Shown here: positions 1 through 40,000 of the stretch, in pieces
Numbering within the stretch: position 1 is the first letter of the stretch
How the letters are laid out: every line of letters starts with the position of its first letter
Assembly: GCA_021404565.1 (NCBI GenBank)
Contig: JAAWWF010000001.1
Location: 317,613-357,612, forward strand
Source: Roseivirga sp.
GTDB taxonomy: Bacteria; Bacteroidota; Bacteroidia; Cytophagales; Cyclobacteriaceae
Direction of reading: 5' to 3'
Length of the DNA: 40,000 nucleotides
Notes under the pieces: generated by a model
The model's input: the letters and a program-made list of their open reading frames with translations, nothing else
What the model was told of the DNA's origin: nothing
Database searches by the model: none
Made by a program: the position numbers and the translations under genes

Positions 1-371
1 GGTATATCTTCCAGCTTTCCGGAGGATTTTAGTGATTCATAAGTGGCAACGGTAATACGCGAGTTGGCAGAGCTAAACATTCTTCTCACTAATATTCCTA
101 ATGAATCACTTTCCAGCTCTTCTGCCCTAAGTTTTCCAATGAGGGTGTTCAGCTCATCTACCCTTCTTTGGTTGGATGGGATCTGATTTTCACCAAATAT
201 TCGGATATCTCTTTCCAGATCATCAGCAAATGACTCTAGTGACAAAATCATCTCACTCTCTTGCTTAATCCGCTCAGCGTATTTATCGATAGCGAAAGCA
301 ATGGAGATGCCGAAAATCACCACTATCAATTCTATAAAGTGATTTTTCCAATTGATTTTGTTGTCTGGCAA
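1..371 (-). CDS. hypothetical single-pass membrane protein; the C-terminal part lies beyond the left window edge
   Basis: Minus-strand frame stays open to the window edge and is absent from the supplied track. Hand translation from TTG at 369-371 gives MPDNKINWKNHFIELIVVIFGISIAFAIDKYAERIKQESEM..., a short N-terminus followed by one hydrophobic helix. There is no in-frame ATG between this TTG and the upstream in-frame TAA. Confidence 0.4.
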   Translation of the reverse strand, partial: MPDNKINWKNHFIELIVVIFGISIAFAIDKYAERIKQESEMILSLESFADDLERDIRIFGENQIPSNQRRVDELNTLIGKLRAEELESDSLGILVRRMFSSANSRITVATYESLKSSGKLEDI

Positions 372-461
372 GGCTGGTGTGTTTCTTGAAAATTAACTAA
401 AAACAAAAAGACCACAAAGCCGCGCTTCATGGTCTCTATATAAGTTTTTTGGTTGAGCTGG

Positions 462-1406
462 TTATTCTACCACCTCTCCCATGTCTGAGAACTTATCGAT
501 TCTCTTATCGATTCTGTCATCAGTATCCATGGCCATCAGAGGCTTGAGCTCTTCCAGGATTGTCTTTTTCATTTCAGCATACATCCAGTCAGGGTTCTGG
601 TGAGCACCTCCCAGAGGTTCTTTTACAATGGCATCCACCAGACCAAAGCCCTTCATATCGTCAGCTGTGAGCTTCAGCGCCTCAGCAGCCTGCTCCTTAT
701 ATTCCCAGCTTCTCCACAGAATGGATGAGCAGGACTCAGGGGAGATTACAGAATACCAGGTATTTTCAAGCATCAAAACACGATCTCCAATGGCTATGCC
801 CAAAGCACCGCCCGAAGCGCCTTCACCTATGATGATACAGATAACAGGTACTTTCAGAGTGAACATCTCGCGGATGTTTTTTGCGATGGCTTCGCCTTGT
901 CCACGCTCTTCAGCCTCAAAGCCGGGAAAAGCCCCGGGAGTATCGATAAGGGTAACGATAGGACGATTAAATTTCTCTGCAATGCGCATCAAACGAAGTG
1001 CCTTGCGATAGCCTTCAGGATTGGCCATACCAAAATTGCGCATTTGGCGCTGCTTGGTATTTCTACCTTTCTGCTGACCGATAAACATAACGGACTGCCC
1101 GTCAAGGGTACCAAAACCACCTACCATGGCTTTGTCATCTTTGACAGTACGGTCTCCGTGAAGTTCTATAAAATCGTCAGTGATATTGTATATATAATCC
1201 AGTGTATAGGGCCTTTCGGGGTGCCTGGAAAGCTGCACTTTCTGCCAGCGGGTAAGGTTGCCGTATGTATCTTCTTTCAGCCTTTGGATCTTCTCTTCCA
1301 GCGAAACGATGGTATCAGATACATCCACCTTACTGCCTTCTGCAAGCTTTTTCATCTCTTCCAGCTTCTCTTCCAGCTCAAATATGGGTTGTTCGAATTC
1401 CAGCAT
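462..1406 (-). CDS. accA: acetyl-CoA carboxylase carboxyltransferase subunit alpha
   Basis: 314-aa ORF recognisable end to end as AccA, with an N-terminal coiled region ([16 protein letters not shown]) and the carboxyltransferase core ([48 protein letters not shown]). Confidence 0.95.
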
Positions 1407-1519
1407 AGGGACATTTTTGAAGGTACAAAATTAATATTAATCGTCTACGCTGGGTAAAGTCAGGTGAAAAATTCGACAAGCCCCTTCATTTTTACTACTT
1501 TTCCGTAAACGGACTTTTT

Positions 1520-2593
1520 ATGACCTCCGAAGCACACCTGGCTACCATAAAAAATATCCTGATCTTTTTTATGGCCATTGTGATCATCATGATCGTGAAA
1601 ACACTCTCAGGACTGCTGATTCCTTTGGCCTTTGCCATCTTTACAGGGATCCTCCTGCAACCGATCATTGCATTTCTGGAGAAGAAAAAATGGCCTTATA
1701 CTATTTCTATCACGCTCATTACCTTGCTCACAGTAGGCTGCTTTTACCTGGCCGGACTGATCATGGTAGATACAGGTTCCCAAATTGTATCTGAAAAGGA
1801 CAAGCTGCTTGGTCAGATTGAAAACAGGGCTCAAAGCATGATTGAGCAGTTTGACCACCTGCCGGGGGTAGACAAAATAGAAGTTACCAACTTCACTGAG
1901 CTGATCAATAAAGTGGCCACCTCAGACTTTATCCTGAACACCTCAGGAGTGGTAGCAGGTCAGCTGGGCACCTTTACCTGGAACTTTATTCTTGCCACTA
2001 TTTACCTGGTAGCGGTATTGGGCAGTATTGTTCGCTATGAAAAGTACATTCACTACCTGGAAGGTGATGATGATATTGGCCAGCAGCGACTGGTAAAAGC
2101 CTTTGTGGAGGTGCGCGATTCCATTGTGAGCTATATGAAGGTAAAGTTCGTTACCAGCTTTTGTACCGGGCTATGCTTCGGGCTTATTTGCTGGGCTTTC
2201 AAAATAGACTTTGCACTCTTCTGGGGCTTCTTCGCTTTTATGCTCAACTTCATTCCCACAGTAGGCTCTATCACAGCCACCATTCCCCCTATTCTGCTGG
2301 GCCTGATCCAAATCGACTCAGGAGGCACCTATACCTTCTTTATTATCCTGCTTGTGGCCACCCAGTTTGTATGGGGCAATGTAATAGAACCCCTGGTGAT
2401 GGGCTCTTCAGTAGCGCTCAACACGGTAACGGTCATTCTCGGCCTGGTGGTCTGGGGCTATATCTGGGGCGTTTCGGGTATGCTGTTATCTGTGCCGCTG
2501 ATCGTACTGGCCAGGGTAATTCTGGCGCAAATGCCCGATGCAGATATGATTGTCAAGCTCATGGGGCGTAGTCAGCTAAAAAAAGTGAAGTAG
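1520..2593 (+). CDS. AI-2E family (PerM/UPF0118) transporter
   Basis: 357-aa polytopic membrane protein. It carries the family-typical C-terminal block LNFIPTVGSITATIPPILLGL ... GNVIEPLVMG. Confidence 0.85.
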   Translation: MTSEAHLATIKNILIFFMAIVIIMIVKTLSGLLIPLAFAIFTGILLQPIIAFLEKKKWPYTISITLITLLTVGCFYLAGLIMVDTGSQIVSEKDKLLGQIENRAQSMIEQFDHLPGVDKIEVTNFTELINKVATSDFILNTSGVVAGQLGTFTWNFILATIYLVAVLGSIVRYEKYIHYLEGDDDIGQQRLVKAFVEVRDSIVSYMKVKFVTSFCTGLCFGLICWAFKIDFALFWGFFAFMLNFIPTVGSITATIPPILLGLIQIDSGGTYTFFIILLVATQFVWGNVIEPLVMGSSVALNTVTVILGLVVWGYIWGVSGMLLSVPLIVLARVILAQMPDADMIVKLMGRSQLKKVK

Positions 2594-2613
2594 TACCTTT
2601 TCAATTCACCTGA

Positions 2614-3516
2614 ATGAATTCTTTTGAACACCAGGCCATGGCCACCCAATTTCTTATTCGGATAGAAAACGAAGAGGACGACTATGCCGAAAATGCAGCC
2701 ATTCAGTGCTTTCAAAGGCTGGATGAGCTTGAAGCGAAACTCAGCCGTTTTGTGGCTGACAGTGACATCAGCCGCATCAACAAAATGGCCACAGAAGAGC
2801 AACTACCGCTGGACAGTGAAACCTGGCAAGTAATCAAGCAGGCCATTCAGGCACAACAGTGGACCGCGGGGACTTTTGATATTGGCGTGGCTGAGCACAT
2901 GGATATTTTCAGGGCGACAAAGCAGGGCATTCTCAATGAATTTGAAATGAATAAGGCCCTGGAGAAAGCTCAGCAGGCAAAGCTGGGTTCGAGCATTTAT
3001 CTGAGTCCGGACAGCCCCATGATTTACTGCATTAAGGAAGGTATGCGCTTTGATCTGGGTGGCATTGGTAAAGGCTATGCGCTGGATCAGCTGGCCCTGT
3101 TGCTTGACGACCTGGGAGTAACAACCTATAGCATCAGCGCGGGCGACAGCACGGTAATGGTACGCAATGATACCGCTGTAAGGCCTTGCTGGGAGTATAC
3201 CATCAGCGCTGCTACAGAGCAGAAAAAGCTCAAACTCAGTAATATCATTGTCAGTGCTTCCGGTACCTTTCATCAGGGCAATCATATCTTCGACCCAAGA
3301 ACGGGGCAGAATACGGGCATCTCTGAGTTCGACAGGATATGGGTGGCCTCTGAAAACGGAGCTTATTCTGATGCTTTTTCCACCGGACTCTTTCTGCTAT
3401 CAGTCGAAGAAATTGAAAAACTGGTCGATGCCGTCTCAGAAATTACATGGGTGGCTTATAGCAAGGCAGGAAAACTTCACTTTTTAAGCCGAAATCCATT
3501 AAATTTCGTGGCTTAA
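2614..3516 (+). CDS. apbE: FAD:protein FMN transferase (ApbE family)
   Basis: 300-aa ORF with ApbE hallmarks: SDISRIN early and the DLGGIGKGYALD motif. No obvious signal peptide or lipobox. Confidence 0.85.
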   Translation: MNSFEHQAMATQFLIRIENEEDDYAENAAIQCFQRLDELEAKLSRFVADSDISRINKMATEEQLPLDSETWQVIKQAIQAQQWTAGTFDIGVAEHMDIFRATKQGILNEFEMNKALEKAQQAKLGSSIYLSPDSPMIYCIKEGMRFDLGGIGKGYALDQLALLLDDLGVTTYSISAGDSTVMVRNDTAVRPCWEYTISAATEQKKLKLSNIIVSASGTFHQGNHIFDPRTGQNTGISEFDRIWVASENGAYSDAFSTGLFLLSVEEIEKLVDAVSEITWVAYSKAGKLHFLSRNPLNFVA

Positions 3517-3567
3517 TCCGCAGTAACGCGCTGGAACTGATTTATTAATCTCAAAACTCACTGGCCT

Positions 3568-4923
3568 ATGACAACAGGTAAAACCAACAGACGAAACTTT
3601 ATTAAGACCTCTACCCTCTTCGGAACGGGACTGGTATTAGCCAATCCTTTTAGCATTACGGCTAAACCGCTGATGGCGGCTGACAAGGTAAATGTAGCCG
3701 TAGTAGGCTGCGGAGGCCGTGGTGGCGGGGTCATTTTCAGCAACATTCCTAAAATACCAAGTGCCAACCTGGTGGCGGTCTGCGATATAGTAGAAAGCCG
3801 AAGAGAACGCGCCAAAGATCGCTATAATAAAGAGCACAATGGCAAGGTAAAAGCTTATGAGAACTTTTACGAAATGCTGGAGAAGGAAAACCTGGATGCC
3901 ATCGTGCTGACGACTCCTGACTTCTGGCATAAAAAGCACACAGTAGATGCCCTGGAAGCAGGCCTGCATGTATACTGCGAAAAGGCAATGTCTAACAATA
4001 TAGAGGATGCCCGCAAAATGGCCGAAGCCATGAAGAAATCCGGAAAGTTGCTTCAGATTGGCCGACAGCGAAGAAGTAACGATCGCTACCGCTTTACCTA
4101 CAATGTATTGCTGGAGCGAGAGAAGATGTTCGGGCGACTTACCCATGCCATCGGGCAGTGGAATCGCTCCAGAATCTGGACACAAAGACCAAACAAACGT
4201 GACAACCTGGACCTTGCAAAGCTGAAAGAGTATGGCTTTGACACGGTAGATCAGGTATACAACTGGCGTAACTATAAAAAGCTGGGCGGAGGTGTGGTCT
4301 CTGACTTAGGCTCACACCAGATTGATATCTTCAACTGGTTCTTTGATGCTTATCCTCATACAGTATACGCAGCCGGCAACAACTCCTACTTTGGGTTTGA
4401 ACAGGCCGATACCATGGCCACCATACTGGAATACGATACACCCAACGGACCCGCTATCGGTATTTATGAGAACATCTCTAACTCCCGTGCCATAGGTGTT
4501 TATGAGCGTTTTGTGGGAGACGATGGTGCTTTCATTATCTCAGAAGGCAAGGATAACAAGATCTATCGCGAGTCGCGAGTTCACTCGAAAAAGTGGCAGA
4601 AGTATATCGACAAAGGTTATATCAGCAATCTGGCGGATATGCAGAAGTACAAGGAGAAAGAATCGGGTGATTCCGGTATCAAGGAAACCGCTCCTCAGAT
4701 CAGCTATGACATCAACGAGATGAAGGATATGGGTAAGGTGTATAACCTGGCAGCTCATACGGCACACCTTTACAATTTTATTGAAAGCGTAAGAGAAGAA
4801 GAAACACTGAACTATGATGCCGTGAAGTCTTACAAATCTGAGGTATGTATCTACAAGATTCATGAGGCAATCAATGCCGGTGGCAACCGCATTAGGATCA
4901 CCGATAAGGAATATGATATTTAA
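3568..4923 (+). CDS. Gfo/Idh/MocA family oxidoreductase with twin-arginine signal
   Basis: The N-terminus TNRRNFIKTSTLFGTGLVLA is TAT-like. It is followed by the Rossmann motif VAVVGCGGRGG and the EKA/EKP-type motif (YCEKAM). Confidence 0.85.
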   Translation: MTTGKTNRRNFIKTSTLFGTGLVLANPFSITAKPLMAADKVNVAVVGCGGRGGGVIFSNIPKIPSANLVAVCDIVESRRERAKDRYNKEHNGKVKAYENFYEMLEKENLDAIVLTTPDFWHKKHTVDALEAGLHVYCEKAMSNNIEDARKMAEAMKKSGKLLQIGRQRRSNDRYRFTYNVLLEREKMFGRLTHAIGQWNRSRIWTQRPNKRDNLDLAKLKEYGFDTVDQVYNWRNYKKLGGGVVSDLGSHQIDIFNWFFDAYPHTVYAAGNNSYFGFEQADTMATILEYDTPNGPAIGIYENISNSRAIGVYERFVGDDGAFIISEGKDNKIYRESRVHSKKWQKYIDKGYISNLADMQKYKEKESGDSGIKETAPQISYDINEMKDMGKVYNLAAHTAHLYNFIESVREEETLNYDAVKSYKSEVCIYKIHEAINAGGNRIRITDKEYDI

Positions 4924-5114
4924 CCTGATTTATGCATTAAGAATCATAATGAAGGCTTAAAGCACAATAAGTCAGGCATTTATGTTGACGAAGCATAGCA
5001 TCGCTATGGTGATTCAACAAACTTGTGATAAATGCCCGAATTGAAGTGATTTAAGAATGGAATAGATTTCCTAATGAATGATTCAGGTTTAAGAACTGAC
5101 CAACTACAATGCAA

Positions 5115-5143
5115 AAGCCATCTCGTAAGGGATGGCTTTTTTT
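5115..5143. terminator. bidirectional Rho-independent terminator between convergent genes
   Basis: Hairpin aagccatc-tcgtaagg-gatggctt (5115-5138). It is followed by a T run on the plus strand and has a short A run on its 5' side (aaaa), read as a T run on the minus strand. It sits between the oxidoreductase and the recombinase gene. Confidence 0.6.
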
Positions 5144-5154
5144 GCAACCTAGAT

Positions 5155-5991
5155 TCACATTACAATAGAGTCAATCGGACTCTTGACCTTCACAATCTGA
5201 TCACTTGCCACATGGGTATAGATCATAGTGGTTTTTATCGAGTTGTGTCCAAGAAGTTTTTGGATAACCCTGATATCCGTTCCCCCTTCCAACAGATGGG
5301 TAGCAAAACTATGTCTTAGGGTATGCAGGGTGACTGGCTTTTGTATACCAGCCTTTTTTGTCGACCTTTTAACAATTTTCAGCGCGCTACTCCTTGAATA
5401 AGAGGCGGAAGTTTGTCCTTCAAACAAGTACTCACGAGGTTGATATTTCCTGAAGTATTCTCTCAGCAACTTCCTTAAATTTTCAGGGAACATCAGCTGT
5501 CTATCCTTTTTACCCTTAGCATTGTAAATAGTCACTACTCCCCTACTGCCATCCAGGTCCTTTACTTTCAATTGAATTAGCTCCCCCACTCTAAGTCCGA
5601 GGCTATATATGGTCACCAGAATTGCCTTGTGCTTTAAATTATCGGTTACTCTTATTAGTGATGTCACCTCTTGTTTTGACAGAACTACCGGCAGTTTAAA
5701 AGCTTTTCTGGTTACACTCAGAACTGAAAGTGATACCTGCCTGTCATAAACCAGCTTGTAAAATAGCTGTGTAGCCCCGATTACTTGCTTTTGATAAGCA
5801 TAAGACATCTTTTTATGATAGAACAGTGAAAAACACAAGTCCTGTAAAAACGTATCAGCCAGTCGGCTCCAATCTTTGAATTTGCCCGAATGTTGTAGCA
5901 ACCTCAAGGCATTGATATATACATTAATTGTATTGTGACTATAGCCTTTTATAGTCAATAGCTTTTCAAAATCCTTTAGTGTCTGAATCAT
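5155..5991 (-). CDS. tyrosine-type site-specific recombinase (XerD-like; IntI-like C-terminus but no IntI-type insertion)
   Basis: The catalytic set is visible: R in LGLRVGEL, K in [17 protein letters not shown], LLGH, and Y in MIYTHV. The C-terminal tail is [10 protein letters not shown]. The track starts at TTG 6012. I prefer ATG 5991 ([12 protein letters not shown]), because the intervening codons coincide with an inverted-repeat arm. Confidence 0.85.
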   Translation of the reverse strand: [278 protein letters not shown]

Positions 5992-5993
5992 AC

Positions 5994-6099
5994 TTCCGCA
6001 ATAACCAACCAAATCGGGGTCTTCTTAACCACAGCTAAAATAAACGGAATTATCTAATTTACTCACCTATATATATTAAAAAGATTGGTTATTGCGGAA
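5994..6099. repeat. 15-bp perfect inverted repeat (ttccgcaataaccaa / ttggttattgcggaa) with a 76-bp spacer
   Basis: Arms at 5994-6008 and 6085-6099 are exact reverse complements. The left arm lies 3-17 nt upstream of the preferred recombinase ATG. The right arm lies just upstream of the attI-like junction. Confidence 0.8.
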
Positions 6100-6104
6100 C
6101 TTTT

Positions 6105-6134
6105 GACCAAATTCCACATATAAACGAGTTGGCA
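6105..6134 (+). other. attI-like junction (gaccaaattccacatataaacgaG|TTGGCA)
   Basis: First occurrence of the CACAT..AAC..GTT junction, next to the recombinase gene. GTTGGCA (6128-6134) is the reverse complement of TGCCAAC at 6740-6746. Confidence 0.6.
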
Positions 6135-6149
6135 TTCATTGAAACAAAC

Positions 6150-6455
6150 ATGAAGTACTTAATTGACTTATCAGGAATGATCGACCTAGAAACATTCCAT
6201 GAGTATGTATCTAAGAAGCTCGACTTTCCAGCATATTATGGACAAAATTTTGATGCATTTTGGGACTGTTTGACTGATATGGATTCAAATTCAAAAATTA
6301 GAGTAGAAGGACTATCAGACTTGAGAAAAAATCTTCCTGATGCTTATGATAAATTAAAAAAGTGCATAGACGACTATCGAGAAGAATATGGACAAATTGA
6401 ATTCATGCTTTTTGAAGATAGCCCGAGCGGTGAAGGACTGATTAACAACGTATAA
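6150..6455 (+). CDS. barstar-family ribonuclease inhibitor (orphan immunity protein)
   Basis: KKLDFPAYYGQNFDAFWDCLTD aligns closely with the barstar core [23 protein letters not shown], recalled from memory. The size is also barstar-like. The track starts at TTG 6129, but ATG 6150 (MKYLIDL) is more plausible. No barnase-like gene is nearby. Confidence 0.8.
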   Translation: MKYLIDLSGMIDLETFHEYVSKKLDFPAYYGQNFDAFWDCLTDMDSNSKIRVEGLSDLRKNLPDAYDKLKKCIDDYREEYGQIEFMLFEDSPSGEGLINNV

Positions 6456-6602
6456 ACGCATGTAAGAACTTGTGTTCAGAAGTTGAATTGATGTATAATA
6501 TGGTTACGAGTATAGAGTTTTGGATGAGTCTCATGATTAAGCAATTAATTACTGAACTGTTAAAATTCAAGCCTATGAATATTTTTAAAAACATAATTGT
6601 CG

Positions 6603-6716
6603 GAGTGGGAGCTGTAGTGTGGGACCACAACATTATGACTTGTAGAATATTGTACGGAGAGACAGCTTATCAAGACGGCAGCGATGGGGGTTCGATTCCC
6701 CCTTCCCACTCTCTCT
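6603..6716 (+). other. tRNA-like acceptor/T-arm mimic; not a canonical tRNA
   Basis: Perfect T-arm ggggg-ttcgatt-ccccc at 6686-6702. It is followed directly by tcccactc (6704-6711), which pairs perfectly with gagtggga (6603-6610). The about 75 nt in between give no credible D arm or anticodon arm. Confidence 0.35.
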
Positions 6717-6739
6717 TGAAAACAAATAAAAAAACGAAA

Positions 6740-6799
6740 TGCCAACAAGGTGTATAGTGCATACCCTTCGGGATACACACCATACACAGAACGTTAGTG
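6740..6799 (+). other. attC-like site 1 (60 bp)
   Basis: Sequence TGCCAAC-aag-GTGTAT-...c(ttcg)g...-ATACAC-agaac-GTTAGTG. A continuous imperfect hairpin has AAC/GTT at the base, an unpaired spacer, a 6-bp inner box and a TTCG-capped tip. Confidence 0.7.
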
Positions 6800-6818
6800 G
6801 GCATATTCCAGAGAACTT

Positions 6819-7451
6819 ATGAATTACAGGTTTCTTATTACACTTTTTCTCTCTTTGTCATCCAGTCTGGCTCTGGCTCAAGACCACCTGGAGCCGAATT
6901 CGAATATTTTTGAAGACTATGACTTTCAGTATCAATATTATTCTCAAATACGAGATTTGCTTTTTGAGGGACTTTCTGATCAACCAATTAGTCAATTGAT
7001 AATTTTACCTTCATTCTCCAAAGAGTTGGTATGGCAGATAGACAACAACCAAAAAGACAATAAATATTACTCCATTACAAGTACTGCAAATCATAGTATT
7101 TGGTACAATCAATACGAGGACAAACCGAAAAAATTAAAACAAGAAATTTCCAGAAACGAAATAACAAAAGAATCGGCCGAACTGATACGAAAATTGTTTT
7201 TGGTCGCATTGAAAGGCGTGAAATATTCTGATGACAGACAGGGGCTTGACGGGACTAATTATTATTTTTCTGTTACTGAGATGGGTTCAAAATCCGGCAC
7301 GATCTGGTCCCCGAGAAAAGGATCAAAAATGAGAGAATTGGTTGATCTTTCCCAAAGAGTCATAGGAGAAACTCAAAAGCAATCCAACTTAAGTAAGAGC
7401 TTAATTAAGGACATTAATAAACTCATATCGGAACTAAATAACGCTCACTAA
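6819..7451 (+). CDS. hypothetical secreted protein (cassette 2)
   Basis: 210-aa ORF with a signal peptide (MNYRFLITLFLSLSSSLALAQ). The ATG lies 26 nt after the GTT junction. The stop codon TAA is embedded in the CACTAAC box. Confidence 0.7.
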   Translation: MNYRFLITLFLSLSSSLALAQDHLEPNSNIFEDYDFQYQYYSQIRDLLFEGLSDQPISQLIILPSFSKELVWQIDNNQKDNKYYSITSTANHSIWYNQYEDKPKKLKQEISRNEITKESAELIRKLFLVALKGVKYSDDRQGLDGTNYYFSVTEMGSKSGTIWSPRKGSKMRELVDLSQRVIGETQKQSNLSKSLIKDINKLISELNNAH

Positions 7452-7563
7452 CAAACGCTACGAATGAATATGCGAACTGATCATTTTGAACAGACAGTGC
7501 TAAACAGAAACCTATGCACGTATAGCAAATGGAGTGCATACTCACTTCAGTCAGATGTTACCA
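7446..7563 (+). other. attC-like site 2 (about 118 bp)
   Basis: Starts with CACTAAC, the reverse complement of GTTAGTG at 6793-6799, and ends with GTTACCA. It contains a 7-bp hairpin, tatgcac...gtgcata. Its first about 35 nt are shared with the site at 9076. Confidence 0.6.
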
Positions 7564-7579
7564 CTCTTACCCAATACTC

Positions 7580-8338
7580 ATGAAGATTCTACTTACCATA
7601 TTCTTTCTATCATTCTTCAACTTTCCAAACGCCCAGGATGTGCCAACTCTTAAACCAAGAATTGGGAAGATGCTGAATTTCGGGCCAACTGTTCAAAAAG
7701 AATGGGCCATAAGAGACAAGGCAATGAGCGATTTAAGCGAGGGCAACAGAACATGGGACGAACTAACACCTGAAGAACAGGCAACCTTTGAAAAGTACGG
7801 GGAGATTTATGAAGATATGTGGGATATTGTGGGTGGTGCATGCACTTGGTATTGTGGCGGTGGCCAGGACACACAAACAGCCTCATCCGAACTGACTGCA
7901 CAAGGCACCAGCACATATAACGCACAAAATGCTCACGATTTAAGCTACGAAACAGCATGGGTGGAAGGCGTTTCGGGATATGGAATTGGAGAATATATTG
8001 AATATCATGTTGAGCCGGAAAACCCTCGAATGACCGAAATCATTATTGTCAACGGTTATGTAAAAAGTGATAACGCCTGGAAGAACAATTCCAGAGTCAA
8101 AAAATTAAAAATGTACATTGACAATAAACCATATGCCATCCTTGAACTTGAAGACTCTAAAGCCGAACAACATTTCAAGGTTGATCCGATTGGATATGGA
8201 GATCGCGACAACTTCGAACTTTTGAAGAAGAAGCCCGGGTTCACGCTCAAGTTTGAGATTGTAGATGTTTACCCTGGCTTAAAGTGGGAAGACACAGCAA
8301 TAACGGAAATTTACTTTGACGGGATTGACGTACATTAA
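7580..8338 (+). CDS. secreted protein with a C-terminal discoidin-like / NADase-type glycan-binding-like domain (cassette 3)
   Basis: Signal peptide MKILLTIFFLSFFNFPNAQ from ATG 7580; the track starts earlier, at 7529. The C-terminal pattern SSEL...Y.A.NA.D....TAWVEG..GYGIGEYIEY....IIIVNGY.KS......NSRVKK resembles that domain family. This assignment is from memory. Confidence 0.6.
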   Translation: MKILLTIFFLSFFNFPNAQDVPTLKPRIGKMLNFGPTVQKEWAIRDKAMSDLSEGNRTWDELTPEEQATFEKYGEIYEDMWDIVGGACTWYCGGGQDTQTASSELTAQGTSTYNAQNAHDLSYETAWVEGVSGYGIGEYIEYHVEPENPRMTEIIIVNGYVKSDNAWKNNSRVKKLKMYIDNKPYAILELEDSKAEQHFKVDPIGYGDRDNFELLKKKPGFTLKFEIVDVYPGLKWEDTAITEIYFDGIDVH

Positions 8339-8343
8339 ACATG

Positions 8344-8511
8344 TGGTAACATCCCCCCTCCCCCTCGTTCGCAACGAAGAGGCTAATCACGGAGCATCTC
8401 CATCTTTATTTCGTTAAATTAAAGCCAAAGACACAGCTTTGGCTACCGTGAGGGCGAAAGGAAAGGACAGTGCCTTGAAGTCCCTCGTAACACATCGCCA
8501 AACCGTTATGA
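8344..8511 (+). repeat. attC-like site 3; family-1 repeat copy A (about 168 bp)
   Basis: Starts with TGGTAAC, the reverse complement of GTTACCA at 7557-7563, and ends with aaaccGTTATGA. It shares long identical blocks with 9585-9766 and 13262-13440: gcaacgaagaggc, atctccatctttatt, ctttggctacc. An internal 8-bp hairpin is agccaaag-acacag-ctttggct. Confidence 0.7.
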
Positions 8512-8538
8512 GCAACAGAGTTGATTTAAAAATATTCC

Positions 8539-9081
8539 ATGAGGGATTTATTACTGTTTAGGGAGAATATAATCGATTCCCAAGAATTTGAAGAGCTTAA
8601 TAAATTGAGACTTCCGCCTGTTTACAAATCCTTTGCAACCGTATTCAAACCATATTTTGGTTTTACAACTTGTCTTGATGAATCGGATAGTATTAAGAAG
8701 GATTTCATGACACACATATTCTGTTCATTAGAAAAAGCGAAATATCAAATAGATGATGATGAACTTTCATTTGAACAGTTTATTGACTTAGAGGACTTAC
8801 TTAAATATGATAGTCAAAGGTATTATCTTGAGAAGTTTGGATTAATGCCAATTAGTAAGCATGGTCATTCCGGGAGTCTGTTTGTTGGTATGAAAAAAGA
8901 TAATCTAGATCAGATTTATTATGCCTTAGATACGCATGAGTTTAGTTTTATGGCAGATAACATATTTGAGTTACTAAGTAATTTCAGGTTAGTAACTGTC
9001 AATTATGATTTTGAAACCTTGGATGAAAATAAATTGTATCAAAACTGGAGAGAGGACTTTTGGAGGCACAAAAGCTCATAA
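8539..9081 (+). CDS. SMI1/KNR4 (SUKH superfamily) immunity-like protein (cassette 4)
   Basis: The N-terminal LRLPPVYKSFATVF and central LMPISKHGHSGSLFVGMKKDNLDQIYY fit the SUKH pattern (LP.dYk.F ... G.G..l.........vY). The stop TAA is embedded in TCATAAC. Confidence 0.6.
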   Translation: MRDLLLFRENIIDSQEFEELNKLRLPPVYKSFATVFKPYFGFTTCLDESDSIKKDFMTHIFCSLEKAKYQIDDDELSFEQFIDLEDLLKYDSQRYYLEKFGLMPISKHGHSGSLFVGMKKDNLDQIYYALDTHEFSFMADNIFELLSNFRLVTVNYDFETLDENKLYQNWREDFWRHKSS

Positions 9082-9123
9082 CGAATGCTAAAAATGAATA
9101 TGCGCACTGAGCCCTATGATAAT
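9076..9123 (+). other. attC-like site 4, apparently truncated or degenerate
   Basis: TCATAAC is the reverse complement of GTTATGA at 8505-8511. The next about 30 nt match the start of site 2: taac.aa.gcta..aatgaatatgcg.actga. No GTT junction follows, only GATAATC at 9117-9123, which overlaps the next ATG. Confidence 0.4.
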
Positions 9124-9580
9124 CTATAATCAAACTTCGACATTTAAGAAAAATGTAGGTGGCATTTTAATAGGCTTTTTGATTATACCAGCAATTTTTC
9201 TATTCATTCAAGGGTATATTTTCTATGGAATTGTTTTGATAATAATCTACCTGGCTTTTGAAACTTCACGAACCGGTGTAAATTTTAATTTTGGTGAATT
9301 TGAGTTTACAGATTTCAGAGAAGTATTGTTTATAAAAATCCGACAAAAGGAAAGTATTAGTCTTAACACTTTTAGCCGCTACAGGGTTAAACTACAGACT
9401 ACTACTACTACCATGAGGGCTAATTTTGTTCAACATTCTACGGTTTCGCAAGAACACCATACAGTAGAACTTTTTAATAAGCATCAAGGTGAGTTTTTAC
9501 CAATTGTCAAAAGCGATATTAGTCAGATTCAACCCCTTCTAATCAAATTAGAAGAGCAAAACATAATTTTAAAAGATTAA
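9116..9580 (+). CDS. hypothetical membrane protein (two N-terminal hydrophobic helices)
   Basis: 154-aa ORF with GGILIGFLIIPAIFLFIQGYIFYGIVLIIIYLAF. It is followed immediately by a family-1 repeat. Confidence 0.6.
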   Translation: MIIYNQTSTFKKNVGGILIGFLIIPAIFLFIQGYIFYGIVLIIIYLAFETSRTGVNFNFGEFEFTDFREVLFIKIRQKESISLNTFSRYRVKLQTTTTTMRANFVQHSTVSQEHHTVELFNKHQGEFLPIVKSDISQIQPLLIKLEEQNIILKD

Positions 9581-9584
9581 CGAC

Positions 9585-9766
9585 TCACAACAAACGCTAA
9601 ATCCCGCCTCTCTCCTCCTCATTTGCAACGAAGAGGCAAATCACGAAGCATCTCCATCTTTATTTTGTTAAATTTAGTCCCAAAGGCACAGCTTTGGCTA
9701 CCATGTGAGCGAAAAGAAAGGTTAGTACCTTGAAATCCCGCACTACGCATAGCCAAACCGTTCTCT
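9585..9766 (+). repeat. attC-like site 5; family-1 repeat copy B (about 180 bp)
   Basis: Begins with TCACAAC-aaacgcta; an alternative box GATTAAC at 9575-9581 overlaps the stop codon. Ends with aaaccGTTCTCT (9760-9766). It is collinear with copies A and C. Confidence 0.65.
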
Positions 9767-9854
9767 GCAAGCAAAAAATTAGAATTTCTGTCCTATTTAT
9801 TTAATCTCATTCGTCAGATAGGTGTTGATTTAAATTTTAAATAAAAGTAAACGA

Positions 9855-10208
9855 ATGAAAGATTTTATGATGCTGTTCCATAGTGAACCAAATCCAAATT
9901 ATGAACCAACTCCAGAAGAGATTCAAGACGAATTAAAAAGATGGGAGGACTGGATGGGATCTATTGGTGCTCAAGGAAAACTTAAAAATCCAGGAGAGGC
10001 ATTAGGCTTCGAAGGAAAAACAATGCACTCAGATGGATCTATCACCGATGGCCCCTATGCAGAAGTAAAAGAAATAGTTGGTGGATTTATGATTGTTAGT
10101 GCTGAGTCGGTTGAAGATGCGATCAAACTTGCTGATGGCTGCCCAGCGTTAGCCAGTGGAGGTAAAGTAGAAGTTAGAGATATTATGAATTTTGAAGATA
10201 TGGAATGA
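9855..10208 (+). CDS. YCII-related (DGPF-type) domain protein
   Basis: 117 aa with the motif DGPYAEVKEIVGGFMIVSAESVEDAIKLADGCP...VEVR, typical of YCII/DGPF proteins. Its stop overlaps the next gene's start (ATGA). Confidence 0.8.
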   Translation: MKDFMMLFHSEPNPNYEPTPEEIQDELKRWEDWMGSIGAQGKLKNPGEALGFEGKTMHSDGSITDGPYAEVKEIVGGFMIVSAESVEDAIKLADGCPALASGGKVEVRDIMNFEDME

Positions 10209-11473
10209 CATATCCCGAAAATGAAATAGCACAATTATTTAAGACAGAGTACAGTAACTTGGTTGCTGTACTTTGTCGTTTTTATGGCATTGAAAATATT
10301 CAATTGGCTCAGGATATTGTAAGCGACACTTTTCTTAAAGCTATGAAGACCTGGTGCCATAATGGGATACCCGACAAGCCCAAAGCGTGGTTAAGGCGAG
10401 TAGCTATTAACCAACTCAAAGATCATTTCAGAAGAGATAACGTTTTCCGCGAAAAAGTTCAACCAGAATATTACCATTCCATTGACAAGGACCTAAATGT
10501 TCCATTTAGTGAAGAACTCATAAATGATAGTCAGCTAAGGATGCTGTTTGTTATATGTCATTCTGAACTAAAGAAGGAAGAACATATTTGTCTATCGTTA
10601 AGACTGCTTTGTGGCTTTTCTGTAATTGAAATAGCAAAGGCACTTCTTACTTCAAAAGATGCCATTAATAAAAAAATGTACAGGGCTAAGCAAAAATTAA
10701 GGAATCACCGTGCTAGCTTTCGCGAGCTGAAAAAATCCGAATACAGCTATAGAATTGACAGCGTCTTGCGAATACTTTATCTACTTTTTAATGAAGGTTA
10801 TTACAGCAACAATATAGAAAAAGACATTCAATCGGACCTGTGCCGGGAAGCTCTTAGGCTAAGCCTTTTTTTATCACAACAATCGTTTTTACCCCGCAGT
10901 AAAATATATGCTCTAATTTCATTGATGAGCTTTCAAGCTTCGAGATTAGAAGCAAGAAAAAGTAAAGACGGACAATTTATTCTCTTCGAACAACAAGATA
11001 AAAGTTTGTGGAATAAGGACTTAATAAAGAAAGGAGAAGAATATTTATCCCTTTCCGCTAAAGGCTCTACGGTATCAAAATATCATTTGGAAGCTGCCAT
11101 TGCCTATTGGCATACTACTGATAAGAGTAAAAAATGGCAAAATATACTTCAACTCTATAATAGACTATTGACGATCGAATATTCTCCAATAATTGCTATG
11201 AATCGTACATATGCGTTAGCTAAGGCAAACTCCGTAGATGAGGCTTTAACAGAAGCTCAGAAGTTGAATTTGTCAGAGAACCATTTCTACTATTGCCTTA
11301 TTGCAGAATTATATAGAATGAAAGGTAATATGAAGAAGGAACTCGATTTGCTTAAACTTGCCTTACAATATGCGGAGAAGGAGAATGAACGAACTTTGAT
11401 ACAAACCAAGATAGAAAGCCAGCAAAAACCACCATCTTATACCGTACTGGGCGCTGGCTCTTCAAAAACGTAA
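10205..11473 (+). CDS. sigma-70 family (ECF-type) RNA polymerase sigma factor with a long C-terminal helical extension
   Basis: 422 aa. Region 2-like segment AQDIVSDTFLKAMKTW...PKAWLRRVAINQLKDHFRR, region 4-like segment LRLLCGFSVIEIAKALLTSKDAINKKMYRAKQKL, then about 230 aa of TPR-like helices. A YCII plus sigma pairing is a common operon type. Confidence 0.8.
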   Translation: MTYPENEIAQLFKTEYSNLVAVLCRFYGIENIQLAQDIVSDTFLKAMKTWCHNGIPDKPKAWLRRVAINQLKDHFRRDNVFREKVQPEYYHSIDKDLNVPFSEELINDSQLRMLFVICHSELKKEEHICLSLRLLCGFSVIEIAKALLTSKDAINKKMYRAKQKLRNHRASFRELKKSEYSYRIDSVLRILYLLFNEGYYSNNIEKDIQSDLCREALRLSLFLSQQSFLPRSKIYALISLMSFQASRLEARKSKDGQFILFEQQDKSLWNKDLIKKGEEYLSLSAKGSTVSKYHLEAAIAYWHTTDKSKKWQNILQLYNRLLTIEYSPIIAMNRTYALAKANSVDEALTEAQKLNLSENHFYYCLIAELYRMKGNMKKELDLLKLALQYAEKENERTLIQTKIESQQKPPSYTVLGAGSSKT

Positions 11474-11478
11474 ATCTC

Positions 11479-11588
11479 AGATAACGCACGAGCCAGCTTT
11501 ACACAAACTCTTAAAATAAACACCTCTAAAATCCCAAAGTCTTTTTATCTTCTTCTCAATTCACGTCTGATACCTTCGGACGTTGACA
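11479..11588 (+). other. possible attC-like site 6 (weak)
   Basis: AGATAAC at 11479-11485 is one mismatch from the AGAGAAC expected from GTTCTCT at 9760-9766. GTTGACA at 11582-11588 is preceded by ttcacgtctgataccttcggac. The fit to the junction consensus is only partial. Confidence 0.35.
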
Positions 11589-11633
11589 GTAATTCGGAAC
11601 AACAAAATTTGATTTGGACCAAATCTCAAAAAA

Positions 11634-12062
11634 ATGAAAACAACCACATTTCTAACATTTGTAGGTGTTCAATGCGGAAAGGCTGAAGAAGCCATAAATT
11701 TCTATACTTCTATCTTCCCAAACTCGGAAATTAAAAGCATTACAAAATACTCAGAAGGTGAGGCAGGAGGAACACCGGAGCTTATCAAACATGGAGTGTT
11801 TACATTAAATGGTGTGGAGTATATGGTTTCCGAAAGTAATTATAATCACGCCTGGTCATTTACACCTGGGGTATCCCTGTTTGTTTCCTGCAACTCTGAA
11901 GATGAGATACAAAATTTATTCGAAGAACTTTCTTCAAATGGAGGTCAGATAATGGTTCCTTTAGACAACTACCAAGGCGAAGGTGATTACGGATTTGGTA
12001 AAAAATTCGGATGGTGCGAAGACAAATATGGCATTTCATGGCAGCTGAATCTTTCAGAATAA
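11634..12062 (+). CDS. VOC-superfamily protein, PhnB-like (3-demethylubiquinone-9 3-methyltransferase-domain family)
   Basis: 142 aa. The pattern F.G.C.EA..FY..IF.....I........G........H..F.L.G......S........FTP..S..V ... KFGWC.DKYGISWQL is typical of this family. Confidence 0.75.
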   Translation: MKTTTFLTFVGVQCGKAEEAINFYTSIFPNSEIKSITKYSEGEAGGTPELIKHGVFTLNGVEYMVSESNYNHAWSFTPGVSLFVSCNSEDEIQNLFEELSSNGGQIMVPLDNYQGEGDYGFGKKFGWCEDKYGISWQLNLSE

Positions 12063-12093
12063 ATGAGATGGATTATTTAGTAATAACTACTTC

Positions 12094-12128
12094 GCCCAAA
12101 TTCCACATATCAACCTGTTATAGGCAAT
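12094..12128 (+). other. internal attI-like / attC-like junction (gcccaaattccacatatcaacctG|TTATAGgcaat)
   Basis: The 15 nt ccaaattccacatat (12096-12110) are identical to 6107-6121 in the attI-like site. An AAC..GTT..GCAAT junction follows. Confidence 0.55.
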
Positions 12129-12134
12129 TAAGAA

Positions 12135-12479
12135 ATGGAATATCAAGAATGTAACCTGAATATAAGATATGATTTGCCTAAAGACATTTGGGACAAAGTT
12201 CCTTTAATTTATCAAAAAATGAATGGCTGGATGGGCTTCGGAAAAGATGGAAATGAGGAAAGCGGAATTCCTTATTGGTTCAGCTATCACGAGGAAGAAA
12301 AATCTATTGTAGCCTCCGTTGAACCAAGCGGTCTTCAATTTTCAGCAAATATGGAGTTGAATGAATGGACGGAATGGAAAACCGAATTTAAAAGAGTAGC
12401 AACCAAAGTTCTCGGATTTAAGGTTGGTGAAATAGAAGAAGGTGAAGTTGATTACGAAATTCAATGGATAAAAGAATAA
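12135..12479 (+). CDS. hypothetical protein (cassette 8)
   Basis: 114-aa ORF starting 18 nt after the GTT junction. No recognisable family. Confidence 0.6.
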   Translation: MEYQECNLNIRYDLPKDIWDKVPLIYQKMNGWMGFGKDGNEESGIPYWFSYHEEEKSIVASVEPSGLQFSANMELNEWTEWKTEFKRVATKVLGFKVGEIEEGEVDYEIQWIKE

Positions 12480-12541
12480 ACCACCTACCATACCATGTAA
12501 TACTGCGTTAAACGTATTTCACACTAAACCTTATAAGCAAT
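12480..12541 (+). other. attC-like site 8, ending ...ttcacactaaacc|TTATAAGcaat
   Basis: The junction is homologous to 12111-12128 (aacc..TTATA.GCAAT), but C replaces the usual G before TT. An internal hairpin is gtaatac...gtatttc. Confidence 0.45.
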
Positions 12542-12598
12542 ACAAAGAGAGGGTCAGGTTTCACCAGGGTTAGTAATTGCCAGCATTATTCCATTCTA

Positions 12599-13201
12599 CT
12601 ATTTCTGTTTCACACATCTGACGCTAAGAGCATAGAACTTGGGGACACTACTTCGGTATATGGCACCTGTATCATTTCTAATATCACGATGCAAAGCGGA
12701 CTTTAAACTCGTTTCGGTGCTTAGCCAAAATGCAGACCTCTGCCCTCTGCGGTCATAGGATCCATTTGGCCTTCTGTAACCTGATATAGTTGCATTGAAC
12801 TTTAAATCCCCACCAATTCTAAGACGTTCACCTTGAGAAGTTCCCCTGAATTTTTCATTTAATAATTCACTTTCCGGGATTCCAATAACTTTCTCAAGTT
12901 CCAACCAATCTGAATCACTTGAAAGCCTCCATCCATCAGGACAAACTTTACAGGCATCGTACCAGGTATAAAGTCGTCCGTTTTTATCACAGTCATTCAG
13001 GTCATCATCATAACACCAGCTTGAATCTGTTTCAAAGGCAAGGTTTTCAGCCATCCAGATCTGTCCATCAATTTCTATCGTTTGATAAATTCTTCCATCA
13101 CGCTCATCAGTAAAAACTCCTTGCTCCTTTTTTGTACAACTGATTGAAAAAGACAAAACAGTGAGCGTCACTAATACAATTATCCGATCCATAAAGCTCA
13201 T
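12599..13201 (-). CDS. FISUMP (Fibrobacter succinogenes major paralogous) domain lipoprotein, inverted relative to the array
   Basis: Lipobox-like LSFSISC. Family pattern: GRIYQTIEIDGQIWMAENL, GRLYTW, CPDGWRLSSDSDW, GYR..NG, FWLST. Confidence 0.8.
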   Translation of the reverse strand: MSFMDRIIVLVTLTVLSFSISCTKKEQGVFTDERDGRIYQTIEIDGQIWMAENLAFETDSSWCYDDDLNDCDKNGRLYTWYDACKVCPDGWRLSSDSDWLELEKVIGIPESELLNEKFRGTSQGERLRIGGDLKFNATISGYRRPNGSYDRRGQRSAFWLSTETSLKSALHRDIRNDTGAIYRSSVPKFYALSVRCVKQK

Positions 13202-13261
13202 TCTATAGTTTCAAGATGAAAATATGCTTATCGTCTTATTTACGTGAACTGTTGTACTTCG

Positions 13262-13440
13262 GATACTATTCAAACTCTCTCCTCCTCGCAGGCAACGAAG
13301 AGGCAAATCACGGAGAATCTCCATCTTTATTTCGTTAAGTTTAATCTCAAAGACAAAACTTTGGCTACCGCCCGTGCGGCTGAACAGGACAGTGCCCTAC
13401 CCTTCCCGCGCTACACATAGCCAGAACGTAGGACGCAAGC
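13262..13440 (+). repeat. family-1 repeat copy C, ending agaacGTAGGACgcaagc
   Basis: Collinear with copies A and B. The left half is near-identical (ctctcctcctc..gcaacgaagaggcaaatcacggagaatctccatctttatttcgttaa). The junction triplet is GTA rather than GTT, and no clear xxxxAAC start box is present. Confidence 0.65.
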
Positions 13441-13469
13441 AGAAAAACCAAATAATGTAGCATTGATTT

Positions 13470-14171
13470 ATGAATACTTCTGAGATAATAGAGTTACTCG
13501 AAGAACATCGCAATGAGCGTGGTATTGATCATTGGAATAGATTGAACCCGGAACCTGATAGCTTGAAGAGCTTTGGTATTGGGTTGACTGTCTTGCGCAA
13601 ATTGGCAAAGAAGCTGGGACGAGATCATGAGTTGTCCAAAACGCTATGGGAGAGTGATATTTATGATGTCAAGGTACTTTCTCTGCTGATTGATGATCCT
13701 AAGTTGATGAGCGTGGAGCAAGCAGAATCTCAGGTAGACCACCTGTATAAGGGGCATCTGGCACACGTGTTTTCATCCTGTGATGCAGCCCTGGCTAAAA
13801 CCTCATTTGTGGTCCCTCTTTTAATGAGTTGGATCAACAGCAATAACACTATTCGTAAGCGATGTGGATATGGTCTGCTCTATGAGGTTTCAAAATTCAC
13901 TAAAAAGAGTGCTCCTGACAACTCATTTTTTTTGGATAGAATCGAGCAAATTCAAAATTCATTCAGGGATGAGAAGAATATCATCAAACTCGCCATGGCC
14001 GGGGCACTCCTGGGTATTGGCAAAAGAAATGTAGCATTGAATTCAGCGGCACTCGCTGTTGCTCAACAAATGGGCCCCGTTGATGTCAATTCTGGTGTAA
14101 CCAATTGTGAGCCCTTTGATATTGTCAAGCATTTGACAAGCGATTACCTTAAGAACAAGCTTAACGTCTGA
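13470..14171 (+). CDS. DNA alkylation repair protein (HEAT-like repeat, AlkD/AlkC-related family)
   Basis: 233 aa. The N-terminal pattern (EEHRNERGIDHWNRL...FGIGLTVLRKLAKKLGRDHELSKTLWESDIYDVKVLSLLIDDP) matches the DNA_alkylation family as I recall it. Confidence 0.65.
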   Translation: MNTSEIIELLEEHRNERGIDHWNRLNPEPDSLKSFGIGLTVLRKLAKKLGRDHELSKTLWESDIYDVKVLSLLIDDPKLMSVEQAESQVDHLYKGHLAHVFSSCDAALAKTSFVVPLLMSWINSNNTIRKRCGYGLLYEVSKFTKKSAPDNSFFLDRIEQIQNSFRDEKNIIKLAMAGALLGIGKRNVALNSAALAVAQQMGPVDVNSGVTNCEPFDIVKHLTSDYLKNKLNV

Positions 14172-14184
14172 CAGGTCACATATT

Positions 14185-14215
14185 CTGAGAACAATTCTTT
14201 AACAAGGCTTATAAC
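14185..14215 (+). other. terminal cluster of xxxxAAC boxes (cTGAGAAC, TTTAAC, CTTATAAC)
   Basis: CTTATAAC (14208-14215) is the reverse complement of GTTATAAG and matches TTATAAG at 12531-12537. No downstream GTT junction occurs before the convergent gene's stop at 14234. Confidence 0.45.
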
Positions 14216-14233
14216 AGAAAGAAACCTATCTGA

Positions 14234-16087
14234 TCAATTCTTAGAAAACAATGCCGGATTCCCCAGAACAATAGATTGACGGGCATGAATTACCTCTCCA
14301 TTCTCGCCAATCCCCTCAACAATTACTTCATAAACTCCAACATCGTCTGAGGTATAGAAATCTATCTGGGCGCGACCTCTGCGGGCTTTTACCAATGGTT
14401 CCCAGTAAAGCACCGGGCGAAAATCTGGTGAAGGCGACTTACGGTTCCGTGTATTGTAATCTGGCTGGGGATAGTTACCGGTTTGGATATACAGTTTTGT
14501 GCTCAATAGATCATTAAACTCTTCCTGAAAGGGATTGGTCACGCCCTCCTTGAGCCTGATGACGATCACCCCGTTGGATCCAAAATAACCATAACGGGCA
14601 ACCTCCTGCGCCTGGTCACGCTGTGTACCGTTCTGAGGATCTTTCATAACCCCTACCCCCTCTATATCCGTCATAGGGATAGCAAAAACTTTTTCCAGAT
14701 CGAGTGTAGGCACGCCATCTACCAAAAACAAAGGGGCGCTCTCGTAGCGTCCTCCTGAAAAGTTGAGCTTAACATCTTTCTTCTTTGGCGTGTTCCAGAC
14801 CTTCATCCCCGTCACTATTTCTTTTAGGAATTCTGGTACCGAAGCCATATCGGAATAATCAGCGGTCTTCTGATACTGTATAGGCTGGTAATTCATGCGA
14901 TTGGTCTCCAGTCGGCTCTCCTTTTCCGGCACAGGCTCATAGGCCTGTCCTTTATAAATTTCACCCAGAATCTCTTTCTTCTGGGCATAATCCAACACAT
15001 AATCTGAAGCCTGAGGAGTGCGAAGTAGCTCTGCATTAAATACTTTATTGTAGTCTCTGGGTCTTACAATCCAGGAGAAATTCATCATTCCCTCGTTGTC
15101 TGCCATATCACGGGTAGTGCGAAAGGTCATGCTATTGAAGGTTCGCTTACTGAAAGAAAAGTTATTGAAGAAAAAGGTCTTGCGATCTCCCGTCAGCTCT
15201 GTTCCGTCCAACACAAACAGGCCCGGTTTTACCTCAAAAATGGTCAAAGAAACCTGATCTTCAGCCACATAAGCATAAGGTATACTGGACCCATCGAGGG
15301 AATCCAGTTGTAGCAATTCATAGAGCAGGCTTCCATGCGAACTCACCAGAGACCAGTTCAGTGGCTTATTCTCACGGTAGTTTGTACGCTCTACCTCCGA
15401 AAGTGTAGCATTTACCTCAGGGTTTCCAGGGTCGAGCATAATGCTTCGTATATCTCGCTGCTTTTCAGTACTCATTCTTCGCTCACGCACCACTACTGAT
15501 AAGTCAGCATTGGTGAAGCCTTTGAGGTTGATGGCTATAGAGGCTCTCTCACGGGCGCCATAGCTCCTCTTATTAGCTACCACCGTTACATAATCACTGT
15601 CCACTGTACTACTCCCAGCCGATTGAGCGGATACCTGCCTTTGCTCTTCTGTCTCACTGCTGATGATTTCGTTGGGATTGAAAACGGAGATCACCTTACG
15701 GTAAATGAAATTTTCCACATCCTCAAAAGGATAGCTCACCACGATCATATAATTGCCTGTGGTAAGAAAGCCCGGCAGCTCAAACTGGCCAGCAGAACGC
15801 CCGTCTTCAACCTTGATACGCTCTTTCTTGACAATTTGCTTATTGCGGTCTATCAGGGCAAGCTCCATAAACCTTCTGCCGAAAATAAGCCGATGTGCAT
15901 CGGCTGTCATATTAAACAGACTGTACCATACCGTTTCTCCACTTAGGTAGAAGGGTTTGTCGAACTGGATATAAATCTCCTGGTTCTGCGCCTGGGCCAT
16001 TGAAAACTCAGACTGATCATTAGTCTGAGCTGAGATGGTCCAGACCGGAAACAAGAAAACAAGAAAAAGTACTTTCTTCATAACCAT
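14234..16087 (-). CDS. secreted protein with an N-terminal MG2-like domain and a TonB-receptor Plug-like domain
   Basis: Signal peptide present. YIQFDKPFYLSGETVWYSLF resembles bacterial macroglobulin MG2 domains. LFLVDGVPTLD...IPMTDIEGVGVMKDP...ARYGYFGSNGVIVIRLKEG resembles the Plug domain. It is the last gene of an overlapping four-gene operon. Confidence 0.7.
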   Translation of the reverse strand: MVMKKVLFLVFLFPVWTISAQTNDQSEFSMAQAQNQEIYIQFDKPFYLSGETVWYSLFNMTADAHRLIFGRRFMELALIDRNKQIVKKERIKVEDGRSAGQFELPGFLTTGNYMIVVSYPFEDVENFIYRKVISVFNPNEIISSETEEQRQVSAQSAGSSTVDSDYVTVVANKRSYGARERASIAINLKGFTNADLSVVVRERRMSTEKQRDIRSIMLDPGNPEVNATLSEVERTNYRENKPLNWSLVSSHGSLLYELLQLDSLDGSSIPYAYVAEDQVSLTIFEVKPGLFVLDGTELTGDRKTFFFNNFSFSKRTFNSMTFRTTRDMADNEGMMNFSWIVRPRDYNKVFNAELLRTPQASDYVLDYAQKKEILGEIYKGQAYEPVPEKESRLETNRMNYQPIQYQKTADYSDMASVPEFLKEIVTGMKVWNTPKKKDVKLNFSGGRYESAPLFLVDGVPTLDLEKVFAIPMTDIEGVGVMKDPQNGTQRDQAQEVARYGYFGSNGVIVIRLKEGVTNPFQEEFNDLLSTKLYIQTGNYPQPDYNTRNRKSPSPDFRPVLYWEPLVKARRGRAQIDFYTSDDVGVYEVIVEGIGENGEVIHARQSIVLGNPALFSKN

Positions 16088-16093
16088 CAGTTT

Positions 16094-17158
16094 TTAATTT
16101 CTCCACCAGGCTGGAGCAAAGATTCCAAAGTTCTCCTGATATTCATACAACCTGCAATCTTCACAAGGGTGTGGCCTGTCAGCGAAAGGGGGTATTGTGC
16201 ATGGCGGATAGGTTCTGGGGTTAAACCCAAGATCAGCATCAGTAAAAAACACTCTGTCGAGCGACTCTCTGTAAACACCAAAATATCCCAGCACACTTTC
16301 ACCATTAGCTCCCCGGATATTGCCCTCAATAGAATGTGGCGCTGCATCGAAAAGGCTGCCGGAGTTTTCAGCCTGTCGCCTGACAGCATCCCAAAATTCA
16401 AAATCTTCTTCCGTCAGCGTAAGCAGTACACCCTCCACACCAAAATCTACTTTCATCTTAGCCGAACGCGGTATAAAATCGATTGGGTAAGTATATTCTG
16501 CTATACCTCCCTGGGCAGGATTATCTTGCAAAAGCACCACCTGTGCTTCATCAAAGTCCCGTATATAGCAATACTTGAAAGCATCCGGAGCCAGGTCGGA
16601 CTGTATGACAAAATACTGCCCGACTACCCATTGGTAAAAATGTCTGTTGCCATCCTTTTGAATGGTAGCTTCTATCAGTGCCCCTTCCTCCTGGTCAATC
16701 ATGTTATTAGATAAAACATCCCGGGTATCACCTCGAAAAGAAATATCTGCCGAAGCAGGTGATGGCGGTGGTAAAGTCTTCACCTCTGATTTATATACCT
16801 CACCGTTGGGCAGCGTTACCACCAACTGGTAGCTAACTCCTTCTCTCACGGCATATTGAGGGGCCGTCAGGTATAATCCGCTCTGCCTGTGATTGAGAAC
16901 CGTAAAACCGCCCTGGTCATCCACTATTCTAACATCCGCATCGGTGACAAAGTCTGTTTCTACCTGTCCCCGATTGTTAATTGTGGTGGAATAGCTCACT
17001 TTCACCACATGGGCCTTACCATTATCGGTAACATAACCATCAATGACCACAACTGGCTCCAATACATCCGGATAGTCAAAATCAAAGGCTTCTCTGCAAG
17101 CAGAAAGCATCACAAAAAGGGCCAACAATATATATTTATGCCATTTCATCGCCACCAT
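16094..17158 (-). CDS. DUF4249 family lipoprotein (paralog 2)
   Basis: Lipobox LSAC followed by REAFDFD...VVIDGYVTD..KAHVVKVSYS, typical of DUF4249. Overlaps both neighbouring genes. Confidence 0.75.
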   Translation of the reverse strand: MVAMKWHKYILLALFVMLSACREAFDFDYPDVLEPVVVIDGYVTDNGKAHVVKVSYSTTINNRGQVETDFVTDADVRIVDDQGGFTVLNHRQSGLYLTAPQYAVREGVSYQLVVTLPNGEVYKSEVKTLPPPSPASADISFRGDTRDVLSNNMIDQEEGALIEATIQKDGNRHFYQWVVGQYFVIQSDLAPDAFKYCYIRDFDEAQVVLLQDNPAQGGIAEYTYPIDFIPRSAKMKVDFGVEGVLLTLTEEDFEFWDAVRRQAENSGSLFDAAPHSIEGNIRGANGESVLGYFGVYRESLDRVFFTDADLGFNPRTYPPCTIPPFADRPHPCEDCRLYEYQENFGIFAPAWWRN

Positions 17159-18225
17159 GAAGGTTTAGTAGTTGAATTAAAACGTGCCGAAACTGAAGCA
17201 CAATTGAAGCAATTATTTTCAAGGGTCACATTGTGGTGCCCGGGGCAATCCACAGGACTGGTAGGCAGAGACCTTTTTGGAAAAGGAAGCTCATCCTGAT
17301 TAAAGAAAAGGTGTGTACTCGTTTCATTAAAAACTCCGAAGAAGCCCAGAACCTCAATGTTCCCGCGTACCTGTCTGATATTCCCCTGAATTGAGGCAGG
17401 GGACGAATCAAAAACACCTCCGGTGTTTTCCAGTTGCTTTCTGATATTCTCAAAGTAGGTATACATCTCTGCAGAAATCTGGTAGCGGATAAAATGAATC
17501 CCATAGTCATAGATCATTTTATTACCATATAATATCCCTGCCACGTCTAAGCGGTATTGGTTTCCTGTGAGTCCTTCAATCCCCTTGTCCTGATAGACAA
17601 GCATTTCGGTCTGAGGCAGATCCTGGATATAGCAAAAACGATGTGAGCCCGGAAGATCCGTACCTGGCTGCCCATAGGCATCGTATATATAGTAATGCTC
17701 AAGGTTCCAGTGATAGTATTGGTTCTCACCTGCCTTTGCTATTTCGTCACTGATGGTTACGGCCAGTTCATGGCTGATATTCCCATTCACTGAGAGTACC
17801 TCCACCGTATCGGCCCTGAAAGAAGGCCTCGGTGCTACTCCCTGGTCTACAGACAGCCTTGCCCAATCTGATTGAAACAGGCCATCGCCTACCCTCACAG
17901 AAAGCTGATACTCTTTGCCAAACTCGGCTTTGAAAGAAGAGTTTATATATTCTCCTTCACCCTTTCCTGTAAATACAAAATCATTACCATCCCGATCGGA
18001 AATCGTGACAATGGCATTATTCTCATCTTCATAAACCACACCCTGATCAGGTACCAGAGGGCTTGTATATGAAACCCTGACATAACCATTCTCGCCCGTA
18101 TCTGTCACCACAGCATCAATCACCAGCTTTCTGGAATTGGCCTCAATACCGCCAAGGTCAAACGCTTCTCTGCACCCCAGTACCAGAAAAAGCATTAGCA
18201 ATGATATGGTTATCCGACTACTCAC
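17146..18225 (-). CDS. DUF4249 family lipoprotein (paralog 1)
   Basis: Lipobox LVLGC followed by REAFDLG...LVIDAVVTD...YVRVSYTS. There is a 4-nt overlap with the upstream receptor gene. Confidence 0.75.
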   Translation of the reverse strand: MSSRITISLLMLFLVLGCREAFDLGGIEANSRKLVIDAVVTDTGENGYVRVSYTSPLVPDQGVVYEDENNAIVTISDRDGNDFVFTGKGEGEYINSSFKAEFGKEYQLSVRVGDGLFQSDWARLSVDQGVAPRPSFRADTVEVLSVNGNISHELAVTISDEIAKAGENQYYHWNLEHYYIYDAYGQPGTDLPGSHRFCYIQDLPQTEMLVYQDKGIEGLTGNQYRLDVAGILYGNKMIYDYGIHFIRYQISAEMYTYFENIRKQLENTGGVFDSSPASIQGNIRQVRGNIEVLGFFGVFNETSTHLFFNQDELPFPKRSLPTSPVDCPGHHNVTLENNCFNCASVSARFNSTTKPSWWR

Positions 18226-20906
18226 TGAAATCGGAAATTGTAGCTGATAGAAGGTATAATACTGAGTATCGAAAGCTTATAGGCCCTGGAGTTTCGGTCA
18301 AAAAAGACAGAGTAGGCATTCTTACGGCCATAAACATTATAAACCGAGATGTTCCATTCGCTCTTTACCCTTTTTGATCTCTTGAAGCCCCTGCCGATGG
18401 TGAGTGACAAATCCAACCTGTGAAAATCAGGGATTCTGAATTGATTCCGCCCTGAGTAATCTGCGAGAGAGCGAATGGCTCCCAGCCTGTAGGTGGCAGT
18501 GGGTACCGTAATAGGCCTGCCGGTGCTGTAGGTAAAGTTGGCAGTAAAGTTCACCCGTTTTCCTACTTTGTAATCCATCACAATGGTGAGGTCATGGGGT
18601 TTATCATAGTTGGCAGGATAATACTCTCCGTTATTTACAGTCTCTGATGAAAACTGACTGGACGCTCTGAGTTCTGTGCGCGAATAGGTATAGCTAAGCC
18701 AGCCTGTCACCCTTCCATCTTTTTTCTTGATCAGAAACTCAATTCCCCTGGCTCTCCCCTCACCCTGAAGCAAATCTGCTTCGAGTGTTTCATTGAGTAG
18801 CAGGGTGGCTCCTCCTTTATAGTCAAGCACATCACTGGTTTTCTTATAATAGGCCTCAATGGAGGTCTCAATGTTGTTATCCTTGAAATTTCTGAAGTAG
18901 CCAACGGAATACTGATCACTGGTGGCAGGGCGAATATGGGTATTGCTTAGCTGCCATACGTCAATCGGAGTAACTGCCACCGTATTGGATACCAGGTGCA
19001 TGTATTGGCGCATTCGGTTATAGCTCGCCTTAAAGGAGCTCTTAGCCCCTAATGACACCCTTACCCCGAGTCTTGGCTCAAAACCTCCATAAGATTTAAC
19101 CAGGTCGCCATTGGCAAAGGAAACTGTATCGATGATGGAGGCAGTGCTCCTGGGCTGATCAGGGTCATAGGTAAATACATCACCAGGCCCCAGGTTCCGG
19201 AAATCAGAATAGCGGAGGCCGGCAGACACAGTAATTCCTTTCGTCATTTCCCACTCATCAGCTATATATAAGGCTGATTCCAGGGCCTTTTCTGTGGGAA
19301 TACTGACTGCCTCACTATTGAGGTTTGTCTGGAGGGGCACCAAATCGCCCTGAGCCACTTCGTAGAGAGAGCTACGGACTCCGATCACAATATTGTGATT
19401 GGCAATAAAATCCAGCTCCAGTTCCGTATCAATTGCCTTATAGTCGATGGAGGCATCCATTTCAAATTGATTGATGCCAACGTCATCCTTCACCTTGTAT
19501 TTGTACTGGCCTACTGTAGCTGTTGTAGACGAAAAGATATTGTCAGAAAACACATGATTCCATTTCAGACTCAGAATACGGGAACCAAAGTTAAAGGTGG
19601 TGTCATTGGCCAGCTTGAACCGGTCATCGCTGATATAACCTGTCAGATAGATCTTGTTGTTGCTATTGATTTCCTGGGTAATCTTAATGTTCGCATCATA
19701 AAAACCCGCCTCACTTTGCTTGAGATCGATATCCTTGGCCTGGTTCAGAATCCAGTCTGAATATGAGCCTCTGCCTCCTATGATAAAGGAACTTTTGTCT
19801 TTCTGGATAGGGCCTTCAAGCATTATCCGGCTCATCAACAGGCCTACCCCTCCATTGCCTTCAAGTTGCTTAAAGTTGCCATCGCGCAACTGTACGTCCA
19901 GAATAGAAGACAGCCTGCCTCCAAGATTGGCAGGTACACCGCCCCCTTTGTACAAGTTCAGTCCTTTGACAATATCAGGGTTAAATGCCGAAAAGAATCC
20001 GAATAAGTGCGATGAGTTAAACACCTCTGCGCCATCCTGCAAAATCAGGTTCTCGCCTACGCTGCCCCCTCTTACGTTATAGCCGGATGCGCCTTCTCCC
20101 ACAGTGGATACTCCAGGCAAGAGCACCAGGCTTTTGATTACATCAACCTCCCCCATCAGGCTGGGAAGCTTCTTTATGGTTTGAATATTAATTTTTTCTA
20201 CCCCCATAGAGACCCCCCGAATATTTTCGTCCGGAGAATCACCCGTCACGGTCACGGTGCTCAGGGTCGTGAGCCCTTCAAAAAGCTCCATATCAAGTGA
20301 GCCGGTAGAACGAACCTCAATTTCCCTGATTTCGTCCTCATAGCCCAGAAAGCTCACTCTGAGCCTGTGTCTGCCAGTAGGGAGTTCCATGGTATAAAAA
20401 CCAAACTCGTTCGTTACCACGCCCCTTTCAAGGTTCAGGGCGTAGACCGTAGCTCCCAGAATAGTCTCTCCGTTTTTGCCGTCTTTGATATAACCGTTGA
20501 GAGTGGCAATTCCCCCAACAGCCTGAGCAGCGTTTCCGATGGTAACAATCGAGGGGCCCTGATCTATATCGGCTGTATTGTCTTCCGGAAGCACAAAGCC
20601 CTTATCTGGTAAGATCACATAATTGCCATAGCTGTAAGCAGTTAGCTTAAGGTTGATTGGGGTGATAAGTGCTGAAATGATTTCCAGGGCAGGGGTATCA
20701 GTATAAGTACCTTCTACCCGGAGGTTCACAATCCATTCAGATCTGACAAAGACTCTGATCTGATGCTGTTTTTGTACCGATTCAATAAATTCCAGGAGTG
20801 GCTGATTGTAGTTTCCGCTGACGGGAAATGTATCGGAAGTCTGGCAGAAGGCACTCGAAAGTGCCAACCAGAACCCTATGAGGAGGGACAGATAGCGTTT
20901 GGCCAT
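18222..20906 (-). CDS. TonB-dependent receptor with a carboxypeptidase-regulatory-like domain
   Basis: 894 aa with a signal peptide. CarbopepD_reg-like segment LNGYIKDGKNGETILGATVY...GFYTMELPTGRHRLRVSFLGYE, then a Plug-like segment and a long beta-barrel ending ...SISYNFRFQ. Confidence 0.9.
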   Translation of the reverse strand: MAKRYLSLLIGFWLALSSAFCQTSDTFPVSGNYNQPLLEFIESVQKQHQIRVFVRSEWIVNLRVEGTYTDTPALEIISALITPINLKLTAYSYGNYVILPDKGFVLPEDNTADIDQGPSIVTIGNAAQAVGGIATLNGYIKDGKNGETILGATVYALNLERGVVTNEFGFYTMELPTGRHRLRVSFLGYEDEIREIEVRSTGSLDMELFEGLTTLSTVTVTGDSPDENIRGVSMGVEKINIQTIKKLPSLMGEVDVIKSLVLLPGVSTVGEGASGYNVRGGSVGENLILQDGAEVFNSSHLFGFFSAFNPDIVKGLNLYKGGGVPANLGGRLSSILDVQLRDGNFKQLEGNGGVGLLMSRIMLEGPIQKDKSSFIIGGRGSYSDWILNQAKDIDLKQSEAGFYDANIKITQEINSNNKIYLTGYISDDRFKLANDTTFNFGSRILSLKWNHVFSDNIFSSTTATVGQYKYKVKDDVGINQFEMDASIDYKAIDTELELDFIANHNIVIGVRSSLYEVAQGDLVPLQTNLNSEAVSIPTEKALESALYIADEWEMTKGITVSAGLRYSDFRNLGPGDVFTYDPDQPRSTASIIDTVSFANGDLVKSYGGFEPRLGVRVSLGAKSSFKASYNRMRQYMHLVSNTVAVTPIDVWQLSNTHIRPATSDQYSVGYFRNFKDNNIETSIEAYYKKTSDVLDYKGGATLLLNETLEADLLQGEGRARGIEFLIKKKDGRVTGWLSYTYSRTELRASSQFSSETVNNGEYYPANYDKPHDLTIVMDYKVGKRVNFTANFTYSTGRPITVPTATYRLGAIRSLADYSGRNQFRIPDFHRLDLSLTIGRGFKRSKRVKSEWNISVYNVYGRKNAYSVFFDRNSRAYKLSILSIIPSISYNFRFQ

Positions 20907-21081
20907 TAGTAAGAAATTCGGTCGTTTAGTTCAGGAGCCAGGCTCCGCATCCAATACAAGTCAAACGACAATTATCCTTATCGTTACAAAAACATAAAAA
21001 TAATTTTGAGTATGGACGGATTAAAGATAGAATATATCAGGAAAGGCTAAAAAGACTTTAGTTTTAATTGAGTGAAGTGAC

Positions 21082-21105
21082 AAAAAAAGCCACTGAAAGT
21101 GGCTT
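21082..21105 (-). terminator. Rho-independent terminator (minus strand)
   Basis: Hairpin agccact-gaa-agtggct (21088-21104). The A run at 21082-21088 reads as a T run on the minus strand. It lies 24 nt downstream of the small ORF's stop. Confidence 0.6.
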
Positions 21106-21128
21106 AAATATTTTGGAACGAGTGTCGA

Positions 21129-21230
21129 TCAGACCCAGTCTTTCTCGTGCTTACTTACTTTCTTATTAGGAATTACCCAAGCTGAGGCAATTGCCAAAAC
21201 AAAAAGTACTAATACAAATACGATAGCCAT
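21129..21230 (-). CDS. possible 33-aa small membrane protein
   Basis: Hand-found ORF MAIVFVLVLFVLAIASAWVIPNKKVSKHEKDWV, below the track's size cutoff. It has one hydrophobic helix plus a basic tail and its own terminator downstream. Confidence 0.3.
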   Translation of the reverse strand: MAIVFVLVLFVLAIASAWVIPNKKVSKHEKDWV

Positions 21231-21363
21231 AACGTTATTTTTTTCTGCCGTGAAATTGATGAATTTTAGCCACTGAAAAAAGAGATTGTCGGCTTTTTTA
21301 GCTCATTTTCTCCTGTGATTCGTAATAACCTGGCAATCGGGCTTATCATAGGCCCGCGACTCC

Positions 21364-22107
21364 CTATTTCCGCTTCTCAAACCAGGTAACTGCCGGCTTT
21401 TCAACGTTGAAGATCTGAGGATCGAGTTTGCCGGAAGCATTGATGTTCAGGTAGTTTTCTATCTGGATGAGTCGTCCATCGCGATAGAAGGTTACCACCT
21501 GTTCTACCCAACCACCTTTCACGGCCTTATGATCGCTGTATTGCACGTCAAGGGCACTGCCGTTACCCAATCGACTGATTCTGCGGATGGTGTAAAAATG
21601 ATCGGCATCTATCCAGAATTGCTTGGTAGTCAGGTCTCCCTTCTTCGCCCCTATTACGTAGGCTCTTCGGCCGTTCAACCGATCTTCCCTGAAGATGGAG
21701 GTATCGTAGCCATAGGCAATAAGCTTGTCCATAATGACAGCCGGGGAGGTGAAATACATCCCTCCCTTAAACAACAGAAACTCCTGAGGCTCAAATCGGC
21801 TTCCCTGCGGCTTATAATTCTGAAAACGCCAGCTGGAGTCATTCTTGAAAATCACGAACTGCCCTGGCTTTCCAAAGTCTATGCGAAAATGGTCTGGATA
21901 GCTGACTGCCTCATTCCATATGGCTGTATCTCTGACGGCTCCTTGCTGATTGTATCGAATGGTTTGCTGCTCAAAGGTGTACTCTTTAAACCACTTGCCC
22001 CGATACTTCACCTGCATGGCATCCAGCAATTGGCCAGTACTGGTGATTTGAGCTGACATGGGAGAACAGCTGATTATAAAAAGCAGAAACAGGACACGGG
22101 TTTTCAT
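21364..22107 (-). CDS. hypothetical secreted protein (possibly LolA-like fold)
   Basis: 247-aa ORF with the signal peptide MKTRVLFLLFIISCSPMSAQ. The family assignment is not secure. Confidence 0.65.
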   Translation of the reverse strand: MKTRVLFLLFIISCSPMSAQITSTGQLLDAMQVKYRGKWFKEYTFEQQTIRYNQQGAVRDTAIWNEAVSYPDHFRIDFGKPGQFVIFKNDSSWRFQNYKPQGSRFEPQEFLLFKGGMYFTSPAVIMDKLIAYGYDTSIFREDRLNGRRAYVIGAKKGDLTTKQFWIDADHFYTIRRISRLGNGSALDVQYSDHKAVKGGWVEQVVTFYRDGRLIQIENYLNINASGKLDPQIFNVEKPAVTWFEKRK

Positions 22108-22354
22108 AATTTAAAACTAGCCAATTCTACACGGTTGGTTGAAGTGGTTTTTGCTAAATGGACAATCTCGGGGTTTATTCCCTACCCAAAGAGCGGCTGG
22201 CTCAGGCCTGTTAAAGCTATATCTCCCACATTTGTCGTCATGAGCAAGACGAGACTCAAAAATTTGCAGCACCTTTTTCTTTTAAATCCGTTGATATGTA
22301 TAAGAGATGAAGGAGCAAAGATATCACAGTTAAGGTTGGTGATAATCAGGGTTT

Positions 22355-22384
22355 AAAAAGGCCCGGCTGCAATGCAGTCGGGCC
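22355..22384 (-). terminator. Rho-independent terminator for the ABC operon
   Basis: 11-bp stem ggcccggctgc-aat-gcagtcgggcc (22360-22384, with one G-T pair). The aaaaa at 22355-22359 reads as a T run on the minus strand. It lies just downstream of the permease stop. Confidence 0.7.
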
Positions 22385-22416
22385 TTCCCATTTATTATAT
22401 GTCTATTCGGTACTTG

Positions 22417-23226
22417 CTATAAATCCCGCCTCACGGTAAGCCTCACTGTACCCAGATAGAAGAGCCCTCCATATACCAATACCAATATCAACTCTTTGAG
22501 TTTTACATAGTCTTGAATTTCCTGAAATACGTATTTCGGAAATGGCACACTGTTTAACTTGTTGATGGTTGTCAGCGGTAAGAAATCCTGCACCCAGGGG
22601 AAATCAAAGGCCATCGACCTTCCGAATATGATTCCTTCCACCACAGCAATGAAAAACATAAGTGCCATTGTCAGCAGTGGTTTCTTCACCAGAGTGGCGA
22701 GCATCATGACAAAAAGCAGATAGGTAAAAAGCTGCAGGAAGAACACACCCAGGAAGTAGATATCTTCGAAAATCACCGAAAGGGAGGTATCATACGAGTA
22801 GAGCAACCCGGTAAACATTCCAAACACAAACAGTGTCAGTGTAGAAATCAGGCTTAGAAACCCAGCCATGACAATTTTACTCCAGATAAACTCATGCTTG
22901 CTCAGACCATCAATAACATTTTGTCTGATAGTACGGTAGGTATACTCATTGGTAATAGCGTATACCAGGCTCAGGGCCAGGAAAATCTTAAAATAGATCG
23001 CCACATAGGTCAGGTTCTGCCATATATCGGGAAATTCATAAAAAGGCAGCATGGTGAAGTCTACTTCTCCGAAATCATTGTCTGCAAATTTTCTCGTAAC
23101 ATATCGCAAAAATGGCATTACGCCCATACTGATCACCATGATAACGATCAGGTAGATAATAGACAATACTTTAAAGGTGCGGTTGGCACCAATTTTATGC
23201 CATTCAATTCTTAGTAATCTCATCAT
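22417..23226 (-). CDS. ABC-2 type transporter permease
   Basis: 269-aa polytopic membrane protein. It overlaps the upstream ATPase gene by 4 nt. Confidence 0.75.
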   Translation of the reverse strand: MMRLLRIEWHKIGANRTFKVLSIIYLIVIMVISMGVMPFLRYVTRKFADNDFGEVDFTMLPFYEFPDIWQNLTYVAIYFKIFLALSLVYAITNEYTYRTIRQNVIDGLSKHEFIWSKIVMAGFLSLISTLTLFVFGMFTGLLYSYDTSLSVIFEDIYFLGVFFLQLFTYLLFVMMLATLVKKPLLTMALMFFIAVVEGIIFGRSMAFDFPWVQDFLPLTTINKLNSVPFPKYVFQEIQDYVKLKELILVLVYGGLFYLGTVRLTVRRDL

Positions 23227-24128
23227 CTCTGGCCTCCTTCCGTTTCAGCCAAAATTTCAAGAAACTGTTGTTCAAGGCTTCTAGTCTTCAACAACAGGTG
23301 TTTGGCGGTGATATTATTTTTAAATAAGTAGGTATTTACGTCTTCGGGTGAATAACCATTTTGCATGGTCATGGTATATTTATCCAGCTCGCGCTTCACC
23401 TTAGAAGCCATACCTGAACGTTCTAAAACTTCAAGAAGATTGTCGGCATCAGCTTTTACCTCCACGATTTTATCTCCCTTGGACACATCATCTACAAGGC
23501 CGGTATGAATCAATTTTCCCTTTCTCAATACGGCAAAATGGCTACAGACACGCTGCACCTCATCCAAAAGGTGACTGGCCAGCAATATAGTCTTACCACT
23601 GTTGGCAATATCTACGATCAATTCCCTGATCTCGGCTATTCCCTGTGGATCCAGCCCATTGGTAGGTTCATCCAGCAGCATTACTTCCGGGTTACACAGT
23701 AAAGCAGAGCCAATAGAAAGGCGTTGCTTCATACCCAATGAGAAGGTTTTGAACTTGTCGTTCTTGCGCTCGTCAAGTCCTACCTGCACCAGTACCTCAT
23801 CTATTCTACTGTAAGGCACCTCCTTAATATCGCAAACCACCTTTAGGTTTTGTACAGCGGTGAGATAGGGATAGAAAATAGGGTGCTCGAGAATGGCCCC
23901 GATACGCTTACGGGTAGCGGTACCGGATTTTTTTCCAAACCAGGTGTACTCTCCGTTTGTGGGGTTAATAATATCGAGGATCATGCCTAGCGTAGTGGTT
24001 TTGCCACTTCCGTTAGGGCCAAGAATGCCGAAGACAGTTCCGGCTTGCACTGTTAAATTCAGGCCATCCACAGCCTTCAACCTCCCATAGTGCTTGGAGA
24101 GGTTTTTAATCTCTAATACGGTTTCCAA
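23223..24128 (-). CDS. ABC transporter ATP-binding protein
   Basis: Walker A GPNGSGKTT, signature LSLGMKQRL, Walker B MLLDEPTNGLD. Confidence 0.95.
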   Translation of the reverse strand: METVLEIKNLSKHYGRLKAVDGLNLTVQAGTVFGILGPNGSGKTTTLGMILDIINPTNGEYTWFGKKSGTATRKRIGAILEHPIFYPYLTAVQNLKVVCDIKEVPYSRIDEVLVQVGLDERKNDKFKTFSLGMKQRLSIGSALLCNPEVMLLDEPTNGLDPQGIAEIRELIVDIANSGKTILLASHLLDEVQRVCSHFAVLRKGKLIHTGLVDDVSKGDKIVEVKADADNLLEVLERSGMASKVKRELDKYTMTMQNGYSPEDVNTYLFKNNITAKHLLLKTRSLEQQFLEILAETEGGQR

Positions 24129-24178
24129 ATCGCGTTTATTTAATATTCTGAGTTTCTCTGCAAGTCACAGAGAAAGTA

Positions 24179-24697
24179 TTATCTGAAGGCATCCAGCAAG
24201 CTAAAGCTATCTCCATTAGTACTGACGTACTGTGAAAATTCTACCAGATTGTTTAAATCCGGCACACCTTCAATATCCATAAGCTGGAGTCCTTCATCTC
24301 CGCGTACAATGACTACGAAAGCTACGGGGTTGCCCTTTTTCTCTTTCATCAGGACTTCCATCTCATTGGCACCAAACTTACCTGAGATCACCGATTCATA
24401 ATTTTCTCCAATGATGTCAGTTTTCAACCGACCAGCCAGATCATCCAGATCTGAAGAAGGGCGGTAGCTAAAAAATTTGATTTTTTCTATGCCATCGATC
24501 AACTTACCCAGGTCAGGCATATCTTTTTGATCTTCAGCAAACTGTACAGAGAGCCGGGCAAACATGCGGAGTGTGCTTTTGTAAAAGACCAGCTTATTAT
24601 CTGGTCTGTTGCTCTGGCGAAATTCTTCTACGCTCTCACTTTGACCATAAGCCGAAACGCAAAGAACTGTGAGTAGTATCACTACTAATTTTTTCAT
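24179..24697 (-). CDS. DUF4252-like secreted protein
   Basis: 172 aa with a signal peptide. Its size and its context next to an ECF sigma and putative anti-sigma gene are typical of DUF4252. It is a paralog of the next gene. Confidence 0.6.
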   Translation of the reverse strand: MKKLVVILLTVLCVSAYGQSESVEEFRQSNRPDNKLVFYKSTLRMFARLSVQFAEDQKDMPDLGKLIDGIEKIKFFSYRPSSDLDDLAGRLKTDIIGENYESVISGKFGANEMEVLMKEKKGNPVAFVVIVRGDEGLQLMDIEGVPDLNNLVEFSQYVSTNGDSFSLLDAFR

Positions 24698-24754
24698 ACA
24701 TCCAATATTTAAAAAATTAAGTAATTGACCTTTATAAAAGGAAAAAAGGGTGGT

Positions 24755-25276
24755 TTAATTACCACCCATTTTTTCAAGATGACTGAACTCGTCCAGTCCT
24801 AAGTTTTTCGAGAGCTTGTACAGCTGGTTGATATCGATACCGTCACCGGTGATGCTTACCACACCAAATTCGTTATCGCCACCCATTACCATAAACAACT
24901 CATCAATCTTATTACCTTTTTCTTTGATCATGAATTTAATGTCCTTCTCATCATCTCTGATAGACATCAGCTCTTCATATCCTTTGCCGTCAATCAAAGC
25001 AATAGCTTCTTTGTACATTTTGGCACCATCTACACCATCTTCTGCAAAAAGCGCTTTCACACCTTTGATCTTACCAAGCGACTCAACCAACGCTCTGTCT
25101 TCATCATCTTCAACCTCAATGCTGTTGATCATTTGAAACATCTTGCCACTTACTGTTACGTGGCTGAAAGTTTCATCATCCGCATACTTACCAAAGTACT
25201 TGGAGATCGCATCGTTTTGCGCCTGTACACTCACAGCCAAAACGCTCATTATTAAAATTCCTACTAACCTTTTCAT
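24755..25276 (-). CDS. DUF4252-like secreted protein
   Basis: 173 aa with a signal peptide. The pattern FSHVTVSGKMFQM...LGKIKGVKAL...FMV resembles DUF4252. Confidence 0.6.
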   Translation of the reverse strand: MKRLVGILIMSVLAVSVQAQNDAISKYFGKYADDETFSHVTVSGKMFQMINSIEVEDDEDRALVESLGKIKGVKALFAEDGVDGAKMYKEAIALIDGKGYEELMSIRDDEKDIKFMIKEKGNKIDELFMVMGGDNEFGVVSITGDGIDINQLYKLSKNLGLDEFSHLEKMGGN

Positions 25277-25319
25277 GTATTTATATTTATTAATTTTCTT
25301 TACTAAAATTTATTATTTA

Positions 25320-25868
25320 CTAACGTCTGATATTCATTCTGTTGAGAGGCTCCAGACTTCTGGCAGCCTCATTAATTTTCGACAGGTCTTCCATCCCCAT
25401 GTCCGCTTTGCCCAGGTTACTCAGTTCACTGATCTGGTTATTCCCTTTGTTCATATACATCGATACTGTCAAAAGCTGTTTCTTTATTTCCTGCAGGGCA
25501 GCTTCAGGGCTCTCAAAAGTATCTTCCTGCACATAGCTATTCTGATTTATGATAAAGACATAGCTACTGATAAACAGTACCAATACCGCTGCTGCCATAC
25601 TGGCATATCGCTTGAAGTAATCTGAAAAGCTGATCACTTTTACTTCAGGTTCTGTCTCTATCATCGCCATCAGCTCATCATCAAAGTCAGCACCTAAAGA
25701 CGGCTCTTTCTCAGCATCGAAATGTGCAAACAGGCCTTGCAGCTCTTCTTGCTCCTCCCCTGCTTCTGTATCCGTCAGCAAGGTCCTCAGCTCCTTCTCC
25801 TCCTCCAGGCTGGCTTCTGCTGCCCAGTACTTATCCAGTAACTTCTCAATATTAGAGTCCATAAGCAT
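25320..25868 (-). CDS. single-pass membrane protein, putative anti-sigma factor
   Basis: 182 aa with an acidic N-terminal domain and one TM helix (AAAVLVLFISSYVFII). It overlaps the 3' end of the ECF sigma gene. Confidence 0.55.
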   Translation of the reverse strand: MLMDSNIEKLLDKYWAAEASLEEEKELRTLLTDTEAGEEQEELQGLFAHFDAEKEPSLGADFDDELMAMIETEPEVKVISFSDYFKRYASMAAAVLVLFISSYVFIINQNSYVQEDTFESPEAALQEIKKQLLTVSMYMNKGNNQISELSNLGKADMGMEDLSKINEAARSLEPLNRMNIRR

Positions 25869-26370
25869 TCTCTTTTGTCAAGCTTTCTTTCAGCTTTCTT
25901 CTGGCACGAAAAAGATTCGTTTTCACCAGATTAATATCTATTTCAAGTATATCTCCTATTTCCTTGTAGGTATAGCCCTCAATATCTCTGAGCTGCATTA
26001 CCTCGCGTTGTCTGTCGGGCAGGTCGGCTATCAGTGACTTGATTCGGGTCATCAGATCTTCTCGTTCTGTTACCACATAAGGAGTATCTCTTTCCTTTCT
26101 TGTATCAAACTTCACTTCAAACTGGTCCGTTCGACCAACATGTTTAGACCTCAGCTTATCCAGGGCCTTGTTTCTGGTTACCTGCATACACCAGGCCTCC
26201 AGGTTATGAACCAGCTTAAGGTCATCACGTTTCTCCCAAACTTTGATGAGGCACTCCTGCACTACATCCTTCGCCAGGTCTTCATCTCTAACTATTTTGA
26301 GAGAGTACCTGAATAGCTTGTTCTTCAGTGGAAGAATATCATTCTTAAACTGTGCTACATCCATAATCAA
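25852..26370 (-). CDS. ECF-type sigma-70 family sigma factor
   Basis: Region 2 DLAKDVVQECLIKVWEKR...AWCMQVTRNKALDKLR. Region 4 REVMQLRDIEGYTYKEIGDILEIDINLVKTNLFRARRKL. Confidence 0.9.
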   Translation of the reverse strand: MIMDVAQFKNDILPLKNKLFRYSLKIVRDEDLAKDVVQECLIKVWEKRDDLKLVHNLEAWCMQVTRNKALDKLRSKHVGRTDQFEVKFDTRKERDTPYVVTEREDLMTRIKSLIADLPDRQREVMQLRDIEGYTYKEIGDILEIDINLVKTNLFRARRKLKESLTKENAYGL

Positions 26371-26630
26371 AAGGTAGACGGGGCATTCTTTACACTTGTT
26401 AACACAATACAGAAAAAATATTTCAAGAATTCAGAAATGCCTCATTGTCAGATAATTTACATCAGAATTCTATAAGCCCACTAATCTCAAAAGATCAGGC
26501 TGGTCTCACTCTTGCTACAAAGGACAGGCATTCATGCTACCAAATCACTGAAACCATTTCCCTGAAAGTAATTGTATAAGCTTAAATGGAATAGCTATTT
26601 TTGCGTTTCAATTGAAAATCAGAATCAACT

Positions 26631-27443
26631 ATGTCTCATAATCTATTAAAAGGAAAAAGAGGAATCATTTTTGGCGCTCTGGACGAGCGATCTATCGCAT
26701 GGAAAGTAGCCCAGGTGGCTCATGCTGAAGGCGCGCAATTTACTTTGACCAATGCCCCCATCGCCATGCGTATGGGTAAAATAAACGATCTGGCTGCAGA
26801 GTGTGGCGCTGAGATAATTCCAGCAGATGCTACCTCTATCGAAGATCTTGAAAACCTGTTCACTAAGTCTCAGGAAATACTCGGAGGCAAGATTGATTTT
26901 GTTCTGCATTCGATAGGCATGAGTCCCAATGTACGAAAGGGTCGTGACTACGGTAACCTCAACTATGATTGGTTGACAAAAACACTGGATGTATCGGCCA
27001 TCTCTTTTCACAAAGTAATGCAGGTTGCTGAAAAGCTCGATGCCATAAACGAATGGGGTTCAATCCTTGGTCTTTCTTACATAGCAGCCCAAAGAACTTT
27101 CCCCGATTACTCTGATATGGCACATGCCAAAGCCATGCTGGAATCAATTGCCAGAAGCTATGGTGAGCGCTACGCCCGACTTAAAAAGGTAAGGGTAAAC
27201 ACAATATCTCAGTCACCTACCATGACCACAGCGGGTACAGGTGTAGGCGGATTTGACGTGTTCTTCTCTTATGCTGATAAAATGTCTCCATTAGGTAATG
27301 CCAGTGCTGAAGATTGTGCCAACTACTGTGTAATGCTCTTTTCTGACTTTACCAGGATGGTAACCATGCAGAACCTGATGCATGATGGTGGTTTCTCTGC
27401 ATCAGGCATCACCGATGCATTGATTGAAGACTTAGAAAAGTAA
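26631..27443 (+). CDS. fabI: enoyl-[acyl-carrier-protein] reductase (NADH)
   Basis: 270 aa. N-terminal LKGKRGIIFGALDERSIAW, and an SDR-type Y...K pair within SYIAAQRTFPDYSDMAHAKAMLES. Confidence 0.9.
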   Translation: MSHNLLKGKRGIIFGALDERSIAWKVAQVAHAEGAQFTLTNAPIAMRMGKINDLAAECGAEIIPADATSIEDLENLFTKSQEILGGKIDFVLHSIGMSPNVRKGRDYGNLNYDWLTKTLDVSAISFHKVMQVAEKLDAINEWGSILGLSYIAAQRTFPDYSDMAHAKAMLESIARSYGERYARLKKVRVNTISQSPTMTTAGTGVGGFDVFFSYADKMSPLGNASAEDCANYCVMLFSDFTRMVTMQNLMHDGGFSASGITDALIEDLEK

Positions 27444-27470
27444 GCGAGATCTTAATCGAACGAATAATCA

Positions 27471-27595
27471 GGCTTGTCTCAAAAATCAGTGAATATGTCA
27501 TTTCCCTGAGAAAGGGAATCTCACAACCAGTCACAAGCGCTAAACCGCAGTTACCGCATTGTGGGCAATGACAGTAATTAATTTTTGAGACAGCC
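27471..27595. other. 125-bp long imperfect hairpin element in the fabI-ispE spacer
   Basis: Terminal arms ggcttgtctcaaaaat (27471-27486) and atttttgagacagcc (27581-27595) pair over 15 bp with one bulge. Inner pairings are tgtcatt/aatgaca and ctcacaa/ttgtggg. A side hairpin is ttccct-gaga-aagggaa. Confidence 0.5.
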
Positions 27596-27621
27596 ATATT
27601 TCCACCGGCATACCATTTCAT

Positions 27622-28434
27622 ATGCTAAGCTTCCCAAACGCAAAAATCAACCTGGGACTTCAGATTACCGGAAAGCTGCCCAATGGTTTTCACACCATCA
27701 GCAGTTGCCTTTATCCTATCCCCTGGTGTGATGCCCTGGAGTTTGTAGAAGCCAAAAAAACCAGCTTTCAATCCACCGGTATTCTCATTCCCGGTGCTGA
27801 AAAAAACAACCTGGTGCTGAAGGCCTACCGTCTTCTGAAAAAGGATATGCCACTACCTGAGTTGAGCATACACCTGCACAAGGCCATTCCGATGGGAGCG
27901 GGACTGGGAGGCGGCTCAGCCGATGCCGCTTTTATACTCAAAGCCCTCAATTCTCACTATCAGCTGTTTCTGGACGATTCTCTGCTGGAAGATTATGCTG
28001 CTCAGTTGGGTAGCGATTGCCCTTTTTTCATTCGGAATCAACCTGCATTAGCAACCGGAACGGGCACAGAGCTCACCCCTTTGGATCTGAGCCTTAAAGG
28101 TTTGCATCTGGTAGTTATCAACCCCGGACTGCATATCTCTACTCAGATGGCCTATACCGGAGTTTCCCCAAAGCCGTCCGATATCAATCTCACTGAATTA
28201 CTGTTATCCAAAGATTTTGATCGTTGGAAAAAAGAGTTGATCAACGACTTCGAGGCCAGCCTCTTCGATAAGCACGCAATGCTTCTGGACTTGAAAAACG
28301 AGCTCTATGACGCGGGAGCAATCTATGCCAGCATGAGCGGGTCCGGCTCTACCATGTTCGGGCTATTTGCTGAAGCCATTCCTCTTAAACCAGCATGGAA
28401 GGCGATGCAAAGTCAGCAGTTTTTGCTTGATTAA
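27622..28434 (+). CDS. ispE: 4-diphosphocytidyl-2-C-methyl-D-erythritol kinase
   Basis: N-terminus AKINLGL.I and the GHMP kinase motif PMGAGLGGGSADAA. Confidence 0.9.
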   Translation: MLSFPNAKINLGLQITGKLPNGFHTISSCLYPIPWCDALEFVEAKKTSFQSTGILIPGAEKNNLVLKAYRLLKKDMPLPELSIHLHKAIPMGAGLGGGSADAAFILKALNSHYQLFLDDSLLEDYAAQLGSDCPFFIRNQPALATGTGTELTPLDLSLKGLHLVVINPGLHISTQMAYTGVSPKPSDINLTELLLSKDFDRWKKELINDFEASLFDKHAMLLDLKNELYDAGAIYASMSGSGSTMFGLFAEAIPLKPAWKAMQSQQFLLD

Positions 28435-28545
28435 AAATTGTGTTTTCCCGATCGATTATGTCCTATCAGTGAACGTTTCTTACTAAATTCCTTTTCAGCT
28501 TTTTAACCGCAATTATGCAATAGACAACTATTTCATAATATGACG

Positions 28546-28603
28546 ATTTGAAAATCAAGCAGTTAGTTACAAAGTTTTAAAACCAAGATTGTGATTTTCA
28601 AAT
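28546..28603. promoter_or_regulatory. 12-bp perfect inverted repeat (atttgaaaatca / tgattttcaaat) upstream of the TNT-domain gene
   Basis: Arms at 28546-28557 and 28592-28603 with a 34-bp spacer, about 90-150 nt upstream of the ATG at 28696. A second small palindrome gtgat...atcac overlaps the right arm. Confidence 0.35.
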
Positions 28604-28695
28604 ATCACGGTTAAACCTGGCAAAATGCTGATAATTAGCATTTTCGTCAGCTATTTATTTTCCGAATGAATAATTCAACTTTTTAAGCTTCAGGA

Positions 28696-29328
28696 ATGAA
28701 AAAGGCACTAAAATACAATCTCGCATTACTGTCTCTGGTACTTACACTTGGTTCTGCCACGCTCAAACCATACAGCGTTGGCAACTATGGTATTGTAGAA
28801 TCAATCCAACTTCGTGCTGGCCATGATACCGTGAGAGGGCTCACTTTCGGGATGTTCAGGCAGCTAACCTCCAATCTGGACACCTTACCCAAAGCTATGA
28901 ACAAAGCCTGGAAACTTTGGAAAGCTGAAAAATGGGATAAGCTGGAGACCTTCTTTGAAATGAATAACCTGAATAGTGAGTACCCTCCGGCAGATGGCTT
29001 TATCAGCGTTGAAGTAGTGACTTTGGAAGACGATGACAGAGTGGATCGGTACGGAAGCCTCTGGGGTACTTTCGTAGCACCTACAGGCACTCCCTTTGGC
29101 GAACGCGCCTTGCCAGCCTCATCCAGAGAACGTACATATTACAAGTTTGAGGTAATCCAGGACATTGACAGCGTTCTAAAGGGTAAGGCTATCCCCTGGT
29201 TTGGTATGCCGGGTGAGGGCATTCAGTATAGGATGCCCAAAAGTATGAGAGACCTGATAGCCGGGAAGTACATCATCGTGCTGGATTCTATTGTACCCAA
29301 ATCGAAATCTGATAAGTATAACCAGTAA
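28696..29328 (+). CDS. secreted TNT-domain (tuberculosis necrotizing toxin-like, putative NAD+ glycohydrolase) protein
   Basis: Signal peptide present. The C-terminal half VDRYGSLWGTFVAPTGTPFGERALP....YYKFEV......KGKAIPWFGMPGEGIQY fits the TNT/DUF4237 pattern dRyG..G.F..P.gtpf..RaLP.....Y..y.V........G.iaPWFgqpGgG.Q. Confidence 0.7.
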   Translation: MKKALKYNLALLSLVLTLGSATLKPYSVGNYGIVESIQLRAGHDTVRGLTFGMFRQLTSNLDTLPKAMNKAWKLWKAEKWDKLETFFEMNNLNSEYPPADGFISVEVVTLEDDDRVDRYGSLWGTFVAPTGTPFGERALPASSRERTYYKFEVIQDIDSVLKGKAIPWFGMPGEGIQYRMPKSMRDLIAGKYIIVLDSIVPKSKSDKYNQ

Positions 29329-29363
29329 AAATCCTGATCTTAATCGCCCGAATTTCGTATGTT

Positions 29364-30176
29364 TTGATCATGGTCAGGTTCTTATCCGTTTTACTTTTAA
29401 GCTGCTGCTACCTTCAGATTTTTGCTCAGAATCAAGATTTGAAGATATATGCCGAGCAAACGAAAACTGCTGTAATCATATATGCAGACAATGACAAGCT
29501 CTACCCTCAATCCACCGAGCTCACCCTGGACCTGAAAGGACTCAAACCAAGGCAGAAACCGGATAAATATATCGTAGTGCCTCCCGGCAGTAAGCGGTAT
29601 CAATTAACCGAACTTGTAATACCCCAAAACAGGAGTTGGAGCTATAATTATTCCTTTACCTACTATATGGGTGACGTTACCTCAGAGCATAACGACAGCT
29701 ATGCCTACAGGCTTCCTTTTGAGGAAGGGAAACGTTTTAAAGTAGCTCAGGGGTATAATGGAAAAAGCAGTCATCAAGGCGAAAACGCTCTGGATTTCAA
29801 CCTTCCGGCTGATGAAGTCATTATGGCTGCCCGGCCGGGTACAGTGGTAAGACTCAAGGAAGACTCCAATCGTGGTTGCCCGAGTAAAAGCTGTGCCAAA
29901 CTGGGCAACTTTGTCACCATCATGCACGAAGACGGTTCCTTTGCGGATTACTATCACCTGAAGCAAAATGGGGTATTGGTAGAGCTTGGAACAAACGTAA
30001 AGGCAGGAGAACCACTCGGGCTTACCGGCAATACGGGTTGGGCTACCGGGTATCATCTGCATTTCATCGTTTACGCGCCCCGGCCAAAAGGCAGAGAGAC
30101 ATTGCCTACTCAATTCAGAACTGCTGAGGGGACCCAAAGACTCGAGGAAGAGGAGAGCTACACCTCAGTAAATTGA
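29364..30176 (+). CDS. M23 family metallopeptidase
   Basis: Signal peptide present. M23 motifs: HQGENALDF, GNFVTIMHEDGSFADYYHL, GNTGWATGYHLHF. Confidence 0.85.
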   Translation: MIMVRFLSVLLLSCCYLQIFAQNQDLKIYAEQTKTAVIIYADNDKLYPQSTELTLDLKGLKPRQKPDKYIVVPPGSKRYQLTELVIPQNRSWSYNYSFTYYMGDVTSEHNDSYAYRLPFEEGKRFKVAQGYNGKSSHQGENALDFNLPADEVIMAARPGTVVRLKEDSNRGCPSKSCAKLGNFVTIMHEDGSFADYYHLKQNGVLVELGTNVKAGEPLGLTGNTGWATGYHLHFIVYAPRPKGRETLPTQFRTAEGTQRLEEEESYTSVN

Positions 30177-30261
30177 ATCTCATTCCTTCATTATTCGGTT
30201 CGTGGCCATCGTACTGCTTTGCCAAACATTTCTTACTTTTCTATTCAACAGCCAACTGACC

Positions 30262-30720
30262 ATGGAATTAAAAATCAATGGAAATACCTATGATGTAGAT
30301 GTAGAACCGGGCATGCCTTTGCTTTGGGTGCTGCGCGATGAGCTCAACCTTACCGGAACCAAATACGGCTGTGGAGTAGCTTACTGTGGTGCCTGTACCG
30401 TGCACCTTGACGGACAACCGGTGCGTTCCTGTGCATTACCGGCTGCTGCCCTGGCAGGCAGAGAAATCACCACCATTGAAGGAATAGAGCAAAATCAACT
30501 CCTCTCAAAAATTCAGGAAGCCTGGCTGAGTCAACAGGTGCCACAATGCGGCTATTGCCAGTCGGGCATGATCATGGCAGTAGAAGGCTTGTTCAAACAA
30601 AACCCGTCACCTACGGAAGAAGAACTGGAAACGGCCATCACCAATATTTGCCGCTGTGGCACCTACCAGCGCATAAAGGAGGCTGTGATGCAGCTGAGCA
30701 ATGAAAACAAAGAAGCGTAG
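30262..30720 (+). CDS. (2Fe-2S)-binding small subunit of a molybdopterin oxidoreductase (IorA / aldehyde dehydrogenase small-subunit family)
   Basis: GCGVAYCGACTV and QCGYCQSG cluster motifs. The preferred start is ATG 30262 (MELKINGNTY) rather than the track's 30202. Confidence 0.85.
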   Translation: MELKINGNTYDVDVEPGMPLLWVLRDELNLTGTKYGCGVAYCGACTVHLDGQPVRSCALPAAALAGREITTIEGIEQNQLLSKIQEAWLSQQVPQCGYCQSGMIMAVEGLFKQNPSPTEEELETAITNICRCGTYQRIKEAVMQLSNENKEA

Positions 30721-30722
30721 TC

Positions 30723-33026
30723 ATGGCCAAAGAAAGAACAAGGAAACAAAAGATTACACGTAGGGCTTTTATCATTTCCGGTTCTATTATCGGAGGTGGT
30801 TTTGCCCTCGGGCTTGGTGGGTCATTATACTCTGACTTTAAGAAGAAAAAATTTACAGGGCGAGGCTTTGAAGAAGGTGAAGCACTAAACCCATTCATTT
30901 TTATTAAACCTGACAACACCATTCAGCTCGCCATAGCACGGGCCGAAATGGGACAGGGAGTGCTCACTGCCCTAGCCATGCTTACTGCTGAAGAACTCGA
31001 AGTTTCCCTGGATCAGATTGAGGTTGTCCATCCGCAGGTAGAATCGCCCTATGCCAACATCAACCTCGCCACCAACTATCAGCGCACCTCCAGCTCTACC
31101 GGATTTCATTTCATGGAAAAAGTGGCCTATATACTTCCTTACATTGCAACGGGAGGTAGTACCTCAGTAAGAGATGGCTATCTACACTATCGTCAGTTGG
31201 GAGCCATGGCCCTGGATTGCCTTTACAAGGCCGCACAAAAGGAATGGGGCCTGGCAACGAGCAGCGGGTTAAGTGCCAAAGAGGGATATATCGAAAGAAG
31301 TGATGGAAATAAACTGTCCTACGGATCGCTGGCCAAACTCGCTGCACAGGAAAAGCCTTCGAATGATATAGTGCTTAAATCGAAAGAGGCTTTCAGCCTG
31401 GTAGGTAAACCAACGCAGCGCATCGACCTGAAGGAAAAGGTAAATGGGAGCGCCACCTTTGGTATTGATGTAAGAGTGCCTGACATGCTTTTTGCTGCAG
31501 TAAAGCATAGTCCGGTAAAAGGTGCTGAGGTGCTCAGCGTTAATAATGAGCAGGAGGTTCTGGCCTTACGTGGTGTCAAAAAGGTTATTCACTGGAGTGA
31601 GGGAGCTGCAGTGGTAGCAGACAATACCTGGCGGGCACAACAGGCTGCCAATAAGCTGGAATTAACCCTGGACACCAAAAGAAATGGGCAACTTTCTACG
31701 GATCAAATCAGACAGGCACTAAAGCAAAGGCTCAACGGAGAGATTGATCATATCAAGGATAGAAAAGGAAGAGTTGATCAGGAGTTTGAAAAGGCAGCAT
31801 TTCTGGTAGAGGCAGAATATGAAGTTCCCTTTTTGGCCCATGCTACCATGGAACCTCTCAACTGCACCATTTTGGTAAAAGAGGGCAAAGCAAAAGTATG
31901 GGTGGGCCATCAGGCCCCCTTCCTGGTTTCTATGGCCGTTGCCAGTGAAGCAGATGTGAAAAAGTCAGACATTGAAATAGACATCAAATACCTGGGAGGT
32001 GGTTTCGGACGCAGGGCTGAGAATGACTTTGCGATTGAGGCAGCCAAAATCGCAAAAAGTGTAGAGGGTACTCCTGTGCAGATGGTCTGGTCGCGGGAAG
32101 AAGATACTCAAAACGATACTTACAGGCCTATGGTACTGAGCAGGTTCAAAGCCTGGGTAGATGAATTTGGCAGAGTAGGTGCACTGGAAAATCACATTGC
32201 CATGCAGTCTGTTTTAAGAAGTAGTATCGGTCGTAACTTTCCGCTTATGACCCCACCGGAGTCACAGGACACTACTGCCCCTGAGGGAGCTGCTCACCTG
32301 GCCTATGATTTTACGACCACCAGGATCGGGTACTCCTTTGTAGAGAGTCCCATGCGTCTCGGTTTCTGGCGCAGTGTAGGCCATTCATACAACGCCTTTT
32401 TTACGGAGAGCTTTATAGATGAAATGGCCTTTGCCATCAATAAAAACAGCTATTGGCTCAGACGAAAACTACTCCGGAAAAAACCACGTCAACTCAAAGT
32501 TTTGGGAAAAGCTGTTGAGTTGAGTCAATGGGCCTCCACTCTGCCCAAAGGTAAAGCGCAGGGCCTGGCATTTCATGAATCTTTCGGGTCTATTGTAGCA
32601 CAGGTAGTAGAAGTAACCGTGAATGCACAAAAGGAATACAGCCTGGACAAGGTGTATTGCGTGATTGACTGTGGCCATTATGTAAACCCGGATACCATTC
32701 ATGCACAAATGCAAAGTGGTATCGTTTACGCCTTTACGGCAGCCGCTTATGGCGAGATCACCCTGAAAGATGGCAAAATAGAGCAGTCTAATTTCCCCAA
32801 CTACGATATGATCCGACTTAGGCATATGCCCGAGGTGATCTCTCACATCATGGAGAATGATGAAGATCCGGGAGGTGTGGGAGAGCCTTCGACTCCCCCG
32901 CTGGCACCGGCATTGACCAATGCTATTTTTGCTGCCAATGGCGATCGAATAAGATCCCTGCCGCTAAGCAAACATGGCTATAAGCTCAAATCAAGCAGAG
33001 ATTTGAACTCATCGGATACGGAATGA
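30723..33026 (+). CDS. molybdopterin-binding large subunit (IorB / aldehyde oxidase-xanthine dehydrogenase family), TAT signal
   Basis: 767 aa with the N-terminus TRRAFIISGSIIGGGFAL. It directly follows the 2Fe-2S subunit gene. Confidence 0.85.
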   Translation: MAKERTRKQKITRRAFIISGSIIGGGFALGLGGSLYSDFKKKKFTGRGFEEGEALNPFIFIKPDNTIQLAIARAEMGQGVLTALAMLTAEELEVSLDQIEVVHPQVESPYANINLATNYQRTSSSTGFHFMEKVAYILPYIATGGSTSVRDGYLHYRQLGAMALDCLYKAAQKEWGLATSSGLSAKEGYIERSDGNKLSYGSLAKLAAQEKPSNDIVLKSKEAFSLVGKPTQRIDLKEKVNGSATFGIDVRVPDMLFAAVKHSPVKGAEVLSVNNEQEVLALRGVKKVIHWSEGAAVVADNTWRAQQAANKLELTLDTKRNGQLSTDQIRQALKQRLNGEIDHIKDRKGRVDQEFEKAAFLVEAEYEVPFLAHATMEPLNCTILVKEGKAKVWVGHQAPFLVSMAVASEADVKKSDIEIDIKYLGGGFGRRAENDFAIEAAKIAKSVEGTPVQMVWSREEDTQNDTYRPMVLSRFKAWVDEFGRVGALENHIAMQSVLRSSIGRNFPLMTPPESQDTTAPEGAAHLAYDFTTTRIGYSFVESPMRLGFWRSVGHSYNAFFTESFIDEMAFAINKNSYWLRRKLLRKKPRQLKVLGKAVELSQWASTLPKGKAQGLAFHESFGSIVAQVVEVTVNAQKEYSLDKVYCVIDCGHYVNPDTIHAQMQSGIVYAFTAAAYGEITLKDGKIEQSNFPNYDMIRLRHMPEVISHIMENDEDPGGVGEPSTPPLAPALTNAIFAANGDRIRSLPLSKHGYKLKSSRDLNSSDTE

Positions 33027-33038
33027 TTCTGCCATATA

Positions 33039-34118
33039 TTACTTAGGTACCAGGCGATAGATCATCAGGGCCAGTACTGTGAAAATGATATTGGGTAACC
33101 AGATCACCAACACGGCATTTTCTACACCTGCCAGTGCGATACTGCGCGTGGTCATGAATAGTATGATGAAGATAAAAGCAAGCAAAAAGCCCAGGGCCAA
33201 CTGAAACCCTACGCCTCCTCTCGTTTTCTTTGACGAAAGCGTCACCCCGATAAAGGTGAGAATCAGGGCTGTGAAGGGAGACATAAAGCGCACCAGTCGC
33301 TCTATTTCAAAGATGGGAATATGATCTGCACCTTTTAGTTCCAAATCGCTGATATGCTGACCCAGTTCGTCCAGGTTCAGCGTTTCTTGCATGTTCTTAG
33401 TGCTGGAGAAGTCGTCAGGAGTCATATTGAGATGAAGCACAGTATCTTTGTTTGGCTCATAAACATAGCTTTCATTAAAGCCATTGATCGTTCTTAAACT
33501 CCAACCTTTCAGCCGCCAGACCAATTCCACACTGTCCCATTGAATGTTCTCAGCCGCCAATTTCCAGCGGAGTACTTCATCCTCAATCTCTTCAAGAGTA
33601 AAACCCCTGCCGGTTTTTCGCTTGATATTGAACACATTTACATAGGCATAACGCGTAGGAGCCACTTTTATATGGACGTTCTTTTCGCTCTTTTTTGAGC
33701 CCGTGTTAAAATAGTTGGCTTCAAAAAGGATGCGCGATTTATTGGCATCAGGGATTACCCATCCGGTCAGAAAAAAGCTGATCAGGGCAATGACCACAGC
33801 TCCCAATAAAAAAGGACGTAGAAAACGAGTATAACTGATCCCACTACTCAGAATAGCCACTATTTCGGTATGAGATGCCAGACGAGAGGTCACAAAAGTA
33901 GCAGCTATATATACCGTAATGGGCGTGATGACATTCGCTACATAAGGAGAGTAGTTCAGGAAATAGCCAATGATTTGAGCGGTCGTCAGGTTGTTTTCAA
34001 TAAAGCTACCATTGCGCTCAGAGTAGGTAATGATAAGTACAACCGATACCATGATGAGCACTACGAAGAAAAAAGTGATCAGAAATTTCCTTAGAATATA
34101 CCGGTCCAGCAGCTTCAT
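33039..34118 (-). CDS. LptF/LptG family (YjgP/YjgQ) permease, paralog B
   Basis: 359 aa. N-terminal LDRYILRKFL, six predicted hydrophobic segments and a central soluble domain. Confidence 0.85.
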   Translation of the reverse strand: MKLLDRYILRKFLITFFFVVLIMVSVVLIITYSERNGSFIENNLTTAQIIGYFLNYSPYVANVITPITVYIAATFVTSRLASHTEIVAILSSGISYTRFLRPFLLGAVVIALISFFLTGWVIPDANKSRILFEANYFNTGSKKSEKNVHIKVAPTRYAYVNVFNIKRKTGRGFTLEEIEDEVLRWKLAAENIQWDSVELVWRLKGWSLRTINGFNESYVYEPNKDTVLHLNMTPDDFSSTKNMQETLNLDELGQHISDLELKGADHIPIFEIERLVRFMSPFTALILTFIGVTLSSKKTRGGVGFQLALGFLLAFIFIILFMTTRSIALAGVENAVLVIWLPNIIFTVLALMIYRLVPK

Positions 34119-34193
34119 AACAGCTCATTACAAGCAATTTGCAAGCCTTATTGTCTGTTCAATTGTTAAATAATGTGAAGTAAGCCCGGTGTT

Positions 34194-35117
34194 TTAGAGG
34201 CCAGCCTGATTGATCCGTTCTGCCCTCTTTCTCATGCGCCTGTTGATGACCGGATAAAGGAATACAGCGAGCAGAATGATGAAAGTACCCAGGTAAAAAC
34301 CGGAGCTCATCTCTTCAGATTCACCAAAAATGGCCAGGGCCATGAGAATTCCATATACCGGCTCCAGGTTGATGGTGAGGTTTACTGTGAAGGCTGAAAT
34401 GCGCTTCATCAGCTCAACCGCATCTGAATAAGCATACACCGTACACACTGCGGCCAGAATAAAAATATACAGCAAGTCTTCAGCTGTCGGAACCCTCACC
34501 TGGAAGGCCTCTCCAAGAAAAACAGGCTCATAGAAGACGGTAAACAGGGCTACAGCACCAAAGGCACCGACCATTTCATAGAAGGTGATCATATAGGGGT
34601 TATACTTTTTGGCAATCCCCGCATTGAGTACAGAGAAAATGGCAGCCAGCAGTGCTGAGATAATTCCCAACGTGAGTCCAAGTGCATTGTCAAACTCGAA
34701 TTGAAAGACTATGTATAAGCCCAAGATCACCACCAGCCCAATCCCAACTTCGAAAATGCGCACCTTCCGGGAATTAAACAGGGGTTCTGCCAGACTGGTC
34801 CAGAAAGTCACCGTGGCCAATCCGGCAAGAGACACAGAAACATTCGCTACCCTGGCGGCCTCGAAGAACAGTACCCAATGAGCCCCAATCAAGGTTCCGG
34901 TTCCCAGGGTTCTAAGGATTCCTGCCCTGCCAATATTAAAGGCCCGTTTTCTGAATTTGAGCAATAAGGCCAGGCCAATGGCCGCCAGCAGGGTTCGGTA
35001 AAATACCACTTCAGCAGTGGGCATTTCTATCAGCTTGGCCAGGATGGCAGCAAAACCCCAGATGAAAACAATCAAATGTAGCTTGAGATAATCTTTGAAA
35101 CTGGCCGCCTCCGTCAT
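34194..35117 (-). CDS. EamA/DMT family transporter
   Basis: 307-aa, roughly ten-helix hydrophobic protein with a duplicated EamA-like architecture. Its start overlaps the upstream gene's stop (ATGA). Confidence 0.8.
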   Translation of the reverse strand: MTEAASFKDYLKLHLIVFIWGFAAILAKLIEMPTAEVVFYRTLLAAIGLALLLKFRKRAFNIGRAGILRTLGTGTLIGAHWVLFFEAARVANVSVSLAGLATVTFWTSLAEPLFNSRKVRIFEVGIGLVVILGLYIVFQFEFDNALGLTLGIISALLAAIFSVLNAGIAKKYNPYMITFYEMVGAFGAVALFTVFYEPVFLGEAFQVRVPTAEDLLYIFILAAVCTVYAYSDAVELMKRISAFTVNLTINLEPVYGILMALAIFGESEEMSSGFYLGTFIILLAVFLYPVINRRMRKRAERINQAGL

Positions 35118-36193
35118 TTAGGCACAAAACGATAGATCACAAAGGCCAGCACCGTAAATATCATATTCGGGAGCCATACCGCAAATATGGGGTTCATAGA
35201 CCCTGCCTCCGCAATACTCTTAGTGGCAATAAAGAGCAAGATAAAAATGAAGGCCAACAGGAAGCCCAGGGCAATCTGAAAACCAACCCCTCCTCTGGTC
35301 TTTTTAGAAGATAGTATGACGCCTATAAAAGTGAGAATGATGGCCGTAAACGGAGACATAAACCGTATCAGCTTTTCTATCTCATAAACCGGGATATTAT
35401 CAGCCCCCTTCAGCTGCAAATCGGCAATATAGTCATCCAGTTCATTCAGTGTAAGGGTTTGCTCCAGGCTCTTGGTATTACCAAAATCCTTCGGACTCAT
35501 ATTAATATGAATGACAGTGTCCTTAATATTCTCATACACATAGTCTTCCCCAAAATCATTGACTGTCCGAAGATCCCAATCAGTCAATCTCCAGGCCACT
35601 TCTGCAGTGTCCCATTTAATCCTGGCCGCAGAGAGTTTCCAGATCAGTTTTTTATCCTGAATTTCTTCCAGCGTAAACTTATAACCCTGATCGTTACGCG
35701 AATTATAGGAATTCAGGTAAGCATAGGTTGTTGGGCTAACCTTAAAGTGTACATCGCGCTCCTTATAGTTGAATTCCTTGTCAAAATACCGGATTTCGAA
35801 GGCCACCCTGTACTTATTGGCATTGGGTATAACCCAACCTGTTAGAAAAAAGCTGGCAATGGCAATAATGCTGGCCCCGATCAGAAAAGGTCTTAGAAAA
35901 CGAGGATAACTCACCCCTCCACTCAGTATGGCGACAATTTCGGTATGTCCGGCCATCTTAGAAGTAACGAAAGTAGCCGCAATAAACACCGTAATCGGGG
36001 TGATCATGTTGGCGATATAAGGGGCGTAATTGAGGAAGTACCTGACGATCAGCTTGGCCGGAATGTCATTTTTGATAAAGCTTTCATTCCTCTCAGAAAA
36101 AGTGATGATCAAAACAATAGACACCAGTATCAGCACCACAAACATGAAAGTGGTCAGGAACTTCTTCAGTATATACCAGTCTATTATCCTCAT
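35114..36193 (-). CDS. LptF/LptG family (YjgP/YjgQ) permease, paralog A
   Basis: 359 aa, collinear with 33039-34118. It lies immediately downstream of tgt. Confidence 0.85.
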   Translation of the reverse strand: MRIIDWYILKKFLTTFMFVVLILVSIVLIITFSERNESFIKNDIPAKLIVRYFLNYAPYIANMITPITVFIAATFVTSKMAGHTEIVAILSGGVSYPRFLRPFLIGASIIAIASFFLTGWVIPNANKYRVAFEIRYFDKEFNYKERDVHFKVSPTTYAYLNSYNSRNDQGYKFTLEEIQDKKLIWKLSAARIKWDTAEVAWRLTDWDLRTVNDFGEDYVYENIKDTVIHINMSPKDFGNTKSLEQTLTLNELDDYIADLQLKGADNIPVYEIEKLIRFMSPFTAIILTFIGVILSSKKTRGGVGFQIALGFLLAFIFILLFIATKSIAEAGSMNPIFAVWLPNMIFTVLAFVIYRFVPK

Positions 36194-36195
36194 TA

Positions 36196-37326
36196 TCAGA
36201 GCCTCACGGTCACTTTCTTCACCATTTTATTTTTCCAGCTGGTAAAGTCACCTGCTAAAATATGCTTTCTCGCCTCCTTCATCAACCAGAGGTAGAAGCT
36301 AAGGTTATGGATACTGGCAATTTGCGCGCCTAAAATTTCCTTGCTGGTAATTAAATGGCGCAAATAGGCCTTGGAATAGAAACTGCTTACATAACCTTCC
36401 AGATTGGGATCGATCGGACTATGTTCATTTTTCCATTTCTCGTTACGCATGTTCAAAATACCCTCGCTGGTAAAAAGCATCCCATTACGAGCATTACGGG
36501 TTGGCATGACACAATCAAACATATCCACTCCCAGGGCCATACACTCCAGCAGGTTTTCGGGAGTTCCAACCCCCATCAGATAACGCGGCTTATCAGCTGG
36601 TAATATATCGCACACCACCTCAGTCTGCTCGTACATCATCTCGTGAGGCTCGCCTACAGAAAGCCCGCCAATGGCATTCCCCTCTCTTTCGAACGAAGCA
36701 ATGGTTTCGGCCGACTGGACTCGCAAATCTTTGAAGGTGCTGCCTTGTACAATCGGGAAGAGTGTTTGACTATAGCCGTACTTTCCTTCTGTCGCATCAA
36801 ATCGGTCGCAGCAGCGCTTGAGCCAGCGATGGGTCATTTCCATGCTCTCTCTTGCATAGCCAAACTCGCAAGGATAAGGCGTACACTCATCGAAAGCCAT
36901 GATGATGTCCGCTCCGATAGTGCGCTGAATGTCCATTACTCCCTCGGGTGTAAATACATGCTTAGAACCGTCTATATGCGATTTGAAGGTAACCCCTTCC
37001 TCTTTGATCTTTCGGGTGCCAGACAGGGAATAGACCTGATAACCACCGCTATCAGTCAATATAGGCTTGTCCCAACCATTGAACTTGTGCAGACCTCCGG
37101 CCGTTTCTATCACCTCAAGCCCAGGCCGCAGGTACAGGTGGTAGGTATTACCCAAAATAATCTGCGCCTTAATATCTTCTTTCAGCTCGCGCTGATGTAC
37201 AGCTTTCACCGACCCTGCGGTTCCTACAGGCATAAAAATGGGCGTTTCAATCTCCCCATGATCAGTCTTCACTACCCCGGCCCTTGCCTTTGATCCACTA
37301 TCCTTTGCCAGTAATTTAAAATCCAT
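36196..37326 (-). CDS. tgt: tRNA-guanine transglycosylase (queuine tRNA-ribosyltransferase)
   Basis: Recognisable throughout: ETPIFMPVGT, LTDSGGYQV, GLSVGEP, C..PTRNARNG. The preferred start is ATG 37326 (MDFKLLAK) rather than the track's 37347. Confidence 0.95.
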   Translation of the reverse strand: MDFKLLAKDSGSKARAGVVKTDHGEIETPIFMPVGTAGSVKAVHQRELKEDIKAQIILGNTYHLYLRPGLEVIETAGGLHKFNGWDKPILTDSGGYQVYSLSGTRKIKEEGVTFKSHIDGSKHVFTPEGVMDIQRTIGADIIMAFDECTPYPCEFGYARESMEMTHRWLKRCCDRFDATEGKYGYSQTLFPIVQGSTFKDLRVQSAETIASFEREGNAIGGLSVGEPHEMMYEQTEVVCDILPADKPRYLMGVGTPENLLECMALGVDMFDCVMPTRNARNGMLFTSEGILNMRNEKWKNEHSPIDPNLEGYVSSFYSKAYLRHLITSKEILGAQIASIHNLSFYLWLMKEARKHILAGDFTSWKNKMVKKVTVRL

Positions 37327-37396
37327 GCCTGCTCTTTGATCGCACAAAAATAGTACTAATCGGTAATTCTTAATTCCTTATTTTTCGAATCGTCCC

Positions 37397-38506
37397 ATGT
37401 CAGATCCAGAAAACTTCCTTACCATCATTTTTATGACCTCGCTGTTCATTCAACTGATGTATCACTGGCGTGTATTTCAAAAACTACCTCTTGCCACCAT
37501 CAACTCTCCTCAGACTAATCCTCAGCCAGTATCTGTACTCATTGCAGCACGAAACGAGGAGGAAAATCTTCCAAGACTTTTAAAGGCCCTGAAGCAACAA
37601 AAATATCCGTTTTATGAAGTAATTGTGATCAACGACCGGTCCGATGATGGTACTGCCACAGTTCTCGAAGAATTCAGCAAGCACTTTTCAAAACTCAAAA
37701 CCATCAGTATTACTGAGGTTCCTGATGACTGGACAGGCAAAAAGAATGCGATCAAACAAGGAATAGATGCTTCAAGCCACGAGCTACTATTGTTTACAGA
37801 TGCGGATTGTTACCCAAAATCGGAAAGCTGGATCGCTGAAATGACAAGTAATTTCGAGTCAGGTATAGATATTGTACTTGGCTTTTCTCCATACAGAGAG
37901 GCCCCTACAGTTCTTAATCAGTTCATCCGTTTTGAAACTCTGCATACAGGCCTCCTTTACCTGTCTCACGCCCTGGCCGGAAGACCTTATATGGGTGTAG
38001 GGCGTAATATGGCTTATCGCAAAGCACTTTTCGAAAAAGCAGGTTTTGCCGGTGATGAGAAGTACACTGGCGGAGATGATGATATTTTCGTCAATAGACA
38101 TGCCAATAAGAAGAACGCGAAAGTGGTGTTATCTGAGGACAGCCAAATGGTATCTATTCCTGAAATCAGTTGGGCGGCTTATCTCAAACAGAAAATACGA
38201 CACTTATCAGTCGGTAAGCGCTATCATAAAAAAGACAAAACGAGTTTGGCCAATTTTTCGTTAGCTACGCTAGTTGGTTGGATACTCTTTATTTATCTGC
38301 TCCTGGTAGTTGAAAATAAGGCTTTGATTTTGGTTCCTTTCGCGGTCAGGAGCTGGTCATTTTATAGTATATTTACCCGCTCAGGTCAAAAACTTAAGGT
38401 AAAGCTAGCATATTGGGCACTACCCTTATTTGATTTGTGTTATACGATTAGTTATCCGGTAGTAGGATTGATTGCGCTGACAGCTAAAAGAATTAAATGG
38501 AGTTAG
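37397..38506 (+). CDS. family 2 glycosyltransferase, membrane-bound
   Basis: VSVLIAARNEEENLPRLL..L..Q.YP.YEVIVINDRSDDGT and the FTDADC motif. Flanked by N- and C-terminal TM segments. Confidence 0.85.
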   Translation: MSDPENFLTIIFMTSLFIQLMYHWRVFQKLPLATINSPQTNPQPVSVLIAARNEEENLPRLLKALKQQKYPFYEVIVINDRSDDGTATVLEEFSKHFSKLKTISITEVPDDWTGKKNAIKQGIDASSHELLLFTDADCYPKSESWIAEMTSNFESGIDIVLGFSPYREAPTVLNQFIRFETLHTGLLYLSHALAGRPYMGVGRNMAYRKALFEKAGFAGDEKYTGGDDDIFVNRHANKKNAKVVLSEDSQMVSIPEISWAAYLKQKIRHLSVGKRYHKKDKTSLANFSLATLVGWILFIYLLLVVENKALILVPFAVRSWSFYSIFTRSGQKLKVKLAYWALPLFDLCYTISYPVVGLIALTAKRIKWS

Positions 38507-39105
38507 GAAAGCAGTTTTCAGACAAAGCATTAGAAGACTTTAAATTAATAGACAGAGCGGTAGAAGGAAAAGATCAGCATGCTTTTGCAGAGTTGATGAA
38601 AAGGTATAAGAATCCTGTCTATCACATGATTCTGAAAATGGTCCGTAACGTTGATGATGCAGAAGATTTGACGATCGAAGCATTTGCCAAGGCCTTCAAG
38701 AATCTTCATAAATTCAAAAAAGATTTTACATTCAGCACCTGGCTTTTCAGGATTGCCACCAACAATACCATCGATTTTATCAGAAAGAAAAGGCTCGATA
38801 CTATGAGTCTGAATACTTCCTTCAAAGATGATAATGGCGAAGCCGTAACCATAGATGTACAGGATCGGAACCTGAACCCTCAGGAAGAAGCAATTAAAGC
38901 TCAGAAAATCGAGCTGGTACAAATGTTTGTAACCAAACTACCAGCCAAATACCAGCGCCTCGTCAGACTTCGCTACTTCGATGAACTTAGCTATGACGAA
39001 ATCGCCAAGGAGCTGGAGGCACCTCTGGGTACCGTAAAAGCTCAGCTTCACAGGGCCCGTGAGCTGATGTACGACCTGGTAAAGGGCAAGAAAGAGCACA
39101 TCTAA
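38497..39105 (+). CDS. sigma-70 family (ECF-type) RNA polymerase sigma factor
   Basis: Region 2 DAEDLTIEAFAKAFKNL..F......FSTWLFRIATNNTIDFIRKKR. Region 4 RLVRLRYFDELSYDEIAKELEAPLGTVKAQLHRAREL. Confidence 0.9.
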   Translation: MELGKQFSDKALEDFKLIDRAVEGKDQHAFAELMKRYKNPVYHMILKMVRNVDDAEDLTIEAFAKAFKNLHKFKKDFTFSTWLFRIATNNTIDFIRKKRLDTMSLNTSFKDDNGEAVTIDVQDRNLNPQEEAIKAQKIELVQMFVTKLPAKYQRLVRLRYFDELSYDEIAKELEAPLGTVKAQLHRARELMYDLVKGKKEHI

Positions 39106-39222
39106 TTTGGGAATTGGACTATTGGGAATTGGTCTTCTTTTATAAGCGAGACCTTACGCTAATTAGCCTGATTTAGTTCACTTCCGATTATTTCACCAGA
39201 GAAATCTTCGCATCTTTGCGGC

Positions 39223-39849
39223 ATGGATACCATCCTCAAATACTTCCCTGATCTTTCAGAGCAACAGATTGCACAATTCAGTCAGCTGGGTGAGCTATAC
39301 GGCTACTGGAATGAGCGAATCAATGTGGTTTCAAGAAAAGACATTGAGAACCTCTATGAAAAACACGTGCTGCATTCACTTGCCATTGCTAAGGTACATC
39401 GCTTCGGGCCAGAGTCAGAAATACTGGATGTAGGCACCGGAGGTGGTTTCCCGGGTATCCCATTGGCCATCCTGTTTCCCGACTGCAAGTTTCATTTGGT
39501 AGACTCCATTGGCAAAAAGATCAAAGTAGTAAATGAAGTAGCAAAGGCCATTGGGCTGGAAAATGTAAAAGCGCAGCAAATCAGGGCGGAAGAGATCAAA
39601 GGCAGCTATGACTTTATCATCTCCCGGGCCGTATCCAGGCTTTCTGTCTTCTATCCCTGGATCAGAAGAAAGATCAAACCCGGCCGTCAGTTCAGACTAA
39701 AAAACGGGCTGCTTTATCTGAAAGGCGGAGATTTAAAGGCAGAGATCAAAGAGTCCGGACTTCAAAGAGTAAGGACCTTCCACATTTCAGATTTCTTTCA
39801 GGGAGAGTTTTTCGAGACCAAACAGGTAGTATACGTACCCGGTCAGTGA
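39223..39849 (+). CDS. rsmG: 16S rRNA (guanine527-N7)-methyltransferase
   Basis: 208 aa with the SAM motif LDVGTGGGFPGIPLAI and an RsmG-like N-terminus (W N.RINVVS). Confidence 0.9.
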   Translation: MDTILKYFPDLSEQQIAQFSQLGELYGYWNERINVVSRKDIENLYEKHVLHSLAIAKVHRFGPESEILDVGTGGGFPGIPLAILFPDCKFHLVDSIGKKIKVVNEVAKAIGLENVKAQQIRAEEIKGSYDFIISRAVSRLSVFYPWIRRKIKPGRQFRLKNGLLYLKGGDLKAEIKESGLQRVRTFHISDFFQGEFFETKQVVYVPGQ

Positions 39850-40000
39850 TCCCGCTTATCGAATGTTTCTTCTGGCCGTGGTTTTGCTGTAAACACCAGG
39901 ATACAGTAGACTCCCAGGGCAGTACCCACAGGGAAATTCAACAGGCTGATAATACCAAAGACCATTGACGGTACGTTGGCCCATTTCTTACCCATGGTAA
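39843..40000 (-). CDS. small hydrophobic protein, either 50 aa from ATG 39995 or the C-terminus of a longer protein starting beyond the window
   Basis: Hand translation gives ..TMGKKWANVPSMVFGIISLLNFPVGTALGVYCILVFTAKPRPEETFDKRDH*. It is convergent with rsmG and overlaps it by 7 nt. Not in the supplied track. Confidence 0.3.
   Translation of the reverse strand, partial: TMGKKWANVPSMVFGIISLLNFPVGTALGVYCILVFTAKPRPEETFDKRDH

Follow-up and report, generated by a model that had tools for sequence, protein, structure and literature searches.

Sedentary chromosomal integrons, such as the Vibrio cholerae superintegron with its integrase IntIA and its VCR sites, carry a tyrosine recombinase gene beside an attI site, and short cassettes with mostly one ORF each. 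Their attC sites, imperfect palindromes in which AAC…GTT is invariant, recombine with the crossover at GTT; the R' half of each cassette complements its own R'', and of the two strands the bottom one is the better folder. The mobile integrons of classes 1-3 use the same mechanism. The complementarity between a cassette's own ends is long-known integron biology, the R box of attC being split by the crossover at GTT, and it is the classical basis for mapping the integron crossover point. In VchIntIA, an IntI-specific insertion contacts extrahelical bases. This IntI-specific domain has been reported to be essential for integron function (PMC8138268). Smyshlyaev et al. (2021) call the insertion essential, and the insertion-less members of their 'integron-like' simple tyrosine recombinases were not linked to attI sites or cassette arrays. 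IntegronFinder surveys recorded almost no integrons in the Bacteroidota, the phylum of the present host (PMC9024848; bioRxiv 2024.07.02.601686).

The window analysed here is the whole stretch of 40,000 nt. Judging from its sequence, the region from 5155 to about 14230 is very probably a chromosomal integron-type gene-cassette platform of Bacteroidota, with predicted cassette recombination. It comprises a divergently transcribed tyrosine recombinase gene, an attI site and cassettes parted by attC-like imperfect palindromes, and it shares with chromosomal integrons all the traits listed above as well as a typical cassette content, here the immunity-type barstar and SUKH genes. The GC content is 35-41% across the array region versus 44-48% in the flanks, and is back at the genome level past about 14000. 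The genome is probably Cytophagales-like, given that the nearest homologue with a name comes from a Roseivirga MAG. The element is integron-like in its working but is not a canonical integron, because its integrase lacks the IntI-specific domain and its attC sites lack the canonical extrahelical bases. The mirrored-box signature is already known, and the Bacteroidota system carrying it is probably a new form of integron; in the literature searched, we found no description of it. The platform and its left half contain the following features.

5155-14230 (end about 14230): integron-type chromosomal cassette array, about 8-10 cassettes, low GC
5155..5991, minus strand: compact IntI-like tyrosine recombinase, 278 aa from the ATG at 5991
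6114..6134, plus strand: attI core, CCACATATAAACGA followed by GTTGGCA; the first cassette starts at GTT (6128)
6128..6792, plus strand: cassette 1, barstar-family ORF 6150-6455 (Pfam Barstar 1.7e-21) plus about 285 non-coding nt, including a tRNA-like fold at 6603-6711
6740..6799, plus strand: attC-A, 60 nt, with R'' TGCCAAC, 3-nt spacer, stem, 5-nt spacer and R' GTTAGTG
6793..7556, plus strand: cassette 2, ORF 6819-7451, predicted secreted protein with no family match
7446..7563, plus strand: attC-B, 118 nt, a second sequence type common to attC1 of locus L081 and the half-site at 9076
7557..8504, plus strand: cassette 3, ORF 7580-8338, NADase-translocation / discoidin-type glycan-binding domain (Pfam NADase_transloc 3.4e-54; NCBIfam NF047619)
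8344..8511, plus strand: attC-C, a long repeat of 168 nt from R'' TGGTAAC to R' GTTATGA, one of three copies
8505..9759, plus strand: cassette 4 and a fused unit, SUKH/SMI1_KNR4-like ORF 8539-9081 (Pfam SMI1_KNR4 7.8e-5, below the cut-off), then ORF 9116-9580

The first-pass annotation of this DNA had claimed that boxes at the cassette starts are exact reverse complements of boxes at the 3' ends of the same cassettes. Every word was found at its position, and the GTTNNNN/NNNNAAC complements are exact in four cassettes in a row.

Cassette 1: GTTGGCA 6128-6134 / TGCCAAC 6740-6746
Cassette 2: GTTAGTG 6793 / CACTAAC 7446
Cassette 3: GTTACCA 7557 / TGGTAAC 8344
Cassette 4: GTTATGA 8505 / TCATAAC 9076

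The mirroring of these 7-base boxes is genuine, and it is the textbook sign of integron gene cassettes. Contiguous pairing extends beyond 7 nt in three of the four pairs (9 bp in cassette 1, 8 bp in cassette 3 and 9 bp in cassette 4), and the ends of cassette 2 (GTTAGTGGGCAT / ACGCTCACTAAC) form 7 bp, then a G·T and two more pairs, with the conserved mismatch at k=10. Two further pairs have one mismatch each as described, A·C in GTTGACA/TATCAAC and T·C in GTTCTCT/AGATAAC. The proposed fifth exact pair, TTATAAG at 12531 with CTTATAAC at 14208, is an 8-bp complement, but its preceding base is C and not G. It is statistically inseparable from chance because other unrelated 7-mers match between the same two regions, and plausible because the cassette-start consensus GCAAT comes after it and a spacer-like AAACC before it.

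The annotation also argued that such matches were very unlikely by chance. Among the 11 intergenic regions of the array, exact matches numbered four between consecutive regions, five in 100 non-consecutive pairs and none within one region. Mononucleotide shuffles gave P = 0.0006 and re-ordering of the real regions P = 0.0018, and only one of 700 placements of the same geometry elsewhere in the window reached four matches. The complementarity within the window alone is moderately significant (P about 0.0006 to 0.002), so the pattern is real but less extreme than the argument implied. These values speak against reading the boxes as chance AT-rich words, ordinary terminators, REP-like repeats or transposon-like terminal inverted repeats. 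That reading, which we find scarcely credible, draws on the behaviour of the fifth pair, on a generic AAC…GTT hairpin finder that was not specific, and on unconstrained reverse-complement chains (next 6 kb), which span the whole window by chance.

The decisive support for the complementarity rule is in homologous loci, where the annotation had suggested looking for it. With attC sites defined independently of the NNNN bases, perfect own-end 7-mers were present in 58/76 cassettes and comprised 26 different words, whereas global permutations averaged 3.2 and never exceeded 14, and within-locus permutations averaged 17.8 and peaked at 33. The complementarity profile was 62-75/76 at k0-8, 0/76 at k10 and 51-60/76 at k11-13, with no excess 5' of GTT (k<0). 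As arranged in the array, only 5/101 attC sites were self-complementary, and single examples of the rule were read directly in L081, L083, L021 and L091. Mirroring with the cassette's own 3' end, not the neighbour's, was thus found in both the window and the homologous loci. The cassettes of the relatives have a median length of 743 nt and contain TIR, restriction-modification and toxin-antitoxin genes. Other forms of the repeat reading also meet contrary evidence: the sites are tied to one recombinase gene, Pfam/NCBIfam-type family searches revealed no transposase in the array, and no unit has its own terminal-repeat pair because neighbouring units share one hairpin. As for terminators, A·C mismatches sit on the mRNA-sense strand of the stems, which makes them poorer RNA terminators than their antisense.

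The recombinase (285 aa if it starts at the alternative TTG at 6012) has the catalytic residues R134, K159, H223, R226, H249 and Y258 and matches Pfam Phage_integrase at 1e-41. Against the NCBIfam integron integrase TIGR02249 it scored 194 bits in two stretches, below the cut-off of 265. Its best PDB match, VchIntIA (2a3v), was likewise split (query 15-187 to 9-181; query 211-280 to 248-317), and alignment with IntI1 required gaps of 31 and 11 residues, the missing part including the ALERKYP motif. The AlphaFold model (pLDDT 84.9) had 2a3v as its top Foldseek match, with 320 alignment columns for 278 residues. In the profile, PDB and IntI1 alignments and the AlphaFold model, the IntI-specific insertion of about 42 aa, including the ALER motif and I2 helix of chromosomal integrases, was absent. 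The closest characterised relatives are nevertheless IntI integrases: among plasmid records, IntI1 (32% identity) ranks directly behind a Flagellimonas homologue and is the nearest plasmid-borne recombinase outside the compact family, and the …VKSPxD after the catalytic Tyr is common to IntI1 (…VRSPLD), unlike Xer. The size and the two-domain architecture without insertions are those of Xer proteins (XerA of archaea, XerC/D), the Foldseek E-values for Xer are similar to those for IntI, and archaeal XerA models score as high as IntI. The compact family may perhaps belong to the 'integron-like' simple tyrosine recombinases of Smyshlyaev et al. (2021), among the insertion-less members, although here such a recombinase accompanies a cassette array.

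The window attI ends in …ATATAAACGA before GTT, and a box …ATAYAAACGW before GTT is conserved in L081-L083 and L085-L089. A related box, CATATAAACAA followed by GTTNNNN, lies 75-140 nt past the recombinase stop in 29/72 genome loci versus 0.014 expected. Of 25 loci with model matches downstream of the recombinase, 21 have after the attI box a word that is the exact complement of the R'' of the first detected attC. The attI core also resembles a short inverted pair, TATAAAC-GA-GTTGGCA. In L085 and L086, the recombinase and a 134-nt leader are identical, and different cassettes follow directly past GTT. Identical platforms from different samples hold different first cassettes, which shows cassette replacement at attI between samples. 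No two arrays were found to share an identical cassette, and the excision and re-insertion of a single cassette therefore lacks direct documentation. The crossover, proposed to fall between G and TT, is placed by these data at the invariant GTT, since identical platforms diverge immediately past it and attI boxes end in …AAACAA before it; the data cannot resolve a cut between G and TT from one after GTT. A cut between G and TT is the analogy with canonical integrons (PMC8876359).

The attC sites are coupled to the recombinase gene. Model searches gave 106 non-redundant matches in 83 related loci, the 107th being the window's own attC-A. Across 28 loci of many genera, 101 sites lie downstream of the recombinase gene and co-oriented, 5 upstream on the opposite strand and 0 in the other two configurations; the co-oriented downstream array of Flavobacteriia is a difference from chromosomal integrons. 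This distribution is hard to reconcile with a canonical integron remnant (CALIN) whose true IntI was lost or lies elsewhere, the compact recombinase being an unrelated Xer-type bystander. We regard that as improbable, even though the recombinase lacks the IntI-specific domain, falls under the integron-integrase cut-off and scores as high against XerA, and the array is decayed in parts. The attI box stands at a fixed distance from the gene in 29/72 loci, with the first cassette beginning exactly there, and identical platforms carry different first cassettes. Furthermore, the 120 closest proteins are nearly all 265-287 aa and include no IntI-length homologue.

The attC sites of related Flavobacteriia fold into a 16-bp stem whose pairs covary. 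Two A·C mismatches at fixed positions, which are T·G on the other, bottom strand, take the place of the two bulged bases of chromosomal integrons. In 35 sites, 86.5% of cells were paired versus 70.8% in shuffles, ten pairs showed compensatory changes, and the covariation score of 0.305 exceeded those of shuffles (0.073) and slid controls (at most 0.043). The A·C mismatches occupied their fixed positions in 33/35 and 30/35 sites, and in 47/72 and 69/72 non-seed matches; the lack of bulges is not universal, because the 3' arm contains one additional base in about 9/35 sites. The R stem of the relatives is about 14 bp long with an invariant unpaired A at position 10, another difference from chromosomal integrons, and their R' consensus is GTT-R-NNN, not GTTRRRY. 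The bottom strand was more stable in 38/42 motif-defined sites and in 67/72 non-seed model matches (Wilcoxon p = 2e-11), the latter count having some circularity, since the A·C columns were part of what the model had learned.

These structures bear on a double-stranded, Xer/dif-like module exchange of the kind proposed for the pdif modules of Acinetobacter plasmids, in which the boxes would be short duplex sites with no folded single strand. Such an exchange, to which we give little credence though slightly more than to a CALIN, agrees with the Xer-like size of the recombinase, with its end-to-end alignment to XerA and XerD in one stretch, and with the short inverted pair at attI. The junctions, however, are imperfect palindromes of 60-230 nt in arrays, not single dif sites of about 28 bp. 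The NNNN words are free to vary yet complement the other end of the same cassette, and the inner stem covaries, whereas a duplex binding site would conserve sequence and not pairing. The strand difference between A·C and T·G matters only if single strands fold.

In the integron-type reading that we prefer, each cassette's mirrored boxes would be one R box in two halves. While the cassette is a free circle, its NNNNAAC (R'') would pair with its GTTNNNN (R') and so close the attC hairpin; once recombination at the invariant GTT had linearised the cassette, the TTNNNN… half would lie at the 5' end and the R'' half at the 3' end. The recombinase presumably acts on the folded bottom strand in an IntI-like manner, and the two fixed A·C mismatches, as bottom-strand T·G wobbles, may replace the extrahelical bases in marking the recombinogenic strand. 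This would fit a recombinase in which the IntI domain responsible for reading those bases is lost or absent.

Reconstructions with the cassette's own R' are consistent with this mechanism, as the own-R' versions of attC-A, B and C are 3-7 kcal/mol stabler than the array versions. attC-A is the only window site that matches the family covariance model significantly (cmsearch 45.9 bits; E = 1.7e-7 across all loci, 1.3e-9 locally); its bottom strand folds at -8.9 and its top strand at -5.4 kcal/mol, and its own-R' form at -16.8 versus -11.3 kcal/mol. attC-B, undetected by model R1, has a TGA-A-TAT-G/A-CG stem with A·C mismatches, and its own R' closes the hairpin (-16.4 versus -9.2 kcal/mol). Between its R'' and R', attC-C has a conserved stretch of about 95 nt as its core, then a 3' half resembling attC (…CATCGCCAAACC); its own R' closes a multibranch fold (-25.8 versus -22.6 kcal/mol). 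In cassette 4, the B-type attC that has the exact R'' TCATAAC (9076-9082) is represented by its 5' half alone (9076-9119). The start of this cassette forms 9 bp with 9076, and an alternative partner at 9585 has one A·C mismatch. The R'' and spacer TAAC-AAACGC presumably resemble VCR, which is a lead only.

Past cassette 4 the array contains the following features.

9585..9766, plus strand: attC-D, second long repeat, R'' TCACAAC to R' GTTCTCT
9760..11581, plus strand: two-gene cassette, YCII-domain ORF 9855-10208 and ECF sigma factor with DUF6596, 10205-11473
11479..11588, plus strand: attC-E, degenerate junction, R'' AGATAAC to R' GTTGACA, then GTAAT
11582..12116, plus strand: VOC cassette, VOC / 3-demethylubiquinone-9 3-methyltransferase-family ORF 11634-12062 (Pfam 5.8e-30)
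12091..12123, plus strand: partial attI duplicate as junction, 24/29 nt identical to 6102-6130, then GTTATAG GCAAT
12117..14215, plus strand: decayed distal part of the array, with ORF 12135-12479
12530-12541: possible junction cTTATAA GCAAT
12599-13201, minus strand: reversed Fib_succ_major ORF
13262-13432: third long repeat, ending GTA, not GTT
13470-14171: DNA_alkylation-family ORF
14209-14215: terminal R''-like TTATAAC

This right half is decayed: the fifth pair is missing its G, there is a truncated attC and another with GTA at its end, and a partial copy of attI serves as one junction. The core of the earlier reading, that these are integron-type cassettes, is right; its pairings in this decayed half are no more than plausible, and the element is not canonical. 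Standard attC folding is not seen in the long repeats, in attC-E or at the 12091-12123 junction. attC-D is a weak model match with exactly these ends (9.9 bits, E = 0.75), its 3' arm matching and its 5' arm disrupted. The cassette at 9760..11581 pairs its own ends, GTTCTCT/AGATAAC, with the one T·C mismatch. attC-E has no convincing stem and a weak fold, and the extended R' consensus is present. The junction at 12091-12123 stands in place of an attC and has no extended own-end pairing with the start at 11582.

One further feature lies between the recombinase gene and attI.

5994..6099: perfect 13-nt inverted repeat, TTCCGCAATAACC (5994-6006) and GGTTATTGCGGAA (6087-6099)

The repeat brackets the recombinase start and promoter region, and may be an accessory binding or regulatory site of the platform. 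Both boxes are kept in the related platforms L081-L090.

The region from 5155 to ~14230 has a GC content of 35-41%, versus 44-48% outside it. A recombinase gene forms its left edge and adjoins the cassette array, which continues to the right as short plus-strand units, mostly with one ORF each. The accessory, immunity-type genes found here are of the kind usually carried by integron cassettes.

Genes of the recombinase and array region
5155-5991, minus strand: tyrosine recombinase, 278 aa (Pfam Phage_integrase, 1e-41)
Array, plus strand: barstar-family protein
Array, plus strand: secreted protein, family unknown
Array, plus strand: NADase-translocation/discoidin-domain protein
Array, plus strand: SUKH-like protein
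Array, plus strand: small membrane protein
Array, plus strand, one unit: YCII protein and ECF sigma factor
Array, plus strand: VOC-family protein
Array, reversed: Fib_succ_major protein
Array: DNA_alkylation-family protein

All seven pairs of mirrored boxes listed in the first-pass annotation were found at their positions. In four consecutive units, a GTTNNNN word 5' of the ORF (the R' half of the cassette's R box) is the exact reverse complement of an NNNNAAC word 3' of the same ORF (the R'' half).

Exact 7-mer reverse complements, start positions of the two words
Cassette 1: 6128 and 6740
Cassette 2: 6793 and 7446
Cassette 3: 7557 and 8344
Cassette 4: 8505 and 9076

TTNNNN is complementary to the cassette's own R'' in 4/4 of these cassettes. 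Three of these pairs extend to 8-9 contiguous bp of complementarity, and pairing resumes beyond a G·T pair in cassette 2. A seeming conservation past GTTNNNN (GCAA…) is due to the extended R' consensus NNA(A/C)AT. When the neighbour's TTNNNN was replaced by that of the cassette itself in attC-A (6740-6799), attC-B (7446-7563) and attC-C (8344-8511), the folds were 3-7 kcal/mol more stable and closed by the R stem. The fifth pair claimed as exact lacks the G; because GCAAT follows and AAACC precedes, it may be a mutated junction.

For the chance tests, the array was divided into 11 intergenic regions. Exact complements numbered four between consecutive regions, five in 100 non-consecutive pairs and none inside one region (P = 0.0006 by shuffling, 0.0018 by re-ordering the real regions), and the same geometry slid across the rest of the window gave one hit in 700 placements. 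The pattern is real, as had been argued from the improbability of chance hits, but the window alone is far less extreme than (1/256)^4. The script suggested as a check, which searches for the reverse complement in the next 2 kb or more, proved unspecific: extended to 6 kb, it chains 13 'cassettes' across ordinary genes, and independently defined sites are therefore needed. A generic finder of AAC…GTT-flanked hairpins with anchored alignment was discarded, as it recovered only attC-A amid many equal-score chance hits. The boxes had been correctly recognized as a known signature of integron cassettes. The integron crossover point was first mapped from such own-end boxes, and the complementarity is reportedly classical in integron cassettes, from work by Hall, Brookes and Stokes in 1991 and Stokes and co-workers in 1997. 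Taken alone, the mirrored boxes are nothing new; the interest lies in the recombinase/attC system that accompanies them.

The catalytic residues R, K, H, R, H and Y of the recombinase are intact and invariant among 48 homologues. Of the solved structures, the recombinase is matched best by VchIntIA (2a3v), the integron integrase of Vibrio cholerae, which aligns in two stretches, with residues 182-247 of VchIntIA (66 residues) opposite 23 residues of the window recombinase; the alignments of XerA and XerD run in a single stretch. TIGR02249, the NCBIfam integron integrase model, also matched in two stretches and scored 194 bits, short of its cut-off (265). Alignment with the IntI1 of an E. coli plasmid shows two gaps, 31 and 11 residues long, that delete …PDALERKYPRAG…, the ALERKYP-containing insertion, and both gaps are common to the window recombinase and the seven family members aligned. 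The AlphaFold model (pLDDT 84.9) has 2a3v as its top Foldseek match, with ~40 gap columns, and leaves just ~16 residues from helix 170-183 to helix 200-213; the IntI-specific additional domain (ALER motif/I2 helix) is absent. The two-stretch match, the score below the cut-off and the shared gaps indicate that the recombinase is an IntI-like enzyme without IntI's defining feature. Both IntegronFinder and TIGR02249 separate IntI from Xer by this domain, and the insertion has been described as essential to integron function (PMC8138268). Bacteroidota have many homologues 265-287 aa long, with examples in Roseivirga, Cyclobacteriaceae, Flagellimonas/Muricauda and Maribacter. Three other ORFs of the window, each of 270 aa, were considered as paralogues because of their length and proved unrelated.

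The window attI, CCACATATAAACGA followed directly by GTTGGCA, lies at 6114-6134, and cassette 1 starts at its GTT. Contigs encoding recombinases 70-79% identical to that of the window share a leader with a 13-nt inverted repeat and then …ATAYAAACGW directly before GTT. A check of these homologous arrays, as the first-pass annotation had proposed, revealed that the relatives diverge past GTT and that the end of every first cassette is complementary to that cassette's start (GTTGTGC…GCACAAC in contig L083, GTTGGCA…TGCCAAC in contig L081). Three contigs from different samples (L085, L086 and L087), compared over the first ~180 nt upstream of the recombinase, encode an identical recombinase, carry an identical 134-nt leader and split directly after GTT, continuing as GTTGGGCACAAT in L085 and as GTTATGTGCCAT in L086 and L087. 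This is direct evidence that the same attI holds different cassettes in different populations. The divergence of alternative first cassettes right after GTT places the cut at the invariant GTT as a whole; the canonical crossover lies between G and TT (PMC8876359). Several metagenome contigs (L084 and L090 among them) stop at or near attI. Such contig ends and the divergence past GTT are consistent with population heterogeneity of the first cassette. The inverted repeat is perfect in the window, where TTCCGCAATAACC (5994-6006) and GGTTATTGCGGAA (6087-6099) bracket the recombinase start; it is kept as TTCCGSAATAAC in all close relatives and may be bound by a regulator or serve the recombinase as an accessory site.

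Scanning species-representative genomes yielded 80 loci with recombinases 34-51% identical. The array of Flagellimonas sp. C4 lies downstream of the recombinase gene, co-oriented with it, and reads …CATATAAACAA, directly followed by GTTGGCA … TGCCAAC-attC-GTTGTAA … TTACAAC. The related attI box CATATAAACAA was present in 29/72 genome loci (0.014 expected), and in 21 of 25 loci the R'' of the first attC is the exact complement of the word after such a box ~100-140 nt past the recombinase stop. In a first set of attC sites, with arm motifs chosen without regard to the NNNN bases, perfect pairing occurred within the cassette's own ends in 35/57 cases (17/27 after strand de-duplication), within the same attC as it stands in the array in 3/109, and with the wrong neighbour in 0/63.

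Alignment of 35 sites revealed imperfect inverted repeats of the R''-L''…L'-R' form with invariant AAC and GTT, 3-nt and 5-7-nt spacers and a 16-position stem, the sequence being otherwise poorly conserved. Stem covariation was 0.305, versus 0.073 in shuffles and <= 0.043 when the pairing was slid, and ten pairs carried compensatory changes. A covariance model built from this alignment matched 125 times at E <= 1 over 1.13 Mb; after removal of weaker-strand duplicates, 107 non-redundant sites were retained at about E <= 0.01, one of them attC-A of the window. The other 106 sites are coupled to the recombinase gene, with 101 downstream on its strand, five upstream on the opposite strand and none in the remaining two configurations. 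The own-end rule held in these relatives: perfect 7-mers, comprising 26 different words, were found in 58/76 cassettes bounded by consecutive matches, compared with a permutation mean of 3.2 (maximum 14) globally and 17.8 (maximum 33) within loci. Most failures are long intervals, which probably hide an undetected site. In the 76 cassettes, own-end pairing reaches position 13 past the G, except that position 10 is never paired, being an invariant A on the cassette-start side that faces C or G; there is no excess complementarity 5' of the G. No identical cassettes were found in different arrays: all-against-all blastn of 83 cassette units gave only distant ORF similarity, and cassette boundaries could therefore not be mapped by blastn.

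A·C was found at stem positions 7 and 12 in 33/35 and 30/35 sites, respectively, which is T·G on the bottom strand. The L stem has no bulges in most sites. The canonical two extrahelical bases on the R''/L'' arm were not seen, and in about 9/35 sites a single additional base is present on L', the opposite arm. The bottom strand was better folded than the top in 38/42 motif-defined sites and in 67/72 non-seed model matches, the latter figure being partly circular because the model had learned the A·C columns.

Two further observations concern the distribution of the sites. Locus L008 (Allomuricauda) has attC on both sides of the recombinase, at 1099-1229 and 8292-8420 (minus strand) and at 11422-18580 (plus strand), the upstream sites divergent and the downstream sites co-oriented; these may be two arrays or two platforms. 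Two MAG loci outside Bacteroidota, L032 (Nitrospirae) and L017 (Patescibacteria), encode the recombinase beside an attI-like box, and L017 also has attC matches. Either misbinning or lateral spread may account for this occurrence.

The integron scheme fits these data, in which the pairing rule, covarying stems, coupling to a recombinase, an attI and cassette replacement at that attI are all observed. The attC would fold and be closed by the R stem, crossover would take place at the GTT common to attC and attI, and the cassette would enter at attI. The compact recombinase (278 aa) would act on the single bottom strand of attC, and the role of the extrahelical bases would fall to the unpaired A and the fixed T·G mismatches. 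Canonical IntI reads the extrahelical bases with the domain that is missing here. In integrons the folded bottom strand of attC is recombined and then resolved by replication; the covarying pairs, and mismatches that are T·G on the bottom but A·C on the top strand, lend indirect support to such a route here. The recombinase beside the array, the attI, the attC repeats and the split R box are all shared with canonical integrons, whereas differences lie in the integrase, in how attC is marked, in the order of genes in Flavobacteriia and in the phylum of the hosts. A Xer/dif or pdif site, in contrast, is a duplex of ~28 bp with two 11-bp arms and a 6-8-bp centre, whereas the sites here are structured palindromes of 60-230 nt. 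The element is probably best filed as a variant form of integron, pending experimental proof.

The features of attC have been reviewed (PMC8946536). According to IntegronFinder 2.0, Bacteroidetes formerly had only In0 elements and now have one complete integron, in Salinibacter (PMC9024848), and a 2024 preprint places Bacteroidota among the clades earlier found without integrons (bioRxiv 2024.07.02.601686). No description of the present system was found in the full-text literature searched, which is no proof of novelty.

The mobilizable (MOBB) plasmid NZ_CP092416.1 of Flagellimonas marinaquae encodes a 47%-identical recombinase with a divergent array of two cassettes, both obeying the own-end rule. 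A Tn3-family transposase adjoins the array beyond the second attC.

Platform on plasmid NZ_CP092416.1
9913-12825: platform with two cassettes
Cassette 1: GTTATGC…erm(F), inverted…GCATAAC, then attC (42 bits)
Cassette 2: GTTGGCATTCAT…DHFR-family gene…ACGAAATGCCAAC, then attC (125.8 bits)

Taken together, we give about even chances to the reading that a widespread, hitherto unrecognized integron lineage exists in Bacteroidota (Flavobacteriales, Cytophagales, Saprospirales and others). Its integrase would be a compact IntI relative without the 'essential' domain, and the bottom strand of its attC would be marked by fixed T·G rather than by extrahelical bases. It would escape standard detectors, which use the C-terminal profile of IntI and an attC model from proteobacteria, and this would account for the view of the phylum as nearly integron-free. 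The lineage would be active, because first cassettes differ on identical platforms, and already present on a mobilizable plasmid with erm(F) and a DHFR-family cassette. If a recombinase that lacks the IntI-specific domain does run an attI/attC cassette system, this domain is not universally needed to recombine folded attC, and strand choice could be encoded otherwise, via the fixed T·G mismatches. For an origin of integrons from Xer-like enzymes, the compact family would be a natural intermediate or a reduced form, open to bench experiments. Integron hosts would then include a large phylum that is environmentally dominant, and surveys with tools based on the IntI domain and on proteobacterial attC models would under-count cassette reservoirs. 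Because the plasmid-borne example carries erm(F), the system would be relevant to resistance-gene mobility in Bacteroidota.

Within the window, attC-A was the only significant attC match (45.9 bits). The attC-B site is a separate sequence type, common to contig L081 and to a half-site at 9076. Three long repeats of ~170 nt (8344-8511, 9585-9766 and 13262-13432, the third ending in GTA) have an attC-like 3' half and a conserved 95-nt core between R'' and stem (8354-8448, 9608-9702 and 13275-13369; 72-86% identity). The core had no match in 83 other related loci and may be either DNA inserted within attC sites or an extension of attC specific to this host. Promoter, terminator and RNA readings of the core did not survive inspection, because the small hairpin CCTC…GAGG has no covariation among the three copies.

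Past cassette 4 the array is decayed, with a truncated attC, a degenerate attC-E (11479-11588) and a partial duplicate of attI as a junction. At 9076-9119, the exact R'' TCATAAC is followed by only the 5' half of a B-type attC, which runs directly into the ORF at 9116-9580; this looks like a deletion fusing two cassettes. Mid-array, at the expected position of an attC, 12091-12123 partially duplicates the left half of attI over 29 nt (24/29 identical to 6102-6130), with GTTATAG GCAAT after it. Normal attI x attC reactions should leave the left half of attI unmoved.

ARAGORN, and Rfam at gathering thresholds, detected nothing in the whole window. A tRNA-like fold was nevertheless observed at 6603-6711 (plus strand), in the non-coding tail of cassette 1, scoring 22.8 bits with Rfam tRNA-Sec, under the gathering threshold (47). 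The fold comprises a 9-bp acceptor stem (GAGTGGGAG/CTTCCCACTC), a perfect T-arm (GGGGGTTCGATTCCCCC) and a 47-nt insertion in the middle; it may represent a pseudogene or fragment of a tRNA, or else a former attachment site.

Follow-up and report, generated by a model that had tools for sequence, protein, structure and literature searches.

Barstar and SUKH genes as cargo of a probable integron-type cassette array in the genome of a Roseivirga-like member of the Bacteroidota

Introduction

Four genes of the same orientation, encoding a barstar, two exported proteins and a SUKH/SMI1-KNR4 protein, lie at positions 6150-9081 of a 40,000-nucleotide stretch of DNA from a Roseivirga-like Bacteroidota genome; the whole of this stretch is referred to here as the window. 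Barstar (with barnase) and SUKH proteins serve polymorphic toxin systems as immunity proteins. The locus raises the question of how such genes came to be assembled here, and whether their neighbours serve the same function. A preliminary description had answered that immunity genes are stockpiled, without their cognate toxins, in a recombinase-linked array. We consider it probable, for the explanation taken as a whole, that the four genes occupy cassettes 1-4 of a sedentary integron-type array in the chromosome, that two of them are cargo of immunity families, and that the array is a general accessory-gene bank, with orphan immunity genes among its contents, and not a store reserved for immunity. 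The idea of orphan immunity is already known from gut Bacteroidales; here the DNA itself shows the mechanics of the cassettes.

Results

Organisation of the array

The array (6129-13428) has a GC content of 0.374, against 0.456 and 0.448 in its flanks, and three families of repeats lie between its genes. Its features are as follows.

5155..5991, minus strand: tyrosine recombinase, IntI/XerA-like, 278 aa from its ATG (Pfam Phage_integrase, E 1e-41), divergent from the cassettes
5992..6130, plus strand: attI-like site adjoining the recombinase gene; core CCAAATTCCACATATAAACGAG, crossover G|TT at 6128-6130
6129..6793, plus strand: cassette 1; barstar ORF 6150-6455, conserved non-coding element 6469-6712, attC1 6740-6799
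6794..7557, plus strand: cassette 2; exported 210-aa protein 6819-7451, attC2 7446-7564 (CACTAAC...GTTACCAC)
7558..8505, plus strand: cassette 3; exported NADase-type glycan-binding (F5/8 type C) protein 7580-8338, attC3 8343-8512, 170 nt
8506..9119, plus strand: cassette 4; SUKH/SMI1-KNR4 ORF 8539-9081, truncated attC 9075-9119, 5' part only
9116..9767, plus strand: unit of a 154-aa membrane protein; ORF 9116-9580 with two hydrophobic helices, long attC 9584-9767
9761..11582, plus strand: two-gene cassette; YCII 9855-10208 and ECF sigma factor with DUF6596 10205-11473 (Pfam), attC6 11478-11589
11583..12117, plus strand: PhnB/VOC-family cassette; ORF 11634-12062 (PF06983, E 5.8e-30)
12118..13446, plus strand: far end of the array; ORF of 114 aa at 12135-12479, the inverted FISUMP gene and the third long attC copy
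12599-13201, minus strand: inverted FISUMP lipoprotein gene, with a lipoprotein signal (Pfam and NCBIfam)
13275-13446, plus strand: long attC, third copy of the 170-nt repeat, ending in GTA at 13428

The best PDB match of the recombinase was VchIntIA (2A3V), over two stretches, and comparison with this structure showed that it lacks the IntI additional domain (23 residues vs. 66 in IntI4). Against TIGR02249 (integron integrase) it scored 194 bits, below the cutoff of 265 and with the match split in two, and against NF040815 it scored 203.7, below the NCBIfam cutoff of 220. In integron integrases the additional domain contacts extrahelical bases of attC.

The attI-like site contains three boxes of the type TTCCG(C/G)AATAAC, at 5994-6008, at ~6040-6054 and, inverted, at 6085-6099. 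A 140-nt region is conserved beside recombinases of 70-74% identity in three related arrays (L081, L082 and L083), and this conservation stops at G|TT, where the cargo starts to differ. The same core was observed in an Algibacter array, L055, as ATATAAAC.AG|TTGGCA.

The barstar and SUKH genes stand without toxin genes

The ORF at 6150-6455 matched the barstar profile PF01337 over profile positions 4-86 of 96 (E 1.8e-21; 76.4 bits vs. a cutoff of 23.4), in agreement with its earlier assignment, and PF01337 is annotated in 58 of the 59 homologues listed for it. The gene is under purifying selection: on comparison with two homologues, differences at codon positions 1/2/3 numbered 15/9/46 and 3/2/19.

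The SUKH assignment, which had likewise been made from the sequence alone, draws on the annotation of homologues, on fold matches and on genomic context, together with a Pfam score that is borderline. The ORF at 8539-9081 scored 23.7 bits against SMI1_KNR4 (E 7.8e-5), just under the cutoff of 25.4, and matched SUKH_6 with an E of 0.0098. PF09346 was present in 7 of 11 homologues, one of which carries the NCBI name 'SMI1/KNR4 family protein'. The ten best PDB matches of its AF2 model (pLDDT 66.5) were all SUKH-type or Knr4/SMI1-type, with TM scores of only 0.38-0.46; they include the immunity protein RhsPI (8bd1_B, the best, E 1.4e-3), Knr4 and 2icg. Further, a polymorphic toxin of 1263 aa with EndoU_bacteria is encoded two genes upstream of a homologue of 48% identity (P0128).

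In the 40-kb window, 40 non-nested ORFs with a length of 100 aa or more were taken as genes and scanned with Pfam; no barnase or other RNase toxin and no polymorphic toxin was detected beside the array. For these 40 kb both genes are orphans, as the preliminary description had it. A barnase-type partner was found neither in the window nor next to the barstar homologues examined. A caveat is the gene at 28696-29328, which lies 15 kb outside the array and whose product has a TNT (NADase toxin) domain. Other Bacteroidota arrays also contain these SUKH and barstar cassettes, again toxin-free and bounded at the same G|TT; orphan homologues of the barstar were observed in arrays of Fluviicola and of marine metagenomes, and also in the superintegron (SCI) of Vibrio parahaemolyticus. 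It is most likely that the two proteins act as orphan immunity proteins against polymorphic toxins of competitors, in which case they would bind and neutralise RNase-type (barnase-like, EndoU-like) or other polymorphic toxins.

Alternatively, the array may be a working integron-type bank in which the barstar and SUKH proteins inhibit RNases of the cell itself or of phages, in an antitoxin-like or anti-phage role, or serve as regulators. SMI1/KNR4 has a regulatory role in yeast, and a cognate toxin is known for neither of our two proteins. The closest relatives of the array carry TPR genes as well as anti-phage and addiction cargo, namely restriction-modification (Eco47II), CAP12/Pycsar-type TIR and toxin-antitoxin (HigBA-like, HipA) genes, and the Fluviicola array with the barstar homologue also carries AbiTii and an anti-Pycsar-like gene. 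However, PADLOC models matched none of the cassette proteins, and both the EndoU locus and the Rhs immunity protein as best fold match of the SUKH protein argue for a role between bacteria. [quoted passage not shown] 2019, bioRxiv 10.1101/471110; PMC12247911). We therefore regard this alternative as unlikely.

Cassette boundaries carry paired boxes

If cassettes are inserted by recombination at G|TT, an integrated cassette should start with TT and 4-6 bases complementary to the ...AAC box that follows its own gene. This pattern was observed for all four cassettes. The start of cassette 1, GTTGGCATT, is complementary to its end box AATGCCAAC; in cassette 2, GTTAGTG at 6793 pairs with CACTAAC at 7446; in cassette 3, GTTACCAC at 7557 with GTGGTAAC at 8343; and in cassette 4, GTTATGAGC at 8505 with GCTCATAAC at 9074-9082. 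Beyond GTT/AAC, the complementarity extends over 6, 4, 5 and 6 nt in cassettes 1-4, and that between a start and the boxes of other cassettes was mostly 0-3. When the downstream intergenic region was shuffled (2000 trials), the fraction of shuffles reaching the observed value was 0.002, 0.098, 0.0025 and 0 for cassettes 1-4, and the four together were never matched. The claim of a recombinase-linked array is thereby substantiated more strongly than it had first been put. The same statistic was 5-9 in the bona fide superintegron of V. parahaemolyticus and 6-8 in eight Bacteroidota arrays (L078, L055, L017, L087, L088, L038, L004 and L001).

Comparison between arrays places the breaks at the same point. 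The left end of the barstar cassette, G|TTGGCATTCATT, is identical in the window, where it follows attI, and in L091 and L092, where it follows unrelated attC sites. An orthologous SUKH cassette in Tenacibaculum (L088), whose protein is 72% identical, has the boxes GTTATGTGC/GCACATAAC, a compensatory change, and its homology begins at GTT. A purA-fur-relA flank is common to a Flagellimonas genome (L084) and a metagenomic contig (L087), and their arrays are entirely different.

From this anatomy we infer that, at G|TT, the recombinase encoded at 5155-5991 recombines circular cassettes, through their attC-like site, with the adjacent attI-like site. The single-gene barstar and SUKH cassettes travel among Bacteroidota arrays without toxin genes.

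The attC-like sites themselves are of mixed quality. attC1 forms a 60-nt hairpin (6740-6799, TGCCAAC...GTTAGTG; bottom strand z -3.8) with paired ends, and attC2, which shares homology with the first attC in L081, was judged by eye to be a bulged palindrome; these are the only attC-like sites of the array with an end-to-end hairpin. attC3 (one of the three copies of the 170-nt repeat), attC5 and attC6 gave z values of -0.1 to -2.1 with unpaired ends, and three attC-like sites in the array are 170-184 nt long without end-to-end folding. Sites of related arrays fold strongly, with z of -3 to -7. A 41-nt repeat (7449-7489 and 9079-9119) spans only the 5' part of attC, and the unit of the 154-aa membrane protein (boxes CTCACAAC at 9584 and GTTCTCTG at 9760) was probably fused to cassette 4 through loss of the 3' half of attC4.

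Cassette boundaries past position 9120 are weak or indistinct. In the YCII/ECF sigma cassette, GTTCTCTG at 9760 and CAGATAAC at 11478 can pair at 4 of the 5 positions that follow GTT/AAC, and this boundary is weaker. The PhnB/VOC cassette ends at 12068-12119 in a second, partial attI-like site, with no attC in its place; this copy is a 29-nt repeat of the attI core, or ~55 nt once the alignment is extended.

Another reading would take the low-GC block for an ordinary genomic island, brought in by a single insertion by its integrase. Its intergenic repeats would then be incidental or products of decay, and its barstar and SUKH genes would be what is left of toxin-immunity modules after loss of the toxins. 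The integrase indeed lies at one end of the block, and the attC-like sites that do not fold (most of those in the window), the truncated attC and the partial attI copy inside the array suggest decay. This reading is nevertheless improbable, since the complementarity between starts and ends is specific to each cassette here and in relatives, identical cassettes occur in unrelated arrays with breaks exactly at G|TT, and two relatives with a common flank hold different cassettes.

The remaining cargo is mixed

Signal peptides were read from the translations of cassette 2 (ORF 6819-7451, MNYRFLITLFLSLSSSLALAQD) and cassette 3 (ORF 7580-8338, MKILLTIFFLSFFNFPNAQD); with the two helices of the 154-aa protein and the lipoprotein signal of FISUMP, they confirm that these four proteins are exported or membrane-bound. 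The protein of cassette 2 belongs to an uncharacterised family of 577 cluster representatives and had no Pfam match, and that of cassette 3 was assigned to the discoidin/'NADase-type glycan-binding' proteins (PF25302, E 4.1e-54; NF047619, E 2.6e-42). The preliminary description had reasoned from export to immunity against periplasmic effectors, a purely inferential step, and the fold of cassette 3 is glycan-binding and no known immunity fold. In the explanation that we favour as probable, nothing ties either cassette to immunity.

That most or all cassettes, the exported ones included, encode immunity proteins of undescribed families and form a true stockpile is very unlikely: although the four proteins above are exported or membrane-bound, mostly lack a Pfam family and have a counterpart in the many unassigned genes of rAID-1 arrays (bioRxiv 10.1101/471110), cassette 3 encodes a glycan-binding discoidin domain, the structure prediction for ORF2 is poor (pLDDT 35), other cassettes carry YCII with an ECF sigma factor and PhnB/VOC, and genes for metal resistance, GNAT, restriction-modification, toxin-antitoxin and enzymes occur in related arrays. 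The cargo of this and related arrays, with glyoxalase and ECF sigma factor genes also among it, is very diverse, and most of the cassettes show no connection with immunity; a Pfam census of related arrays found 193 families in 149 ORFs, SUKH in 2. The idea of an immunity stockpile is therefore retained in part: the barstar and SUKH orphans lie in mobile cassettes, recur toxin-free and fit the logic of rAID-1, but immunity families account for only 2 of ~9 cassettes and the cargo is mixed.

Discussion

Among the nearest known systems is rAID-1, whose definition asks for a recombinase with 44% or more identity to B. fragilis BF9343_RS08045, located at the 5' end of at least two co-directional downstream genes, and for an array with GC of at most 41% or skewed GC and repeated intergenic motifs (bioRxiv 10.1101/471110). 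Both systems combine an XerD-like tyrosine recombinase with a low-GC array of short genes, intergenic repeats 'reminiscent of integrons' and SUKH-type orphans, and the GC content and three repeat families observed here agree with the published values. As a proxy for the B. fragilis reference itself, our recombinase shares 40-48% identity with recombinases at the head of co-directional arrays from Bacteroidota, Bacteroidales MAGs among them; these arrays show the same complementarity between starts and ends. In contrast to rAID-1, the recombinase here is on the minus strand and divergent from its array, as are all its closest relatives (55-79% identity), the array comes from a marine Cytophagales (Roseivirga) MAG, and the immunity families are a minority of the cassettes.

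With classical chromosomal integrons such as the Vibrio superintegron, the array shares a divergent integrase, an attI site, co-oriented cassettes, crossover at G|TT and AAC/GTT boxes whose cassette-specific complementarity gives statistics as in the V. parahaemolyticus SCI. The cargo is also alike, being mostly of undefined function together with toxin-antitoxin, restriction-modification and defence genes, and an orphan barstar occurs in the Vibrio SCI too. The array differs in that its recombinase lacks the IntI additional domain and falls under the integron-integrase cutoffs, and in its three attC-like sites of 170-184 nt that do not fold end to end. The classical definition of an integron includes attC sites that form an imperfect hairpin with R box, spacer, L box and variable loop, recombination of a folded bottom strand by the integrase and a Pc promoter for the cassettes. 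Compared with polymorphic toxin immunity systems (barnase-barstar, SUKH, and RhsP-RhsPI, PDB 8BD1), the domain families are the same and a SUKH homologue follows an EndoU gene, whereas here no toxin gene is present in cis and the barstar and SUKH genes are each the sole gene of a mobile cassette.

We consider the chances to be even that integron-type capture, with attI, attC, G|TT and covarying R''/R' boxes, is phylum-wide in Bacteroidota, is carried out by integrases without the IntI additional domain, and occurs in both divergent and co-directional (rAID-1) architectures. If this is true, rAID-1 arrays would be integrons in mechanism, integrons would be common in a phylum where IntegronFinder surveys report almost none, and the additional domain would be dispensable for recombination of attC-type sites. 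Integron searches keyed on that domain would then, as our findings suggest, miss a large family of Bacteroidota cassette platforms. How rAID arrays are built has been called unresolved by their authors (PMC12247911), and the anatomy of the present array offers a concrete mechanism for their assembly. Orphan immunity genes carried as single cassettes would let environmental Bacteroidota gain toxin resistance gene by gene, and the idea of acquired interbacterial defence would thereby extend past the human gut.

Gene content of the low-GC block

The block at about 5155-13446 is poorer in GC than the DNA around it (array 0.374 and recombinase gene 0.395, versus 0.456 and 0.448 for the flanks), and SusC/DUF4249-type genes lie on either side of it. 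The window as a whole is Bacteroidota DNA, and its SUKH protein has a 100%-identical counterpart in a Roseivirga sp. metagenome-assembled genome (MAG). Translations together with Pfam and NCBIfam searches showed that the genes of the array had been described correctly in the preliminary description.

Genes of the block (coordinates, strand, product and match)
5155-5991, minus strand, left end of block: tyrosine recombinase, 278 aa (Phage_integrase, E 1e-41)
6150-6455, plus strand: barstar (PF01337, 76.4 bits against a cutoff of 23.4)
6819-7451, plus strand: exported 210-aa protein without family match
7580-8338, plus strand: exported protein with an NADase-type glycan-binding discoidin domain (PF25302, E 4e-54; NF047619)
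8539-9081, plus strand: SUKH/SMI1-KNR4 protein
Downstream of SUKH, plus strand: 154-aa two-helix membrane protein
After the 154-aa gene, plus strand: YCII and an ECF sigma factor with DUF6596
Plus strand: PhnB/VOC protein, then a 114-aa protein
Distal part of array, inverted: FISUMP lipoprotein

The left edge of the block, just 3' of the recombinase gene (4919-5092), holds an imperfect inverted repeat of 65 nt, 71% complementary, together with a terminator-like hairpin.

Start/end complementarity of the cassettes

The folded attC site of an integron brings both ends of a circular cassette together by base pairing, and a complementarity between start and end that is specific to each cassette is the signature of such elements. 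In each of cassettes 1-4 (barstar, 210-aa, discoidin and SUKH genes), the bases that follow G|TT at the start were found to be the reverse complement of an AAC-ending box just 3' of the cassette's own gene.

Starts and end boxes of cassettes 1-4 (position in brackets)
Cassette 1: start GTTGGCATT (6128), end box AATGCCAAC (6738)
Cassette 2: start GTTAGTG (6793), end box CACTAAC (7446)
Cassette 3: start GTTACCAC (7557), end box GTGGTAAC (8343)
Cassette 4: start GTTATGAGC (8505), end box GCTCATAAC (9074)

Intergenic pairs that do not flank one cassette mostly share 0-3 complementary bases. Shuffled downstream regions matched the observed complementarity in a fraction of 0.002, 0.098, 0.0025 and 0 of 2000 trials for cassettes 1-4 respectively, and the complementarity of all four together was never reached by shuffles in 2000 trials. 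The Vibrio parahaemolyticus superintegron, used as a positive control, gave values of 5-9, and eight other Bacteroidota arrays with homologous recombinases gave 6-8. By its anatomy, the array is a true cassette array of the integron type. Distal to 9120 no convincing complementarity was observed, a 5-of-7 match between 12117 and 14213 being within background, and cassette boundaries beyond about 9120 are weak.

The attI-like site and the movement of cassettes

The approximately 140 nt from the recombinase start to the first cassette are conserved in three other contigs with 70-74%-identical recombinases. This region has two direct boxes and one inverted box of the TTCCG(C/G)AATAAC type, besides the core CCAAATTCCACATATAAACGAG|TTGG. 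Its conservation ends at G|TT, and the cargo beyond differs from contig to contig (a CAP12/Pycsar-type TIR protein, an Eco47II restriction-modification pair, or a 154-aa ORF), which is the behaviour of an attI site. The attI core ATATAAAC.AG|TTGGCA is also common to the window and one array whose recombinase is 40-48% identical. The PhnB cassette ends not in an attC but in a second, partial attI core with one degenerate box (12068-12119); this end resembles the delta-attI-type cassette ends reported for mobile integrons (PMC12901181).

Cassettes 1 and 4 were both traced into other arrays. A Fluviicola array and contigs from marine metagenomes carry barstar homologues with 78-92% identity; homology starts at the same G|TTGGCATTCATT in all of them, preceded by an attI in the window and by unrelated attC sites in the others. 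Likewise, a 72%-identical SUKH homologue is carried in a long co-directional Tenacibaculum array, where homology runs from GTT to the AAC box and the boxes show compensatory change (GTTATGTGC/GCACATAAC versus GTTATGAGC/GCTCATAAC in the window). A Flagellimonas genome (L084) and a metagenomic contig (L087) have a common purA-fur-relA-M48-SpoU flank beside the recombinase (1-10000) and completely different arrays (10850-20800), each of at least 15 small co-oriented genes. On these comparisons, the individual cassettes are the mobile units. That the block entered as a genomic island by a single insertion is very unlikely, given the cassette-specific complementarity, the breakage of cassettes at G|TT elsewhere and the sharing of flanks with different arrays.

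attC-like sites and signs of decay

The end sites of the array are heterogeneous. The attC1 site (6740-6799) is a clean 60-nt hairpin, and attC2 has a bulged palindrome. In the sites at 8343-8512, 9584-9767 and 13275-13446 (170-184 nt), hairpins form in tandem but the two ends of the site do not pair; attC6 shows hardly any folding. Sites of related arrays are 100-190 nt in length and fold strongly (z -3 to -7). The attC of the SUKH cassette is cut off after about 41 nt and runs directly into the 154-aa ORF. Taking the truncated attC, the partial attI copy and the weak distal boundaries together, the array looks partly decayed.

In the long attC-like repeats, CTTTGGC has two alternative pairing partners, an upstream GCCAAAG and a 3'-terminal GCCAAA beside the crossover GTT. 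Their 3' half resembles the shorter attC of an Arundinibacter array (L078), and they have an extra 5' half besides. The 170-nt repeat does not appear to be a known RNA family or widespread element: it had no Rfam match, its RNA folding was not significant (z 0.3 and -1.55), and metagenome scans gave no match or chance 21-nt matches only.

The recombinase and its relation to integrons and rAID-1

Among proteins of solved structure, the recombinase is closest to VchIntIA, the integron integrase of Vibrio. A stretch of 66 residues in IntI4 corresponds to 23 in the recombinase, which is therefore without the IntI additional domain; its scores lie below the NCBIfam cutoffs for integron integrase and for XerA. 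The divergent layout is shared by every homologue at 55-79% identity. In the genome-collection listing, where all matches listed were at 50% identity or less, the 40-48%-identical homologues came from Flavobacteriia, Cytophagia, Chitinophagia, Bacteroidales and a few other phyla, and in most of those listed a co-directional array poorer in GC comes after the recombinase (for example L078, 10802-17210, and the Algibacter contig L055, 10820-16570). In these co-directional arrays, including those of Bacteroidales and Paludibacter MAGs, cassette starts and ends are complementary over as many as 10 nt. Of the 80 contigs with 40-48%-identical recombinases, about 20 stop no more than about 1 kb past the recombinase gene, the pattern that repeated sites would give by breaking assemblies.

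A recombinase followed by a co-directional array is also the published layout of rAID-1, the recombinase-linked orphan-immunity arrays of gut Bacteroidales, whereas the recombinase of the window is divergent from its array; the integrase of a classical integron has the additional domain, unlike that of the window. The platform is a variant of these two known kinds, distinguished by the missing domain, the divergent layout, the marine Cytophagales host and the unusually long attC-like sites. The intergenic repeats of rAID-1 have been called 'reminiscent of integrons', and the assembly of rAID arrays is described as not yet clear (bioRxiv 10.1101/471110; PMC12247911). Integrons are almost absent from Bacteroidetes in published surveys, and the IntI insertion is reported to be 'not fully conserved' within the integron-like recombinase subgroup. 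Our literature search found no paper joining rAID to attC sites. The recombination mechanism of the array is one that we infer from these sequence features.

The barstar and SUKH cassettes

The cassette 1 protein belongs firmly to the barstar family, and purifying selection acts on its gene. In every context examined, the V. parahaemolyticus superintegron included, its homologues are cassettes without a neighbouring RNase gene. Three V. parahaemolyticus contigs (L095-L097) carry barstar-family genes 54% identical to that of the window as cassettes of the classical superintegron, in differing cassette neighbourhoods, and one superintegron contig has a Tai4 (T6SS amidase immunity) cassette as well; orphan immunity cassettes are hence not confined to Bacteroidota.

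The barstar cassette further contains a non-coding element of about 245 nt (6469-6712), which is better conserved than barstar itself (86% identity to the Fluviicola copy, versus 77% for the barstar ORF). It includes a tRNA-like T-arm, GGGGGTTCGATTCCCCC (6686-6702), whose pairing is kept by compensatory changes in a barstar-homologue contig (L091), and the flanking GTGGGA...TCCCAC pair could form an acceptor-like stem. A role as decoy or regulatory RNA tied to RNase toxins is pure speculation. ARAGORN found no tRNA or tmRNA gene in cassette 1, and Rfam gave a 17-nt local tmRNA T-arm match of 13.9 bits against a gathering score of 47. Nor does the 95-aa ORF that follows barstar (6470-6757) hide a toxin: its substitutions are spread evenly over codon positions (15/9/10), indicating that the stretch is non-coding.

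The SUKH protein scored slightly below the Pfam cutoff (E 7.8e-5) and had no match in a PDB sequence search. Seven of 11 homologues carry PF09346, and the ten best PDB matches of its AF2 model (pLDDT 66.5) are all SUKH-type or Knr4/SMI1-type, the top one being the Rhs immunity protein RhsPI. In a separate locus (L090, 3695-8552), a SUKH protein 48% identical to that of the window is encoded downstream of a 1263-aa EndoU_bacteria polymorphic toxin, with a 145-aa ORF between the two, an arrangement that makes EndoU a candidate cognate toxin class. Pfam, the PF09346 homologues, the fold matches and the toxin-locus homologue jointly support the SUKH assignment. For both the barstar and the SUKH protein, we infer an immunity role.

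The exported cassette proteins had also been proposed to fit immunity. Export was upheld for cassettes 2 and 3, but no tie to immunity was seen for either. The cassette 3 protein has a glycan-binding domain, and the uncharacterised cassette 2 family (577 cluster representatives) has no Pfam match. Longer members of this family carried no informative fused domain except for one CarboxypepD_reg, and the single-sequence AF2 model of the cassette 2 protein was unusable (pLDDT 34.7). PADLOC defence models gave no meaningful match to the cassette proteins; an RT_UG17 match of the 154-aa protein (E 0.0013, 15.6 bits) is probably spurious.

Toxins and cargo of the array

Among the 40 non-nested ORFs of 100 aa or more that were counted as genes in the 40-kb window, Pfam scans detected no toxin of barnase or polymorphic type close to the array. 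The earlier observation that barstar and SUKH stand without a neighbouring toxin is borne out within this window. A secreted 210-aa protein with a TNT domain (tuberculosis necrotizing toxin, an NAD+ glycohydrolase; PF14021, 88.8 bits) is encoded away from the array at 28696-29328, where GC is normal and the neighbours are ispE-like and M23 peptidase genes; no immunity gene was obvious next to it. As it is neither adjacent to the array nor an RNase, it is unlikely to be a cognate toxin.

The further reading of the array as a stockpile of immunity genes was partly supported: two of about nine cassettes belong to immunity families, while a sigma factor module and a VOC enzyme are among the others. 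In the co-directional arrays of the family, 149 ORFs matched 193 Pfam families, none by more than three ORFs and SUKH by two; these arrays also carry PhnB-like, glyoxalase, heavy-metal, mercury, GNAT, restriction-modification and AbiEii-like proteins. The 25 commonest families of the closest divergent arrays (51 ORFs) are TPR, restriction-modification, toxin-antitoxin, TIR, DJ-1, esterase and similar, with no immunity family among them. A general bank of cassettes, with orphan immunity genes as one type of cargo, is the description that fits the array best.
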